Source: an uncultured Gammaproteobacteria bacterium
GTDB taxonomy: Bacteria > Patescibacteriota > Patescibacteriia > Magasanikbacterales > UBA10003
DNA: 64,000 bases
Assembly (NCBI GenBank): GCA_964365025.1
Contig: CAYIOJ010000001.1
Span: 42,475 to 106,474, forward strand
Direction: 5' to 3'
Each line of letters begins with the position of its first letter. Within the stretch, counting starts at the first letter, position 1. This document shows, piece by piece, positions 1 to 64,000 of the stretch. The notes under the pieces were generated by a model, which searched no databases, was not told where the DNA came from, and saw only the letters and a program-made list of their open reading frames with translations. A program made the translations under genes and the position numbers.

Positions 1-38
1 CGAGCAAGGTTCCCACGCAGTGGGCAACCAATAGCCCC

Positions 39-677
39 GTGCCGGTTGGCTGGATGTGCCAATTCCGGTATTTCCTCAAACTCTACAACATGATCAAGGG
101 TGTCCGGGGAGATTTCGTAGAGTGCGGACTCGGTGAGGGCAACACCTTCGCCATGCTCGCCTACTTCATCGGCAGCGAAGATAACCAGCTGTCGCGGACA
201 CTCTGGGGCTTCGATTCATTCGAGGGTTGGCCAGAGCCCGCCGCTTCGGACGCTTCGCCCCGCAACCCCCAAAAAGGTGAGTGGAAGGTTAATGAAGGAA
301 TGATCAGACAAAGGTTCGAGGAATCAGGGATATACAAAGGATTCCCCGACCTTGACGTCAGGATCACCAAGGGATTTTTCAACGTAACCCTGCCCTACTT
401 CCCGGCGCGCCAAATCGCGTTCCTTCACATCGACGCCGACCTCTATCCAGGATATCACGACGCTCTGATCAACCTGTTCCCAAACGTATCGGTTGGTGGA
501 ATCGTCGCTTTCGACGAATACAAGGAGTTTCCCAACAAACCCGAATACGGGAACGGCCAAATCGAAAAATGGCCCGGCTGCACCAAGGCCGTGGACGAGT
601 ACTTCGAGGGTCGTCCGGAGAAGATCCAATACGACCCCGAGACAAAGAAGTATTTTGTCATGAAGGTTGCTCCGTAA
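39..677 (+). CDS. Class I SAM-dependent O-methyltransferase, TylF/MycF (macrocin O-methyltransferase) family. GTG start at 39, but the frame is open to the window edge, so it may be 5'-truncated.
   Basis: Motifs VECGLGEGNTFAML (SAM-binding GxGxG-like) and LHIDADLYPGYHDAL...GGIVAFDEY are typical of the TylF family. The region is GC-rich, unlike its neighbours. Confidence 0.6.
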   Translation: MPVGWMCQFRYFLKLYNMIKGVRGDFVECGLGEGNTFAMLAYFIGSEDNQLSRTLWGFDSFEGWPEPAASDASPRNPQKGEWKVNEGMIRQRFEESGIYKGFPDLDVRITKGFFNVTLPYFPARQIAFLHIDADLYPGYHDALINLFPNVSVGGIVAFDEYKEFPNKPEYGNGQIEKWPGCTKAVDEYFEGRPEKIQYDPETKKYFVMKVAP

Positions 678-716
678 CCGGGCCACCCCCATCGCCCTAG
701 CCAAGTAACTTTCGCA

Positions 717-747
717 GAGGACGTTCTAACAAAACGTCCTCTTTTTT
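717..747 (+). terminator. Rho-independent terminator: 9-bp perfect stem gaggacgtt/aacgtcctc, 7-nt loop, then a T6 run.
   Basis: Inverted repeat 717-725 / 733-741 followed by tttttt 742-747, directly after the stop of the 39..677 CDS. Confidence 0.6.
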
Positions 748-2416
748 ATTCCTTATACATTCCGGCCGACCATTTTTCAAGCAAAGGTTGGTTGGGGTCA
801 AGCATTAATTCACAGACAATCGGCCCTTGATGTTTCATTACTTTTTCTAACTTATCCAATTCGCTGTCATTGTTTATCCGTTCATAAGCCAATCCCCAGG
901 CCGGAATGAGTTTGCTATAATCCGGCAAGGTTACGCCTGACGACGGATCGGCGGCGGAAACTTTCTGGAAGAATGTTTGATGAGTATTTCTGATTGAGAA
1001 ATATCCGTTGTTGTTAAAAATAAAAATTTTTAGCGGCAACTGATGATGCGCAACTGTTTGCAATTCTTGAATGTTCATCATCAGCGAGCCGTCCCCTTCC
1101 ATACATACTACCGGCGTTTTACCTCCGGCGATGCTGGCGCCAATGGCCATCGGCAAGCCAGAACCCATATGCCCAAGTCCGGCGTTGGTAAGAAATCTCT
1201 TTCCGCGCGCGATTTTTAACACTTGATGAGAAGACAAACTGGCCATACCATTGGCAGTAGCTACATCCATTTTTATCGGCCATTTATTTAATTCATCGAA
1301 AAAATTGAAAACATTAAGATATTTTTTGTCGCAAGGATATTTTTCCGCGTTAATCGGCTCGGTTTTTACTTCCCAACGGTTTAATTTAATGTCTTGTGTA
1401 TAAAGTTCTTCTAAAAATTCTTTCGCGTCGCAATGAATCGGAACATCTATTTTAAGAGTCTCTTTTCTCATTTCATTCTCATCAATATCCACCATTATTT
1501 TCACCGCCTGCGTCGCGAACTTCGCGTAATCCCAAGAAACCTGCGTCAACTGCATGCGCTCTCCCACAATTAACAACACATCACAATTATCAATAACGAT
1601 GTTTGCTGACTTGTTCCCCCACATCCCCTGTCGACCTAAATAATACGGATAATCATAGGTGATAAGATCGTCAGCGGTAAAAATTGGAGTAATTGCGTTA
1701 ATTTGCAATTTCTCCAAAACTTTCCATAAAATTTCCTCGCCTCCGGCCAAACGGATGCCATTACCGGCCATAAGCAAAGGCCTTTTGGCATTTGTGAGAA
1801 ACTGGACCACTTTTTTAATTGTCGCCAAATCTAAATTGGTTGTCTCTCCAATCTCTGACGGGTCAAACGATTTTAAACCATCTGGTTCTATCTCTGTTGC
1901 TTGGACATCCAAAGGGATTTCCACAAAAACCGGACCAGGACGACCGTGTTTAGATAAATAGACTGCTTTTTCCAAATGATAACGAATTTCTTTCTCATTT
2001 TCCACGCTGACCGTGTATTTAGTGATTGGCTTGACAATATCAATAACATTAAGTTCTTGAAAACCGATTGCTCTGACAACCGGAACGTTGTTTTGGCGCG
2101 GCGTGATACTTGCTCGTTTGACTTGCCCGGCAATAACTAACATCGGGATACTATCCAACCACGCGCCGGCAATGCCGGTTACCGCGTTTGTCCCGCCAGG
2201 GCCGGTCGTAATCAAAGCAACCCCTGGTGAATTTTTAATGCGCCCATAACCTTCTGCCGCGATGGCAACCGCCTGTTCGTGATGACAACAATAAGCTTTC
2301 AAGTCTGATTTGCCGAGCGAATCCACCAAATGCATAATGCCGCCGCCGGAAACCAAAAAAACCGAATCCGCTACGTTATTTTTTATGAATTGAAAAACGT
2401 AATCACTTAACTTCAT
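746..2416 (-). CDS. Thiamine-pyrophosphate-dependent enzyme, acetolactate-synthase large-subunit-like (ALS / YerE-like).
   Basis: 556 aa with three-domain ALS-like architecture. It has the N-terminal TPP-Pyr motif GGGIMHLVD and the C-terminal TPP-binding GDGS motif (MEGDGSLMMNIQEL). Confidence 0.6.
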   Translation of the reverse strand: MKLSDYVFQFIKNNVADSVFLVSGGGIMHLVDSLGKSDLKAYCCHHEQAVAIAAEGYGRIKNSPGVALITTGPGGTNAVTGIAGAWLDSIPMLVIAGQVKRASITPRQNNVPVVRAIGFQELNVIDIVKPITKYTVSVENEKEIRYHLEKAVYLSKHGRPGPVFVEIPLDVQATEIEPDGLKSFDPSEIGETTNLDLATIKKVVQFLTNAKRPLLMAGNGIRLAGGEEILWKVLEKLQINAITPIFTADDLITYDYPYYLGRQGMWGNKSANIVIDNCDVLLIVGERMQLTQVSWDYAKFATQAVKIMVDIDENEMRKETLKIDVPIHCDAKEFLEELYTQDIKLNRWEVKTEPINAEKYPCDKKYLNVFNFFDELNKWPIKMDVATANGMASLSSHQVLKIARGKRFLTNAGLGHMGSGLPMAIGASIAGGKTPVVCMEGDGSLMMNIQELQTVAHHQLPLKIFIFNNNGYFSIRNTHQTFFQKVSAADPSSGVTLPDYSKLIPAWGLAYERINNDSELDKLEKVMKHQGPIVCELMLDPNQPLLEKWSAGMYKE

Positions 2417-2426
2417 ATATTTTTAT

Positions 2427-3383
2427 TTAATTATCTTTATACAAGTTTGAGATCCCCATAATTACAATCCCAATAAAGATTATTATTGCCCCGCTGATTC
2501 TAAATGGACGGGTATTTTGTTTAAAGACAATTAACACAAAAAAAATGGACCACAAGGCATCAATTCTTTTTAAAGTTCCTACCACGACAGCTGTTGGTAT
2601 TAAAGTATAAGCCACGCCCTGAAACCCATTGGCTATACCAAAACACAACCCCGCAATAGCCAACAACCAAATCGTTTCTTGTTTCCAGACCAAACTTTTC
2701 TTTTCTGTTAAAACGACTTCCGGTCTAGTCGGTCTTAGCCAGCCGTAAACAGTATAAAATAATCCCCACCCCACTAAAAGGGTAATGCCCGGGGCCAACA
2801 TGCTGTTGGTGTGAAGTATATTTAATTTATCAAAAGGAACTGATATTCCCGCGCTAACACCGGCAATGATCGCGAACACCAACCAATCTTTCCACTCGCG
2901 AATTATACGCTTAATCGGGCCTGTAACGCTGGAATTATTACTTTCTTTATAAAATGCATAAACACCAAATAAAGTGACAAAAATTCCAATAACGCCCGAT
3001 ATGTTTGGCATCTCATTCAACAACAATTTTCCAACAAACAAAGTAATAATTGGACCAAAAACTTGCACTTGCGGACCTACCGCCGGATCTGTTTTTTCCA
3101 GCGCCCCGAACCAACAATAAGCAATAATTATGTTTAAGACTACGGCAATGAAGAAACTGCCAAGAATCTTAATTGAAAAAAATCCCGTCGGAATTCCATA
3201 AAAGACAAAAGACAAAGAAATTAACATTATCCCCGCCACTAAACCAGATACTGCGCGAATAACCGAAGAATTTACTCCTTTATTTAAAATAATTTTTTGA
3301 ATATTCCACCACAACCCCATTAATGCCCCGTAACCGAAAATAACGAAAACAAATCCGAGTAATATTTTGAAAGAAATTGCCAT
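2427..3383 (-). CDS. Polytopic membrane protein, DMT/EamA-like permease (about 10 TM).
   Basis: 318 aa, hydrophobic helices throughout, two-halves organisation typical of EamA transporters. Confidence 0.4.
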   Translation of the reverse strand: MAISFKILLGFVFVIFGYGALMGLWWNIQKIILNKGVNSSVIRAVSGLVAGIMLISLSFVFYGIPTGFFSIKILGSFFIAVVLNIIIAYCWFGALEKTDPAVGPQVQVFGPIITLFVGKLLLNEMPNISGVIGIFVTLFGVYAFYKESNNSSVTGPIKRIIREWKDWLVFAIIAGVSAGISVPFDKLNILHTNSMLAPGITLLVGWGLFYTVYGWLRPTRPEVVLTEKKSLVWKQETIWLLAIAGLCFGIANGFQGVAYTLIPTAVVVGTLKRIDALWSIFFVLIVFKQNTRPFRISGAIIIFIGIVIMGISNLYKDN

Positions 3384-3385
3384 TA

Positions 3386-4309
3386 CTATGAGATTAAAAA
3401 TTCAATGGCTTTATAAACTCGGTCAACGGGCGACGCCTCATTGTCCAACAAAACATACGGTGGTTTTTCCATCTCTGGTTTAATGTCGGCGAACTCGTCT
3501 GAATTGGTAAAACTGTACGGAAAGCTCAAAAGCCCGGCGTCGTTGCCAACCGGCATATCGCCAAAAGTCGCCACCTGATTTGATTCCAATCCTAAAAGTT
3601 TCAAAACAGACTTAATCGCTACCGTTTTACTGTCTTCTTCCAATTTTCTGGTGATATGAACATAAGTATCATCACCGGCGACCGCGCGATAGACCTCGCC
3701 AAGAGCTTGGTTAAGCTTGGCCACGACTGGCGCGTGTAAAGATTTATCTTTGGGTAAAACAAATGTGACTTTGGCCTGCTCGGTAAAAAATTCGCCATCA
3801 TATGGTCGGCAGACATCAATCATTTCCGCTGGAACATAACCATCCCAAGAATCTTGTAGAAATTTTTTAAAGGTCTCCAATCCTTTTTCCGCCAAGTCGG
3901 CCCGGCTGATGCTCAATTTTTTATAAACATCCTGGCCGACTTCGGCCGCTTGCTTAACTTGCGACAATTCAAAACCGTGATTGTAAATCTCCACCAGTTC
4001 ATTCTTTTTTACTTCATAAAGAGTGGTGCCGTTGCCCCCGGCGACAAAGCTGGGCACGGACACATTTTCCCGATTTAACAACTCTTGCAATGGCGGTACA
4101 AGAACTTTAACGGCCGTGGCGGCGCGGGCGGTAATAAAAGCCACGGATTTATCTTTGGCCAAAATCTTTTCCACCAAACCAAACACTTGCGGCTGTTTAT
4201 GCGTGGTGTCGCTTACTGTCCCATCATAATCCAAACCAAACAATTTAATCAACGGCTTGGCCTCTTCCAATTTGACCCGGGCCAATTCCTTGTGTGCTGT
4301 AATATCCAT
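3386..4309 (-). CDS. HAD-superfamily (subfamily IIB-like) hydrolase / sugar-phosphate phosphatase.
   Basis: N-terminal DxDGT motif (GLDYDGTVSD) and C-terminal FGDMPVGNDAGLL (motif IV GDxxND). Confidence 0.55.
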   Translation of the reverse strand: MDITAHKELARVKLEEAKPLIKLFGLDYDGTVSDTTHKQPQVFGLVEKILAKDKSVAFITARAATAVKVLVPPLQELLNRENVSVPSFVAGGNGTTLYEVKKNELVEIYNHGFELSQVKQAAEVGQDVYKKLSISRADLAEKGLETFKKFLQDSWDGYVPAEMIDVCRPYDGEFFTEQAKVTFVLPKDKSLHAPVVAKLNQALGEVYRAVAGDDTYVHITRKLEEDSKTVAIKSVLKLLGLESNQVATFGDMPVGNDAGLLSFPYSFTNSDEFADIKPEMEKPPYVLLDNEASPVDRVYKAIEFLIS

Positions 4310-4318
4310 ATATAAAAA

Positions 4319-5860
4319 TTAAACAATCCAATAAGTTAACACGGTTTTACGATTTTGATTTTTCATTATTTCCGGGTCTTCATAATAAGAGTCGCCCGGA
4401 ATGTGGGTAGTGGAAACTTCTTCAAAAATACATCCGTTTTTGGTGGTAAATGAATGATTAACACCGCGCTCCACCACTACGATATCGCCCGCTTTGCTTT
4501 CCAATAGTTTGCCATCCAAATTAAATGTGACGTCGCCGTACAAAACATTAAACGTCTCTTCTTTCACTTTGTGAAAATGCGCAGGATGTCGCTGGCCAGA
4601 TAAAACTATGATCAACTTTTTACAATATTCCCGATTGATACAGCTGGCGATGCTGGCTCCGATTTCATAAAATCTGTCCAAACCATAATGGTGCGAAAGC
4701 TCAAAATTCCATTTATTGGAAAAAGGGATATTGGCCTGGCGCAGGAGCTTATTGACTTTTTCAACCGCTTCGTAAACTTTTTCCCGAGCGTCCAGTTGGC
4801 TCACATCGGCCGCCAAAATCGGCTCGTTCTTTTTAAAATCCTTCAAGGCGTTCAAAATCATATACTTTGACATTCCATTGGCCAAAACTTGTCCTGCCTG
4901 ATTAGGAAACGCGAAAAAAGTATTTTTTACCTCCACCCGTTCCCCCGCTTTAATATCGCTGACGGCAAAAACCCCCCGTTGGAACTGACGGATATCAGCC
5001 AGCTCTTGCTGGGCAAATTCATGCCGTTGGCCAGCCACCCCGCAATAAATATAAGCCTCCCGCGCCGCTTCCAGCCACTTTCTAATTTGTTCGGGAGTGG
5101 CTGAATAAGCGTTGATTGGATACTTCTCACTTTTTATCGCCACATGCTTTTCAAAAAACCCCGCCCTCTTGGCCACAGCCAATTTAACGGCTTCAAAATT
5201 ATCCGGCGACTCGTGTGTGGAAAATCCAATCACCACCTCAGGGTATCGTTTTTTTAATAAACTTATCTGATTAAGTTGTAGCTGATCTGCCGGCGTGGGA
5301 TATTGCCCCACGCAATGCATGATGGCAAATTTTTTATTCCGGTGCTGAAAAAAACTAACCACCTTGTCAATGTCTTCAATCTTTGCGCCGCCGATAGAAG
5401 CTACAATGGGCTTATCGGTTTGAATAATTTGTTCCAGGAGCGGCCAATCAGTAAATGAACAACTGGCCACTTTAATGATGTCGTAACCGTGCTTGACAAT
5501 ATTTTCCACCGATTTCTCGTCAAACGGAGTACAAATGGTAATAAAACCGAGTTTCTGCGCTTCGTTTTTCAATTTCAACACATCTTCTTCGCTTAATTTT
5601 GTTTCAGAAAAACGTTTAACATATTTTAAATCCATTCGATTTTTGTAATCTGGGTGAATAAAGGTGTCCAAATCTCGATATTGGAATTTAAAAGCAAAAT
5701 TCCAGCCCAAAACGAAAAAATCTTTAACCACTTCGTGAATGTCTCTGATAATTTTTAGCCCGTGCTCCACATCGCCCATGTGATTATTGGCCATTTCAAA
5801 AATAAAAAGCGGGCTGGCGAATTTTTCTTGACATTGATTAAAAATTTGGTCGATTTTCAT
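4319..5860 (-). CDS. NeuB/PseI-family ulosonic (sialic-like) acid synthase fused to a C-terminal cupin domain.
   Basis: N-terminus IFEMANNHMGDVEHGLKII...FKFQ matches the NeuB TIM-barrel signature (AEIGxNHxG...KFQ). A SAF-like segment (VSDIKAGERVE) follows. The C-terminal 120 aa carry a two-His cupin motif (GQRHPAHFHKVKEETFNVLYGD). Confidence 0.6.
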   Translation of the reverse strand: MKIDQIFNQCQEKFASPLFIFEMANNHMGDVEHGLKIIRDIHEVVKDFFVLGWNFAFKFQYRDLDTFIHPDYKNRMDLKYVKRFSETKLSEEDVLKLKNEAQKLGFITICTPFDEKSVENIVKHGYDIIKVASCSFTDWPLLEQIIQTDKPIVASIGGAKIEDIDKVVSFFQHRNKKFAIMHCVGQYPTPADQLQLNQISLLKKRYPEVVIGFSTHESPDNFEAVKLAVAKRAGFFEKHVAIKSEKYPINAYSATPEQIRKWLEAAREAYIYCGVAGQRHEFAQQELADIRQFQRGVFAVSDIKAGERVEVKNTFFAFPNQAGQVLANGMSKYMILNALKDFKKNEPILAADVSQLDAREKVYEAVEKVNKLLRQANIPFSNKWNFELSHHYGLDRFYEIGASIASCINREYCKKLIIVLSGQRHPAHFHKVKEETFNVLYGDVTFNLDGKLLESKAGDIVVVERGVNHSFTTKNGCIFEEVSTTHIPGDSYYEDPEIMKNQNRKTVLTYWIV

Positions 5861-5870
5861 ATTATTGATT

Positions 5871-6812
5871 CTATTGGCTTAAAATGTATTTTGATTCCAT
5901 TTTAATTGTTTCAAAAGAACCAAATTTAGGATGATAACCCAAATTGTTAATTTTACCATACTTTGAATAATAAATGCTTTTTGCTCCTGTTGCGCTCTCA
6001 CTACTCACGGATGTGTCCATTTGAAACATTAAACCGTATTTTCGAACAAAATAATCAACCACTTCTCTTTTCTCCACTGGCCTGGCACTCATAACATCAA
6101 AAGCTCCATTAATATGGCTCGCGGCTAAACACTTCATAACCACAACAAAAAGATCGTCTGGATGAACATAATCACGAATAATATTTTGATTATCAGTGAC
6201 AAAAACTTTCTTTTTCAAGATGCAGGATAATAGTTCGGTAATAAAATACCCATCCGTCAAGTCAATAAACCGACTAAAATAAGAAAAGAGCCTAAGATCC
6301 ACAATGTTCAAATCAGCGAATGCTCTGTGTTTGGCCTCGGCATTGAGCCTGGCAATCGCATAATAGTCTTCTTTATTTATGTGATTAACACTTATACAAT
6401 TTGTCGTATTTTCTCTTGCTGGCGCCGAAAAAACTTTACCATAGACCGCTCCGCTGCTGAAACTTATATAAAGCGTCTTGGGATGGTTGCGACGCAAATA
6501 CGCTATAACCAGATTATCGTATTCTTCGGTTATTGTAAAATATGCCGCATAATCGCCTTTATGTTTGTTAATGGTGCCAATACCAACGCAGTTAATCACC
6601 ACATCGTAATCGCGGTTAGGAAAATCCGCAAATCCATTATAAATAAAACGGTCTTTTCCTTCACACTTGCCAATGGCAACTAAAAAATCGTTTACCTTAT
6701 CGGCCGAGCGCGCATACAAATGCAAACAAAATTCCTCGCTTTGTAAAAAGTTATAAATTAACCCTTTGGCGATATGAGATGTAGCGCCCAAAATGGCGAT
6801 ATTTTTTTTCAT
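5871..6812 (-). CDS. NAD(P)-dependent epimerase/dehydratase/reductase (extended SDR) family protein.
   Basis: N-terminal Rossmann motif IAILGATSHIAKGL; 313 aa. Confidence 0.45.
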   Translation of the reverse strand: MKKNIAILGATSHIAKGLIYNFLQSEEFCLHLYARSADKVNDFLVAIGKCEGKDRFIYNGFADFPNRDYDVVINCVGIGTINKHKGDYAAYFTITEEYDNLVIAYLRRNHPKTLYISFSSGAVYGKVFSAPARENTTNCISVNHINKEDYYAIARLNAEAKHRAFADLNIVDLRLFSYFSRFIDLTDGYFITELLSCILKKKVFVTDNQNIIRDYVHPDDLFVVVMKCLAASHINGAFDVMSARPVEKREVVDYFVRKYGLMFQMDTSVSSESATGAKSIYYSKYGKINNLGYHPKFGSFETIKMESKYILSQ

Positions 6813-8008
6813 CAGTAAAGCGTTATTATCTCGTTATTTAATTTTAAAACCTCTCTGATTTGATGAATAATTTCTTCTTGATAAGAATGCGAAGAAATAA
6901 AAACCGGAACGCCTTCTTTAATCGCTTCTGGCGGTTTCACTTCTAGCCCTTTTATTTTTTTGCCGGCGTATCTTTTATTTGAATCGACAAAAAATAGTAT
7001 CTTGGACAAATCCAAACCGCTGCCTATAAGTCTCTGGGTGTGGGTACCCACGCCCCAAATAATTATTTTATCTTTACCTGACAACTTCTCCTGAATAATT
7101 TGATTAAGAGTTAAATCCATTGCTAAGCATTTTGTGATGTACTCTCTTACACGCGGCTCGCTGATGTCGTCCCGAACTATTTTTAACGTCTCTTCCGCTG
7201 TCTTTTTTGACAAACTGAGAATTTCCGTATCAACAGCGTTATTCAACTTGTGCTCATCCTGTCGAACCGCAATCTCTTCAAATGAAAATCGCGACAATAA
7301 ATTTTTTATGGAATATCGTGAAAAATAATTGATATGCTCCGTGCTGAATTGTTGAAATGGCGCTGAAACGAATAAAGAAAACTTTTCCGCGTTTGGAACG
7401 GCTATAAACAACAAACCATTTTCGTTTAACAATGATCTAATTTTTTGCATTGAATAATCAAAATCAACCAAATGCTCTAAAACCGCGGATAAAATAATCA
7501 AATCAAATTTTTCTATAGAATTAAAATTATAAACTGTATCGGTCGTCACTGTAATATCATATAATTCTTTAGCTGTTTTAGAACACTCCGATGATGGGTC
7601 AATGCCAAAAATGTTTGAATACCCGTTTAATTTAAAAATTGACAGCAAGCTACCCGTTGAACAGCCTATATCTAAAATTTTGGCATTTTTATTTTGCACG
7701 CGTGGCGCTAAAAAATTAAATATTTTCGTAAAATAGTCAACATATTCCTTTGAAACCCGCCCGCCCTGATAACTAAACTCATACTTAGACATGGCGGCGT
7801 AATAACCGTCGAAGTCAGCTTGTAACGGAATCCCGTCCGCAAAAACGAACCCGCATTTATCGCATACGACCACATCGTAACCGTCCATCAAAAAAATAGT
7901 CTTGTCACTAAACTTTTGTCTAAAAAGTAGCACTTTTTCTAAACAAGAACAGATGGGGCAAGCCCGACTCTTATTGCTGAGCATAAAATTTTTTGAGTCT
8001 CTCGACAT
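6812..8008 (-). CDS. NDP-hexose C-methyltransferase-like (TylCIII architecture: Zn-ribbon + class I MTase + C-terminal domain).
   Basis: N-terminal CPICSC...CDKCGF zinc ribbon, SAM motif ILDIGCSTGSLL and a ~120-aa C-terminal extension, 398 aa total. A likely alternative start (MLSNKS, about 7984) reduces the overlap with the upstream gene. Confidence 0.55.
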   Translation of the reverse strand: MSRDSKNFMLSNKSRACPICSCLEKVLLFRQKFSDKTIFLMDGYDVVVCDKCGFVFADGIPLQADFDGYYAAMSKYEFSYQGGRVSKEYVDYFTKIFNFLAPRVQNKNAKILDIGCSTGSLLSIFKLNGYSNIFGIDPSSECSKTAKELYDITVTTDTVYNFNSIEKFDLIILSAVLEHLVDFDYSMQKIRSLLNENGLLFIAVPNAEKFSLFVSAPFQQFSTEHINYFSRYSIKNLLSRFSFEEIAVRQDEHKLNNAVDTEILSLSKKTAEETLKIVRDDISEPRVREYITKCLAMDLTLNQIIQEKLSGKDKIIIWGVGTHTQRLIGSGLDLSKILFFVDSNKRYAGKKIKGLEVKPPEAIKEGVPVFISSHSYQEEIIHQIREVLKLNNEIITLY

Positions 8009-8993
8009 CGTTTTTCAAATCATCTTCCGGAAAAAACCTGTATTTAATGATATTGCATTCCGCGCAAGTCTGACAAACATTTTTAGCGCCATCAAGCATT
8101 TTTTTTCTAAATTCTTGGAATTTCTGTCCGTTCCAAATATCGCGCACCGACTGACTGTTGCAGTCTCCCATAGTTGCCGGATATTCAAAAGAATAGCAAG
8201 GCACGACTTTCCCGTCCGGATTTATCTGCATATGAAAAAATGGCTGGGGACAAACAGGCATGTCAAAAACCGGTAATCCAAATTGTGTCACTTGTGTTTC
8301 TTTATCTTTTAAAACATTTTTATAATCTATTCCCGCGTGAATCGGGACAGTATGCTCAATCGCCATAGTGTCACAAATATCTTCAAATAATTCGTAAAAT
8401 CTTTTTTCATCCTTTTTATCATCTACAGCCGTGTCTACAATTTTAATATAAACATGGGCTTTATTTTTGTTCTGATAAAAATATTTCAAATTGCCAATAA
8501 ATTTATCAAAATCAAGATTGACGCCACAAACTTTTTTATACTTTTCTCGAGTCGTTCCCTGAACGGAAACAACCAACCTAGTGAGTCCGGCCGCCAAAAG
8601 CGCGTCAGAAATTTGTGGAGTGAGAAGAAAAGCGTTTGTTAAAATTTCAATTGTATTGGCTATATTTTTTTTAGCTGTGCACCTAACCATTTCAACTATG
8701 TCTTTGTGTAAAAGAGGCTCGCCGATCCCAACGAAACGAATAACTTTAATTTTATTGGGGAAGGTGGTCATTTCATCCACGCATTTCTTATACAAATTTA
8801 AATCCATCATTACTTTATCTGAAATAAATCCCCGTTTTGCCGTGTCTATGGAAAAAATACAATAACAACACTTAAACACGCAGGCATATACTGGAAAGAT
8901 CTGCACAACAAATGGAGTATTCAATGGAAGAGCGTCTGCGAGCTTGGTCCTCTTCCCTCCCGGGGCTTGACCGCTGATATCTTTAGCCTTCAT
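7971..8993 (-). CDS. Radical SAM enzyme with C-terminal SPASM-like Cys-rich domain.
   Basis: CxxxCxxC motif in VYACVFKCCYCIF. C-terminal cysteines CPQPFF...VVPCYSF...CNSQSVRDIW...CQTCAEC resemble a SPASM domain. Confidence 0.65.
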   Translation of the reverse strand: MKAKDISGQAPGGKRTKLADALPLNTPFVVQIFPVYACVFKCCYCIFSIDTAKRGFISDKVMMDLNLYKKCVDEMTTFPNKIKVIRFVGIGEPLLHKDIVEMVRCTAKKNIANTIEILTNAFLLTPQISDALLAAGLTRLVVSVQGTTREKYKKVCGVNLDFDKFIGNLKYFYQNKNKAHVYIKIVDTAVDDKKDEKRFYELFEDICDTMAIEHTVPIHAGIDYKNVLKDKETQVTQFGLPVFDMPVCPQPFFHMQINPDGKVVPCYSFEYPATMGDCNSQSVRDIWNGQKFQEFRKKMLDGAKNVCQTCAECNIIKYRFFPEDDLKNDVERLKKFYAQQ

Positions 8994-9008
8994 AAAAAAA
9001 TTTTATAA

Positions 9009-10670
9009 TTATTTCAACGAAACCAAAACAAATTGATTAACTAAATTTCTCCAAAATACGGATTCTTTTAAAATTTTTTCGTATTTTATTTTGTATTCAC
9101 GATATTTCTCATCTAAATTCATTGTCAAGCAACATTTGGCTGCAAAATAATAAGCAAACGCGTGGTCATTCTTTACTCTTATTGTGTTTTCAAATCCTTT
9201 CAGCGCCACAGCATAATTTCCTAACTTAAAATCATTGTTCTCTACAAAATTGAGTTCAAGATTCAAAAAATAAGCTTTTTCTTGTATATATTCTGGTGTA
9301 AAATCTTCGGTTTCCACAATTGCCCTCTTAAAATCACAATTAATATAATCACCCTTAATATAATTATTTTTTAGGCAAACATCAAGCATTTCGCTACCAA
9401 CAAGAGGAGTGGCCATACTAATTCTAAACCATGATCCATTGAGAGTTTTTAAAAATGAACGCGCGTCTTCTATATCCTGTTTTGTTTCACCGGGCAATCC
9501 TATAAGTATCGACACATCAGAAACTATTCCCAATTGACGACAATCATCAACTACGCGTTTTACAATTGAAAGATTGAGCGGTTTATGCATAATTTCTTTT
9601 AAAACTCTATTACTGCCTGACTCTACTGACAAAACAAGATTATTTACCCCAATACTTTTAAGAGCCTCGAGCATTTTCCTATCTAAAGCATATAGAGCCA
9701 GCGAATTCGGAAAAAAGGCCGTCAAACGCAAATTTTTTATTATATCAAAAATTTCATAAACTCTTTTTTTGTCAGCCATTAAATGATCATCAAAAAAAAT
9801 CAATGTCTCTGCGCCATATTTATCTTTCAACCGCTTAAAATCCTCTTTGACGCGTTTCATACTATAATAACGCATTTTTCTTCCATGTACAGTGTATGAA
9901 GAACAGAAACTGCAACGATGAGGGCACCCTCTAGAGATCATAACCGACATCCCTTTTCTTTTTCTTTCTTCTTCAAGTGGAAAAAGTGAAAGTATGGGAT
10001 TTATACCGTAATCCTTTATGTTCAGAATATCGTAATCTAAAAACGGTATCTCATCTAGGTCTTGAACAAAATCATGTTCAAAAGATTGTTTATTTTTTAT
10101 TTTCTTATTTGTGATCCAAGATAAATTATTTTCTAAAAAATAAACTTTATCTTCTGCCATCATTAATCCTAAAAACGGTTTTTCTCCCTCACCATAACAA
10201 AGAGCGTCAAAGCAATAACTCTCTTTAAAAATCTGATTAAACATGTTGGTTGGAATTCCTCCTCCAGCTACTATCAAAGCGCTGGGAAATAAGTCACGCA
10301 CAGCCTGTCCTAAATCAATCATATTGTGATACGCCGGCGCAAATAATGTCGATATACCCACTACGGTTGGTTTAAAATCGATCCACTCTTTTTTAGAAAA
10401 AAAATCGTAAAACAATTCTATAAAAGAACCGAAACTAAAATCTACCATCTTATTTAAAACGACATTAAAATCAATAAATTTTATCTCTATTGAATTTATA
10501 TTTTTTTTTAAATAGGAGCTTATGGATAAAATACCTAAAGGCATTTCGGTCACCAAACTGCCGAAACTCCCATTTTTTTTAAACACCACACGCTCATTAA
10601 AATCTGGTTTTACAAAACTTGTATAAGTTATGTACGGTGGTACTATAAACAATAAACGGTCCGTTATCAT
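9009..10670 (-). CDS. Cobalamin (B12)-binding radical SAM enzyme (class B, putative C-methyltransferase).
   Basis: N-terminal B12-binding-like Rossmann region, then MISRGCPHRCSFCSS (Cx3Cx2C); 553 aa. Confidence 0.65.
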   Translation of the reverse strand: MITDRLLFIVPPYITYTSFVKPDFNERVVFKKNGSFGSLVTEMPLGILSISSYLKKNINSIEIKFIDFNVVLNKMVDFSFGSFIELFYDFFSKKEWIDFKPTVVGISTLFAPAYHNMIDLGQAVRDLFPSALIVAGGGIPTNMFNQIFKESYCFDALCYGEGEKPFLGLMMAEDKVYFLENNLSWITNKKIKNKQSFEHDFVQDLDEIPFLDYDILNIKDYGINPILSLFPLEEERKRKGMSVMISRGCPHRCSFCSSYTVHGRKMRYYSMKRVKEDFKRLKDKYGAETLIFFDDHLMADKKRVYEIFDIIKNLRLTAFFPNSLALYALDRKMLEALKSIGVNNLVLSVESGSNRVLKEIMHKPLNLSIVKRVVDDCRQLGIVSDVSILIGLPGETKQDIEDARSFLKTLNGSWFRISMATPLVGSEMLDVCLKNNYIKGDYINCDFKRAIVETEDFTPEYIQEKAYFLNLELNFVENNDFKLGNYAVALKGFENTIRVKNDHAFAYYFAAKCCLTMNLDEKYREYKIKYEKILKESVFWRNLVNQFVLVSLK

Positions 10671-11764
10671 AAAAATAATCTCTGGTCTTTATTAAACGGC
10701 TTTTGTGTTTTATCTTCATCGGTAAAGACTTCCGAGCATGGCACAGGCAATGATTTGCCATATATTCTTCCGGCGACATACTTTTTAATAAAATCCCGAT
10801 CTTCCGCTATCGTGCAGGTGTCAACATATTCGCCGAAATATTTAATACCAAACCCTCTTTTAATTATATCCTTCAATGGCTCCTTTAAAATATTACCAAC
10901 CGATGTATGAATATATGGACAAGGGAGTACATCTCCATATTGCGTTACGGAAAACATCCCTTTGAGCGCGATGCAACCTATATTAAGTCCGTAAGCGGGA
11001 GTCAAATGAGTAAAGACCTTGTACTTTTTTTCCAATTCCTCCATGTAGGTCATGTCTTTTTTATCAACCAGACCTTCATAATTACCTTCCCACGCGCCGA
11101 CTGGTTTGGCATAGCTTACAAACACACCAATTCCTTTATTAGTAAAATATTCTAAATATTTAATAAACTCTTCCGAATACAGTCGCTCTTTCCAAACAAC
11201 AGTCTGCATAAAAATATCCAACCCGACTTTTCCGACCGCGTCAACGGCTCTCATAACCCTTTCATGCGCACCTTTGGCATGTCTAAATTTATCGTGTTCC
11301 TCGGCGTCTAAACTATCTAAACTTACCTGCACACGGTCAATACCAATGCTTTTTAAATGTTTTGCCCGATTTTCATCCAATAACCACCCATTTGAATCGC
11401 AATTTATATAAAATTTTTGCGGATCAATCGCCGCGACCAATTCGTCAAAATCTTTAAAAACCAATGGTTCGCCTCCGGTTATCGTTACGCGCGCCAACCC
11501 CAATTCGTCTGCTTGTCTGAAAAGTTCTTTTACATCAGGAATGGTCATCTGTGGAGCGTCATTTCTACCTTGAAACTTCTTGATTGAGCAGTGTTCGCAG
11601 GCAAAATTGCAGGTATAATTATACTGAAATTGAATAATGGCAATGCTTTCTCCCCTTTTAATTTTCTCGTTAAATTTCATTATTTTCTTGTAAACAAGGG
11701 GTTTTTCTTCTTTGAGTTTGTTCCTATTTTTGATTTCAGCAAATTTCAACGATTCATTTATCAT
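10667..11764 (-). CDS. Radical SAM enzyme (sugar-modifying type; twitch/SPASM-like C-terminus).
   Basis: FQYNYTCNFACEHCS (Cx3Cx2C), GGEPL glycine-rich SAM motif, C-terminal cysteines LPCPYIH...YVDTC. Confidence 0.6.
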   Translation of the reverse strand: MINESLKFAEIKNRNKLKEEKPLVYKKIMKFNEKIKRGESIAIIQFQYNYTCNFACEHCSIKKFQGRNDAPQMTIPDVKELFRQADELGLARVTITGGEPLVFKDFDELVAAIDPQKFYINCDSNGWLLDENRAKHLKSIGIDRVQVSLDSLDAEEHDKFRHAKGAHERVMRAVDAVGKVGLDIFMQTVVWKERLYSEEFIKYLEYFTNKGIGVFVSYAKPVGAWEGNYEGLVDKKDMTYMEELEKKYKVFTHLTPAYGLNIGCIALKGMFSVTQYGDVLPCPYIHTSVGNILKEPLKDIIKRGFGIKYFGEYVDTCTIAEDRDFIKKYVAGRIYGKSLPVPCSEVFTDEDKTQKPFNKDQRLFL

Positions 11765-11792
11765 AACAAGAATCCTCTAAATAAAAATTGTT

Positions 11793-12749
11793 TTAATTTT
11801 TAAAATATTCTTTATACCAAAGATATGTTTCCGCAATTCCATCTTCAAAACTTATTATCGGCACCCAATTTAATTTTTCTTTCGCCTTGGACCAGTCAAG
11901 ATACTGTGCCGGTATTTCATTTTTAGCGATATTCAGGACATTATATTTGATTGTCTGTCCCAAAATTTTTTCTATTCTGTTTATAACATCTATAACGCTA
12001 TAGATGTTCGTACTACCGAAGTTAAAAGCTTCTCCAGCCGCTATTTCTATGTTTTGAGCCAATTTTATACAACCATCAATTATGTCTTTAACATAAACAT
12101 ATTCTCTGACCATTTTTCCATCGCTTCTTACCGCCAGTTCAGCGTCTTTTATTGCCGCTTCTAATGCTCCCGGAATAATTCTGGAAAAATTAAAATCCCT
12201 GGGACCATAAACATTGCTGAATCTCGTTATAACGACTGGCAGGCCATAAGTTGAAAAAAATGCTTGGGCTATCAAATCGGCGGCCGATTTTGATACATCA
12301 TAAGGATGACTGCCTTTCAACGGAAAAAATTCTTTATAAGGCAATTCCTTCGTTCTACCGTATGCCTTATCGGAAGAAATAACAACGACAAATTTTAAAT
12401 CTCCTTTTTGTCTACATGCTTCCAATACATTTACCGTGCCCATGATATTTGTTTCCAGAGTTTCAACGGGATTTTCATAGGCCTTTTCAACAATTGGCTG
12501 CGCGGCTAGATGGAACACGCCATCTATTTTTTCTCTCTCCAAAATTTGAAAAATATTTTTGTCTCTAACATCAGCTTTGTAAAACCTAGCTTTAAGGTTT
12601 ATATTTTCTCTTTTTCCGCTGGATAAATTGTCAATCACAACAACATTGTGGCCCCTTTCTATCAGTTCATCTACTAAATGGGAGCCGATGAAGCCGCCTC
12701 CCCCTGTCACTAAAATATTTTTCGCTTTTAGTCCGTCCATATTTTCCAA
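11793..12749 (-). CDS. NAD-dependent sugar-nucleotide epimerase/dehydratase, plausibly CDP-hexose 4,6-dehydratase or epimerase.
   Basis: VTGGGGFIGSHL Rossmann motif, ISSDKAYG (resembling the SDKxY of CDP-glucose 4,6-dehydratases) and a YDVSK catalytic YxxxK. It lies next to rfbF. Confidence 0.5.
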   Translation of the reverse strand: MENMDGLKAKNILVTGGGGFIGSHLVDELIERGHNVVVIDNLSSGKRENINLKARFYKADVRDKNIFQILEREKIDGVFHLAAQPIVEKAYENPVETLETNIMGTVNVLEACRQKGDLKFVVVISSDKAYGRTKELPYKEFFPLKGSHPYDVSKSAADLIAQAFFSTYGLPVVITRFSNVYGPRDFNFSRIIPGALEAAIKDAELAVRSDGKMVREYVYVKDIIDGCIKLAQNIEIAAGEAFNFGSTNIYSVIDVINRIEKILGQTIKYNVLNIAKNEIPAQYLDWSKAKEKLNWVPIISFEDGIAETYLWYKEYFKN

Positions 12750-13519
12750 AAAGGATCATTTGTCCAATGTTCGTTCATCTCTTCCGCTTCTTTATGAGTA
12801 TCCATGCACTTCCATTTTCCTGGATGGCAATAAACGGAAAGCTGTCCTTTTTCCGCTAAAAGAGGAAACACGGCTTCAATCATGCCGCCCGGCGGTATCA
12901 GATTCAACACATCGCGATTAAAAACCATAAATCCGCCATTGATAAAATCTCTAGATAAATCATCTTTCATGCCCTGAGTTACTTTGTGCTGAAAAAAATC
13001 TTTAACTTTCTTGGCATCATGGTCAATATTTAAAAAACCAAACCGCGAGGCCGGTCGAACTCCCGTGACTGTCGCCAAAGCGTTTTGCGCCCGATGAAAA
13101 TCAACCAACTCTTTTATGTTTATATTACCCACACCATCTCCATAAGTCACCATAAAATCGTCACCGTCAATATATTTTGCTAATCGCCTGACACGTTCTC
13201 CGGTTAAAGTATCCTGGCCGGTTTCGGCAAAAGTAATCTTAAAATTGTCACACTCATCATTATGAAAAAAAATCTCATTAGATTTAGTATGGAGGGTAAA
13301 ATCGTTAATCAAGCCGCGCCAATTTAAAAAGTATTCTTTAATCATGTGACCCTTATAGCCCAAAGCCAAAACGAACTCATTGTAACCATGATGAGCATAT
13401 AATTTCATGATATGCCACAAAATCGGCTTGCTACCGACCAAAACAAGTGGTTTTGGCTTAAACTCGGTTTCCTCTTTCATTCTAGTGCCCACACCGCCGC
13501 AGAGAATGACTACTTTCAT
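12728..13519 (-). CDS. rfbF: Glucose-1-phosphate cytidylyltransferase (CDP-glucose synthase).
   Basis: MKVVILCGGVGTRMKEETEFKPKPLV...GSKPILWHIMK is the characteristic RfbF/DdhA N-terminus. The six-frame ORF runs to 13585, but MKVVILCGG at 13519 is the probable true start. Confidence 0.7.
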   Translation of the reverse strand: MKVVILCGGVGTRMKEETEFKPKPLVLVGSKPILWHIMKLYAHHGYNEFVLALGYKGHMIKEYFLNWRGLINDFTLHTKSNEIFFHNDECDNFKITFAETGQDTLTGERVRRLAKYIDGDDFMVTYGDGVGNINIKELVDFHRAQNALATVTGVRPASRFGFLNIDHDAKKVKDFFQHKVTQGMKDDLSRDFINGGFMVFNRDVLNLIPPGGMIEAVFPLLAEKGQLSVYCHPGKWKCMDTHKEAEEMNEHWTNDPFWKIWTD

Positions 13520-13556
13520 AAGCTCAAATATTAATGTCTTTTGAGATAAAATTGTA

Positions 13557-15350
13557 TCAAAAATCTTTAATTTTGTAAATATCAAAATTCATATCGGAAT
13601 AAACTCGCTTCATCCCAATTTTTTCCGGCTGCGCGCCGCTGTTTATCCGGCGATCTTTAACATAATAAGATACTTTATACTTTGTTAGGTAAGAACCAAT
13701 ATTTGGAACGATTTCCTTTGCGTACTTATCGTATAAATCCGTAAAATATTTTTCACCCTTTAGAGTAATCGGGTCTGTTTTTTCTCCACAATTTGCGCCA
13801 AACAAATTTAGACGGAAAAATTTACACAACACCACTTTGCGATTATAAATCTTAGCCGGATGAATTGCATTTCCTGAGCCCGCATATAATGCAAAATCTT
13901 TTTTAATATCATCTAAACTTAGTTGATTAAAATAGTTAGACACTAAATATCTTTCCTCTATCTCTTGCGATGGCACAAGCTGAAACAAGCCACCACCCAA
14001 GATGTAGTGTTTGGTTAACGTGGGAATATAGGCATTGGTCAACGAATCTGGTTCAGCCCAAACAACAACTGATTTGCTTTCCTCATTTTCTAGCCAACTT
14101 AAGGGTTCGTTCATTTTTTGATTATCAACAATATGTTGCCAAAGTCGCTGTCTGTTAAAAAAAGAATAAAGATAACCCTTGTAGTAAGAAACTAGGCCGA
14201 ACAAATATGTAAGACACAAAACAAAAATGATTATTTTTTTATATGAACAAAAAAGTTTAAATTGTGCCGCGCTATCTTTAATTAAAGACAAAAAAACAAT
14301 AAAAGCAAGCGGCATCCAAACTAAAATAAACCGCACAATGTGCTGGGCTAACTCTAAGTCTTTCCCGGTTATAACGTTGCTTGCGGAAACAATTATAAGC
14401 GAAAAACCGTTAATAACAAAAAAGATCATCAACAATCTATACATTTGATTCTCCCTTATTTTTTTGATCCAACAAAAAACAAAAAAACACAGCAGCATCA
14501 TAAGAACCACCCAACGGCCGGAATAAAATACCTCGGCGGTTGGCAAACGAGTTGAGACAAGACCAATTCTTTGCATGGTGTCCCAATAATATGGGTGGAT
14601 AATCTGTAAATACGTAAATATGAAAAGCGGCAACGAAAAAATAGTTGTCAAGCCCAATATTTTTATCAAACCAACAGTCATTTCTTTTTTCTTTGTTACC
14701 AGCCAAAACAAAAAAGCCAGCCCCAAAGCTGTGACAACAACCTGCCACAAATAAGTGTAAACGTAAAACGAAAGAGTTGATGACAATATCAATAGAACCG
14801 TCCTTTTTTTATTCTTATGGTCTTTTATCCAAAATAAAAATGAAAAAAGAAAAAATAAATAAAATGGAAAAATCGTTTGCATTGAAACCGTGGCCGTCAT
14901 TAAATAAAATACCTGAAAAAAAGTCAGCTCCGCGCCAAAGACACTTAGCCATTTTGACACACCGGCTTGTTGCAAAATACCATAAGCTAGAAAAACAAAT
15001 AACAAGGACCAGAGCATGTCATTGACAATCGTACCCCACTCCAAAAACAATCCCAATAACATCGGAATGGCGGCTAACCAATCGGCAAAAAAGAAAGCGG
15101 GCGGCAATTCATTGTTATATTCTATTAAAAATGGATTGCCAATAAACGGATGGCCGTCTAAAATCTCTCTTATCCGCGGCTCATAATATTTCCAGTCCCC
15201 ATGCACCGCACCGGTTATAGTAGCCGGACCAATCCATTTGAAATCCTTCGCGAAAAAAAGATTTATGACGGGCAAAGAAAGTAAAAAAATGGTTGCGGCC
15301 GCAAGCAATAATAAATGTTTATAACGAAATAAAATTTTTACCAATATCAT
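13557..15350 (-). CDS. Large polytopic membrane protein (>12 TM) with a C-terminal soluble domain; putative GT-C-type glycosyltransferase.
   Basis: 597 aa. The N-terminal 400 aa are almost entirely hydrophobic helices; the C-terminal 170 aa are soluble. It is adjacent to a DPM1-like GT2. Confidence 0.35.
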   Translation of the reverse strand: MILVKILFRYKHLLLLAAATIFLLSLPVINLFFAKDFKWIGPATITGAVHGDWKYYEPRIREILDGHPFIGNPFLIEYNNELPPAFFFADWLAAIPMLLGLFLEWGTIVNDMLWSLLFVFLAYGILQQAGVSKWLSVFGAELTFFQVFYLMTATVSMQTIFPFYLFFLFSFLFWIKDHKNKKRTVLLILSSTLSFYVYTYLWQVVVTALGLAFLFWLVTKKKEMTVGLIKILGLTTIFSLPLFIFTYLQIIHPYYWDTMQRIGLVSTRLPTAEVFYSGRWVVLMMLLCFFVFCWIKKIRENQMYRLLMIFFVINGFSLIIVSASNVITGKDLELAQHIVRFILVWMPLAFIVFLSLIKDSAAQFKLFCSYKKIIIFVLCLTYLFGLVSYYKGYLYSFFNRQRLWQHIVDNQKMNEPLSWLENEESKSVVVWAEPDSLTNAYIPTLTKHYILGGGLFQLVPSQEIEERYLVSNYFNQLSLDDIKKDFALYAGSGNAIHPAKIYNRKVVLCKFFRLNLFGANCGEKTDPITLKGEKYFTDLYDKYAKEIVPNIGSYLTKYKVSYYVKDRRINSGAQPEKIGMKRVYSDMNFDIYKIKDF

Positions 15351-16240
15351 ACTTTTTTTGCGATTATAAACATATTGTCTCTCAAATTGACAGGAAGGCT
15401 GATTCTGCCCAAAAAATTATTTTTAAAAATTTCTGTCAACCAGCGCCAAATAAAAATTTTCTGCCAATTATATAAAGTCTGGATTATATACTGTAGAGTA
15501 AATTTTTTACCAATATGGCAAACTGATAAAATCTCAAATCCGCAACTCTCTAACATTTTTGTCAAATTATTACGATTGAAAACAAATAAGTGCTCCGGCG
15601 GAGTCAATAAATGCCAGTTTTTGCCTAAAATAAGACTAAAAACACTATTAGTATCGGGCGTGTTGATAATTAACAATCCTCCGCTTTTTAATAATTGATG
15701 GGCCGCGGCCAACTCAGCTTTTGGGTCAGAAAGATGCTCAAACACATCTAAATAAGTTAACGCGTCAAAAAAACCAGATTTTGACAAAAGATCCTTGGTC
15801 GTGCCGCAAATTACGTCTAATCCACAATCTCGAGTGTGTTTGGCGGCATAATCCGATATCTCAACGCCGCTGACTTGCCACCCGCGCCGAGAAGCCAGTT
15901 GTAAAAAGCTGCCCAGGGCCGAACCCACATCCAACAATCTGCCTTTGGTGGGTAAAATTTTTTCTACTTTGTCTAAATAAACATTAAAAGTTTTCTTCAT
16001 AGCCGCCTTATCCTTTTCATAATCAACATAACCGTAACCCAGCGCGGCTCCTTTGAAATAATCTTTAGAATAAAGCCCTCCCGTGTTTTTTGGTATTGGC
16101 CAAACAAAAATTAAACCGCATTCCTGGCATCTATATATATTATAGTTATTTTTTTTGGTAAAAAAAATAACTATATCGCTCCGGCAGATAAGGCAAGCTA
16201 TTTCTCCCATATTGTATCGATTTTTTTCTTTATTTTCCAT
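15347..16240 (-). CDS. Class I SAM-dependent methyltransferase with N-terminal zinc ribbon.
   Basis: CLICRS...CQECG followed by LLDVGSALGSFL (motif I). Confidence 0.55.
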   Translation of the reverse strand: MENKEKNRYNMGEIACLICRSDIVIFFTKKNNYNIYRCQECGLIFVWPIPKNTGGLYSKDYFKGAALGYGYVDYEKDKAAMKKTFNVYLDKVEKILPTKGRLLDVGSALGSFLQLASRRGWQVSGVEISDYAAKHTRDCGLDVICGTTKDLLSKSGFFDALTYLDVFEHLSDPKAELAAAHQLLKSGGLLIINTPDTNSVFSLILGKNWHLLTPPEHLFVFNRNNLTKMLESCGFEILSVCHIGKKFTLQYIIQTLYNWQKIFIWRWLTEIFKNNFLGRISLPVNLRDNMFIIAKKV

Positions 16241-16917
16241 GGAGCTAAAATTCCTTCCTTAATAATATGATTGGAAATCTTTGATTCGCCATTCAATCTA
16301 TTTTTAAAAATTATAGGAATTTCTTTAAATTGCGCGCCGGCTTTCCACAATAAATACTTGAGCTCTATCTGAAAGGCGTAGCCAGACATATCCATGCGTG
16401 ATAAATCAATCTTTCGCAAAAAATCGGTTTTAATTAAATTAAACCCCCCGGTACAATCAAAAATCGGCATTTTAGTAATCAGGCGAGAGTACAAATTGCC
16501 GAATTTACTCAAAAAACGACGCCAAGCTTCCCAACCAACAGTGCCTCCGTTCTTCACATAACGCGACCCCACTACTACATCAAATTTTTTTGCCACCTCC
16601 AACAACTCGGGCAAATATTTTGGGTCATGCGAAAAATCCGCATCCATCATGATGACACATTCAACCAAATTGTCTTTTAAAATTAACTGAAAGGCGTCCA
16701 AATATGCCAGGCCAAGTCCTTCTTTGCGCGGTCTTTCAAAAAGAGATAAATTAGGATATTCTGATTGCAAACTTTTCACGACCTCCGAAGTTTTGTCCGG
16801 CGAGTTGTCGTCAACCACCAAAATTTTAATCCCCGGTGCCATTTTAAAAATAGCTGAAATAATACCCCCAATATTATCTCTTTCATTGTAGGTGGGAATA
16901 ATTATCAAATTCTCCAT
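16198..16917 (-). CDS. GT2 glycosyltransferase, DPM1-like polyprenyl-phosphate sugar synthase.
   Basis: IIIPTYNERDNI...VVDDNSPDKT...DADFSHDP is the typical dolichol/undecaprenyl-P mannose/glucose synthase core. Confidence 0.65.
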   Translation of the reverse strand: MENLIIIPTYNERDNIGGIISAIFKMAPGIKILVVDDNSPDKTSEVVKSLQSEYPNLSLFERPRKEGLGLAYLDAFQLILKDNLVECVIMMDADFSHDPKYLPELLEVAKKFDVVVGSRYVKNGGTVGWEAWRRFLSKFGNLYSRLITKMPIFDCTGGFNLIKTDFLRKIDLSRMDMSGYAFQIELKYLLWKAGAQFKEIPIIFKNRLNGESKISNHIIKEGILAPWKIKKKIDTIWEK

Positions 16918-16920
16918 AAT

Positions 16921-18024
16921 TTAAATAAAATTTTTATGCATTGGTTCGTGTCCGGTGGCCGGCGCCAATTTCGCGTCATTATTCTTCAAATCCCAAAGAA
17001 ATTCGTTGACTTTATGCTGTAAGCACAACGTGCCACACATGGTGCGAGCGTCAAACTTTTCTGAAGCGATTAAATTCATCACCTCCCAATATCGTTCACC
17101 TTGCCAAAGTTCTTTAAATGATGTCTCCGCGATATTGCCAATATGATATTTTTTGTATCTTTCATTGAAAAGCATGCCGCAGGGCGCCACTAACCCCGAA
17201 CCAGACATCTGCAAAATAAAAGGCGGACCAAAACATTGCGAGTATTTTCTTTTCCCGCCGCTCATTATCTTTGACCACTTCGCTTTAACCAAATAATCTT
17301 TAGTGGAATAGCTTTCTGCTTTTTTCAGCAGTTCCGTCAATTCAAAATATTTTGAATAATCAACCCCTAAACTCCCCTCCTCATCATCGCTACAATGCTT
17401 AATAACTAAATAATCAACTCCTAATTCTTGGCCTAATTTAGCCAGCGGCATGATTTGATCCTGAAACTGCGGCATCAAAACCATTTGCAATCCAATGGTC
17501 ACTGTTAAATCCTGCTGTTTTTTAATACGCACGGCATTTTTGATATTATCGCAAACTTGATAAAACGCCTGTTCTGGACAACCGTGTATTTCCGCGTATC
17601 TCTTGGGTTTGGCGGCCGAGATATTGAATCGCAAATAAGTCAAAGCCGGCAATATTTTTGCCAAATGAATTTCATTTAATAAATAACCATTGGTACCTAA
17701 AGCCATATCCAAACCATTAGCGCGACCCTGAACGATCGCGTCATATAAATATGGCGAACAAGTGCTTTCTCCGTCACTCACAAAACTAACGGCTTTCACG
17801 CCGATATCGGCGGCATCGTCCAAAAATTTAAACACTACTTCTTTGGTCATTCTTTTTATGTCATTAGCTTGAAGTTGGCCATAACAATAAACACAATGAT
17901 AATTGCAGGCGCGAGTTAGAGCGCAGTCAATAGTAATCGGGGCAATTCGCTCGCCACGCAACCATGCCTCTACGCGATCCTTGTGCCAATTCAATTTGTG
18001 ACCATCAAGAATGATTTCACTCAT
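16921..18024 (-). CDS. Radical SAM enzyme (paralog of 20762..21856).
   Basis: ALTRACNYHCVYCYG (Cx3Cx2C). C-terminal cysteines CGMLF...CGTLCLQHK and the shared C-terminal tail ...NFI match the paralog. Confidence 0.6.
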   Translation of the reverse strand: MSEIILDGHKLNWHKDRVEAWLRGERIAPITIDCALTRACNYHCVYCYGQLQANDIKRMTKEVVFKFLDDAADIGVKAVSFVSDGESTCSPYLYDAIVQGRANGLDMALGTNGYLLNEIHLAKILPALTYLRFNISAAKPKRYAEIHGCPEQAFYQVCDNIKNAVRIKKQQDLTVTIGLQMVLMPQFQDQIMPLAKLGQELGVDYLVIKHCSDDEEGSLGVDYSKYFELTELLKKAESYSTKDYLVKAKWSKIMSGGKRKYSQCFGPPFILQMSGSGLVAPCGMLFNERYKKYHIGNIAETSFKELWQGERYWEVMNLIASEKFDARTMCGTLCLQHKVNEFLWDLKNNDAKLAPATGHEPMHKNFI

Positions 18025-18725
18025 AAAATTTTATGACGAAGATAAATATCCGTGAATAAATCCAAAATTGTCAGTAAAACATAATAAACATTTTTCAATT
18101 TTAAAGCCCGTGATTGGCGTTGGGGCGGCTTAATTATCATTTCAATTTCTTTATAATGATAACCGGCTTTAATCAAACGCACCAAAATCGCCGACATATA
18201 AGCAAAATTGCTGGCAATGGGCGCCTTTTTGAGTAAATCGGTTTTAATTAAAGAGGGGCCGTTAAAATATCTCAAATTTAAGCCGAATAAAAAATTCAAA
18301 AAGTTGGTATAAATCGCGGAAATAAAACGACGAGACCAACTTCTAATTTTTTTATTAACAGTATAAGTAGTGACAATTTCGGCTGAACCTAAGGCCTTAA
18401 AAAGATTTTTAATGGTGCGCGAATCGGTTTCGTCGTCTCCGGGTAACATAACTGCATATTCCCCCCGCGCCATAGCCACGCCTTCACGAAAACAGCCGCC
18501 CAAATTTTGCGGTAGAGCATGATGGATAACTCGAATACGCGAACTAGACGACGCCAAAGCATCGGCGATTTCTCCGGTTTGGTCGGTGCTGCCGTCGTTA
18601 AAAATCAAAATTTCATAATCATTTCTTCCTGATAAGGCAGTCGAGATATTTCTCACGGCGCTGGCAATATTTTTTTCCTCATTCAAGGCCGGAACAATGA
18701 TTGATATATTAATATTCTCTTCCAT
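18021..18725 (-). CDS. GT2 family glycosyltransferase.
   Basis: ISIIVPALNEEKNI...IFNDGSTDQT...GDDETD (DxD-like). Confidence 0.6.
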   Translation of the reverse strand: MEENINISIIVPALNEEKNIASAVRNISTALSGRNDYEILIFNDGSTDQTGEIADALASSSSRIRVIHHALPQNLGGCFREGVAMARGEYAVMLPGDDETDSRTIKNLFKALGSAEIVTTYTVNKKIRSWSRRFISAIYTNFLNFLFGLNLRYFNGPSLIKTDLLKKAPIASNFAYMSAILVRLIKAGYHYKEIEMIIKPPQRQSRALKLKNVYYVLLTILDLFTDIYLRHKIL

Positions 18726-18731
18726 AAAATG

Positions 18732-19775
18732 CTAAAAAGAACCGTCAAATTTCTTAACATATTCTTCCGTTGGTTGAATCTCCTTCATCTGCGTTTGATT
18801 TTTACCAAGCACTTCCCAAACGGCCGAAACAATCTGGCCAGCTTGCGGGTAGAAAAATTCTTCCAATTTGTAGCTGGTGGGAGACGGTGATTCTGCCAAA
18901 CTTATCCGTTTAATCGGCGCTCGTAAATAAGACATGGCCTCCTCGGCCACGGTAGCGGCAATTTCGCTGGCCAGGCCGCACATTAAATGACCAGTATCAG
19001 CCACTACCAAATGACCGGTTTTTGTGACTGATGTCAAAACAGTTTGCTTATCCCACGGCTTTAAAGATCGCAAATCAATAATTTCCGCCTTTATTCCTTT
19101 TTCCGCCAAAATGGCGGCGGCTTTCATTGCTTCCAAAACCATCTGAGATATAGCGACGATAGTAACATCATCGCCTGATCTCATTATTTTGGCCGATCCC
19201 AAAGGAATGGTGTAATACTCTGTCGGAACGTCGCCAATTTCTTTATGCAACCAACGATGTTCTATAAAAATCACCGGACATTTTTCTTTAAAACTAGACA
19301 ACAGTAAGCCTTTCGCGTCATAAGGAGTAACTGGCATGACTACTTTTAATCCGGGTATATGCACAAATAATGATTGCAAACTTTGTGAATGTTGCGGCCC
19401 CTGGCCCCAGCCGCGGCCGATGATCGCCCGTAAAATAATCGGCGCGGACATCCGACCGCCATAAGTATAGCTCCATTTAGCCGCGTGATTAACGATTTGA
19501 TCCATGGCCAAAAGCATAAAATCATCACGCGCATATACCAGCATAGGGTGCATCCCCATCACGGCCGCGCCCAGAACCACGCCAGTTAAAGCATTTTCAG
19601 ACAGCGGCGTATCTTCCACTCTTTTTGAACCAAACTTCAAAAAGGCCTCGCGAGTGGTATTAAAAATACCAGCGGCGTCATCGACTCCCTCGCCTAACAC
19701 AAAAATTTCCGGCTGTCTCTCCATGGCGAGAACAATTGCTTCGCTAACGGCTTGGGCATAGGTAATCTCACGCAT
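18732..19775 (-). CDS. Alpha-ketoacid dehydrogenase / transketolase-like E1 component, beta subunit.
   Basis: N-terminal REAIxxAM-like MREITYAQAVSEAIVLAMERQPEIFVLGEGV. 347 aa with a C-terminal transketolase-C-like region. Confidence 0.65.
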   Translation of the reverse strand: MREITYAQAVSEAIVLAMERQPEIFVLGEGVDDAAGIFNTTREAFLKFGSKRVEDTPLSENALTGVVLGAAVMGMHPMLVYARDDFMLLAMDQIVNHAAKWSYTYGGRMSAPIILRAIIGRGWGQGPQHSQSLQSLFVHIPGLKVVMPVTPYDAKGLLLSSFKEKCPVIFIEHRWLHKEIGDVPTEYYTIPLGSAKIMRSGDDVTIVAISQMVLEAMKAAAILAEKGIKAEIIDLRSLKPWDKQTVLTSVTKTGHLVVADTGHLMCGLASEIAATVAEEAMSYLRAPIKRISLAESPSPTSYKLEEFFYPQAGQIVSAVWEVLGKNQTQMKEIQPTEEYVKKFDGSF

Positions 19776-19777
19776 AT

Positions 19778-20758
19778 CTAAACAGGATAAACAAATTTTA
19801 ATAAATCTTCTTGGCTGGGAAAAGGACTGTTTTTAGCAAAATTAACCGCCCCCTCAATCTCTTCTGACAAATCTTTGGTAATTTTATTCTTTTCGTCCAG
19901 AGAAAGGATTTGTTCACTCAAAAGATAATCCTCAAATGTTCTAACAGGACAATGCTTCATCCAGTCGCTAACTTCGCACGCCGGACGATGGCCATGCTCC
20001 TGGTCGCAATTAGGGCCAACATGCTCGCGCCAACGATAGGTGCGACACTCCAAAAGAGTCGGACCATTGCCAAAACGCGCCCGCGCTATCGCTTCCTGGC
20101 CTGCTTGATACACGGCCAAGACATCATTACCATCTACAGCCTGTCCGGGCATATTAAAGGCGGCGGCATGAGTAAAAATATCCATATTTTTGCGCCGCGC
20201 TTCCAGACGAGACAAAACCGCATAAAAATTATTTTCGCAAACAAAAACTATTGGTAAATTTTTTAAAGACGCGTAATTCAAGCTCTCAAAAAAAACGCCT
20301 TCGTCAGCTCCGCCATCGCCAAAAAAACTTATTGCCACTCTTTTTTCATCGCGTTTCTGGAAAGCTAACGCTGCTCCAGTTGCAATGGGAATAGTGCCGC
20401 CGACAATAGACGAAGCGGCTATAAAACCAGTCTGGGGAGCCGTCAAATGCATTGAACCGCCGATACCTCGGCTGCAACCAGTGACCTTGCCATAAAGTTC
20501 AGCCAGCATTTCTTTAATTGACCCGCCCATAGCCAAATAATGAGCATGACAGCGATGATGGCTGAAGACGGCGTCAGTCGGCCCCAAAAGTTGGCAAATC
20601 CCAGCGGCAATCGCTTCTTCGCCGATCGACAAATGAGTGGGACAACGCATCTCTTGTTCCGGATACAACTCAATAATCTTTTCGCTTACCAAACGGATCT
20701 TCAACATTCTATAATAAAGATCTTTTAAAATTTCCGGCAATACATTTTCAGCTTTCAT
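19778..20758 (-). CDS. TPP-dependent dehydrogenase E1 component, alpha subunit.
   Basis: TPP-binding GDGGADEG...NN motif (FFGDGGADEGVFFESLNYA...VCENN); 326 aa. Confidence 0.65.
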   Translation of the reverse strand: MKAENVLPEILKDLYYRMLKIRLVSEKIIELYPEQEMRCPTHLSIGEEAIAAGICQLLGPTDAVFSHHRCHAHYLAMGGSIKEMLAELYGKVTGCSRGIGGSMHLTAPQTGFIAASSIVGGTIPIATGAALAFQKRDEKRVAISFFGDGGADEGVFFESLNYASLKNLPIVFVCENNFYAVLSRLEARRKNMDIFTHAAAFNMPGQAVDGNDVLAVYQAGQEAIARARFGNGPTLLECRTYRWREHVGPNCDQEHGHRPACEVSDWMKHCPVRTFEDYLLSEQILSLDEKNKITKDLSEEIEGAVNFAKNSPFPSQEDLLKFVYPV

Positions 20759-20761
20759 ATA

Positions 20762-21856
20762 TTAAATAAAATTAACGTGTTCGGGCGGTTGATTTTTGAG
20801 CTGCCACAAAAAGCGATTGACTTCGTCCATCCGGCAATTATTACGGCATTCGGTGATATTAAAATTATCCTTCAACAAAGCCCAATTATTTTTTCTTTTT
20901 TCTCCTTCCCAAATTTCAACAAACGATTGCTGGTTGATGTTGCCGCAGTTGAATCGTTCATCGCTTAAAAAAGCGCTGCAACTGTATAAATCTCCGTTAG
21001 CCATAAGATAGGCCCAGAAAAACGGCGTGGCATGGCAGATTTGGTAAGATTTTTCTTGCGCGTCCCACTTTTTCATGGTGCGATCGCGGAAGATGGCGCT
21101 AAATTTATCATCGGATATTTTTTTTAATTCTTCCGCCAATCCTAAAAATGATTCGTATTTAATGTCTTCATAGCGCTTAGTCAAACTAAAATGATGTTGC
21201 GAGTACGGTTTGACGACAAAATAATCTAAACCAATTTCTTTCAACAGATTAGCTAAAGCTACGACCTCGTGCTTATTTTCTGGCAATAAAATCATCTGCG
21301 CTCCCAGTGTGCAATTAAGGCCTCCGGCCCTTTTGATTTCTACAGCTCTTTTCAAATTTTGAATCACGCGATGGAAATCATCCGATTGAGCGCGGTGGAT
21401 TTGTTGATATGTCTCGGGTGAGCCGGCATTTAAACTAACCTTAATCCAGGTGATTGAAGACAGAGCTTTTTGTAAAAATTTCTCTGAAAGCAGAACGCCA
21501 TTAGTTGTGTAGGAGACATCAATGCCGGAGGACTTCGCGTGATTGGTTAACTCAATAATTTGCGGATGCAACAAGGGTTCGCCTTCTCCGCCAAACATGA
21601 CGCTTTTGACTTTTTTCTCGCCCATTTGCGTCAAAGCGGATGTTAATTTTTCCGTATTTAAAAATACCGGTTTGTAGCCAATATAATCCACGGCGCAAAA
21701 AACACAACGATGATTGCAGGCGCCGGAAGGCGAAATTTCAATATAGATAGGATAAACTTTTTTGGCCTTTTCCCAGTCATCGCCGGCTTGCAGCCATTCA
21801 GCTACGCGCTCCGGATGATAAACTATTTTTTGGTTGTCTATACCGTATTTATCCAT
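20762..21856 (-). CDS. Radical SAM enzyme (paralog of 16921..18024).
   Basis: SPSGACNHRCVFCAV (Cx3Cx2C), GGEGEPLL SAM motif, C-terminal cysteines CSAFLSDERFNCG...CRNNC, ends ...VNFI. Confidence 0.6.
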   Translation of the reverse strand: MDKYGIDNQKIVYHPERVAEWLQAGDDWEKAKKVYPIYIEISPSGACNHRCVFCAVDYIGYKPVFLNTEKLTSALTQMGEKKVKSVMFGGEGEPLLHPQIIELTNHAKSSGIDVSYTTNGVLLSEKFLQKALSSITWIKVSLNAGSPETYQQIHRAQSDDFHRVIQNLKRAVEIKRAGGLNCTLGAQMILLPENKHEVVALANLLKEIGLDYFVVKPYSQHHFSLTKRYEDIKYESFLGLAEELKKISDDKFSAIFRDRTMKKWDAQEKSYQICHATPFFWAYLMANGDLYSCSAFLSDERFNCGNINQQSFVEIWEGEKRKNNWALLKDNFNITECRNNCRMDEVNRFLWQLKNQPPEHVNFI

Positions 21857-21994
21857 AATTTTAAACTTAAACTACCATCATAATTTATCAAAAAATAGTA
21901 ATTATGTCAAAATTCCGCCAAAAAAAAGTGCCCGACGGATTAGTTCTTTTTTTGAGAACATCCGCAAGGCACTGATAAGTTGTTTTATATGGCT

Positions 21995-22690
21995 CTAACT
22001 AAGGTTTTCAATCAGGGCGGGAACATTGATTTCCCGCCAGTCAAAAAAGACGCGACAGGCGCCTGCATCAACAAGAGCGCCGACAGTTGAACCGCGAATG
22101 ACGACTGGCATGCCGACGGCCTTGGAGCCGGCAGCAATAGCGGCCTGCACGCCGCGAGGTGAATCCTCAAAGACGAGCTGTTGGCGCGGATCGATTCCCA
22201 TGATCGAGGCCGTTTTCAGGAAAACATCAGGCGCCGGTTTGAGCCGCTTAACATGCTCACGAAGAATGATGCTGTCCCTTCCGAAATGGTCCAAAAGGCC
22301 AGACCCTTCCAGAAGCCGCCCCGCCTCCTGTTCTGGCGTGAGCGAGCCAATGGAGACGGAGATATTCAAGCCACGGACAGTTTTCAGGAAGCCGAAGAAT
22401 CCTGGCCTAGCAGAAATCGCCGTACCCGCAAGGTTCTCTCTGTAGTAATGCTCCGTGCGTTGACGAATATAATCTGACGATATTGACTTCTGCTGTTCAG
22501 CATTCAACAGATTCCAGATGTCCACGTGGACATCTGGCCCGCCAATGAAACGAGGAAGTCTAACCAAGGCCTCTTCATACGAAAGATCGATTCCGACCTC
22601 CTTTGCTGAAGCAAGGTGCGCGGCATGATGAGCCGCCTCAACATCAACGACAGTACCTTCTAGGTCAAAAGCGATGCCACGAATTAACAT
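21995..22690 (-). CDS. HAD-superfamily hydrolase (beta-phosphoglucomutase-like subfamily IA).
   Basis: IRGIAFDLEGTVVD (DxxGT motif I) and C-terminal FEDSPRGVQAAIAAG (motif III/IV). The region is GC-rich. Confidence 0.55.
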   Translation of the reverse strand: MLIRGIAFDLEGTVVDVEAAHHAAHLASAKEVGIDLSYEEALVRLPRFIGGPDVHVDIWNLLNAEQQKSISSDYIRQRTEHYYRENLAGTAISARPGFFGFLKTVRGLNISVSIGSLTPEQEAGRLLEGSGLLDHFGRDSIILREHVKRLKPAPDVFLKTASIMGIDPRQQLVFEDSPRGVQAAIAAGSKAVGMPVVIRGSTVGALVDAGACRVFFDWREINVPALIENLS

Positions 22691-22694
22691 GGTA

Positions 22695-23579
22695 CTACTC
22701 TCCTTTCTTGAGGGCGAGCCAAAGACTCGACCCTACGATGAGGGTTCCGCCGATCACTACTTGTGTCGTCAGTGGTTCGCGCAGGATCAAAAACGCGTAC
22801 ACGATCGCAAAGACCGGTTCACTCTTCCCAAGAATTGAAACGTGCAGTGAACGCGTCTTGCTGATTCCGTAGTTGTGGATTCCGGAAGCAACGACAGCAA
22901 AGGCCAGGCCGAAACCGATGAGTGGAATGACGTCAGAACTCTGCAACTCTCCCAGTTTCATCCAAGGCGTGACGGCAAGGAGGAGCACGGTGCTCATCGC
23001 ATACCGCCAGAAGTTTACCGCGCTGATCGTAATGCCCCTATCTGGATTGAGAATCGTGCGATAAAGCACGATGAGAAAAGCGTAAAAAAGTCCGGAAATC
23101 ACGCCGAGCGTAATTCCCACTAGATGGGATTTCTCACCACTCGTTCCGAGCTGATTGCTGTAGAGCGCCACAATGCCCGCAAGAGAAACAACGAGCGCCA
23201 CCCATTCATCTTTACGCGTACGCTCACGTAGTAGAAGCGGTGCGAGAATCAAAAGAAAAATCGAAACCGATTGATGTGCTACTGCCGCGTTCGCCACCGA
23301 TGTCATGGTGAACGCGAAAAAGTAACACAAGTCGTTCATGGTTGCTGTTACAGCAAGCGTGGCAAGAAGAATGTAATCGCGTTTCGTAAGGCGGGGCATT
23401 CCCTGGAGGCGGGCAATGATAAAAAAACTTATCATGCCGACCACCTGAAATATGCCCAGAAATGTGAGAGGAGAAATCTGCGGGCAGAGCCGCAAAAAAA
23501 GTGAGTATGACCCAAATATCGCCATAGCAACTAGTACGAGTAGGTCACCGGAAAATGTCCGCTTGGTTTCCATGGCCAA
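22695..23579 (-). CDS. DMT/EamA-family transporter.
   Basis: 294 aa, 10 predicted TM helices in a two-repeat arrangement; GC-rich codon usage. Confidence 0.45.
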   Translation of the reverse strand: MAMETKRTFSGDLLVLVAMAIFGSYSLFLRLCPQISPLTFLGIFQVVGMISFFIIARLQGMPRLTKRDYILLATLAVTATMNDLCYFFAFTMTSVANAAVAHQSVSIFLLILAPLLLRERTRKDEWVALVVSLAGIVALYSNQLGTSGEKSHLVGITLGVISGLFYAFLIVLYRTILNPDRGITISAVNFWRYAMSTVLLLAVTPWMKLGELQSSDVIPLIGFGLAFAVVASGIHNYGISKTRSLHVSILGKSEPVFAIVYAFLILREPLTTQVVIGGTLIVGSSLWLALKKGE

Positions 23580-23648
23580 CTTCCTTTCTAACTAAAATGT
23601 CAAAGAGCCATCGTTACTTTATAGCACAATCATATCTGAACGTCAAGT

Positions 23649-23678
23649 AAAAAAACCGCCTTGAGTTATTCAAAGCGG
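23649..23678 (-). terminator. Rho-independent terminator for the 23698..24459 gene (minus strand).
   Basis: On the minus-strand RNA, CCGCUUUG/CAAGGCGG forms an 8-bp stem (one G-U wobble) with a 7-nt loop, followed by a U7 run (A-run 23649-23655 on the plus strand). Confidence 0.5.
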
Positions 23679-23697
23679 CAGGGACTGTCTTTTGGTT

Positions 23698-24459
23698 TTA
23701 ATGGACCGAAACGCCAAAGTCTCCAAATCTGGCTCGGGCAACCAAGTAGAGAGACAGCGGCGTGACCGGACCATACTTGTCCCTCTCACAAAACATGACC
23801 TGGATAACATTGTTAGGAGTAAGTTGGAAGGGCAAAACCTCGCCTTCCCACTTGTCTTCGGCCTTCTCCCAACTGACCTTGAGTTCACCAATGGTTTCCT
23901 TAAGGGAAACCATGACGACCAGTGTATGGTGGTACTTGGCCGCTGGCGGGCTAACTTGGACCAACCCAAGCACCTTGAGCTGGGAGAATCCTACAGTTAC
24001 CCCAAACTCTTCCAGCATTTCTTGGACGATGTGGTGGAAAAAACGAGGATGAGGGGGCGTACAGCCCGGCACCCTAATTCCGCCTCCGACAGTGGCGGCA
24101 ATGGAGGCCACTGGCGCCTGCAAAGCCACAAAGCCATCAGAAGTGATTGGTATCATAGCCACGCCCAACCAACCCAGCACCATCCCTTGCTTGTAGTCAG
24201 ATGACACAACATCAAGAAGCAATCTTGCGCCATCATCAGAAAATTGGAAACCATCCAATCTCACGGTCGCGCCTGCAAAAGCCTTGGGATTCTTTGCGAG
24301 GACATCTTGCCAAGACGCCTCAATCCTGGCTTGCTGATTAGGGTCAATGAGAGTTGCTCCCCCTTTTTCAGTAAAGACGACATCATCTATCGAAAACGAT
24401 CTGTCAACAAGTATCTGCACCAGCGGATCACTGAACCGCAGCGTCGTTTCAGCATACAC
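23698..24459 (-). CDS. Hypothetical protein with a degenerate Nudix-like box (Nudix-fold candidate).
   Basis: 253 aa, GC-rich. The segment GGGIRVPGCTPPHPRFFHHIVQEMLEEFGV matches the second half of the Nudix box (REUxEExGU as QEMLEEFGV) but lacks the first conserved Glu. Confidence 0.25.
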   Translation of the reverse strand: MYAETTLRFSDPLVQILVDRSFSIDDVVFTEKGGATLIDPNQQARIEASWQDVLAKNPKAFAGATVRLDGFQFSDDGARLLLDVVSSDYKQGMVLGWLGVAMIPITSDGFVALQAPVASIAATVGGGIRVPGCTPPHPRFFHHIVQEMLEEFGVTVGFSQLKVLGLVQVSPPAAKYHHTLVVMVSLKETIGELKVSWEKAEDKWEGEVLPFQLTPNNVIQVMFCERDKYGPVTPLSLYLVARARFGDFGVSVH

Positions 24460-24469
24460 GGGACACCTC

Positions 24470-25093
24470 CTAATTGATCACTTGTGAAAACATGCCAAGC
24501 CCGAACTCTTTATAGCTAACGAAATCATGCCTGGCAATGTCTCTAGCCACGCCGGTCAGGAAAAAGCCGGGTTTGTCAATATTTTCGGCCCACTTTTGCA
24601 GATGTGCTTCCACTTGCTCGCATCTGGTCCAACCCTTATTCCCAGCCGTGACCACGAGATGCACTGGCGCTCTATAACGCCAGAGTTTGTCAGCGTCACG
24701 CACCAAGGCATCTTCCATAGCGTAAAAGCCCTGACGAGTGTCGTGCTGAGCGATAATGGTAAGAATGGCGCCGATACAGGCCGGGCTGTAATTGACCGAA
24801 CACAGAATCTTTAGCGCCAAATCCAGAGCATAGATTTGATGCTCCAAGCGCGCCGTATACTCCGCCTCTTTACTCGGCGGATTGTAGGCGATGAGGAGCT
24901 TGTCGGCCGGCATCATGCTCCAACCAATATCGTGGAACATAATGGCCGGAACCACAATTCGCGCCTTGGCCGAAGGGATTCGCGCCAAAAGCCGCAGGGC
25001 ATAACCAGTAGCAATGGCCGCGTGTCCCGTGTCGTTGCGCTTGTCTTGATACGGCAGAGCCAATTTCCAGATTTGTGCGAATTTTGTTTTCAC
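24470..25093 (-). CDS. HD-domain metal-dependent phosphohydrolase.
   Basis: GHAAIATGYALRL ... IMFHDIGW ... RDADKL gives the H...HD...D pattern; 207 aa. Confidence 0.55.
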   Translation of the reverse strand: MKTKFAQIWKLALPYQDKRNDTGHAAIATGYALRLLARIPSAKARIVVPAIMFHDIGWSMMPADKLLIAYNPPSKEAEYTARLEHQIYALDLALKILCSVNYSPACIGAILTIIAQHDTRQGFYAMEDALVRDADKLWRYRAPVHLVVTAGNKGWTRCEQVEAHLQKWAENIDKPGFFLTGVARDIARHDFVSYKEFGLGMFSQVIN

Positions 25094-25155
25094 TTACGCC
25101 TCCTGTGCGTTGAATTGATAAGGTGCAATGCTAAAATTAAGCCTACTAAAAATAC

Positions 25156-25181
25156 AAAAAAAGTCAAGACGCGGCTTGACT
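25156..25181 (-). terminator. Rho-independent terminator ending the minus-strand heptose / radical SAM operon.
   Basis: 7-bp stem agtcaag/cttgact with loop acgcgg. On the minus-strand RNA it is followed by U7 (plus-strand A-run 25156-25162), 34 nt downstream of the 25215 stop. Confidence 0.55.
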
Positions 25182-25214
25182 ATGCGCTATCCACCCTATG
25201 GTGAATAAAGCACT

Positions 25215-26648
25215 TTATTTATCTTCTGTGCTAGAAAAAATATTTTTGGACTTGAACAATTTAGGGAAGAAAGTCTGCAAACCGAAATAAATATCCAAAA
25301 ACAAAGTTTTATTTTTAAGAGACAACCACACTCTTCTTAAAAGATAACGCGGATTAAAATAAAAATTTTGATAATACTTTTCTAATATCTCATGTGACAA
25401 GTTGGGATGATTGTAAATATCACCGGCCTGATGAAGGTTGTAAAGACGCCAGTCGCGACTCTTAATCAACCCCTGACTCTCACATTGAGAGTACAACTCC
25501 GTGCCTGGGAAAGGAACGGTGATGGTAACTTTGGCATAATCCGGTACCAAATCCAAGGCCAGTTTAGTGGTCTTCTTCAAACTTTCTTCGGAATCAGCCG
25601 GCAAACCAAACATGAAAAAGCCAATACTTTCCAGTCCCGCCTTTCTGACCAGCTTCATAGCGGCATAACTATCTTCAACTTTAATATTTTTGCAAATGGA
25701 ATCCAGACTGGCCTGATCACCGGATTCAAATCCAATTGATACTTGATATAGCCCCGCCCGCTTGGCTAAATTGAGAAACTCCAAATCCATTGAATCAACT
25801 CGCAATCCGGCCGACAGTGTCCATGGAAATTTCAAATTTCTTTGAATTATCAGTTCACAAATTTTTTTCGCCCTCGCCATATCTGTAGTGAACATATCAT
25901 CAAGAATACGGATCTCCCTTATGCCGCAATTTAACATATATTCAATTTCATCTACCGCCAACTCAACCGAACGGGCGCGAAAACGCCGGCCAAAAATATT
26001 TTTGTTACAAAAAGTACAGCCAAAAACGCAGCCGCGACTGCTCATATAATTACACATCGGACTCAAACGATTTAAAACGCGCGGACATTTATATCTTTTT
26101 AGGTCAAACAAATCCAACGCTGGGAATGGCAGCCAATTCAAATCGTTAGTCGGAAAACGCGGCGGGGTGTTTAAAATTTGTCCTTCTTCTTTATAATAAA
26201 TACCGGCAACTTCTTTTAATGGCTTTTCTTTTAAAATATCAACCAGTGTCAGTTCACCCTCGCCATAAATTAAAATTTCAAAATGAGAATCTCGCAATGT
26301 TTCAACGGGTAGTGCGGTGGCATGTGGTCCGCCAATAATCAATTTTGTTCTATTGCCCAAGTGATCTTTAATAATTTTACTTAAAGTGACGGCTTCAAAA
26401 AAAAGCGGGGTGGTGGCGGTTAAGCCAATAAATCGCGGATTATATTCGTCCAATTTTTTGTGCAAAAGCCGATATGGATTAAGCTCAATGCCTAAATCAA
26501 TAATTTTAACCTTAAATCTTTCTTTACGCGCCGCCGCGGCGAGATAAGCAAAAGACAACAAAGGATAATTTTGCGTCGCGGCATTAATCCTGGTGCCGGA
26601 ATAGGAAGAAAAAGCCGATGGTAAGTTGATCAATAATAAATCCACCAT
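25215..26648 (-). CDS. Cobalamin-binding radical SAM enzyme (class B).
   Basis: N-terminal B12-binding-like domain, then MSSRGCVFGCTFCNK (Cx3Cx2C); 477 aa. Confidence 0.65.
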   Translation of the reverse strand: MVDLLLINLPSAFSSYSGTRINAATQNYPLLSFAYLAAAARKERFKVKIIDLGIELNPYRLLHKKLDEYNPRFIGLTATTPLFFEAVTLSKIIKDHLGNRTKLIIGGPHATALPVETLRDSHFEILIYGEGELTLVDILKEKPLKEVAGIYYKEEGQILNTPPRFPTNDLNWLPFPALDLFDLKRYKCPRVLNRLSPMCNYMSSRGCVFGCTFCNKNIFGRRFRARSVELAVDEIEYMLNCGIREIRILDDMFTTDMARAKKICELIIQRNLKFPWTLSAGLRVDSMDLEFLNLAKRAGLYQVSIGFESGDQASLDSICKNIKVEDSYAAMKLVRKAGLESIGFFMFGLPADSEESLKKTTKLALDLVPDYAKVTITVPFPGTELYSQCESQGLIKSRDWRLYNLHQAGDIYNHPNLSHEILEKYYQNFYFNPRYLLRRVWLSLKNKTLFLDIYFGLQTFFPKLFKSKNIFSSTEDK

Positions 26649-26650
26649 AT

Positions 26651-27286
26651 TTAATCAGTTCTAATTTCACCTTCTATTTTATCAACTGCGGCTGAAAAAA
26701 CATCCACAGCCGCATATTTATTATTAGTCAGTGATAAAACCTTAACCTTTTCAAATTCATTAATATATTTTTCGTCTTTTATAATAATTCCACAACCGCC
26801 GGCATTAACGCCCATTGCAGCATCATCAAAACGATTGCCAATGGCAAAAATACGATGTTGCGTGTAATCAATACCAAGCTCCTTGGCTGCTTTATCTAAC
26901 ATCCCTATGCTGGGCTTACGCAAAGACGTGGCGTCCTTGACCACCCAAGGCGTGTTTAAATCTAGGCCTTGTTTAGAGGCCCAATCAAAATCAACAAAAG
27001 GGCAAATTTGCCAATTATCAATAATAGCGCCAGCGGCGCGCAATAATTTATCAATTTCCTTGTTAATATCCAAAATCGTTTCTAAACTAAAATAGCCGCG
27101 AGCCACTCCAAACTGATTGCTCGCGACTATGACTTTGGCGAAAAGATTTAACCTTTTAATTCCCTCAACCACCCCGTCTAACAATCGCAATTGTTTGTGC
27201 CAATCCGGGTCGCGGCCAAACCAGCCGGGATCAAAATTAATCGTGCCGTCGCGATCCAAAATCACCAAAATTTTGTTCCGCAACAT
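26651..27286 (-). CDS. gmhB: HAD-IIIA hydrolase, D-glycero-D-manno-heptose 1,7-bisphosphate phosphatase-like.
   Basis: ILVILDRDGTIN (the GmhB DRDGT motif) and the GNRFDD motif IV. Confidence 0.55.
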   Translation of the reverse strand: MLRNKILVILDRDGTINFDPGWFGRDPDWHKQLRLLDGVVEGIKRLNLFAKVIVASNQFGVARGYFSLETILDINKEIDKLLRAAGAIIDNWQICPFVDFDWASKQGLDLNTPWVVKDATSLRKPSIGMLDKAAKELGIDYTQHRIFAIGNRFDDAAMGVNAGGCGIIIKDEKYINEFEKVKVLSLTNNKYAAVDVFSAAVDKIEGEIRTD

Positions 27287-27294
27287 AGATAAAT

Positions 27295-27924
27295 TTAAAC
27301 AAGATTATTAAGCGGGCCGCCGCCATTTCTTTCATTGGTGGTGATAAATTGATTTCTATAAAAAACAATCTGCTCCAAAATGCAATCGCAAATAAGCAAA
27401 TGAGTGGATTCAACTTTATTAAAATGCTTGCTCGCCACGTGAAAATTAAGATTACCGACTTTGCGCAAACGATTGGTCGGTTCAAAACCGGAAAAAGTAA
27501 TAATATGACAACCGCAACGACGCGCTTCTTCTGTTGCCAAGACAATATTTTCGGAATTTCCTGACGAACTTATGGCCACTAAAACATCACCGGCATCGGC
27601 AAACATATTGATTGGTCTAGCGAAGACATGGCTGTAACCAAAATCATTACTAACGCAAGTCAAAAGCGCGTCGTCGCTAAAACTAACGCCTCTAACTTTT
27701 CCGGTAAACCAAAAATCCAAGGCCTTGTGATTAGCCACCGCGGCGCTGCCGCCATTGCCGATAAAAATCACCTTTTTCCCTTTGGAATTGGAAGAAATTA
27801 TTAAATCGGTGGCCTCGCGAATACCCAGACGAAAATCCATGGTTTGGCTGTTCAAGTCAGTAACTTGAGTGCCTAAAAATAAATCATGAATGTTCTGTAT
27901 GTAATTATGCACTAATTCATCCAT
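27295..27924 (-). CDS. gmhA: SIS-domain sedoheptulose-7-phosphate isomerase.
   Basis: KVIFIGNGGSAAVANH is the characteristic GmhA GNGGSAA motif. 209 aa, SIS-domain length. Confidence 0.7.
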   Translation of the reverse strand: MDELVHNYIQNIHDLFLGTQVTDLNSQTMDFRLGIREATDLIISSNSKGKKVIFIGNGGSAAVANHKALDFWFTGKVRGVSFSDDALLTCVSNDFGYSHVFARPINMFADAGDVLVAISSSGNSENIVLATEEARRCGCHIITFSGFEPTNRLRKVGNLNFHVASKHFNKVESTHLLICDCILEQIVFYRNQFITTNERNGGGPLNNLV

Positions 27925-27936
27925 ACTAGATAAAAA

Positions 27937-29472
27937 TTATTTTAACAAAGCGCCGATCGATTTTAAAAATATTGAAGCGTCAATTGCCGATTTGTTGCCA
28001 ACTATCTGCACTTTAAAAGCGCCGGCCAAATTACCGATAAAACCAACTAAATCCATGGGGAACCCGGCGGCTACGCAAGGCGAAGTAACGGCTAGAAAAG
28101 CATCACCGGCGCCAATACGATCTACCACTTTATTTGATAGCACCGGCGCGTAAGAAAATCCTTCACGGGCGCAATAAGACATCGAACCGCGGTGACCCAA
28201 GGTAACAATCGCCTTTTCCGTTTGCGATTTGGCCACCACTTCTTTAATTAAATCTTCGACCGGCGAAAATTTTTGATGAGTCGCCAATCTAAGCTCCTGC
28301 ACATCAAGGCAGATATAATCGGCGCGCGGATATTTGGTAATTAAATTGAATCCATAATTAGCGCTGTTAGTTTGAGTGTTAACTGCCAAAAATTTGGCTT
28401 TTTGACATATTAAGTCAATTAAATCCTGATCAAGGAAACCGTGCGCATAATCCAATACTATCACTAAATCATATTCAGGAACAGCGTTGGACAAATAATT
28501 TTTAATCTGGTCGCGCACCGCCGGTGGCAAACTGCTATCGTCAAAATAATAAATTTCAAATAATTTATTCAAAAAGGCCGCATCCACAAATCGCCGCTTA
28601 ACAATACTGCATGTATCGTCGCGGTAAAAAAATTTAGTACCGATGTTTGGCTTCAAACTTCTGGCGATAAAATCGATTTTAGAATCCTTGCTGCCAAGAC
28701 AAGTAACCAAATGAACATCGTCGCAAAAACCGGCCAAATGATTAACTAGAGCCAAAGCGCCACCGGCGTAAGCCTCTTCATTGAGGTATTTCATCACCAC
28801 CAAATTCTCTTTGCCGGCTTTGCCCAAGGGCGAACAAAAATGATATTCATCAATCACCGCTTCGCCAACCACCAAAACTTTCATTTTTTTCAATTGCTGG
28901 AATCTTTGTTTAATTTCGTCAATGGAATACTTTTCTTTTATTTTCTGTAAAAAAACGCGCACCGGTTCCGGATATATATTAAAATGGCTGTTAAGCAAAT
29001 TGGAAGAACTGAAAGTAATTTCTTCGGTAAAATAAATTTCTCCGCCGACTGATTTTATTGCTTCATTTTCTTTGTATAAGCCCCTGGTCGGATCATTGAG
29101 ACCAACGCGATATTCGCGGTCTTTGACGTAAAAATTCGGTTTTAATTTCTTGATGGCCTCTACCGCGTTGGGCCACTGATTTATAGCGATGTAATCCACA
29201 CAGGCCAAAGAAGCAATGGTCTCGGCGCGCAAATCCGCGGTAAAAACCGGGCGTCCCGGTCCTTTATTCACATATTGATCCTGGGTGATAGTCACCACCA
29301 AAACATCAGCTGCTTTTTTAGCCGCTTCCAAATGCTTAATATGTCCCAAATGCATTAAATCAAAAACACCGTGGCAATGGGCAACGGTTTTGCCTTCGGC
29401 CTTTAAATTCTGGATAACTTCCGCCAGCTCATCCAAAGTTTTAATCTTGCTGTTGACCATAATGAGTAACAT
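27937..29472 (-). CDS. hldE: Bifunctional heptose-phosphate kinase / heptose-1-phosphate nucleotidyltransferase (HldE/RfaE-like) with inverted domain order (nucleotidyltransferase N-terminal, pfkB kinase C-terminal).
   Basis: N-terminal AHCHGVFDLMHLGHIKHL (HxGH cytidylyltransferase-like, as RfaE domain II). C-terminal pfkB signature DRIGAGDAF and ribokinase-like fold (as RfaE domain I). Confidence 0.6.
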   Translation of the reverse strand: MLLIMVNSKIKTLDELAEVIQNLKAEGKTVAHCHGVFDLMHLGHIKHLEAAKKAADVLVVTITQDQYVNKGPGRPVFTADLRAETIASLACVDYIAINQWPNAVEAIKKLKPNFYVKDREYRVGLNDPTRGLYKENEAIKSVGGEIYFTEEITFSSSNLLNSHFNIYPEPVRVFLQKIKEKYSIDEIKQRFQQLKKMKVLVVGEAVIDEYHFCSPLGKAGKENLVVMKYLNEEAYAGGALALVNHLAGFCDDVHLVTCLGSKDSKIDFIARSLKPNIGTKFFYRDDTCSIVKRRFVDAAFLNKLFEIYYFDDSSLPPAVRDQIKNYLSNAVPEYDLVIVLDYAHGFLDQDLIDLICQKAKFLAVNTQTNSANYGFNLITKYPRADYICLDVQELRLATHQKFSPVEDLIKEVVAKSQTEKAIVTLGHRGSMSYCAREGFSYAPVLSNKVVDRIGAGDAFLAVTSPCVAAGFPMDLVGFIGNLAGAFKVQIVGNKSAIDASIFLKSIGALLK

Positions 29473-29519
29473 CTACGAATAAACTGATATTAGCAAATTC
29501 ACCTCTGCCGGTCAAGAGG

Positions 29520-32072
29520 CTATTTGGAGTTAAAGAATAGTCTTATCAAAGATAAATAGCTTTGTTGCCACAAGCTGGGATAATAAAATTCAATCTCGTT
29601 TTTACCCGGAGGAACTAAAACCGCCTGATAAACATAATTAGCGGAATATAATGGCGCCGGTTGGCCATTTACCTTTGCCCGCCAAAACGGCTCTTTGGTC
29701 TCGCTAAAAACCAACCAACGATAATTCTTAGTATCTGTACCCAATTTTAGATAACCATTGGCATATTCTTTCATATCAATTTTATCTTTCTCGTAAAACT
29801 TGCTGACCGAACTTAGAGCCAAATCACTATAGCTGGAAGCCTCAATTAATGTCAACTTCTGAAAATCATCAATTTTTTTAAATTCTTCAAAAACCGCTTC
29901 GTCACCCTTGGCTTCGGTCAACTTTACTTCTTTGGCAAAATACCATCTTGGTTGAAAAAATGGATTTTCATAAACATATATGGGCACTCGATTGTCCAGC
30001 GTCCAACTGGTAAAAATTGGCTGGCCGCGTTGGGGTAATTCAAAAAGCGATGTGACATATTTAACATTTAACATGCCTAAAAATTTCCAACTGGAAGTGG
30101 TGGAAAATTCATTTAAGAATTCGGAAAAAGGCATGTCCTGAAGTTTAATATCCTTAAACTCCGGTTGGCGCCGCGCCAAAGTTCGGACTTTGGGCCAACG
30201 TCCCCAGACCAACGGCTCGCCATTAAAAACCGCGTCAAAATCATACATAATGGTACGATTATGCGAGACCAACTCTCTTCTAAACCAATGTTGATTTTGA
30301 AAATCCTGGAAATTAATATCCCGATATTTGTCTGCCAATTCGGCAAAATATTGGTCTGGCGTATAGACAAATAAACGATATGGCGTTAAATTTGATTGTC
30401 CCGAATACAGCGGCAATTTGGTGGAAGAATAATCATTTATAGAATGTAAAAATTTGGCGGTTTCCGGCAATTCGGTAAAATAACGCTTCTCCGGACCGGT
30501 CACCTTGCCGCTCCATGGCAAAACCAAACCAAGAATAATCATTATTAAAACTGCCGTTTGTAACTTCTGCTGGCGTGTTTTAAACCAGGGAAAACAACCG
30601 AGGGTTAATACCACCGCCGACACAATCCACAAAATCAACATCAATAATACTTTGTCGTTTTTAAAAGAAAGCTCATCAACAAGCGAGCCAGCCATTTGAG
30701 AAACAATAAACTTATAATAATCCGGCGACCGTGGCAAAGAATGAGTGGCGGCCGCGCTATAACGCCCGCTACCGTATTGAATCAACCGTGTCTTTACTTC
30801 TATGTTATAGACAGTCAAAAAGACAGTCACTCCCAAAAACAAAGCCAAAAAGAACCACATTGGAACAAGAAAAAAAATACTTCGCCGACTTTGCCAAAAT
30901 TTCTTTAAAGCGTCAACACCAAACCCAGCCAACAAGGCCAAAGCAAAAACAGTTATAAACGACCATTTAAATTGCCACCGAAATTTTTCCATCAGCGGCA
31001 GTTTATGAACCAGCCAATAAACCGGCGAATTTGTAATGCTCACCAAAAGTGTAAACAAACCCAAACCGCCAAAGAATTTCGCGTAAGGACTTTTTAAGCC
31101 ACCAAAAAATATAGCAACCAATATCAAAAGCAAAGACATGACGCCGACAAACAAATCATAACTAACGCCCATTTGTATTGGTAAAAGCTGGCCATAAAAA
31201 ACCTCAATATGCGGATTGAACATTTGGATCAAATGAGCCAGGCCTGTCCCATAATTATTGTCGCCCACATCTAACGAGCCGGTTCGTGTAGACAAACTGA
31301 TAAAATAAAAAACCGGCAACAGCCAAGGCAATAAGACTAAAAAAGCGGAAAAAAAAGCTAAACCAACGGTAAAAATTTTTAAAGCAACTTCTTTCCATTT
31401 GAGCCGATGCGCAAAACAAAGGAAAATAAAAAAGAAACTTAAACAAAATAAAAAATAGATTGGTAACTCCGGCGAGCCGCCAATAAAGGAATACGCTGTC
31501 AATAAAAATAAAATGAAATACCATTTTTTTTGACCATTAAAAATCTTTAAAAGAGATAAAAAAAGCAACGGTATAACCGGGTAAAGTGTGGCCCAAACGG
31601 TTAATTCCGTGTATTTTACGACAATCCCGCTAAAACAGAAAGTCAGAGCGGAAACCAAAGAAGCTGAGCGAGACATCTGTAAGTTTCTTGCTAACCAATA
31701 AATTGAGGCCCCGCCCAAAAACAACAAAATAATATTCAGCCAGTGAAAAGCTAAAAAAACCGGCAAATATTTAAAAACCAACAAAAAAATAGGATTTAAA
31801 AAACCATTCCCGGTTAAAGTGCTGGGATAGCCGGAATCAAATTGCGCCCACCAATTGGGCAATATGCCCAAATTAGCAATAAAATATTTTATACCGTAAG
31901 AAAAAAATAATTGAATATGCCCAACTCCGTCGCCTCGAAAAGATACTTGACCAATCAAAATCGGCCAGTACACAAAGGCGAGGCTAATCAACAACAAAAT
32001 CAAAGCTAAAACAGTTCTAAACCATTCCAACCTAAACGCTTTTCCTAAAAATTTGGTGACAAAAGGCAACAT
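29520..32072 (-). CDS. Very large polytopic membrane protein (850 aa), YfhO-like / GT-C-type putative glycosyltransferase.
   Basis: About 13 N-terminal TM helices, an internal TM cluster and a ~350-aa C-terminal extracytoplasmic domain. Architecture and size are typical of the YfhO family. Confidence 0.35.
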   Translation of the reverse strand: MLPFVTKFLGKAFRLEWFRTVLALILLLISLAFVYWPILIGQVSFRGDGVGHIQLFFSYGIKYFIANLGILPNWWAQFDSGYPSTLTGNGFLNPIFLLVFKYLPVFLAFHWLNIILLFLGGASIYWLARNLQMSRSASLVSALTFCFSGIVVKYTELTVWATLYPVIPLLFLSLLKIFNGQKKWYFILFLLTAYSFIGGSPELPIYFLFCLSFFFIFLCFAHRLKWKEVALKIFTVGLAFFSAFLVLLPWLLPVFYFISLSTRTGSLDVGDNNYGTGLAHLIQMFNPHIEVFYGQLLPIQMGVSYDLFVGVMSLLLILVAIFFGGLKSPYAKFFGGLGLFTLLVSITNSPVYWLVHKLPLMEKFRWQFKWSFITVFALALLAGFGVDALKKFWQSRRSIFFLVPMWFFLALFLGVTVFLTVYNIEVKTRLIQYGSGRYSAAATHSLPRSPDYYKFIVSQMAGSLVDELSFKNDKVLLMLILWIVSAVVLTLGCFPWFKTRQQKLQTAVLIMIILGLVLPWSGKVTGPEKRYFTELPETAKFLHSINDYSSTKLPLYSGQSNLTPYRLFVYTPDQYFAELADKYRDINFQDFQNQHWFRRELVSHNRTIMYDFDAVFNGEPLVWGRWPKVRTLARRQPEFKDIKLQDMPFSEFLNEFSTTSSWKFLGMLNVKYVTSLFELPQRGQPIFTSWTLDNRVPIYVYENPFFQPRWYFAKEVKLTEAKGDEAVFEEFKKIDDFQKLTLIEASSYSDLALSSVSKFYEKDKIDMKEYANGYLKLGTDTKNYRWLVFSETKEPFWRAKVNGQPAPLYSANYVYQAVLVPPGKNEIEFYYPSLWQQSYLSLIRLFFNSK

Positions 32073-32084
32073 AACAATGTTTAA

Positions 32085-33068
32085 TTAAGATAAATTTTTA
32101 AACCACTCATTAGTGGCCTCGGCAATCGTCGCCGGCGTCCAAACCGGCGCCTGTTGCCAATAATCAATATCATCCAACAAAATCTTGATTCCCTCCTCCA
32201 AACTTACCTGTGGCTTCCAGCCAAGCATTTTTATAATTTTGTTGATATCGGCGTGCGTGCAATCCGGTTCACCTGGACGTTTGGGAATATGAACGACTTC
32301 ACCGACTAGCAAATTAACAATTTCGTTAATGCTGCGAGGATGGCCGGTGCCAACATTAAATGCTTCACCGGTTATATCTGATTCCGCGGCCTTAATAAAG
32401 GCCTTGGCCACATCGGTGACAAAGGTAAAATCGCGGGCCTGACTGCCGTCGCCCACCACTGTAAAAGGATGCCCGTGTATTTTTTGTGCCAAAAAAACAC
32501 CAAAGACAGCGCCGTAAGTGCCGGAAGTTCGTGAACGCGGTCCGTAAACATTAAAAAGACGCATGGCCACTAATGGCATTTTATAAACCTTTGACCAGTG
32601 TAACGCACTCTGCTCGCCCAGCCATTTAGTCAAAGCGTAAGGATATTGCGGCCGAATTTCTGCCGTTTCCGCTGTCGGATAATAATCCGGAATGCCATAA
32701 CAAGAAGACGAAGCGGTGTAAATGAAACGTTTGACATTAGCCAAACGAGAGGCCTCCAAAACCATGGCTGTGCCATTGACATTGGAATCAAAATATTTTA
32801 TAGGCTCAGTAATTGATGGAACAATATCAGCCAAAGCGGCCAAGTGAAATACCCAATCAATGCCTTCAAAATACTGCTTAATTTTTTCTAAATTAGTTAT
32901 ATCAATTTGAACCAATCTTAAATCGTTATTGCCTCTAAGATGGGTCAAATTTTCCTGGCGGCCTGTAGAAAAATTATCCAAAACTATTACTGAATGGCCG
33001 TCAGCTAGGAGTTGGGTAACTAGATGGCTGCCAATAAAACCGGCACCACCTGTAACCAAAGTTCTCAT
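32085..33068 (-). CDS. NAD-dependent nucleotide-sugar epimerase/dehydratase (GalE/WbpP/HldD-like).
   Basis: [36 protein letters not shown]; 327 aa. Confidence 0.55.
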   Translation of the reverse strand: MRTLVTGGAGFIGSHLVTQLLADGHSVIVLDNFSTGRQENLTHLRGNNDLRLVQIDITNLEKIKQYFEGIDWVFHLAALADIVPSITEPIKYFDSNVNGTAMVLEASRLANVKRFIYTASSSCYGIPDYYPTAETAEIRPQYPYALTKWLGEQSALHWSKVYKMPLVAMRLFNVYGPRSRTSGTYGAVFGVFLAQKIHGHPFTVVGDGSQARDFTFVTDVAKAFIKAAESDITGEAFNVGTGHPRSINEIVNLLVGEVVHIPKRPGEPDCTHADINKIIKMLGWKPQVSLEEGIKILLDDIDYWQQAPVWTPATIAEATNEWFKNLS

Positions 33069-34168
33069 ATAATAAAATCTTTAATTTTTTTAACTCGGCT
33101 ATTCCAACTGTAATCAGCAGAAGCCGTCTGACTGTTTTTTGCTATTTTATCAGCTAACTCTTTATTTTTCAATACCACCTCAATGCCACGGGCTAAATCA
33201 GCCGGATCGTCCGGCCGAACCAAGACGGCATTTTGCTCATTTAAAATTTCTCTAATTGACGGTAAATCCGAGGCGACAATGGGAACGCCGGAGGCCATAT
33301 ATTCAAATAATTTCATCGGCGAAGTGTAATGACTGGAAATTTTTTCCGCGGCGCTGTTGGGCAAAACTAGAACATCAGCGGCTTTAAGCCAATAAGGAAT
33401 TTCGGCGTGAGGACGATGGCCGATGATCTGGATATTAGATATTGAATATTGGGTATCGGCTCTAAACGACTTTAAATCTTCTTTTGTTCCGCCGACAAAC
33501 ACAAATGAAATATCTTGAAAATTACGCGCTGCTTGAAGCAAGATGCGCACTCCTTTCCATTTATAAAGATGTCCGGTATAAAGAACAATATTTTTATTAA
33601 GCGGCAAACTAAACTTTTTGCGACAATATTCTTTGGTTTCTTTGATATCAAATTTTTTTACATCTACACCATCAGCCGCCACAGATATCCGATTTTCCAA
33701 CAAATTTGCCTCTTTGACTAATCTGGCTTTTAAAAATGAAGTTAGAACAATAATTTTTTGTGCTTTTCGATATATAAAACCATACAATCGGTCCGGTAAA
33801 GAATGAACCTCGACAATGGCCTTGCTAAAAAACAAAAACGCGGCAATTTCGCGAGTATATAAAATATCATAATGCCTGAACCAAAGATAAAATTTGGCCG
33901 CTAATAAAAATGTTATTGATTCAATCCAAAAACCAAAAATACCAAATTTTAAAAAAATCAAATCTAAGCATGGTAATCTTTTAATTTTAAATACTGGCGC
34001 AATGCCATAATATCCAAACGGATCGTCTTTAATATAATTCAACCGCCGCGGCACCACCAGTTCAACTTCTAGTCCGCTTTTACTAAAGGCCTGACACATT
34101 TCCATTATCTGTAAACCATGGGCCTTTTCGGTGGGCAGACGAACATTGGCAATATAAACCATTTTCAT
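33065..34168 (-). CDS. GT4 family (GT-B, retaining) glycosyltransferase.
   Basis: C-terminal EX7E-like motif SPMKLFEYMASGVPIVASD. Confidence 0.6.
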   Translation of the reverse strand: MKMVYIANVRLPTEKAHGLQIMEMCQAFSKSGLEVELVVPRRLNYIKDDPFGYYGIAPVFKIKRLPCLDLIFLKFGIFGFWIESITFLLAAKFYLWFRHYDILYTREIAAFLFFSKAIVEVHSLPDRLYGFIYRKAQKIIVLTSFLKARLVKEANLLENRISVAADGVDVKKFDIKETKEYCRKKFSLPLNKNIVLYTGHLYKWKGVRILLQAARNFQDISFVFVGGTKEDLKSFRADTQYSISNIQIIGHRPHAEIPYWLKAADVLVLPNSAAEKISSHYTSPMKLFEYMASGVPIVASDLPSIREILNEQNAVLVRPDDPADLARGIEVVLKNKELADKIAKNSQTASADYSWNSRVKKIKDFII

Positions 34169-34830
34169 AATTTAGTCGCGACAAAAAATAAACCAAGAGC
34201 AAATTTTTCTTTTAACAAAGTAGGACGGACTCTAAATAAAAAATTGTCTAAAAAATATGCCAGTGGACACAAAAACATTTTTATGACACGGGGCAACGCC
34301 AACTCTAGCTGTGAAAAGGCCGAAATAAAAGGACCTTTTCCCAAAATTCTGATTTGTGGACAATTTAATCCATTTTCTATAAAAATTTTCTTAAGTGCCT
34401 CACTAGTATATCTGAAATAATCGTGTGGATCCGGATGATAACCCACCAAAAAAGGAACAGCGCCAAAAATTTTGCCATCCTTTTTAAGCGTCCGAACAAC
34501 CTCTTGAAGCAAATGATTATAATTGTAAATATGTTCGAGCAAATTAAACATCAACGCTTGATCAATACTCTGTGATTCATAAGGCAACGAATCTTTTTCA
34601 AAATCAAACGCAACGCTACTATTGGCGTGAGAAACGGAACATAAATCTAAAAAATCAATTTTAACCGAATCGGTCTTATTAAAAAATCGGTGATAACTTG
34701 CCTTATTGCTCCCACTGCCTAAATCTAAAACACGGCCATGGAGTTGAAGTTTTCCGCAAGCCTCATTCATCATTGTTCTATAAACATCTTTTCCACACCA
34801 CGCTTCTCGCCAATAAATAAAAAAATTCAT
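34165..34830 (-). CDS. Class I SAM-dependent methyltransferase.
   Basis: VLDLGSGSNKASY motif I; 221 aa Methyltransf_11-like. Confidence 0.5.
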   Translation of the reverse strand: MNFFIYWREAWCGKDVYRTMMNEACGKLQLHGRVLDLGSGSNKASYHRFFNKTDSVKIDFLDLCSVSHANSSVAFDFEKDSLPYESQSIDQALMFNLLEHIYNYNHLLQEVVRTLKKDGKIFGAVPFLVGYHPDPHDYFRYTSEALKKIFIENGLNCPQIRILGKGPFISAFSQLELALPRVIKMFLCPLAYFLDNFLFRVRPTLLKEKFALGLFFVATKL

Positions 34831-34834
34831 AAAA

Positions 34835-36694
34835 TTACTTAATAAATTTTTTATACCACAATCGCCACATCACCACTGCCCAAATTATATTCAAATTATA
34901 TTCGCTTCCATCCAGATGGCGATCCCATATTTGTTTTAATCCAATCGAATTTAAGAATAGGTCTCTTTGGTCAATAGAAAATAAAATTTCCTCAACAGGT
35001 TTTCTTAAGCCCCCGCGCAACCATTTAGCCATGGGTGTAAACCAACCACGTTTTTTCTGATTAAGCACATGGGGTGGCAAATATGGCCTTATCGCTTCAC
35101 GCCAAATGGCTTTACCTTGAAAGTCGCCGGGTTTATTCTTTAAAATATTTATTTTCCAACTGGTAGGGATTTTGGTGGACAATTCAACCAAACGATAATC
35201 CAAAATTGGTACCCGTTCCTCAAGTCCGTAAGCCATAGTCATCTTGTCCGTTCGCAAAAGAGATTCATCTACCAGCCAACTCTGGCGGTCAAGATTCATA
35301 AATTGTTTTTCAAAATCATCCGTCGGTCGCATCCCGTTAAAATATCTTTCATTAATATGCTGTAAAGCTAAATCCGGCTTGTAAACACCTTCATTTAAAA
35401 CTCGCTTTAAAAGACCATTTTTCTGGGCGAGAAAAGCCACCACTCTTTCCGCGCCTGGAGACAAATTTAATTTTTCTATCAATCCACCCTTACTCGCCGC
35501 TCCCAGTCCACACTTAACCAGATATTGCAACGCGGCCGGCATCTTCTGAAAAATAGAGGTAATATAACTATAATAATACCGCGGATAACCGCCGAACAAC
35601 TCATCTCCCCCATCGCCGCCCAAAACCACCGCCACCTTTTCTTTAGCCACTTTAGAAAGCAAAAAAATCGCCGCCGCGGTGGGGTTAAAATTGGGTTCAT
35701 CAAGATGCCAGACAATTTTTTCTAAATTATTTTTTATGTCATCCGTACCAATTGACAACTCGTGATGCTCGGTAGAATAAAATTCAGCCGTTTCCCTAGC
35801 CAGCAGAAAATCGGCATTAAATTTTTCCGGGTCTTGGCTGTCTTTAAATCCGACTGAAAAGGTCTTCACCTTGCCCTGATGGAACTCACTTACTGCCCCC
35901 AAGACAGCCGTGGAATCAAGCCCACCACTCAAATAAACTCCCACCGGCCGATCAGAAACTAGTTGCCGTTGCACGCTGTTTCTAAATAAATCTTTGATCT
36001 GAAATTTAGTGTCATCAAACGAAGTCAAATTGGAAAAATCACTCACTTCCCAATACTTTTTAATATCTAATTCGTTATTTTTACGTAAAACAGCGTAGCT
36101 GGCGGCCGGAATTTTTTTAATTGCAACAAACGGTGTGCGTGGCTCGGGAATATAAAGCAACTGAAAATATAAATTAAAAGAGTCCTCGTCCACTTCTCGC
36201 GAAACATTATGAGCTAAAATTCCTTTTATTTCCGAAGAAAAAATGAAACGACTACCATCATAATAATAATATAACGGCTTAATACCCATCCGATCTCTGG
36301 CTAAAAACAACTCTTGGTTGCGCGTGTCCCAAATGGCAAACGCAAAAATACCATTAAACTTTTTGACACACTCTTTACCATGCTCTAAATATGAATAAAG
36401 CATAACTTCCGTATCGCTCTCTGATTGAAATTTATATTTTTTTTCTAATTCTTTTTTTAACTCCTTAAAATTATAAATTTCTCCGTTAAAAACTATGGCA
36501 ACTTGCCTCTTGATGTCCCACATTGGCTGGCTGGCTCTAGGCGACAAATCGATGATTGAAAGACGATTGTGACCCAAAGAAATATTTTCACCCAACCAAA
36601 AATCAGTCTCATCCGGACCACGATGTCGCGTCAGCTGGTTCATCTTTACAATCAATTCCTGGTTTTTAAAATTAAATCCATTAATACCGCACAT
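34835..36694 (-). CDS. asnB: Asparagine synthase (glutamine-hydrolysing)-family amidotransferase; in this context a likely sugar/uronic-acid amidotransferase.
   Basis: N-terminal MCGINGF (Ntn Cys2), SGGLDS PP-loop (YLSGGLDST); 619 aa. Confidence 0.65.
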   Translation of the reverse strand: MCGINGFNFKNQELIVKMNQLTRHRGPDETDFWLGENISLGHNRLSIIDLSPRASQPMWDIKRQVAIVFNGEIYNFKELKKELEKKYKFQSESDTEVMLYSYLEHGKECVKKFNGIFAFAIWDTRNQELFLARDRMGIKPLYYYYDGSRFIFSSEIKGILAHNVSREVDEDSFNLYFQLLYIPEPRTPFVAIKKIPAASYAVLRKNNELDIKKYWEVSDFSNLTSFDDTKFQIKDLFRNSVQRQLVSDRPVGVYLSGGLDSTAVLGAVSEFHQGKVKTFSVGFKDSQDPEKFNADFLLARETAEFYSTEHHELSIGTDDIKNNLEKIVWHLDEPNFNPTAAAIFLLSKVAKEKVAVVLGGDGGDELFGGYPRYYYSYITSIFQKMPAALQYLVKCGLGAASKGGLIEKLNLSPGAERVVAFLAQKNGLLKRVLNEGVYKPDLALQHINERYFNGMRPTDDFEKQFMNLDRQSWLVDESLLRTDKMTMAYGLEERVPILDYRLVELSTKIPTSWKINILKNKPGDFQGKAIWREAIRPYLPPHVLNQKKRGWFTPMAKWLRGGLRKPVEEILFSIDQRDLFLNSIGLKQIWDRHLDGSEYNLNIIWAVVMWRLWYKKFIK

Positions 36695-36696
36695 AA

Positions 36697-38043
36697 TTAC
36701 AAAAACAAACTTAATCGCTCTTTAATCAACGGTAAAAAATAAGCCGCATCAAACAATGAAACAACCAGTAAAACAATGGCCACTATCTGTAAATATTTTT
36801 TAACCGTTTTCCTATCATCCAAAAGTCTACTTAAAAAATATCCGCCAAAAATAGCCAAAAAAGGATATATTTGAAAACGATAGCGTGATTGTACAACGGT
36901 CAAAAGCAGAGGGAGTGGCGCCAGCAAGGCAAAAACAATAAAATAATTGAACAAGACTTTTCGCTCTCGCGAAAGAGCAAATAACCCGCTATACCCGCTT
37001 ATAAAAAATACCGCACCCCAACCGAGCGAAGAGAGGACAAACACTAATTGCTTGATTCCGCTCTGATAAAACCAAAAACCCATTGGTCTAATCAAACTAA
37101 AAAATCTTATAATTCTCAAAAAAAATAGTTTAATGAAAACCAAAGGATAATTAAGCGCAAAAAATAAAAATTCTTGCGTCGCTCTTTCCTTAATTCCATT
37201 GAAACCTTGAAGCCTGACATATTCATCAAAAGGATTGAAACCGCCTGCAATCTGTCCGCCCCGGGCAACCAAAGTATTACCAATCCATAAATTAAAAGAG
37301 CCGGTTAAGGTCGTTAGAATAAATTGATGATAAACTAAATAGTTACGGATAGACCATGGAGTGAGAATGGCGATAAACGCGAACAAAAAGACGCTACCGT
37401 TTCGTATTTCTTTTTTAAAGACATAAAAAAATAAAATCGGCAGTAAAAACAAAATAACAGTCGGACGAGTCAAAACAGCCAAACCAGCAATCGCCCCTAA
37501 GAGCGCGCTTTGGTTAACCGATCTATTTTTAGAATTATAAATTCTAACAAAAACAAAAATAACAAGAGTAATAAAAAATAAATACAATGTTTCAGTCATA
37601 AGCATGGCGGAAATTTCAATCAAATCCGGGTGCAAACCAAAAAGCATGGCCGCCAAAAGTCCCGCTTTCTCATTTTCAAAAATTTTCCGCGCGATCAAAA
37701 ACAACAGCCAGGCAGTTAAAGCGTGCAATAAGGCCTGAATTACCCACACTGCTTCGTGGTGGTAACCAAAAATCTTATAAATGCCGGCTAAAAAAAATTC
37801 ATACGCCGGGCCAGCCCGCACAATGGCTGTGTCAGATTCATAACTGTTATTCCTATTTTCCCGATAACCAAATCCATCGGCTAAATTTATCGCGATCTGA
37901 TCGTAAGCCCTCGTATCAACTACTGGCCTAATGCGGTGGATAAAAGAATAAATTAGTGGAATCAAAAACGACAGAAGTATTGTCGCCACCAACACCCAAC
38001 GCAATGAAAAAATGTTTTTATTTCTTAAATTACACCAATCCAC
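36697..38043 (-). CDS. GT-C fold membrane glycosyltransferase (ArnT/PMT, GT39/GT83-like).
   Basis: 448 aa, about 11 TM, hydrophilic loop after TM1 with acidic residues; immediately downstream of a DPM1-like GT2. Confidence 0.4.
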   Translation of the reverse strand: MDWCNLRNKNIFSLRWVLVATILLSFLIPLIYSFIHRIRPVVDTRAYDQIAINLADGFGYRENRNNSYESDTAIVRAGPAYEFFLAGIYKIFGYHHEAVWVIQALLHALTAWLLFLIARKIFENEKAGLLAAMLFGLHPDLIEISAMLMTETLYLFFITLVIFVFVRIYNSKNRSVNQSALLGAIAGLAVLTRPTVILFLLPILFFYVFKKEIRNGSVFLFAFIAILTPWSIRNYLVYHQFILTTLTGSFNLWIGNTLVARGGQIAGGFNPFDEYVRLQGFNGIKERATQEFLFFALNYPLVFIKLFFLRIIRFFSLIRPMGFWFYQSGIKQLVFVLSSLGWGAVFFISGYSGLFALSRERKVLFNYFIVFALLAPLPLLLTVVQSRYRFQIYPFLAIFGGYFLSRLLDDRKTVKKYLQIVAIVLLVVSLFDAAYFLPLIKERLSLFL

Positions 38044-38051
38044 ACTCTAAA

Positions 38052-38777
38052 TTAATCTAATAAATTAAACTTGATAATAGACCAGATGGCGCAAAAAGCG
38101 TCTCTGGCGCCTATTTTTTTACCCTCGGCGTAAGTTCGACCGTAATAAGAAATACCAACCTCATAGAGCCGCAACTTTTGTTGAGCGATGCGAGCTGTTA
38201 TCTCCGGCTCAATATTAAAACGATTGGCGCGCAGATACGGTAAAATTTTCTGCAAAGCTTCACGAGTAAATGCTTTATATCCTGTCTCCATATCCGTCAG
38301 GTTCAAATTAGTTAACATGTTAGAAAAAAAGGTCAAAAATTTATTAGCCACAGAATGCCAAAAAAACAAAACACGATGCGGACGGTCTCCCATAAATCTT
38401 GATCCATATACCACGTCAGCTTTTCCATCAAATAAGGGCTCCAACAACAGTGAATATTCTTTTGGATCATATTCTAAATCAGCGTCCTGCATGATAATAA
38501 AATCACCAGTGGCTAAAGAAAAACCTCGGCGCAAAGCCGCTCCCTTGCCAATGTTTTTATCCTGATAAACTATCTTATATTTATCACCCAGAATTTTTAA
38601 AATTTCACGGGTTCCATCTACAGAAAAATCGTCAACAATTATTATTTCTTTTTCTATTGATTCCAAATTCACCGATTCTACTTTTGAAATAATATTAAGA
38701 ATGGTGTTTTTCTCGTTGTAAACAGGGATTATGATTGATAATTTGGACATAAAATTATTCTTTCTTGGCCAAAACAT
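38052..38777 (-). CDS. GT2 glycosyltransferase, DPM1-like polyprenyl-phosphate sugar synthase.
   Basis: [14 protein letters not shown]...[11 protein letters not shown]...QDADLEYDP. Confidence 0.65.
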
Positions 38778-39534
38778 AGATCATTTCTCGTCTTCTTGAA
38801 AAAGGAATAGAGAGCGTGCTGCAAAGTTGGGCGAAAAAATTTTTCCTTTGAAAAAATCGGCCGAGACTAAAAAAAACATTCCTGGTATTTTTCTGAAGAA
38901 CCGCAAAAAAAGACCATTCCAGTATTTTTACAACTTCATCTAATGTAAATTCCCGGCGATGACCTTTGAAATTTGAACCGCTCTCAAAAAAATCCTTAAC
39001 ATCCCAATTAGGGCTTCGGCCCAAAAGAAAAAAACGAAGACATCTTAATAAATTAGCTAGATTGGGAGTAGTTACCAAAAAAAATCCATCTTTTTTTAAA
39101 ACCCGCCGAACCTCCAAAAACAAATCCTTGGGCGAATCAGGCAGGTGTTCAATCGTCGCATCCGAGACAACCACATCAAAAGTCTCGTCTGGAAACGGCA
39201 ATGGCTCATTGACAATATCGCTTTTGATGATTTTAATTTTGCCCTCTTGCCAAATTGATTCCAATTTTTTAAAATCCGAAATCGTATAAAAATTTTGTTT
39301 TTCATCCTGAAAAATAAATTTATCAACACCAACCGCGTCTGCCTCAAGAATACCCAGTGCGCCAACCAAAATGCCAATGCCGCTTCCCACATCTAAAATC
39401 TTTTTGCCTTTTATGGCGCCAAGTGAAGAGAGCAAATTTAAAGAAATCAAAAATCTCTTAAAGTCAATCTTATATTGAAATGAAAGATGGCCAAATAATC
39501 GGTAAATTTTTTCCAGAGCTATTTTGGCATCCAT
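38755..39534 (-). CDS. Class I SAM-dependent methyltransferase.
   Basis: [15 protein letters not shown] motif I; [12 protein letters not shown]. Confidence 0.5.
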
Positions 39535-39536
39535 AT

Positions 39537-40601
39537 TTATGGTGTCTTAAAATAATCTAAAATTTTGCCCACGACATTCTCTAAATTATGATTCTTCTTT
39601 ACAAATTCAATGCCTCTCTCGTTGTGGAGTATTATACCGGAATTATAAATTTTTTCAATTGTTTTAGCCAATTCTTGACAATCTCCTTCGGGAAAAGTAT
39701 AAACCAAGCCTTCTTTGGCCAAATCGACAAAAGCTTCGCTTGAAGTTATGACCATGCGACCCGAGGCCAAGGCTTCCAAAACCACCTTATCAACACTACC
39801 CGTGCGGCTAGTATGGATAAGAATATGATGGTTCAGATAAATGTTGGACATTTGTTCTGGTGGATACGAGTGAAAAGAAAATCCTGCCTCTGTTATTTCT
39901 CGTCCCATTTTAAGCAATTTGTCACGATATTGTTCGTCTCTCGGATCCGCAATATCTCCAGCAAAATGATATATTATGGTTTTAAGACCCACTATCTTTT
40001 TGCTTTGCAATTCTGCTACCGCTCGTATAACTGTTTCCCAATCCTTAGATGGAGTGACACGACCAACACTCAACAAAAATAGGGTGTCCCTGTGTTTTAA
40101 TACTTGGTGTTCATCAAGATTATTATAATTAAGTGAAGCTCTAGGAATTCCGTGTCCCGTTATTTCAACTTTCTTGCTCGACAGTCTAAAACTTTCTTTG
40201 GAGGCGGTAAAAATTTTATCCACTATTTTTTCGGCTAATTTCAACTGCCAACTGACGGCCTTATGTGTATACCAAAGGGCTATCTTTTTATGCCACAATT
40301 TCCACAATAAACCACCCAATAAAACATACTCTTTATTCATGTGCACAAAAACTCCGTCGTAATTATTTTTATATTTGAAAATATACTTATAAAAATTCCA
40401 AAGATATTTTATCCTGGACGCGTCCCTTTCTTTACCCAATGAAATAACCTTGACATTGGGCGGCAGACAATATTCGCCTTTCTGCAAACAAACAACAACA
40501 ACTGATTCGTAGTGTTTGGCAAATTCTTCAATCCAGCGATGAAAAAAACCCAAATTATTATCATTTATATCCACCTTCTGTGTTAATATTAGTAATCTCA
40601 T
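39537..40601 (-). CDS. GT4 family glycosyltransferase (start probably MRLLILTQ at 40601; the ORF extends to 40664).
   Basis: GT-B architecture; ...TSRTGSVDKVVLEALASGRMVITS matches the EX7E region. Confidence 0.5.
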   Translation of the reverse strand: MRLLILTQKVDINDNNLGFFHRWIEEFAKHYESVVVVCLQKGEYCLPPNVKVISLGKERDASRIKYLWNFYKYIFKYKNNYDGVFVHMNKEYVLLGGLLWKLWHKKIALWYTHKAVSWQLKLAEKIVDKIFTASKESFRLSSKKVEITGHGIPRASLNYNNLDEHQVLKHRDTLFLLSVGRVTPSKDWETVIRAVAELQSKKIVGLKTIIYHFAGDIADPRDEQYRDKLLKMGREITEAGFSFHSYPPEQMSNIYLNHHILIHTSRTGSVDKVVLEALASGRMVITSSEAFVDLAKEGLVYTFPEGDCQELAKTIEKIYNSGIILHNERGIEFVKKNHNLENVVGKILDYFKTP

Positions 40602-41416
40602 ACAAGGGTTGCCTCCAATCCTTTGACAAATGGAGTTGCCACAACATTCAGCAATTTTTGCCAATCATCACTTTTATAAACTTCATCGCTTAACAAAGTT
40701 TTAATTTGCCACAATGTCAGTGGGAAGAACGGCAAAAAAGAAATTACCCGAATCAAACCGGAAAAAAATACAGGAGCATTGATTTTCCAAAATTTATAAC
40801 CAAAATTCTTTAAATAGTTTAAAATTGTCTCAAAACTAATAATTTCTAGCCCAGCCATATTTATAATCTGATTTGCTGACGAATCAATGCAGGCGCTGAT
40901 TGCCATGACCAAATCTTCAATAAAAATCGGCTGTAAACGAAAATTTAAAACCGGCATTATCAGTGCAATTCTGGCCAATTTAAGCAAAAACCAGACATTT
41001 TTATTGTCGCCCGGGCCATAAACCATGCTGGGGCGCAAAATGATATAAGGCAGGCCGGAACCCAAAATATTTTTTTCCGCCGCTCTTTTAGAATCAATAT
41101 AGGGGTCATTTAGTTTTGATAAAACCCTGATACTGGACAAAAAAATTAAACGCCGAACATCCAACCGCCGTCCCATTTCAATGATATTATTGGTCCCGTC
41201 AACATTAACTCTTTCAATAAATTTTTTATTTTTATGGCCAATGATAGCCGCCAAATGGATCAGGGCGTCTATTTTTTCATCACTACAAAAACTCTGTGTA
41301 TCTTCTTTTTTAGAAACATCGCCAGTAAATAAAACAACTTCATTCCCATTCTTTTTAAGTTGTTCGACAAGATACGAACCGATAAACCCTGTCCCGCCTG
41401 TAATTAAAATGGCCAT
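40598..41416 (-). CDS. Short NAD-dependent epimerase/dehydratase family protein.
   Basis: MAILITGGTGFIGSYLVEQL; 272 aa. Confidence 0.5.
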   Translation of the reverse strand: MAILITGGTGFIGSYLVEQLKKNGNEVVLFTGDVSKKEDTQSFCSDEKIDALIHLAAIIGHKNKKFIERVNVDGTNNIIEMGRRLDVRRLIFLSSIRVLSKLNDPYIDSKRAAEKNILGSGLPYIILRPSMVYGPGDNKNVWFLLKLARIALIMPVLNFRLQPIFIEDLVMAISACIDSSANQIINMAGLEIISFETILNYLKNFGYKFWKINAPVFFSGLIRVISFLPFFPLTLWQIKTLLSDEVYKSDDWQKLLNVVATPFVKGLEATLV

Positions 41417-42759
41417 AAAAAATTTTCAAAAAAATATTTGGGCATGTGCCTTGCTAGATAGGCAGGGCGGAAATAATAAGACACAAATGCCCATTCTTTT
41501 AGTCTTAACAACTCTTCTGTTTTTAAATTTTTGTGTTTAAAAATTGGGGTATATTCATCATATTCTTCCCAATTTCGATTAAAAATCATTTTTTCTTTTT
41601 CCAACTTTTCAAAAAATCTAGTGCCGGGATAAGGCGTGACTATTGCAAATTGAGCCACTAATGTATTCAATCTCTTGGCATATCTGATTGTCTCTAAAAT
41701 TGATTCTTTTGTGTCGCCTTCCAAACCGATTAAATAAAACGCCGCCACTGTTATTCCCAGTTTATGGCAATAAGCCACCATTTCATCCTGATAAGCCTCT
41801 ACAACCGGTAAACGTTGAGACTTTTTTAAAATCTCGGGATTAGACGATTCAATTCCCACATTGATATTTCTCAATCCCGCCCGATACATCAAATTCAGTA
41901 AATCCTTATCAACTTTGTCAAGTCTGGTTTCGCACGACCAAATTATTTTTAAATTTTCCAATATCAATCTTTCAGCGAATTCTCGCGTTCTTTGCTTGCT
42001 ACAAGTAAAAAGCGGGTCCCTAAAATCAATCGCCATAACGCCATAATTATTTTTCAACTCTTTTATTTCTTTTATTATGTTGTCTATCGTTCTTAAACGC
42101 AATCTGGCGCCGGCCAGGAGCGGATAAGCGCAATAATATGAGCAGGTATGCGGACAGCCGCGAGATGCCAACATTACCGTAACCGGTTTTTTGTTTAACG
42201 CCGGCGAATAAGAATATTTTTTTAAAGAAAACGAACTCCAATCCGGAAACGGTAAATAATCCAAATTTTCAACTTGGCCCGCCTCAAAAATTCCGCTGGG
42301 CAATTCCTTTTGATTAACAATTTTTATGGCCGCCGCTTCGGCCTCACCCCTTATCACAAAATCGGCGTCATTAATAAAAAAATCCGGCAAGGCCGAGGCG
42401 AAAGTTCCATAAACTCCCACCTTGAGGCCTCTGCTTTTTATAATCCTCGCCACTTCACATTCGTGAAAACAATCAACAATAGAAGACGGGACCAGCGCCA
42501 AATCTGCAGTAATTGTTTTAATTTCCAATCCACGCCCCACCTCTACGCGTTCAACTTCCCAGCCGGCTTGTTTGAAAATAGCGACGAGATAAGCCGATGT
42601 AATTTCCGGCAAAACAACGCTCTTCTTTTTAACATATTCAAAAATTCTAGCCCGCCAAGAATTACCGATCCATGTGCCCGTGCCCATACCGCCGGCCAAA
42701 TCTTTATTAATGCACTTCTTGCTATTCCGCGCTTGAATTTCAAATAATGCAACTTTCAT
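41404..42759 (-). CDS. B12-binding radical SAM-like enzyme with a non-canonical Cx3Cx3C cluster motif.
   Basis: MLASRGCPHTCSYYCAYP; DNA checked at 42130-42165. Overall similarity to the other three B12-binding radical SAM proteins (N-terminal B12 domain, same size class). Confidence 0.5.
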   Translation of the reverse strand: MKVALFEIQARNSKKCINKDLAGGMGTGTWIGNSWRARIFEYVKKKSVVLPEITSAYLVAIFKQAGWEVERVEVGRGLEIKTITADLALVPSSIVDCFHECEVARIIKSRGLKVGVYGTFASALPDFFINDADFVIRGEAEAAAIKIVNQKELPSGIFEAGQVENLDYLPFPDWSSFSLKKYSYSPALNKKPVTVMLASRGCPHTCSYYCAYPLLAGARLRLRTIDNIIKEIKELKNNYGVMAIDFRDPLFTCSKQRTREFAERLILENLKIIWSCETRLDKVDKDLLNLMYRAGLRNINVGIESSNPEILKKSQRLPVVEAYQDEMVAYCHKLGITVAAFYLIGLEGDTKESILETIRYAKRLNTLVAQFAIVTPYPGTRFFEKLEKEKMIFNRNWEEYDEYTPIFKHKNLKTEELLRLKEWAFVSYYFRPAYLARHMPKYFFENFLWPF

Positions 42760-43736
42760 ATTTTCAACATTGCCTCAACAAACTTATCTTTATCACCCAC
42801 CGGCACAATCGTAACTTTCGAACCTGGTTTTAATTCATAATTGGCCACACCCACGTCGGTCATAATGACCGGCATGCCAACCGCGGCCGCTTCCATGGCC
42901 ACCAAACCATATCCTTCGCTCAGGCTGGGGAACAAAACACAATCAGCGGTTTTTAAATAACCATATGGATCCTCTGTCCAATTCTGTAATTTTATATTGT
43001 CATCTAAATTATTACTTATCACTTGACTCCTAATTTTTTGTTCTTCTTCACCCCGACCAACTATTAATAATAGATAATTTTTCTGTTTTATAACTTTTTT
43101 AAAAATTTCTATTAACCATGGAATATTTTTTACAGGGTCAAGCCTGCCTAAAATCAAAAATATCTTTGCATAGCCTGGATATTTACTGCGCAAATCTATT
43201 TCGAAAACAAGAGAAAGATGTCTAATCAGCTCCGGATCATTTTGTATTGATCTAACTATTATTTTACTCTCTGCAACACTCAGACTTAATAAACTTTGTT
43301 TTATTCTTTCTCCCGCCACTCTGATTTTATCCGCATGTCTCAAAATAAATTTAGCCATGCATAATTTAAACCATTGATTCTTATAATAACCGCCAAAAAA
43401 ATCACCGTGTACCTGCACTTCTAATTTAATTTTAAATTTACGCTTCAGACACCAACCAACCAAACCTGTAAAAAAGGGATCCTGTGTGGTAATTTCCTCA
43501 ATATTTTTTTCTTTAATTAACTTTTTCCCAATTTTCTTTAAACGACAAAATTGCTGTAATTTATTTCCCCCTGTTGATTGTATGTGAACAGTGGAACTTA
43601 AATCAAAGACCTCCCCTTCTCTGCTTGGAATAATAATAAATAATTCATCTTCTTTCCCATACTCAATCATGCGTCTAGTAACAATGGAATCTTTATTTAA
43701 AATATTTTCGTCCAGACTGATCATTAAAATCCTCAT
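42756..43736 (-). CDS. GT4 family glycosyltransferase.
   Basis: FPSLSEGYGLVAMEAAAVGMPVIMTDVG (EX7E motif). Confidence 0.6.
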   Translation of the reverse strand: MRILMISLDENILNKDSIVTRRMIEYGKEDELFIIIPSREGEVFDLSSTVHIQSTGGNKLQQFCRLKKIGKKLIKEKNIEEITTQDPFFTGLVGWCLKRKFKIKLEVQVHGDFFGGYYKNQWFKLCMAKFILRHADKIRVAGERIKQSLLSLSVAESKIIVRSIQNDPELIRHLSLVFEIDLRSKYPGYAKIFLILGRLDPVKNIPWLIEIFKKVIKQKNYLLLIVGRGEEEQKIRSQVISNNLDDNIKLQNWTEDPYGYLKTADCVLFPSLSEGYGLVAMEAAAVGMPVIMTDVGVANYELKPGSKVTIVPVGDKDKFVEAMLKI

Positions 43737-43739
43737 AAA

Positions 43740-45185
43740 CTACTTTGTTACAAACTTTTTTGCTAATTTAAACTCCACCGGCCACCAAAAAAATTTCAAC
43801 TTCCATCGCAATTTACAAATTAAAATAAATCCTAATTTCAAAATTCTACTGGCACTGACCGAGGAACCCAGCGCGCTCTTGACGCTATGCGCGCCAAAAC
43901 GCACATAGGCCTCCATTGATTCAACAAAATTTTTATCTTTTACCCAAGGAAAATTTTTCACCGCTAAATAGCTCAATTGATTTTGTGCCAGATGCGCCCA
44001 TTCATCTAACGTGCGCGGCGCTTGCCAACCAGCAACCAGACACTCTTCATACAAAGTGGAACCTGGATAAGGACGAAAAGCTTGCGGCCCAATAATTTGC
44101 ACTTTTTCGCTTAATTTAGCCAATTTATCAATTAAATCAAGGGTCATCATCATATCATTTTTTTCCTCTCCTGGCAAGCCAATCATAAATGAATATTGGG
44201 GAATTATATCATATCGCCAGCACATCTTAGCCGAATTGATAATTTGCTCCGGAGTGATGTGTTTTTTAATTTTTTCCAAAATTCGCAAACTGCCTGATTC
44301 TGCTCCAAAAGATAATAAATAACAACCCGACCGCCGCAACCGCTCCATTAATTCATCGTCAATCATTCCCGGCCGAATATAATCTGCCCTAACTGTTGTC
44401 TCCCACGGTATAATTAAATTTCGCTCAATCATGCCACTGACTATTTCACGCGCGCGATTAATGTCAACAAAAAAATTTTCATCCCAAAAACGCAACTTTT
44501 TATCTTTAAAATATGCCTTGCTCTTAATAATTTCCAAATCACACAAAACTTGTTCGGCCGTTCTCATTCTCCAACTATTTTTTAAAATGGCATTAATACA
44601 AAAAGTGCAAAAATGCGGACAGCCGCGCGAAGTTAACGATGGTATCAAACGCAAATTCCGCAAAATTTCAGGCGCCACCAAATCCCAATTAAACAAAGGC
44701 ATTTGGGCCGGATCATGCAATGCTCGCGGAGAATTAATAATAATTTGCCCGTCTTTTTTATAAGCAATGCCTTTGACATCTTGCCACTGCCGACCTTGAG
44801 CAATTTCCAACATGGTTATTTCCCCTTCCCCAAAACAAACCGCGTCTACCAAATCGTGCTTGGCTGTCTGATGAATAAAAAATGTTGGATGCGACCCGCC
44901 CCAAACAATTTTACAAAACGGCTTCAGCTGTCGGATTTGTTTAGCAATTTCAATTGCTTGTGGCAGCTGCATTGTCATCACGGACAATCCGGCGCACTCA
45001 CAATCAACAATTTCGCGTTGAAGCATCTCCAAATAATTTTTCTGCCTGACGCAATCAATCAATTTAACAGAAATGCCCTGACTGTCTAAAAAAGAAGCAA
45101 TACTTAGCAAGCCGACAGAAACAGAACTGTCATAATTTTCCTTGACGATATTAAATTGCGGATTGATAAGCAAAATTTTAGCCAT
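43740..45185 (-). CDS. Cobalamin-binding radical SAM enzyme (class B).
   Basis: N-terminal B12-binding-like domain; LTSRGCPHFCTFCIN (Cx3Cx2C); 481 aa. Confidence 0.65.
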   Translation of the reverse strand: MAKILLINPQFNIVKENYDSSVSVGLLSIASFLDSQGISVKLIDCVRQKNYLEMLQREIVDCECAGLSVMTMQLPQAIEIAKQIRQLKPFCKIVWGGSHPTFFIHQTAKHDLVDAVCFGEGEITMLEIAQGRQWQDVKGIAYKKDGQIIINSPRALHDPAQMPLFNWDLVAPEILRNLRLIPSLTSRGCPHFCTFCINAILKNSWRMRTAEQVLCDLEIIKSKAYFKDKKLRFWDENFFVDINRAREIVSGMIERNLIIPWETTVRADYIRPGMIDDELMERLRRSGCYLLSFGAESGSLRILEKIKKHITPEQIINSAKMCWRYDIIPQYSFMIGLPGEEKNDMMMTLDLIDKLAKLSEKVQIIGPQAFRPYPGSTLYEECLVAGWQAPRTLDEWAHLAQNQLSYLAVKNFPWVKDKNFVESMEAYVRFGAHSVKSALGSSVSASRILKLGFILICKLRWKLKFFWWPVEFKLAKKFVTK

Positions 45186-46329
45186 GCTGATTAACTTCTT
45201 TTAAGAAATTGACTGTTTGTTCAATCACATCGCTCCACACGAATTTTCTTAAACCCTGACGACAAGCGTCTTGAAAAAGAATACTCTGCCAATAAGAATC
45301 AGACAAAATATTTTTAATAGCCGCCTTAATTTGTTCACGATTATTATATTCCACCAGCAAACCATTTTTTCCGTTTTCAATCACTTCCGGATTGCCGCCG
45401 CAATTACTTGCAATAATCGGCTTGCCCAAACTTAAAACTTCCAAAATCACGTGGGACAAACCTTCATACTGCGAATTAAGAATAAAAACATCGGCTGTTT
45501 GATAGTATTCAAAAATTTTATCCAGAGGCGCGCGGCCGATAAAAAACACTTCATGTTTCAGCTTATATCCGTCTCTTATGGCCTCCAGACGCCGTCTATC
45601 CGATCCGTCGCCGATAATCAATAATTTCAAAGACGGAAATTCCTGACGCAAGCCGCTTAACACATCTATAAGTCCGTCAAAACCTTTCCAAGGCGCTAAG
45701 CGGCCGGCAGTCACAATTAATTTATCATCATTGGCTATTCCTAATTTCTCTCGCGTTGCCATTTCATCAGCAATTCGCTCCGGTAAAAAATCAACCGCGT
45801 TGTAAATCACTTGAAGTTTTGCCAAATCAACACCGATACGCACCGCTAAATCCTTCATAAAATTACTTACCGCCACAACCTTATCCGCTCCGCGCAAGAT
45901 TTTTGTTCTTAAATTTTTCAGCAGAAAAATTTTGGGACCATAACTGCCATCTTGAAAAGATAAAATATCATCTTTAGTAATACCCGCGTTGGCGGCTATT
46001 TCCCAAGCGCTGTCGCCGGCAAAACGCACTGCTAATTTTTTATTTAAAAACACTTTGCCAACGAGCCAAGACAAAAAACCGGCTGTATAAAGATCAAAAG
46101 TATAAATAATATCGGCCTGACCGGCTAGATTAAATAAATTCCACAGAAACAAAAATTTATTTGATACTTTAACGACACGATAACTTCTAATCTTTCTATC
46201 ATTCTGACCAAAAGCCAAAACAGTGATTTCAATGCCCTGCGTTTGTAAATCTGCAGCCAACTGTTCAATTATTCTCGCCGGTCCGCCGATATCCGGCGGA
46301 AAAATCCCTGAAGTAATCAATACTTTCAT
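45178..46329 (-). CDS. GT4 family glycosyltransferase (start probably MKVLITSG at 46329; the ORF extends to 46395).
   Basis: NSQYEGLSHVILEVLSLGKPIIASNCGG (EX7E). Confidence 0.6.
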   Translation of the reverse strand: MKVLITSGIFPPDIGGPARIIEQLAADLQTQGIEITVLAFGQNDRKIRSYRVVKVSNKFLFLWNLFNLAGQADIIYTFDLYTAGFLSWLVGKVFLNKKLAVRFAGDSAWEIAANAGITKDDILSFQDGSYGPKIFLLKNLRTKILRGADKVVAVSNFMKDLAVRIGVDLAKLQVIYNAVDFLPERIADEMATREKLGIANDDKLIVTAGRLAPWKGFDGLIDVLSGLRQEFPSLKLLIIGDGSDRRRLEAIRDGYKLKHEVFFIGRAPLDKIFEYYQTADVFILNSQYEGLSHVILEVLSLGKPIIASNCGGNPEVIENGKNGLLVEYNNREQIKAAIKNILSDSYWQSILFQDACRQGLRKFVWSDVIEQTVNFLKEVNQHG

Positions 46330-47252
46330 AATAAAATAATCAACACCATTACTAGCCACACTAACAAGGTGATTTGCAGAGGCCGATCGCGCCACAAATC
46401 ATCAGCTGGGCCGTCGTCGCTCGTACTTTTTTTATCAAAAATATACAAATAACGAAACAAACCATACAAAACCACTGGTACTGTCAGAATCAGCCATTGA
46501 CTCTGCCAAGTATTAAAAGTGTATAAAGTATAAGTAATTAAAATCGCGGGCAGTACCACCGTATTCATCTGATTGAGCATGCCCAAAGAGTAATCAACCA
46601 GCACGCCGCGGGCCATAGAACCGACTGAAACCAATTCGCTTTTTCTTTTGCCGATGGCTAAAAACAAAGTCAGAAAAAAAGTGCATAGAATTAACCAGGG
46701 AGAAAAAAACACTCCGATTACTATCGCGCCGGCAATAACTCGCAAAACAAAACCCAAAGCAATGCAAATGATATCAATCATAACCGCGCGCTTCAACCAA
46801 AAACTATAAATCAAATTAAGAACAACATAACCAGCTACTATCCAGAAAAAAATTAAACCCAGTTTCCAGCTTATCAATAAAGCCGCGGCTATCAATAAAA
46901 TTCCCCCAATGGCAGCGGTCAAACGAGAAATTTTTGCTGATGCAACAGGTCGATTTTTTTTTGATGGATGCTCTTGATCATTTTTAAAATCAACAACATC
47001 ATTAATCAGATAAACGCCGCTCGAAGCCAAGCAAAATAAAATAAAAGCGAACAAACTCAATCGTATGGCCGGCCAATCAGTAAATTTCTTGGCAAAAATC
47101 AACGCGGCAAAAATAAAAAAATTTTTAATCCAGTGGCGGGGGCGCAAAGAAATAAATAAGTATTTCAAAAACATAGTTATTCGTGGCGCGCAAATATCTT
47201 TTTTTTGCTGCGGACTGTCGCCGCGACTGCAAAAAAGAAATTTGCGCGCCAC
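46326..47252 (-). CDS. UbiA-family prenyltransferase, decaprenyl-phosphate phosphoribosyltransferase-like (polyprenyl-P pentose synthase).
   Basis: LINDVVDFKNDQEHPSKKNRPVAS (the NDxxDxxxD motif of UbiA) and about 8 TM. The start is uncertain (GTG 47252 or ATG 47174). Confidence 0.55.
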   Translation of the reverse strand: MARKFLFCSRGDSPQQKKDICAPRITMFLKYLFISLRPRHWIKNFFIFAALIFAKKFTDWPAIRLSLFAFILFCLASSGVYLINDVVDFKNDQEHPSKKNRPVASAKISRLTAAIGGILLIAAALLISWKLGLIFFWIVAGYVVLNLIYSFWLKRAVMIDIICIALGFVLRVIAGAIVIGVFFSPWLILCTFFLTLFLAIGKRKSELVSVGSMARGVLVDYSLGMLNQMNTVVLPAILITYTLYTFNTWQSQWLILTVPVVLYGLFRYLYIFDKKSTSDDGPADDLWRDRPLQITLLVWLVMVLIILL

Positions 47253-47257
47253 TTTAC

Positions 47258-48211
47258 TCAGCTTATTTTGTAATTTGAAGTACTAAAATAATTAATCGTT
47301 TCCGGCAAGCCATCTTCTAATTTCACTTTGGGCGACCAGTTCAATATCTTTTTAGCCAAACTGATATCCGGCTTTCTTTGGCGAGGATCATCTTCCGGCA
47401 GTTTTTCATAAACAATTTTTGATTTTGAATTAGTCAGTTTAATAATTTTTCCCGCCAACTCCTTAATTGTAAATTCATTGGGATTGCCTAAATTCACCGG
47501 GCCAATAAAATTTACCGGACTAGCCATTAATTTAATTAACCCATCAATCATATCTGACACATAACAAAAACTGCGCGTCTGGTTGCCTCGGCCATAAATT
47601 GTCAACGACCGACCGAACAACGCCTGCACAATAAAATTGCTCACCACTCGGCCGTCATCGCGCGCCATTTTCGGCCCGTAAGTGTTAAAAATACGCGCCA
47701 CTTTTATCTCCAACCCCCACTGGCGATGATAATCAAACATTAAGGTTTCGGCCACGCGTTTGCCTTCATCATAACAAGCGCGCGGGCCAATCGAGTTGAC
47801 ATTGCCGCGATAAGATTCTTTTTGCGGATGCTCCAAAGGATCGCCGTAAACTTCGGAAGTGGAGGCCTGCAAAATCCTAGCTCGATGCTTTTTAGCGCAA
47901 CCCAATACATTGATCATGCCAATGGTATTGGCTTTGATGGTGCGAATGGCATTCATTTGATAATGAATCGGCGAAGCCGGACAAGCTAAATTATAAATTT
48001 GATCAATTTTTTCTTTAATAAAAAAAGGCTCAATGATATCGTGCTGGATAAATTTGAAATTCGCATTTTTTAAAAGATGTTGGATATTTTTTTTAGAACC
48101 GGTAAATAGATTATCCAAACAAATCATTTTGTGTCCCCGCTCTAAAAGCCGCTCACAAAGATGAGAACCGATAAATCCGGCTCCGCCTGTCACTATAATC
48201 ATTTTTTGCAT
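47258..48211 (-). CDS. uxs: UDP-glucuronate decarboxylase (UDP-xylose synthase).
   Basis: [43 protein letters not shown] and [10 protein letters not shown] are typical of UXS/ArnA-decarboxylase-type SDRs. Confidence 0.65.
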
Positions 48212-48273
48212 ATTTCTTGCTTAAAAAAGCTTTTTTTAGTATACTCAATTTAGCTCAAAAAGTCAAACGCGAT

Positions 48274-49392
48274 ATGACTGAAAATAAACAAAAGATACTC
48301 TATATTGTCACTCAAGCCGAATGGGGCGGGGCGCAAAAGTATGTTTTTGATTTGGCAACGAATTTGACAGATGAATTTGATGTAACTGTAGCTGCGGGCG
48401 CGGACGGCTCTTCGCGTGAATTACTAGACAAACTTGTCGGCGCTGGAATCAAAAACTTTACTTTCAAACACCTTAAACGCGATATTAATTTGTGGCGCGA
48501 TATTTTGGCAATTTTTGAAATCGCCAAATTTTTGAGGCAAAATCATTTTGACATTATTCACTTGAATAGCACTAAGGCCGGAGTAATTGGAACAATGGCG
48601 GCGCGTCTAAACAAGCGCCGACCAAAAATTATCTACACCGCGCACGGCTGGGCATATTTGGAGCCACTCCCCTTTTACAAACGCTGGCTGTATTTGATAA
48701 TGGAAAAAATTGCCGCACGATTGCGCGATTACACAATTATTTTGTCTGAAAAAGAAAAACAAATCGCGCTCCAGAACGGCACGGCCAAGTCAAAGGCCGT
48801 TTCGGTTATCCCCAATGGCATAAATTTTAATAATTTACATTTTTTCGCCAAAGAAGAATCTAGACAAAAATTAAATCTGGACCAAAATAAAATAATCATC
48901 GGCGCGATCGCTAATCTTTATAAAACCAAAGGATTAGAGTATCTGATGAAAGCAGTGGCAGAATTAAAAGCGCAATTAATAATTATAGGCGAAGGGCCTG
49001 AAAGAAAAAGTCTTGAAGAAAAAATTAAGCAAAAAAACATAACCGACCAAGTGGTTTTAGCCGGGCACCTGCCGGAAGCGGCAAAATTTATCCCGGCCTT
49101 TGATATTTTTGTTCTGTCTTCAATCAAAGAAGGATTCCCCCACACTCTACTGGAGGCGATGGCCGCGGGCTTGCCAATTGTCGCCACCGCGGTTGGAGCA
49201 ATTCCTGAAATTTTAGAAAACCAAAAAACCGGCTTGATTGTGCCGCCGGCTAATACTCAAGCTCTGGCAGGAGCAATCACCTCCCTTATAAAAAATCCTG
49301 AATTCGCTCAACAGTTGGGCATGAATGCTAAAGAGGCAATTAAAAAGTTTGGTTTGGTAACTACGATTGAAAAAACAAAAATGATCTATTAA
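48274..49392 (+). CDS. GT4 family glycosyltransferase (start taken at MTENKQKILYIV; the ORF opens at 48217).
   Basis: WGGAQKY N-terminus, SSIKEGFPHTLLEAMAAGLPIVATAVG (EX7E). This is the only plus-strand gene in the glycan locus. Confidence 0.6.
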   Translation: MTENKQKILYIVTQAEWGGAQKYVFDLATNLTDEFDVTVAAGADGSSRELLDKLVGAGIKNFTFKHLKRDINLWRDILAIFEIAKFLRQNHFDIIHLNSTKAGVIGTMAARLNKRRPKIIYTAHGWAYLEPLPFYKRWLYLIMEKIAARLRDYTIILSEKEKQIALQNGTAKSKAVSVIPNGINFNNLHFFAKEESRQKLNLDQNKIIIGAIANLYKTKGLEYLMKAVAELKAQLIIIGEGPERKSLEEKIKQKNITDQVVLAGHLPEAAKFIPAFDIFVLSSIKEGFPHTLLEAMAAGLPIVATAVGAIPEILENQKTGLIVPPANTQALAGAITSLIKNPEFAQQLGMNAKEAIKKFGLVTTIEKTKMIY

Positions 49393-49453
49393 AAAATCAG
49401 TCCAAGGCCTCCTCCCTGAAGTTTGCCTTCGACCGATTTTTTTATTGTTCTCT

Positions 49454-49840
49454 TTACGGCCGCGCTTCCACCAATATCATGCGTCTTTTTAAATCATCAA
49501 CATCTTTATAAACCGCGCCAATATCTTCCGTCTCCGTATTAAAATTATTTTTTACTTCTTCTCTTAAATCTTTAATATCTTTTCTAACCTCACTTATTTC
49601 ACTTCTTATTTCGCTTCTAACTGAAGAAAACTCGGCGTCCATTTTATTCTCTAATTGTTTAAAATCATCTTTGGTGGCAATTTTAAATGTTTCCAAATCA
49701 TCTTTGGTGGCAAATGCTTTCAAATCCTCTTTGGTCGCCATTCTTTCTTCTATATTTTGAAAACCACTTGACACGGCAATGGCCAAATCTTCAATATTCT
49801 GCTTCAATGTTTGAAATTCTTGTTTTATTTCTTGATCCAT
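49454..49840 (-). CDS. Small coiled-coil protein with an in-frame TKDDL-type tandem repeat; hypothetical.
   Basis: 128 aa, strongly charged heptad-like sequence. DNA repeat aaatcatctttggtggcaa x3 (49661..49750). Confidence 0.4.
   Translation of the reverse strand: MDQEIKQEFQTLKQNIEDLAIAVSSGFQNIEERMATKEDLKAFATKDDLETFKIATKDDFKQLENKMDAEFSSVRSEIRSEISEVRKDIKDLREEVKNNFNTETEDIGAVYKDVDDLKRRMILVEARP
49661..49750 (-). repeat. Imperfect in-frame tandem repeat (periods 33 and 27 nt) inside the small coiled-coil gene.
   Basis: aaatcatctttggtggcaa at 49662 and 49695; a diverged copy aaatcctctttggtcgcca at 49722. Confidence 0.5.
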
Positions 49841-49911
49841 ATTTTTTTATTACAATGTTGCGTATATTTTAACACAAAGTTATCCCCAAGGCAAATTGAC
49901 CAAAAAAATCG

Positions 49912-52128
49912 TCATTTCAACCACTTCTTCGCTTTTTTCAACGCGTCAACATCATACAGGGCGGCGCGGTCAGCCATCTCCCGCGCTTTTGACTTATCAT
50001 CCAACCGAGAATAAATTTCCGACAAAACTAAAAGTATGGCGGAATTTTTTTGGTCGGCCAACAAAGCTCGCTCATATAAATCCCGCGCCATTTCCCAATC
50101 GCCGCTTTGGCTCGCCATTTGCGCGGCATAAAACAATTCCTGCTGATTAGTAAAACTTCTACCCTTAGTCAGAGCCAATTTCAAATTTTGGCTCGCGTTG
50201 ACAAAATCGTTTTGATCTCCATAAATCAAAGCCATATACCAATAAGTATCCGCAATATTAGAATTTTCGCTCACCAATTGCTCTAAAATTTTCAACGCTC
50301 CGGCATAATCGCGCTGCACGGCCTTAATACGCACCAAATAATACGCCAATTGTTGCCGTTTGGGACTTAATTCCCGCGCGCTATTAAATATATCCTCGGC
50401 CTGGCCGGAATTATTTTTAATGCCATAAAATTGTCCCAATAAAATGTATGATTGCAATTCAAAAGGATGCTCTTGAATATTTTTTTTCAATTCTTCAATG
50501 ATAAAATCCGCGCTTTGTTGATAAATATCCGATTTTAAGGCCTCCGGACTTTGCGCGTAGGAAATTATCACACGAGCAAAATCATTGCGCATATCCACTA
50601 GATGATATGGATTAATTAATAATGATTGCTTCATTTTTTCAAAACCAGCGACAAAATTGGTCTGCATAGTTTTTTGCGTTTCCAAATCCTGATTATTGGC
50701 GCGCGCCGGCTGAACATTAAAATGATAAATAGAAAATAATGTTATCGCGGCAATGATACAAGCCGGGACGAGAGGTAATTTATTAATTTTTGACGCCTTT
50801 AACAAAGCGGGGCGAGATGACGCGCCAGTGAGCGCCCTCTCTGCAAAAGATTCCTCGGCTTGAGGCCTCGGAATGACATAATCAACAAACGCCAGCATCA
50901 GAAAAAAAATCAAATACGAACTCAAATGGTCAAACACGAAAAAATTCTGCACTCCGTAAGCAATGAAAAAAATTGACACAAAAACCAAAGTATCCAAATC
51001 AATTTTCTTTTTATAAAACCCGGCACCAATCTGCCAAAACACCGCGGCAAAAATCGCCAGATATCCAGCCAGCCCGAGAATCCCGCTGGTGGAAAGATAA
51101 TCTAGAAAAATATTATGACTTCTATCAAACCATGTTTCATAATATCCATGCTCCAATGACTTTGGATTGTAATACTTGTTGAAAGCGTAATAAAAATTTT
51201 CCACGCCCCAGCCAAACACCGGCTTTTCTTTCCAAGCCGCCAAAGCGATTTTCCAGGCGATCAAACGCGTTGCCCCGGTGCCTGATTCAAAAGAAACATT
51301 GGCCACTTGCCCGACAGCTGGAATTTTTTGAACAAACGACGATTGGCGAAAAGCAAAAATCAATACGCCAAAAACAATCATTAATCCGACCAAACTCAAA
51401 CCAAGCGCGCGCCATTTTTTTGTCTTAGTAAAAAAACTATACAAAGCAATCGCGATAAATCCGCCGATTACCAACCCGATAAAAGGCCCGCGTTTACCGT
51501 TGTACATCATAATGGCCAGGCCGAGAATGCCGGCCGACGCGGCAAAAATCCGCCAAATTTTCTTTTCTTCCTTTCTAAACAAATACCAGGCGATGAAAAT
51601 ATGAAATAAAACAAAATTGGCAATATAAATTTGATTGCCCAATGTCCCGCCGCCGCCGATTTTCATAATGGAATTATCCGGTAAAAGAAAATTAAAACCG
51701 GTAACGCCGACAATAATGCTGACGAGAAGCGACCAACGAAACAGCACGCGCCATTCGAGCCACGAACGAAAAATATTGGCGACAATCACAAAATAAATTC
51801 CAAAATGAATCAAGGTGAACCAGCCGCTCATCCGTTCATAATTACCCCACATACTGCGCTGAAAATCCACGCCAAAAATTGTAGAGAGAAAAAGAATAAA
51901 GAAAAATACGCCTAAAATAATAAATAAAGGCGTTTTTTTAGGCCGATAATTTTCATCAATTAAACACAAAACTAAATACAGGCCAAACGCCAATTCCACT
52001 AGAATCCTGAAATAAATCGCTTTGGGGAAAACAAAAGGAAAAATAAACGAATCGCCCATGAAAATCAGAGGCGTGATAAAAGTAGCGTAGATTAAAAATT
52101 TAATGGCCCAAATGAGTTTGGTGGACAT
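49912..52128 (-). CDS. O-antigen ligase / Wzy_C-family polytopic membrane protein fused to C-terminal TPR repeats (PglL/WaaL-like candidate oligosaccharyltransferase).
   Basis: 738 aa: about 12 N-terminal TM helices with a large periplasmic loop (NGKRGPFIGLVIGG...), then a TM, then a ~300-aa C-terminal TPR region (ADTYWYMALIYGDQNDFVNASQNLKLAL...). Confidence 0.5.
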   Translation of the reverse strand: MSTKLIWAIKFLIYATFITPLIFMGDSFIFPFVFPKAIYFRILVELAFGLYLVLCLIDENYRPKKTPLFIILGVFFFILFLSTIFGVDFQRSMWGNYERMSGWFTLIHFGIYFVIVANIFRSWLEWRVLFRWSLLVSIIVGVTGFNFLLPDNSIMKIGGGGTLGNQIYIANFVLFHIFIAWYLFRKEEKKIWRIFAASAGILGLAIMMYNGKRGPFIGLVIGGFIAIALYSFFTKTKKWRALGLSLVGLMIVFGVLIFAFRQSSFVQKIPAVGQVANVSFESGTGATRLIAWKIALAAWKEKPVFGWGVENFYYAFNKYYNPKSLEHGYYETWFDRSHNIFLDYLSTSGILGLAGYLAIFAAVFWQIGAGFYKKKIDLDTLVFVSIFFIAYGVQNFFVFDHLSSYLIFFLMLAFVDYVIPRPQAEESFAERALTGASSRPALLKASKINKLPLVPACIIAAITLFSIYHFNVQPARANNQDLETQKTMQTNFVAGFEKMKQSLLINPYHLVDMRNDFARVIISYAQSPEALKSDIYQQSADFIIEELKKNIQEHPFELQSYILLGQFYGIKNNSGQAEDIFNSARELSPKRQQLAYYLVRIKAVQRDYAGALKILEQLVSENSNIADTYWYMALIYGDQNDFVNASQNLKLALTKGRSFTNQQELFYAAQMASQSGDWEMARDLYERALLADQKNSAILLVLSEIYSRLDDKSKAREMADRAALYDVDALKKAKKWLK

Positions 52129-52140
52129 AAAAGTTCCATT

Positions 52141-52169
52141 ATTATATCACCATTCCTGCCCATTGACAA
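52141..52169 (-). promoter_or_regulatory. Sigma70-type promoter for the 49912..52128 gene: -35 TTGTCA (52164-52169), 17-nt spacer, perfect -10 TATAAT (52141-52146), near-leaderless.
   Basis: Reverse complement reads ttgtca-N17-tataat-aatggaactttt-ATG. Confidence 0.5.
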
Positions 52170-52191
52170 ATTCGCTTATTTATGCTATTAT
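52163..52191 (+). promoter_or_regulatory. Sigma70-type promoter for the Cys-repeat lipoprotein gene: -35 TTGACA (52163-52168), 17-nt spacer, -10 TATTAT (52186-52191); about 85-nt leader with AAGGAG RBS.
   Basis: ttgacaaattcgcttatttatgctattat. The RBS aaaaggagaacggctATG lies at 52263-52280. Confidence 0.5.
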
Positions 52192-52280
52192 TTTTAGAAA
52201 GGAGGGACAACCAAGGAGGTAGTTCCTTTTCAATTCAATAATGGCAAAAAACACTGAAAACAGATAAAAGGAGAACGGCT

Positions 52281-55200
52281 ATGAAGTGCTTGCTGATACT
52301 GATGGCGCTGGTATTCGTGGTGATGACGGGGTGCTTTGACTATACCCCGCCGCCGAACAATGTGAGCGATACAACTGGCGATGTGTCGGCTAATGCTGAT
52401 TCGGATTCGCTGGATGTCAAAGGCGGCGGCTCCGGCGACGAGATGCCATTCAATCCGCCTCTGCCTGACGACACCAAGCCACTTTTGGTTGATACCGATG
52501 TGGCGTTGATTGATGGAGACGGCGACACTGTCGTGTCCGATAAAAGAGATGTCAAAAACTCGCTGGAAACAGACAGGACTGGTGAAACAACTAATCCGGT
52601 GGACACAACTGACAGCGCGGACGCGAAGGATGCTCTTGACATAGAGACAGCGGTTGTGCCACCTTGCGTGACCAATCCCTTGCTCTGCGCGGACGCACCA
52701 TCGACTCCGGACACGAAAATTGACAATGATGTCCCCACTACTACCGCCGAACCCCAAGCCGACGCCCCTGACACGCAAGACGCGCCAGATGCCGAGGCCG
52801 ACTCTGCTCTGCTCTGCCTTCCGAACTGCGCTGGCAAGCAGTGTGGTGACAACGGTTGCGGCGAGTCGTGCGGCGAGTGCCTGAATGGCTACGCGTGCAA
52901 CGCGGACTTTGTCTGCGAGTGCGTGGTGGGCTGTCAGATTCCGGCCGAGCCGACTGTTGATGCGGCAAATGCTGATGCCGACGCGACCACGACAGTCGAC
53001 GCCCATGCAGATATACTGCCCGGCGCGGATGCGACAGTGGAAACACCGTCAGGCGAAATAAAGTCGCCAATTGACGTGCCTGTAAACGCGGAACCTTCCG
53101 TAGACGCTAATGTCGCGGAGATTGCTGCGGCAGATGGCACGACTATCGCCGATGACACTAGTCCTGACGCCGGGCCAGACATCTTTGTCCAGCCCTGTGT
53201 GGCCAAGCCGAACATCTGCGACGACGGCAATGTCTGCACGGACGACTGGTGCGACATGGCCGATGGCTGTCTCCATATTAACAATACCGCGCCTTGCGAC
53301 GACGGCGACCAGTGCACCGAGAACGACGCTTGTCAAAACAGCATTTGCGCGCCGGGCCAGCCGTTGGTCTGCAATGACAGCAACGCTTGCACCGATGACT
53401 ACTGTCAGAATGGCGTTGGCTGTGTCTACGAATGGGTGTGTGAGTGCGCGTCTGATGCCGAGTGCAATGATTTGAACCCGTGTACCGACGACATCTGCGC
53501 AACGGGTTTCTGCGAGTATGCACTCAACTCTATCGTCTGCGACGACGGTAATGCCTGCACCAGCGTGGACATCTGCGTGTCCGGAGAATGCCTGGGGGTC
53601 GCATCGCTCAACTGCAATGACAACAACGAGTGCACTCTGGACGCCTGCGATCCGCAGAGCGGCTGCCACAACGAGCCGCAAACAGGAATGGCCTGCAATG
53701 ACGGCAATGCCTGCACCACCACAGACATCTGTGAAAAGGATGTTTGCGCTGGCGAGGCCACTGTCTGCGACGACCAAAATCCCTGCACAGACGACTCGTG
53801 CGATGAGCAGAGCGGTTGCGTGTTCACTCTCAACAACAGCAATCCTTGCGAAGACGGGAGCTTGTGCACAACAGACGATTTCTGCGACGCGGGCAAGTGC
53901 CAAGGCGGCCAAACGCTGAAGTGCAATGATGGCAATATCTGCACGGATGATGTCTGTCAACCGACACAAGGATGTGTCTATCTTGCCAATCAGGTGGGGT
54001 GCGACGACGGCAACGGCTGCACTATCGGTGATATCTGCGCGGATTCGGCCTGCGTCAGCGGGACGAATATCTGCGAATGCGCCACAGATGAAGATTGTGC
54101 CGTGGCTGAGGACAACAACCTCTGCAATGGCACGCTTGTCTGCGACACTAGCAAGATGCCATTCCAATGCGTCGTGAACCCTGACACCATCATCACCTGC
54201 CCCACTGCCTCTGACACCGTCTGTTTCAAAAACATTTGCCAGCCAACGAGCAGCGGCAAGTGCGAGATGGAAGCGGTGAATGAGGGAGGAGGGTGCGATG
54301 ATGGCAATGCCTGCGCCACAGGCGATGCCTGCTCCAAGGGTGTCTGCGCGGGAGCGAGCATCAAGTGCGATGACAGTAATGTCTGCACTGACGACTCCTG
54401 CGACCCGACCAGCGGATGTGTGTACACTCCCAACAACGCCGAATGCGCGGATGATGGCAATGAATGCACGACTGACATTTGTCAAAGCGGAAAATGCGCC
54501 CACCCGCCAACAACGGACGGCGCGGATTGCGATGACGGAACAGTGTGTACAATAGTTGACATCTGCCAAAGCGGCCAGTGCATAGGCATGGCTCCTCTGG
54601 ACTGCGATGACAATGACCAGTGCACGCTGGATATCTGTCACAAAGCGCTGGGATGCCAGCACAGCAAAATGGCCCTGAACGGCCAGATCTGCGACAACGG
54701 CGATGCCTGCACCACCGGCGACACTTGCCAGGACGGCGCGTGCCAAGCCGGAACGCAAACCTGCGAGTGCTACATCACGACTGACTGCGTCGGAATGGAA
54801 GACGGCAATTTCTGCAACGGAACGCTCGTCTGCAACACGGTTGTCATTCCGCACCAATGCGTCGTGAACCCCAATACCATCATCACCTGCCCAACCGCTT
54901 CAGACACCACCTGCTCTAAAAACACCTGCCAGCTAGCAAGCGGCAAGTGTGAGATGAAGGCGATGAATGAGGGGGTGGCCTGCGATGACGGGAATCCGTG
55001 TACCGAAACCGACATTTGCCAAAACGGCCAATGCAATGGCACGCCCAAACCCACCGGCACGGTCATCTTCCAAGATGACTTCAACGACGGTAACATTGAC
55101 GGATGGACAGTGAAAACATGGAACTCCTGTCCTAACTGCTCAATGTGTCCCTGCGACCTTCCCACAATCGTGGTTACCGACGAGACGCCGTTTTGGGTGA

Positions 55201-55535
55201 AAATGTCGCCTTTGGCCGGTAGCGGGCATGTGTTGTTCACAACACCCGCCACTTTACTGCCAAAAGGAGGTACAATCAACTTCCTCTTTGCCGGCGTCAA
55301 CTGTGCCGGCACTGGTAGCAACTGCGAAGTGCGCACTAGCAACGGAACCTTTCTTGGAAATGTCACCAGTTACAATTACTGCGCCACCCAACCGCCAAGC
55401 TGCCCAACAAAATTCAATATCATTGAGGATGAAAAAAACAGCCAAGTGGTGTTGGATTGTACCGGAGTATCCAACGGATCTTACAATGCTTGCGGCGCCA
55501 CTTACCTTGATGACTTTTCTATCACCTGCCCATAA
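52281..55535 (+). CDS. Secreted lipoprotein: acidic low-complexity N-terminal region, about 24 tandem cysteine-rich CxDxNxCTxDxC repeats (Dictyostelium CTDC-like), C-terminal beta-sandwich/lectin-like domain.
   Basis: MKCLLILMALVFVVMTGC (lipobox). Repeats such as CDDGNVCTDDWCD, CNDSNACTDDYCQ and CDDQNPCTDDSCD run from about aa 300-905, with two ~90-aa super-repeat copies (CVVNPDTIITCPTASDT...). C-terminus FQDDFNDGNIDGWT. Strongly GC-rich relative to its neighbours. Confidence 0.6.
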   Translation: MKCLLILMALVFVVMTGCFDYTPPPNNVSDTTGDVSANADSDSLDVKGGGSGDEMPFNPPLPDDTKPLLVDTDVALIDGDGDTVVSDKRDVKNSLETDRTGETTNPVDTTDSADAKDALDIETAVVPPCVTNPLLCADAPSTPDTKIDNDVPTTTAEPQADAPDTQDAPDAEADSALLCLPNCAGKQCGDNGCGESCGECLNGYACNADFVCECVVGCQIPAEPTVDAANADADATTTVDAHADILPGADATVETPSGEIKSPIDVPVNAEPSVDANVAEIAAADGTTIADDTSPDAGPDIFVQPCVAKPNICDDGNVCTDDWCDMADGCLHINNTAPCDDGDQCTENDACQNSICAPGQPLVCNDSNACTDDYCQNGVGCVYEWVCECASDAECNDLNPCTDDICATGFCEYALNSIVCDDGNACTSVDICVSGECLGVASLNCNDNNECTLDACDPQSGCHNEPQTGMACNDGNACTTTDICEKDVCAGEATVCDDQNPCTDDSCDEQSGCVFTLNNSNPCEDGSLCTTDDFCDAGKCQGGQTLKCNDGNICTDDVCQPTQGCVYLANQVGCDDGNGCTIGDICADSACVSGTNICECATDEDCAVAEDNNLCNGTLVCDTSKMPFQCVVNPDTIITCPTASDTVCFKNICQPTSSGKCEMEAVNEGGGCDDGNACATGDACSKGVCAGASIKCDDSNVCTDDSCDPTSGCVYTPNNAECADDGNECTTDICQSGKCAHPPTTDGADCDDGTVCTIVDICQSGQCIGMAPLDCDDNDQCTLDICHKALGCQHSKMALNGQICDNGDACTTGDTCQDGACQAGTQTCECYITTDCVGMEDGNFCNGTLVCNTVVIPHQCVVNPNTIITCPTASDTTCSKNTCQLASGKCEMKAMNEGVACDDGNPCTETDICQNGQCNGTPKPTGTVIFQDDFNDGNIDGWTVKTWNSCPNCSMCPCDLPTIVVTDETPFWVKMSPLAGSGHVLFTTPATLLPKGGTINFLFAGVNCAGTGSNCEVRTSNGTFLGNVTSYNYCATQPPSCPTKFNIIEDEKNSQVVLDCTGVSNGSYNACGATYLDDFSITCP
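53180..55020 (+). repeat. Tandem array of ~72-nt (24-aa) cysteine-rich coding repeats within the lipoprotein gene, including a diverged ~250-nt super-repeat (about 54060-54310 vs 54760-55000).
   Basis: Recurrent tgcgacgacggcaa(t/c)gcctgcacc... units; gtcgtgaaccctgacaccatcatcacctgcccc at 54170 matches gtcgtgaaccccaataccatcatcacctgccca at 54860. Confidence 0.55.
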
Positions 55536-55550
55536 TAACACAACCCAACC

Positions 55551-55590
55551 AAAAAGCACGCCTCTCAGCGTGCTTCTTTTTTTATTTTTT
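55551..55590. terminator. Bidirectional intrinsic terminator between the convergent genes 52281..55535(+) and 55582..56262(-).
   Basis: 8-bp stem aagcacgc/gcgtgctt (55554-61 / 55568-75), loop ctctca, A-run upstream and T-run (tttttttatttttt) downstream. Confidence 0.6.
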
Positions 55591-56262
55591 AATTGCTTGT
55601 TCTAATTCTTGAATAACATCTTTAAATCCCTGATTATTGGGAAAAGTCTGACTTAAGAGTTTATAGTCATCCAAGGCCAAAGCAAAATCGTTGATTCTTC
55701 TCAAATATGCCGCTCGGCCGGCAATTAAGGGAATCGGCGCCACCATTTTTTTTGTGCCATCCTCAAATACCTTCAATATCTCGTCTTTTGGTTTATTCAT
55801 TTTATAACTGTACAAATCAACTAAATATAAATAACCACTTTCATCCGCCGACGATATTTCCATGGCCTTGCGATAATAAAGTTCGGCCTTAGTAAATTCT
55901 CCAACGCGTTCAGCCAATTTACCGCCATTTAAATAAAATAGGATATTTTTCCGGCCGAATTTGGCAATGCCCATCTCGTACGCTTCCAATGATTTTTTGA
56001 AAAACAGCTCCCCGCCGCCTAATTCGCCAATACTTTTCCAATAAAATCCAAGATCAAAATACAACGAAACTTTTTCCGGCTCATTTTTTATATCCGCTTT
56101 TGTCTTTTGAACCTTTTCAAAAAGCGCGGCTAATTCCGGTTTATTTTTAATCTGATTAAATAATCTCTTATCGCCATTGCCCAATAAACCCTGTTGCCAC
56201 AATCCCGCGATTACTAAACCTGCCAAAATCACTAAACCGCCGATGAACAACTTTTTTTTCAT
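55582..56262 (-). CDS. Membrane-anchored (N-terminal TM) TPR-like repeat protein; hypothetical.
   Basis: MKKKLFIGGLVILAGLVIAGLW signal/anchor; helical repeat content (LYFDLGFYWKSIGE..., AELYYRKAMEIS). Confidence 0.4.
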   Translation of the reverse strand: MKKKLFIGGLVILAGLVIAGLWQQGLLGNGDKRLFNQIKNKPELAALFEKVQKTKADIKNEPEKVSLYFDLGFYWKSIGELGGGELFFKKSLEAYEMGIAKFGRKNILFYLNGGKLAERVGEFTKAELYYRKAMEISSADESGYLYLVDLYSYKMNKPKDEILKVFEDGTKKMVAPIPLIAGRAAYLRRINDFALALDDYKLLSQTFPNNQGFKDVIQELEQAIKK

Positions 56263-56278
56263 AATATATTTTTTAAAA

Positions 56279-58591
56279 TTAATTCTTATCTAATTTATAA
56301 TCTTTAATAAATTTATCCACTTCCGGTTTAATCTGCGGAGCCAAAGAAATAATTTGATTGGCTGTTTCCCAGGCCTGTTTTTTATCGCCATTCAAAGCAT
56401 AAGCAGTGGCTAATTTAATATACCAATTGATATTTTCTGGTTCGGAGTTGACCAACTTTTCGTATTCTTCAATCAATTTTGGATAATTCTTGGCCAAACC
56501 ATACAAATCCAAAATATATTGTTTCTGATTCTGGTTTAAATCATAACCTAATTCCTGGAATTTTTCAATCTCGACCAGCCCCTCTTGCAATTGACCGGCC
56601 GCCACATAAGTCAACCCCAAAAACCAATGACTCAAAGCAACTTCCGGCGCCAACTCCACTGCCTGTTTTTGTACTTTCACCGCTTGATCAAAATTTTTCT
56701 CTAAAAGATAAAGACGGCCCAATAAAAATAAAATCTCTTGCTTTTGAGGGGAAATAATCTGCGCCGACAACAAATTCTTTTCTGCCATTTTATAATATTT
56801 GCTGTCAATCTGCTCTCCTAAAACCATATATACTTGACCGGCCCAAGCGTGGAAAGACAGGTTTTGAGGATTTTTAACAGCTGATTTTTCTAAAACTTCG
56901 GCAATCATCAGAGCAATTTTTTCAATTTCTTTGTTGTTAGTCACGGCATTGGCCTTATTAAATTGAGTAAATTGTTCGGCTAAAAAAATAGCGTCTTCCG
57001 CGACAAAAGGATTGGCAATGGTTAAAACTTTTGTGGCATGCGTAGACCAATCCGCTAGATTGCCGCTTAATTCAGCTTGCCGCATGTGATAAGAAGACCG
57101 CAATGGCAGATAAAAAGCGCGATAAAATAAAAAAATAAAAAACAACAAAAGCCCAAATTTAAATATAATAGCGCGCGTGGATGAGCCAACGGGCGCGTCC
57201 ACTTGACTGGTAATTTTTGAGCGGCGCGCGGCGGAAATATACGCCAACAACATAATCCACAAAATTAAACTGTTTGAGGTTTCAAATAAAAACAAATCAA
57301 ATGCCAAATAAGCGGCGAGAGTCGAAATTAAAGCAATTTTCGCGCTGTTTGGTAATACAGATGAAATATTTTCCCGCCATAATAAATAATAAAAAGCAAA
57401 AAATAAAATAGCGAGGTAGCTGATGAACCCGACTGCGCCGGCGGAATCGACTATTTCCAAAAGCCAATTGTGCGGCTTGTCCCAAACCGTCTCGGTAAAA
57501 CCATATTGTAATAATTTTGGATTAAAATATTTATCAAAAATTAAATTAAAATTACCCATTCCCCAACCCAACAACGGCCTCTCTTTAAACCCAGCCCAAG
57601 CCATCTGCCAAACCAGCAACCGCGTTTCGCTGGTACCAGAGATATAACCAACTGGATTAAATAAATTGGCTAAGTGAGGAGCGCGAAATTGAATAAATCT
57701 TTGTTGGGAAATAAAAAACAGAACAAAAAATAAAATTATAAATGACAGAAATGAAGTGGCAATGATTATTTTTTGTTTTTTGGATTGCAAAATAAAAAAA
57801 GCGACTATGAGGCCGACAAAAACGCCAAAAATTAATCCAACTAAAGCGCCTCGATTACCACTTTGCCAAATAACAAATAAAAACAGCGCGGCCGAGGCCA
57901 AATAAAGCCAACGCCATTTATTTCTATAAATTAAAAACAAATAAACAGCCAAGCCCATTGCTAAAAGTAAATAGCCGGCTAAAAAAGCGCGATTGCCAAT
58001 AATACCGCCGCCGGCAATGCTCTGCCAGTTCACCGGGAGAATTTCTGGCCAAAGAGCGGACAAGGAGACGAGGGCGGCTGTCAAGATGGCGAAGAAAAAA
58101 AAAGTATGAGATTGTTTCGTCGCTCCGCCGGTGGCGGAGCTCCTCGCAATGACATTATGAGAATAAAAAAAACTAACCAGTAAAAAATAAAAAGCGCCAA
58201 AATGCAGCCAGGTAAAAACCCCATTGGCGCGCGCTTGATTACCCCAAAAGCTATTGGACGGATTAACGCCGATAAAGGAAGTGATGATGAGAGCGGCAAG
58301 AAAAATAAGAATTGACCAATCAAGTTTATTGAGCCGACATGTTTTAGATCCCTCGACTTCGCTTCGCTTCCTGCCTGCCGGCAGGCAGGGCGCTCGGGAT
58401 GACAAATAATTATACAGCCACAAAACCACCAAAAACTCCACAACAATCTGAAAAATTATCGTTTTGCCAAAATGCCAAGGAAAAAAGGTAAACGGCGTAA
58501 ATAAGAGCGGCAAAAATACAATAAAGTACAATCCGTATTTTAAAAATGTGTCAAATTTTGTAGAAAACATAATCAATAATAACCTTATCAA
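56279..58591 (-). CDS. O-antigen ligase / Wzy_C-family membrane protein fused to C-terminal TPR repeats (paralog of 49912..52128).
   Basis: 770 aa with the same architecture: about 12 TM helices, a periplasmic loop, and a C-terminal TPR region (AEVALSHWFLGLTYVAAGQLQEGL...). Confidence 0.5.
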   Translation of the reverse strand: MIRLLLIMFSTKFDTFLKYGLYFIVFLPLLFTPFTFFPWHFGKTIIFQIVVEFLVVLWLYNYLSSRAPCLPAGRKRSEVEGSKTCRLNKLDWSILIFLAALIITSFIGVNPSNSFWGNQARANGVFTWLHFGAFYFLLVSFFYSHNVIARSSATGGATKQSHTFFFFAILTAALVSLSALWPEILPVNWQSIAGGGIIGNRAFLAGYLLLAMGLAVYLFLIYRNKWRWLYLASAALFLFVIWQSGNRGALVGLIFGVFVGLIVAFFILQSKKQKIIIATSFLSFIILFFVLFFISQQRFIQFRAPHLANLFNPVGYISGTSETRLLVWQMAWAGFKERPLLGWGMGNFNLIFDKYFNPKLLQYGFTETVWDKPHNWLLEIVDSAGAVGFISYLAILFFAFYYLLWRENISSVLPNSAKIALISTLAAYLAFDLFLFETSNSLILWIMLLAYISAARRSKITSQVDAPVGSSTRAIIFKFGLLLFFIFLFYRAFYLPLRSSYHMRQAELSGNLADWSTHATKVLTIANPFVAEDAIFLAEQFTQFNKANAVTNNKEIEKIALMIAEVLEKSAVKNPQNLSFHAWAGQVYMVLGEQIDSKYYKMAEKNLLSAQIISPQKQEILFLLGRLYLLEKNFDQAVKVQKQAVELAPEVALSHWFLGLTYVAAGQLQEGLVEIEKFQELGYDLNQNQKQYILDLYGLAKNYPKLIEEYEKLVNSEPENINWYIKLATAYALNGDKKQAWETANQIISLAPQIKPEVDKFIKDYKLDKN
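58370..58389. repeat. Perfect 20-bp GC-rich palindrome cctgcctgccggcaggcagg embedded in a ~50-bp GC-rich patch inside the AT-rich coding sequence.
   Basis: Seen directly at 58370-58389. Flanked by the direct repeat cgcttcgcttc. It encodes ...LPAGRKRSEVEG... in the N-terminal loop of 56279..58591. Confidence 0.6.
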
Positions 58592-58607
58592 AAATCAGCT
58601 ATAAAAT

Positions 58608-58642
58608 CAACAACCCCTCGTTTTTAGTACGAGGGGTTGTTG
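58608..58642 (-). terminator. Strong hairpin (14-bp perfect stem caacaacccctcgt/acgaggggttgttg, 7-nt loop) downstream of the giant surface-protein gene; probable terminator.
   Basis: Inverted repeat 58608-58621 / 58629-58642, 36 nt after the stop at 58678 on the minus strand. Flanked by A/T-rich runs. Confidence 0.5.
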
Positions 58643-58677
58643 GGTGATAGTTTTACGCTACTATCAAACAGAGTTCA

Positions 58678-61600
58678 TTAATAGGTGAAGGTCTTCCAGA
58701 CGAGCGGCAGGTCTTGGCTCATAGAAGTTATGCCACCGGCTGCAGCAATGCCATCAGTCCAACCTATGTCAGCTGAACCCATACGGATAGACAAGGTCTT
58801 GGTTGAAGCTGAATCGGTAGTGTCCAGAGTGACATAGAAGGTCTTGGAAGCGCCGGAAGCTATTTCAACATCAGTCATACCGCCGTCATTAAAGGCAGTA
58901 TTACCAAAAGTTTGCTTCTGACCCTCAGTTGCCGTATTCACGAAGTTGGAAGTTCCCAAAGCAGTGGTGCTTAAACTATCCTTGTATAGATTAATAGCGC
59001 GAGGGGTAATGAGACCGGCCACCTGTGAAATTGTAGTGGACATATCAAAGTTCACATAATTCACAGTGGCAGTGTAGGCGCCGCTATTAGCCAGGTTGGT
59101 AACAACAAACTTAGCCACGGTCTGCGCTGAAGACGGAGATGATGCGCCAGACGGAGTATCAGTTGCCCAAGCAGTTGTCAGTTTGGCGCGATACAAGGTG
59201 GTCGTAGCCGCAAAGGCATTACCACCGGTAGTGGCGCCGGCAGCGGCATAAATATTAGCCGTTCCGCTTTGTGAGACTGTAGCGGTGATAGATTGTCCGG
59301 AAGATGCGCCAGTAGCGGTTATCGGGCTGTTAATGGTAGCTGGAGTGCCATAGTAATCGGCCAATATACCCACTTCAACAGTTTGACCGGTTGTAGACAA
59401 ACCAAGTGATTCATAAGTGGTCGCATCAGCTTTTACCACTAAAACTTTAGACACGCCTTTGGCAATATTCAAGCTTAAACCGGAGAAAATTGCGTGCTCA
59501 TAGGTAGTAGTGGCAGTAGTTGAATCGGAGTTGAAAGAAGCCACGGCTGAACCAATAATAGTATTGGTTTCATTATCATAGAGTCGGATATTATACCAAG
59601 TACCGGTAGTGGCGGCGGTTACCAATTTAGAACTAACCACTAACTGGGAGATATTGATGGCTTCAGTTGAGCTAGCCGCAATCTTGAATCTGGCAATGGT
59701 CTGATCCACCGAACCAAGCAAATAATTGTTAGCTACCGGAGTGTCAGAATCTGTTGTTATCATAAAAGCGCCAGCAGAAGAAACATAATTCTGTTGCAGA
59801 GCAACATCAGCTGCGCTGGCCAAGCTGGCAGAGGTGCCAGTGTCATAACCAGTGGCAGTGATTGAATCAATTTCAATTAACACATCGGCCGTGGTTAAAG
59901 CAGTTTTCAGATCAGCAAAGACATCAACCACATACTGCGCGCCGGCATTAATTTTAACAGCCGGAGAAACATTGAAGGAATAAGTGTTAAGAGTGGTACA
60001 AGTGCCGGAAGGATTGGCATAAGTTGTGCCCAATTGCACTCCAGCGCTATTCTTCAAAGTTAAATTCTGCAAGTGGTCGCCAATACAATTGGTGGTGTCA
60101 TTGTCAGCTAAAACAATCTGTGACACATTGACCGCTTCGCCAGAACCGGCGGTAATCACTAATGAAGCAACCTTCATTTGTGACGCGTTAACCGGGCCGG
60201 TTGGCGTGCCAGATGATCCATTACCAAATGAAGCATTCTTGCCGGCAGTCACCGTGCCGGTCTTTACAGCCAAGGCATTGGCATTTTGAGCCACCGTGCT
60301 GATAGAAGACAAGGAAACCGTGCCTTGAGCGTTAGAAGAACCAAGCACCAAACCGGTAGTATAGGTTTCTACGCCAGTGATTTCGCTATCTGTGGTATCA
60401 GCCACTATCTTAACTGCGGCAGTTTTGCCAGCTTTAATAATAAAGCTGCTGCCAAAAGTGCCCCATCCGGTATCAGCTACGCCAGCGGTCTCTAACAAAG
60501 CAATGGTAGTGCCGACCTGGGAGCCATCAACCAGCAAACGAACATTGACCAATTCATCACCGGCGGAAGTACAAGTACCGGTACAAGTTGAAGACACGCT
60601 CAAACTGGAAACCTTAACATCTTCGCCATTGGCTTTCCAGTTGAATTTAGCCAAAGTAACACTGGTGGCTCCATCCGGGATATTGCCGGTTGGGGAATCA
60701 GTGGCTAAGGTTTGAGTCAAAGTGCCGGTATTGATGGCATAATTGACAGCCGTACCAGAGGTATTTGGCTCAATAACCGAGAAACTTTCAGAACTGGCTG
60801 ACGAAAGTGTCTTGATAAACACATTGTAGCCCTTATCGTATTGCAAGATATCAGAATTGTTCTGAATAGTGGCGCGGAAATTGCGATTGGTGCCGCCAAC
60901 CACATCAGTCTTCAAGCTAAGAATCTTAGTCTGACCTTTAGTCACCAAATAAGGACTGGCTGACAAATCAAAAGTAATGGTTTTATCAGCAGCCATTTCA
61001 GCAACTGCGGAACCGATATTGCTAACGCCGTCAGACAAGATAAAATTCTTCAAATCGCCAACATTGAGAGAACCAACTAAAGTAAAGACAACCTTTCTCA
61101 CCTCCACATCCTGATTGGTATTGGCCGCTTGCACTCTCCAAATCTCAAAGCCATTTGTTCCAGGATCAACTGTGCCTGCGGCTGAAGGGCTTGAGCTGGT
61201 CCAAACCAATTTAGCCAGATCAGTTATTTCAGCGGTGGTGAAAGTACTGCCAACCAAGGGGAAAGTACCGGAAACTGTTCCGCTCGCCAATACTACATCA
61301 CTGGAAGCATTGACCGAGAAAGTAAGAGTTTTGCCAGAATTTACATCCACTTCTTTAAGGTCAAGTTTGACGGTTATTACCTTGGAAGTACCTTTGCTAA
61401 CAGTGAAAAGACCGGCGCTGTTGGAAAAAGTTATCACATTAGAAGCAATTGCCGGATTGCTGATCAATCTGGTTTCACCGTCAAAAAGATACATGTTGCT
61501 GATATCAGTGTCAGCCGAAACACCACCTCTTTTAACTTTAATATCAGTTACTTTCGCATCACCATCAGCAGCCGCGGTGAATGACAACTTTAACACCGGG

Positions 61601-62454
61601 ATCAAGGCCTGCGCGCCGCCGCCAGTAGAATCATCAGACACAATCGTAGTTGCTACCGGCTGATCGCTGGCCAAACTCACAGTCAAACCAGAACCGGAAG
61701 TTGTGGTGGTTGTGCCGCCAGTGCCTGTTCCTACTGCCGCTCCTGTGCCAGCCACTGTTTTCAAAGTAGCGTCAGCAGCCAGGTCAGCGCCGGCAGTGTA
61801 TCCATCCAAATTGGCAGCTAACACCGCGTATTTGGTCTGGAAACCATTGGCAGCCAACACATCAGCAGACACTTTTTGTTTGCTGTTGGCGGCATTGACA
61901 TAGAAATAATCAGAGCCGACCTTCACCAACGCGCCAACCGGATAGGAGGCGGTGTTGACAGAAGAGCCAACTTTATAGACATAAGGGAAAATGCTTGGGT
62001 CAACATCATGAACTTTTTTGGCCCAATCATTGCCAAACAATGATTTGGCAATCGCTTCTGTTTCAATCCAGCGGATGCTTCCACCGGGTTCAACAGCGTA
62101 TACTTTTGGATCGGTCTGAATCTTCACCAATTGGGTGCCGGCTTTGTAAGCCACAGTGCCGCCAATGGTGATATTGCCCATTTGGGCGTCTGGAATTTTC
62201 TTCACCACGGTCCAATCTTTGTACCAGGAAAAGAAAACTTTATCGGTTGGGAAAGTATAGCGTTTGCCATCAGCGGAATAGTAAAACACATTCTTGGTGG
62301 AAGTGCCCTGAATCACATCGCCGGCAACCAAAGCCACATCGGCCTTGACAACCAACGGCGCGACCAAAGCGGCAAAACCAATTGACCAAAGAATTGTGGT
62401 GAACACTACACTCACAGTCAACGCTTTCTTTCCGATTTTTAATACATCGGTCAT
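58678..62454 (-). CDS. Giant secreted Thr/Ser/Gly/Ala/Val-rich surface protein (1258 aa), adhesin / S-layer-like.
   Basis: N-terminal signal/anchor LTVSVVFTTILWSIGFAALVAPLVVKA. Beta-rich low-complexity composition (TGTGAAVGTGTGGTTTTTSGSGLTVS...), no catalytic motifs. Higher GC than the locus average. Confidence 0.5.
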   Translation of the reverse strand: MTDVLKIGKKALTVSVVFTTILWSIGFAALVAPLVVKADVALVAGDVIQGTSTKNVFYYSADGKRYTFPTDKVFFSWYKDWTVVKKIPDAQMGNITIGGTVAYKAGTQLVKIQTDPKVYAVEPGGSIRWIETEAIAKSLFGNDWAKKVHDVDPSIFPYVYKVGSSVNTASYPVGALVKVGSDYFYVNAANSKQKVSADVLAANGFQTKYAVLAANLDGYTAGADLAADATLKTVAGTGAAVGTGTGGTTTTTSGSGLTVSLASDQPVATTIVSDDSTGGGAQALIPVLKLSFTAAADGDAKVTDIKVKRGGVSADTDISNMYLFDGETRLISNPAIASNVITFSNSAGLFTVSKGTSKVITVKLDLKEVDVNSGKTLTFSVNASSDVVLASGTVSGTFPLVGSTFTTAEITDLAKLVWTSSSPSAAGTVDPGTNGFEIWRVQAANTNQDVEVRKVVFTLVGSLNVGDLKNFILSDGVSNIGSAVAEMAADKTITFDLSASPYLVTKGQTKILSLKTDVVGGTNRNFRATIQNNSDILQYDKGYNVFIKTLSSASSESFSVIEPNTSGTAVNYAINTGTLTQTLATDSPTGNIPDGATSVTLAKFNWKANGEDVKVSSLSVSSTCTGTCTSAGDELVNVRLLVDGSQVGTTIALLETAGVADTGWGTFGSSFIIKAGKTAAVKIVADTTDSEITGVETYTTGLVLGSSNAQGTVSLSSISTVAQNANALAVKTGTVTAGKNASFGNGSSGTPTGPVNASQMKVASLVITAGSGEAVNVSQIVLADNDTTNCIGDHLQNLTLKNSAGVQLGTTYANPSGTCTTLNTYSFNVSPAVKINAGAQYVVDVFADLKTALTTADVLIEIDSITATGYDTGTSASLASAADVALQQNYVSSAGAFMITTDSDTPVANNYLLGSVDQTIARFKIAASSTEAINISQLVVSSKLVTAATTGTWYNIRLYDNETNTIIGSAVASFNSDSTTATTTYEHAIFSGLSLNIAKGVSKVLVVKADATTYESLGLSTTGQTVEVGILADYYGTPATINSPITATGASSGQSITATVSQSGTANIYAAAGATTGGNAFAATTTLYRAKLTTAWATDTPSGASSPSSAQTVAKFVVTNLANSGAYTATVNYVNFDMSTTISQVAGLITPRAINLYKDSLSTTALGTSNFVNTATEGQKQTFGNTAFNDGGMTDVEIASGASKTFYVTLDTTDSASTKTLSIRMGSADIGWTDGIAAAGGITSMSQDLPLVWKTFTY

Positions 62455-62710
62455 AAAATAATTAATTCTTGCGAATCGTGGTGATTAAGAAGTGGATCCC
62501 GAATCAAGTTCGGGATGACACTGCCGTGTCACTTTAGACCCGCTATTTAATTTTTAAGCAGTTCCCCTCTGGTTTCCCAGAGTCGACCTTTGGTCTCCTG
62601 CCACTCGCCCCCTCCGGCAAGGATTTTTTTTAATTAAGGACAGTCCCTCCGAAAGCCCTAAAGTTGAAATTGTTCTAATGAGTAACATTAACAATTCCAG
62701 CTTTAAAGCT
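62455..62710 (-). promoter_or_regulatory. 256-bp GC-rich, highly structured intergenic leader upstream of the giant surface-protein gene (promoter plus 5' UTR; candidate cis-regulatory RNA).
   Basis: At least three stem-loops in the minus-sense RNA. AUCCCGAA/UUCGGGAU is an 8-bp stem at 62496-62516. GUGACAC/GUGUCAC lies at about 62520-62540. CUCUGG-GAAA-CCAGAG is a GNRA hairpin at about 62560-62578. There is also a GC-rich tract ccggagggggcgagtggcagg. Confidence 0.35.
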
Positions 62711-63994
62711 CTATTTGATGGAACTCGTGACGCCGCTGGTCGGCTTAACTGCCGGTACAGTCAAAATACTTTCAATATTATTACTTTCGCCAGAACTCGT
62801 CGCGCTCGCGCCAATCTTCGCGTCAACAGTTGGCAAAGTGCTGGTGACAATCTCTTGCATCGGGGCTTTCAAAATCACCGCGGCATCGGCTTTTACTTCC
62901 GCCACCTGCGTCAAGGCGGTACCTTCCCTTAATTTATCCATGGCGCCATTAAAATTATCTTTAGCCAATTCATCTTTAGCTTGATTCAAGGCTTCTTTAG
63001 CCACTCCCGCGCTTTCTTTGGCCGGCGCCATTAAAGTAGCGGCATCTTGCTGTTCTTTTTTAGTTGTCGGTACGCCTGATGGCGTTGAAGTAACAATAGT
63101 GTTGATTTGTATTTCCACTTGGTTGACTTTCACTTCCAAGGCCTTTAATTTGCTGTCTACAGCGTTTTTAACTTCTTGCGCCGGCATTGTCGCTCCATCG
63201 GCTTGATGTTTTTCCACCATCACCTCTACAGCTTTCACGCCGGTTTCCACTGTGGTGGCTGTAGCTTGCTTAACCTGCTCTTGCACAGACAAAGCGCCTG
63301 TTAAAGGAGTTGGTTCTGTTTTCACATCAACTTTCAAATCCTCTTTGGTTTGCTCCAATGATTTTTGAATTTCAGTTGTTTTTTGCTCCACGACTTTTGC
63401 CACCTCCACGGCCTGATTGGCGGAAACGCTGGACGGTTGAGGCGCGTTATTTTTCATCGCGTCCAAATTACCTTTCACTTGTTCCAGATCCTTTTTCAAA
63501 TGCGTCACCGCTTCTTCCACTTTTATTTTCTTATCTTTTTTGGACAAATTGCTTTTAACGATTTTTTTCACTTCTTCAGCTCGTCGGCCGGCAAATTCAG
63601 CGCGCAATTTTGTTTCCTGCGGTTTGGAGGCTAAAGTCGTTTGCACATTTTCAGTGGCTAATTTTACAGAATACATGGCGTCTCCGGGCAAGCTATCATA
63701 TGACGCGCTCACGGTCGTCACCCAACCACCAGTCACTAAACTAATGACCAAAATCATCACTGCCATCGGCTTAATTACATAGGATACTGCTTGGCGCGGC
63801 ATAAACACATTCATGAAATTCCAGACCTGCGCAAAATGCCAAGAGGGCGCTGCGGTTTTGGCCGGCGCTAAAGTATTTTTGATTTGCATGAGTAAAACCT
63901 CGCGATTGCCTTTCAGCCAGTCAGCGCGAGGAGACCCCACACCTTGCAAGGTATGAAGTGATTTGATTTGATTTTTGAGTTCGCTATTAAACAT
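62711..63994 (-). CDS. Membrane-anchored coiled-coil protein (N-terminal cytoplasmic segment, one TM, long extracytoplasmic coiled coil); hypothetical.
   Basis: TM AVSYVIKPMAVMILVISLVTGGWVTTV, then an Ala/Lys/Glu/Val-rich heptad sequence (KKDLEQVKGNLDAMKNNA...). Its start codon lies 6 nt from the window end. Confidence 0.4.
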   Translation of the reverse strand: MFNSELKNQIKSLHTLQGVGSPRADWLKGNREVLLMQIKNTLAPAKTAAPSWHFAQVWNFMNVFMPRQAVSYVIKPMAVMILVISLVTGGWVTTVSASYDSLPGDAMYSVKLATENVQTTLASKPQETKLRAEFAGRRAEEVKKIVKSNLSKKDKKIKVEEAVTHLKKDLEQVKGNLDAMKNNAPQPSSVSANQAVEVAKVVEQKTTEIQKSLEQTKEDLKVDVKTEPTPLTGALSVQEQVKQATATTVETGVKAVEVMVEKHQADGATMPAQEVKNAVDSKLKALEVKVNQVEIQINTIVTSTPSGVPTTKKEQQDAATLMAPAKESAGVAKEALNQAKDELAKDNFNGAMDKLREGTALTQVAEVKADAAVILKAPMQEIVTSTLPTVDAKIGASATSSGESNNIESILTVPAVKPTSGVTSSIK

Positions 63995-64000
63995 TTTGAT

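Follow-up and report, generated by a model that had tools for sequence, protein, structure and literature searches.

The protein encoded at this locus of an ultra-small groundwater member of the Patescibacteria (CPR) is probably a lipid-anchored, acidic surface protein in which a CTDC-repeat stalk carries a predicted beta-jelly-roll head with a putative ligand-binding role, and its gene was probably acquired long ago from a Myxococcota-like source and has been ameliorating since. The protein (MEK9183292.1) appears in NCBI as a 'hypothetical protein', and is a new member of PF00526, a known but uncharacterised family. Its open reading frame (ORF) of 1084 codons was located exactly at positions 52281..55535 of the window, by which we mean the whole 64-kb stretch of DNA that was analysed. 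The transcription unit consists of the following features.

52163..52191, plus strand: promoter of the sigma-70 type, TTGACA-17-TATTAT with a TG extension, agreeing with 11/12 consensus positions
52192..52280, plus strand: 5' leader, AT-rich and conserved in 4 loci, containing a hairpin and a Shine-Dalgarno sequence (AAGGAG, 52268-52273)
52281..55535, plus strand: coding sequence (CDS) of the CTDC-repeat lipoprotein (1084 aa), from the ORF and the Pfam match
55554..55585, plus strand: terminator-like hairpin and T-run, beginning 19 nt past the stop codon

The gene is monocistronic, being its own transcription unit in an orientation opposite to that of its neighbours, and is apparently strongly promoted, as judged from the sequence of its control region. 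The -35 and -10 hexamers are kept in 3/4 orthologous loci; in the remaining one (L004) the -35 is kept and the -10 region differs. In the leader hairpin, RNAalifold predicted 13 pairs, two of which showed compensatory changes. No Rfam family was found for the leader or the terminator, the only match being a sub-threshold, chance one to Trp_leader. The CTDC gene lies within an envelope-glycan locus of ~60 kb, which also contains GT4, radical-SAM/B12, UbiA and epimerase genes. On its flanks, in conserved synteny, are two Wzy_C-TPR genes and the gene for a 1258-aa S-layer-like protein. There are no tRNA genes in the 64-kb window, and no direct repeats bracketing the CTDC gene were found; the borders of the gene, where the neighbours are envelope genes, thus lack the mobile-element hallmarks that were looked for (tRNA, integrase, flanking direct repeats), which is consistent with an old transfer. 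The protein itself was divided as follows.

52281..52334, plus strand: signal peptide and lipobox (aa 1-18; MKCLLILMALVFVVMTG followed by the lipobox C), with G17 and C18 invariant in 4 orthologues
52335..52805, plus strand: linker 1 (aa 19-175), acidic, D/T/A/P-rich and indel-rich, from the orthologue alignment
52806..52955, plus strand: conserved 10-Cys mini-module (aa 176-225; CLPNCAGKQCGDNGCGESCGEC...FVCECVVGCQIPAEPT; Cys 179-218), from the orthologue alignment
52956..53195, plus strand: linker 2 (aa 226-305), from the orthologue alignment
53196..55034, plus strand: Cys-repeat array (aa 306-918) with 95 Cys, from Pfam and Cys-spacing analysis
54072..54263, plus strand: CEC module 1 (~64 aa; aa 598-661, 10 Cys), from Cys spacing and self-comparison
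54438..54521, plus strand: extra 28-aa repeat unit (aa 720-747), a gap in 3/3 orthologues and present in the window copy only
54762..54950, plus strand: CEC module 2 (aa 828-890, 10 Cys), a paralogue of module 1, from Cys spacing and the D8 and D10 repeats
55035..55532, plus strand: clade-specific C-terminal head (aa 919-1084, 166 aa, 11 Cys), a predicted beta-jelly-roll

At the N-terminus, a positive n-region, a hydrophobic h-region and a lipobox Cys follow one another (MK-CLLILMALVFVVM-TG-C18), the lipobox being judged by a Cys within ~15-35 residues. An earlier sequence-only reading of this DNA had pointed to the lipobox, and the invariance of Gly17-Cys18 bears it out; position -3 is M, I, L or M across the 4 orthologues, and the closest non-orthologous homologues likewise carry lipobox-bearing N-termini. 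The protein is thus predicted to be a lipid-anchored surface protein. The mature form has ~110 kDa, a net charge of ~-146 (very acidic and D/N-rich) and 118 Cys, so that up to 59 disulfides are possible; an NCBIfam search with the full 1084-aa protein gave no match. The region that follows the lipobox had been described as one acidic linker of ~270 aa; acidic it is, but it was found to be two linkers split by the 10-Cys mini-module, which had been overlooked. Linker 1 is loosely conserved (mean amino acid identity 44.5%, dN/dS 0.36, gaps in 71/208 alignment columns), whereas the mini-module is gap-free, with a mean identity of 75% and a dN/dS of 0.20. When used as queries, the mini-module motifs pulled out Myxococcota CTDC loci, which aligned from query residue ~175.

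The assignment of the array to the Dictyostelium CTDC repeat, which the same reading had proposed, was confirmed by Pfam, where PF00526 (Dicty_CTDC) matched in 8 stretches and scored 104.4 bits (gathering threshold 27; E=2.4e-30). The tandem units are of ~24 residues with four Cys and the C-x-D-x-N-x-C-T motif of that family. Instead of the ~24 uniform units that had been counted, the array consists of two 10-Cys CEC modules and 18 CTDC units with four Cys each, in which two spacing types alternate (9 C5C4C5C-like, 9 C5C5C4C), and the exact CxDxNxCTxDxC motif occurs only 7 times. The two modules account for the super-repeat duplication already noticed, with 64.5% amino acid identity, 74.6% DNA identity across 201 nt and a spacing of 687-690 nt, and the CEC module is multicopy in 17-18 homologues (E 1e-20 to 1e-28). 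The stalk array has a dN/dS of 0.18. An AF2 model of aa 520-720 reached a pLDDT of 95.2 and is made of beta-hairpin units. A PDB sequence search with the full protein gave no match, the stalk profile retrieved only fibrillin (E=0.9), and no solved structure for the PF00526 family was found by PDB sequence and structure searches. The best match of the stalk model among solved structures was the Gal/GalNAc lectin heavy chain of Entamoeba histolytica, which is alike in having a Cys-rich elongated region in a surface adhesin.

The head had been called lectin-like, of the LamG/ConA type. It is indeed all-beta by prediction and was modelled as a beta-jelly-roll sandwich, and it bears strand hallmarks of ConA-like jelly-rolls at both ends (N-terminal 'FxDDFxDGxxxGW' and C-terminal 'YLDDFSI'), but Pfam matched no LamG/ConA-like family on the isolated head or the full protein, even at E<=10. 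Confidence in the model is moderate, as one model had a pLDDT of 70 and the other four 29-41. PDB sequence matches to the head were sub-threshold (CBM22, calnexin) and lay on its first strand. When the head was searched on its own by a word-indexed method, nothing was returned, orthologues included, and exhaustive HMMER was used instead; by Pfam and exhaustive HMMER the head is a sequence orphan, and a scan of metagenome contigs with the head alignment gave one weak, partial match. It is also the most divergent folded region among the orthologues (identity 40-66%, mean 42%). Its ConA-like first and last strands recall those of MAM domains, gingipain cleaved-adhesin domains and beta-sandwich CBMs (CBM4/22/61), yet it differs from all of these in its 11 Cys, in an identity of only 9-17% and in the absence of a Pfam or PDB sequence match, and no ligand-binding residues could be assigned in it.

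Homologues of the protein place this architecture in context. Homology searches gave 2846 matches, and the 78 GTDB loci belong almost all to Myxococcota/'Deltaproteobacteria', with many paralogues per genome. The bacterial members, from Myxococcota/'Deltaproteobacteria' MAGs, are all annotated as hypothetical and are 31-46% identical to the window protein. Like it, they contain the 10-Cys CEC module and both four-Cys unit types in alternation; further shared features are a ~200-aa composite super-unit (94 segments), lipobox N-termini in some, the mini-module before the array at several loci, and non-repeat C-terminal heads. They differ in being longer (1100-1900 aa), in having many paralogues per genome and in being natively GC-rich; moreover, Pfam recognises their heads (as Lectin_C, Laminin_G_3, InhA-like MAM or D8C), in contrast to the orphan head of the window protein. 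The Dictyostelium CTDC proteins, founders of PF00526, have the same Pfam repeat in secreted, Cys-rich tandem arrays, but are eukaryotic, lack a lipid anchor and carry other flanking domains; they have roles in cellulose-containing extracellular matrices and the spore coat. A literature search on CTDC in bacteria or on CPR adhesins found nothing specific.

The compositional step at the gene is sharp. With a GC of 0.563 and a GC3 of 0.658, the CTDC gene ranks highest of the 50 genes in the window, the other 49 having a mean GC3 of 0.401 (sd 0.066, max 0.596; z=3.9), so the contrast with AT-rich flanks was correctly perceived from the letters. At 60-nt resolution, GC rises from 0.33-0.38 to >=0.52 at the ATG and drops back at the stop codon. 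The Cys codons are dominated by TGC, although at 80% they are not 'almost all' TGC as had been stated; likewise, the noise ORFs described as present only here are 5.3x denser in the gene (4.4/kb of >=80 aa) than elsewhere in the window, where they nonetheless occur at 0.84/kb. One such ORF, of 602 aa and antisense, was rejected as a gene: its frame is in register with that of the sense gene, and it stays open because the sense strand is without TTA, CTA and TCA codons. Amino acid composition was also rejected as the cause of the high GC, since GC3, unlike GC1 and GC2, is left unexplained by it, and translational selection confined to NNC codons was rejected because the shift is global. The CTDC genes of DPANN archaea use AT-rich codons, which means that GC-rich codons are not demanded by the protein, and those of Myxococcota match their own GC-rich flanks in composition.

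A step of this kind could mark an assembly chimera in which a Myxococcota fragment was joined into a Patescibacteria contig, a prospect raised by the sequence-only reading itself, and the sharpness of the step is the sole point in its favour. Both GC junctions are spanned by three independent assemblies (different filter fractions and replicates) with identical gene sequence: the same protein and flanks recur in Hainich H51 samples, on ERZ1292641 (27 kb) and ERZ1292643 (8.2 kb), a comparison of locus L002 with the window over 8196 nt showed a single mismatch, and for L001 there were 0 differences within the gene. Three full-length orthologues from another project (P0002-4; 55-59% identity) agree with it in structure, have the same gene-flank junctions and are syntenic with the window in a 226-aa gene and a Wzy_C-TPR gene. 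Furthermore, the leader runs without a break into the CDS, and the two edges of the step fall precisely on the start codon and the stop codon. Chimerism is thus effectively refuted on sequence grounds, and we give it practically no weight. A Parcubacteria locus (L076) was rejected as an orthologue, the mini-module alone being in common. Overall, at least 4 related lineages have kept the gene and its synteny, with flanking genes 51-83% identical and a synonymous divergence among the CTDC orthologues of dS ~1 or more.

These orthologues also bear on the proposal that the gene was acquired recently by horizontal transfer (HGT). Its foreign origin was supported, but its recency was not: the gene is syntenic in three relatives at dS ~1 or more, and the acquisition is older than the divergence of at least 4 lineages. 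The host-like, AT-rich codons that would have spoken against transfer were sought in these relatives, which were GC-rich instead (GC3 0.68-0.70 against 0.35-0.43 in their flanks). Origin from GC-rich, Myxococcota-type bacteria is supported by the atypical composition, by a patchy distribution in which the CPR side comprises 4 orthologues and one fragment, and by codon usage, the RSCU of the gene correlating at r=0.82 with Myxococcota CTDC genes versus r=0.33 with the host (best-fit mixture 57:43, r=0.91). The nearest donor candidates found are ~35-46% identical, so that the evidence for where the gene came from, and for the direction in which it moved, is its distribution and codon usage. Amelioration was examined with an S/W substitution model on 4 taxa and 433 sites, the power of which falls with 3 taxa; parsimony polarisation of synonymous changes was left aside as biased at this divergence. 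The non-stationary model was preferred on the star tree and on all three quartet trees (2dlnL 7.9-10.7), with a root GC3 of 0.83-0.84 and an equilibrium of ~0.5, whose 95% interval (~0.35-0.65) takes in the host value of 0.39 and leaves out 0.70 (2dlnL 7.4), while the flanks, as control, were stationary at 0.37.

It could be argued that the high GC3 is instead a maintained state, with or without past transfer, owing to codon or mRNA selection in a highly expressed gene or to GC-biased gene conversion among recombining repeats. The persistence of a GC3 of 0.66-0.70 in all four orthologues despite their divergence would fit this, as would the strong promoter and Shine-Dalgarno sequence, a dS lower in the gene than in its flanks for the distant pair (1.1 vs ~2), and signs of intragenic conversion and unit gain, namely a CEC2-type stretch in the CEC1 of the window and the extra 28-aa unit. 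The coincidence of the step with the CDS limits, next to an AT-rich and conserved promoter and leader, is also expected under codon-level selection, and the fitted equilibrium, lying above the host background, leaves room for some selection or biased gene conversion holding GC3 up. However, stationarity was rejected; the shift covers G-ending Lys, Glu, Leu and Val codons, in the manner of Myxococcota usage and not of NNC codons alone; the non-repeat parts (linkers and head) are GC-rich too (GC3 0.57-0.61); and the DPANN genes show the opposite preference. We consider maintenance rather unlikely. Under old transfer with amelioration, a GC-rich, Myxococcota-like donor would have passed the whole CDS, on a single occasion, to an ancestor of the present CPR clade, in which it was set under an AT-rich promoter and leader, and it would have been ameliorating in parallel across the descendants since, from a GC3 of ~0.83 at the root to 0.66-0.70 now, towards a lower equilibrium.

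As to function, the homologues join a CTDC stalk to lectin, LamG or MAM heads, which makes a stalk presenting a putative binding head the best functional model, and the idea as first put forward stands in this general form. The layout would run from the lipid anchor through a flexible acidic tether, carrying the stalk through the wall and surface layer, to the rigid disulfide-stapled stalk, a constrained spacer, and to the terminal jelly-roll; this fast-diverging, clade-specific head would bind a ligand, most likely a glycan or protein, of another cell or of the cell's own envelope. The protein is therefore a reasonable candidate for cell-surface binding. There is a lesser, though real, chance that it is a structural part of the cell's own envelope, a disulfide-cross-linked, Ca-binding coat or matrix of the Dictyostelium kind, with the head binding a self glycan. 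Its place within the envelope-glycan locus, its conserved synteny with the Wzy_C-TPR and S-layer-like genes, its extreme acidity and D/N-richness, and the founding of PF00526 on extracellular matrix and spore-coat proteins (Pfam description) would all agree with such a part. The gene is, however, a separate transcription unit of opposite orientation, and a head this divergent is easier to reconcile with an external ligand that varies than with a self-glycan that is conserved. A more specific form of the binding-head model, in which host recognition by an episymbiotic Patescibacterium is determined by the head, and the stalk gene was captured from the Myxococcota-type lineage that the bacterium lives or feeds on, appears distinctly improbable; if true, the donor signature would point to the identity of the physical host, and the fading GC3 would be a possible molecular clock for the start of the association.

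These results have several implications. A sharp GC island in a MAG is not necessarily a chimera or a recent event, and a foreign gene long kept in a streamlined genome and still bearing the codon signature of its donor is useful for estimating amelioration rates in CPR. The AF2 model provides a high-confidence view of a CTDC/CEC composite unit that has no solved structural relative, making the PF00526 fold a structural target. To our knowledge, few concrete surface candidates exist for partner-cell recognition by Patescibacteria; the CTDC gene supplies one, a conserved protein that may form as many as 59 disulfides and whose orphan head evolves quickly. Its well-defined domain boundaries make the protein suited to expression and binding tests.

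The open reading frame at 52281..55535 (+) appeared in the ORF listing with the coordinates and length (1084 amino acids) given by the sequence-only reading, which was overall a real finding and sound in outline. GC content along most of the window is ~0.33-0.45, as against 0.51-0.58 at 52-55 kb; in 60-nt steps, it moves from 0.33-0.38 to at least 0.52 precisely at the ATG of this CTDC gene, and drops past the stop. The gene has a GC of 0.563 and a GC3 of 0.658, compared to a mean GC3 of 0.401 (sd 0.066, maximum 0.596) for the remaining 49 window genes (z=3.9), and its codon usage is displaced from that of the host in all amino-acid classes, e.g., TTA from 0.31 to 0.02, CTG from 0.09 to 0.37, TTC from 0.12 to 0.65, and AAG from 0.24 to 0.50; 80% of its Cys codons are TGC. 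Spurious ORFs of at least 80 residues were indeed denser in the gene (4.4/kb versus 0.84/kb elsewhere in the window), but the claim that they occur only here was too strong, as other GC-richer parts of the window are mildly enriched too. A 602-residue antisense ORF (53049..54857) was rejected as a gene; its codons are aligned with those of the sense strand, so that it only mirrors the near-absence of TTA, CTA and TCA.

The encoded protein has the following parts.

aa 1-18: signal peptide and lipobox, with G17-C18 invariant
aa 19-175: acidic linker (linker 1)
aa 176-225: 10-Cys mini-module (CLPNCAGKQCGDNGCGESCGEC...FVCECVVGCQIPAEPT), 75% conserved and gap-free
aa 226-305: linker 2
aa 306-918: Cys-repeat array, containing 95 Cys
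Cys 598-661 (window 54072-54263): CEC module 1, 10 Cys, within the array
Cys 828-890 (window 54762-54950): CEC module 2, 10 Cys, within the array
aa 919-1084: C-terminal head

The protein scored 104 bits with Pfam PF00526 (cut-off 27), and an NCBIfam search returned no match. The repeat array is present as previously described, but its count of ~24 units was wrong: nine C5C4C5C-like units alternate with nine C5C5C4C units, in addition to the two CEC modules. The mature protein is ~110 kDa with a net charge of ~-146, and contains 12.5% Asp, 11.1% Cys and just three Arg. Protein identity between the CEC regions (aa 596-671 and 826-900) is 64.5%, compared to 56-59% in the orthologues; in DNA it is 74.6% across 201 nt, at a spacing of 690 nt. 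Module 1 of the window carries the CEC2-type CPTASDT, where module 1 of the orthologues has CNADQDT, CNASQDT or CNPAKDT; these sequence comparisons suggest intragenic gene conversion between the modules in the window lineage. Two insertions are specific to this copy, namely a 28-residue repeat unit (aa 720-747, window 54438-54521) absent from the orthologues, and a two-Cys segment in linker 1 (~aa 113-137, roughly window 52617-52691) missing in two or more of them; therefore, the gene is still gaining and losing units.

The head had no match in Pfam, and only the orthologues were found as its full-length relatives among 1.84 billion representatives; a metagenome scan gave a single match, weak and partial. 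AlphaFold2, using an alignment of four sequences, modeled it as a 13-strand beta structure, with a pLDDT of 70 for the best model and 29-41 for the others. Sequence matches to CBM22 and calnexin were sub-threshold and fell on the first strand, FxDDFxDGxxxGW.

Since contig chimerism had been raised as a source of the GC step, it is to be noted that an identical protein is encoded on two more contigs of Hainich well H51, one of 27 kb from the 0.2-um fraction (ERZ1292641) and one of 8.2 kb from the 0.1-um fraction (ERZ1292643), in both of which the gene is bordered on either side by the AT-rich genes of the window. Between L002 and the window there is a 1-nt difference over 8196 nt; L001 has none in the CTDC gene and four SNPs elsewhere, leaving out a divergent contig end. 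Three full-length homologues from Logan contigs (59, 56 and 55% identity) share the downstream 226-aa TPR-like gene and Wzy_C-TPR gene, one of the three also having the 1258-aa gene, and the 152-nt region upstream is alignable in all four loci. The CTDC gene is genuine and no assembly artefact. In NCBI the protein is MEK9183292.1, a 'hypothetical protein' of a Patescibacteria group MAG.

The same orthologues speak against a recent acquisition, as they are equally GC-rich (GC3 0.68-0.70 versus 0.35-0.43 in the flanks) at a synonymous divergence of ~1.0-1.4 in all pairs. Flank divergence is 0.95-1.8 between the window and L003 and ~2 between the window and L004; distances of the CTDC gene are star-like, whereas the flanks place L003 nearest to the window. 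Myxococcota CTDC genes have a GC3 of 0.72-0.98, in line with their own GC-rich flanks, whereas those of DPANN archaea and one low-GC genome are AT-rich (0.16-0.38); therefore, neither amino-acid composition nor fold requires GC-rich codons. Codon fractions of the gene correlate at r=0.82 with the Myxococcota CTDC genes and at r=0.33 with host genes, and a 57:43 mixture of the two fits at r=0.91.

For 433 third positions in conserved codons of two- and four-fold degeneracy, a non-stationary likelihood model with two states (S/W) was fitted. On a star tree, a root GC3 of 0.83 with an equilibrium of 0.52 was preferred to stationarity (2dlnL 7.9), and the three quartet topologies left the estimates unchanged (2dlnL 8.0-10.7). 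The likelihood profile of the equilibrium, ~0.35-0.65, includes the host value of 0.39 but not 0.70, and the flanking-gene control was stationary at 0.37. Because the power drops with three taxa, we treat this test as supporting evidence and not as decisive. The gene borders are free of tRNA genes, integrases and bracketing repeats. The most economical reading of these sequence data is that the whole CDS was transferred once, long ago, from a Myxococcota-like, GC-rich donor to an ancestor of this CPR clade and has since ameliorated slowly and in parallel; selection or GC-biased conversion may contribute to the high GC3.

The expression signals and the neighborhood of the gene are as follows.

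52163-52191 (+): promoter TTGACA-17-TATTAT with TG extension, 11/12
55554-55575: terminator-like hairpin
49912-52128 and 56279-58591 (-): Wzy_C (O-antigen-ligase-like) + TPR paralogues, bracketing the CTDC gene, an arrangement kept in relatives
58678-62454 (-): T/S/A/G/V-rich protein of 1258 aa, hydrophobic segment at the N-terminus

A second, divergent 11/12 promoter is directed at the upstream Wzy_C gene, and the CTDC leader has a hairpin plus the Shine-Dalgarno AAGGAG. The gene is the sole + strand member amid a run of - strand envelope genes (the two Wzy_C-TPR proteins, the 226-aa TPR-like membrane protein and the 1258-aa protein), with a long glycan-biosynthesis cluster (GT4, radical-SAM/B12, UbiA and epimerase genes) upstream. 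Across positions 1-64000 nearly all genes are on the - strand and belong to a single, very long locus for envelope and glycan biosynthesis, rich in GT4 and containing several B12-radical-SAM, SPASM, UbiA, TylF-methyltransferase and TPP-enzyme genes; no tRNA genes were found in these 64 kb. A second GC-rich patch at 21995-25093 (-), comprising genes for a HAD hydrolase, an EamA transporter and two proteins without Pfam matches, is probably another foreign insert within the glycan locus, given its GC3 of 0.54-0.60 versus ~0.40 around it. The 1258-aa protein, encoded in synteny with the CTDC gene, had no significant Pfam match; L004 has an orthologue of it (65.5% identity), and it could be an S-layer or large surface protein. 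In L004, the TPR-like and Wzy_C genes are separated by an additional T-rich gene of 725 aa (4190-6367, -), which gave a faint match to fn3; the surface-protein neighborhood varies among relatives. Since Wzy_C is also carried by PglL-type protein O-oligosaccharyltransferases, the Wzy_C-TPR paralogues might glycosylate the T/A/P/D-rich linkers, although this is pure speculation.

A whole-protein search gave 2846 matches, those other than orthologues being 31-44% identical and confined to the repeat region (~45-65% of the query), in proteins of 1100-1900 residues chiefly from Myxococcales/Deltaproteobacteria MAGs. A GTDB scan found 78 loci, nearly all of them Myxococcota-type, where single genomes have many paralogues; the rest were from a few DPANN archaea, plus a single locus from Parcubacteria. 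The CEC module is multicopy in 17-18 retrieved homologues (E 1e-20 to 1e-28), a ~200-residue composite, B-A-B-CEC-B-A, occurs 94 times across the family, and in several Myxococcota loci the alignment starts at query residue ~175 and therefore takes in the mini-module. Homologues end in Lectin_C (P0068, P0078), Laminin_G_3 (P0047), InhA-like MAM (P0056) or D8C (P0081) heads, and two among the closest relatives have lipobox N-termini. From these shared modules, heads and lipoboxes, the succession of lipid anchor, linker, CTDC stalk and binding head emerges as the general design of the family. The Parcubacteria locus (L076, Candidatus Parcubacteria MAG JAGLTA010000031.1, 28-2202, +) encodes a different 724-aa Cys-rich protein, whose similarity is limited to the mini-module (CAGKECGDDGCGSSCGVC); after this come repeats of the MopE-like type DxDGDG...CDDxD, and the protein ends in YIDDFQILEC. 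Its matched segment is GC-rich as well, at 0.545 versus 0.377 in the flanks, and the gene may represent another Cys-rich import into CPR, independent of the first. CTDC-repeat genes in three Pacearchaeota and Woesearchaeota MAGs (L067, L075, L079) have host-like AT-rich codons (GC3 0.16-0.24), and thus these ultra-small archaea hold fully ameliorated or native copies.

In the proposed mechanism, lipidated Cys18 would anchor the protein at the cytoplasmic membrane, and the acidic linkers (~240 residues), which are indel-rich with a dN/dS of 0.36-0.40, would tether it across the surface layer and the wall. Constraint is strongest on the array (dN/dS 0.18), which would serve as a rigid, protease-resistant spacer; the head, the most divergent folded part (mean identity 42%, dN/dS 0.31), would be the specificity element. 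Its ligand may be a glycan, either on another cell or on the envelope of the organism itself, possibly an episymbiont. The bacterial CTDC family is already known and functionally uncharacterised, and the present protein is a new member, notable for its Patescibacteria host, for the orphan head, and for the donor codon signature that persists in its gene.
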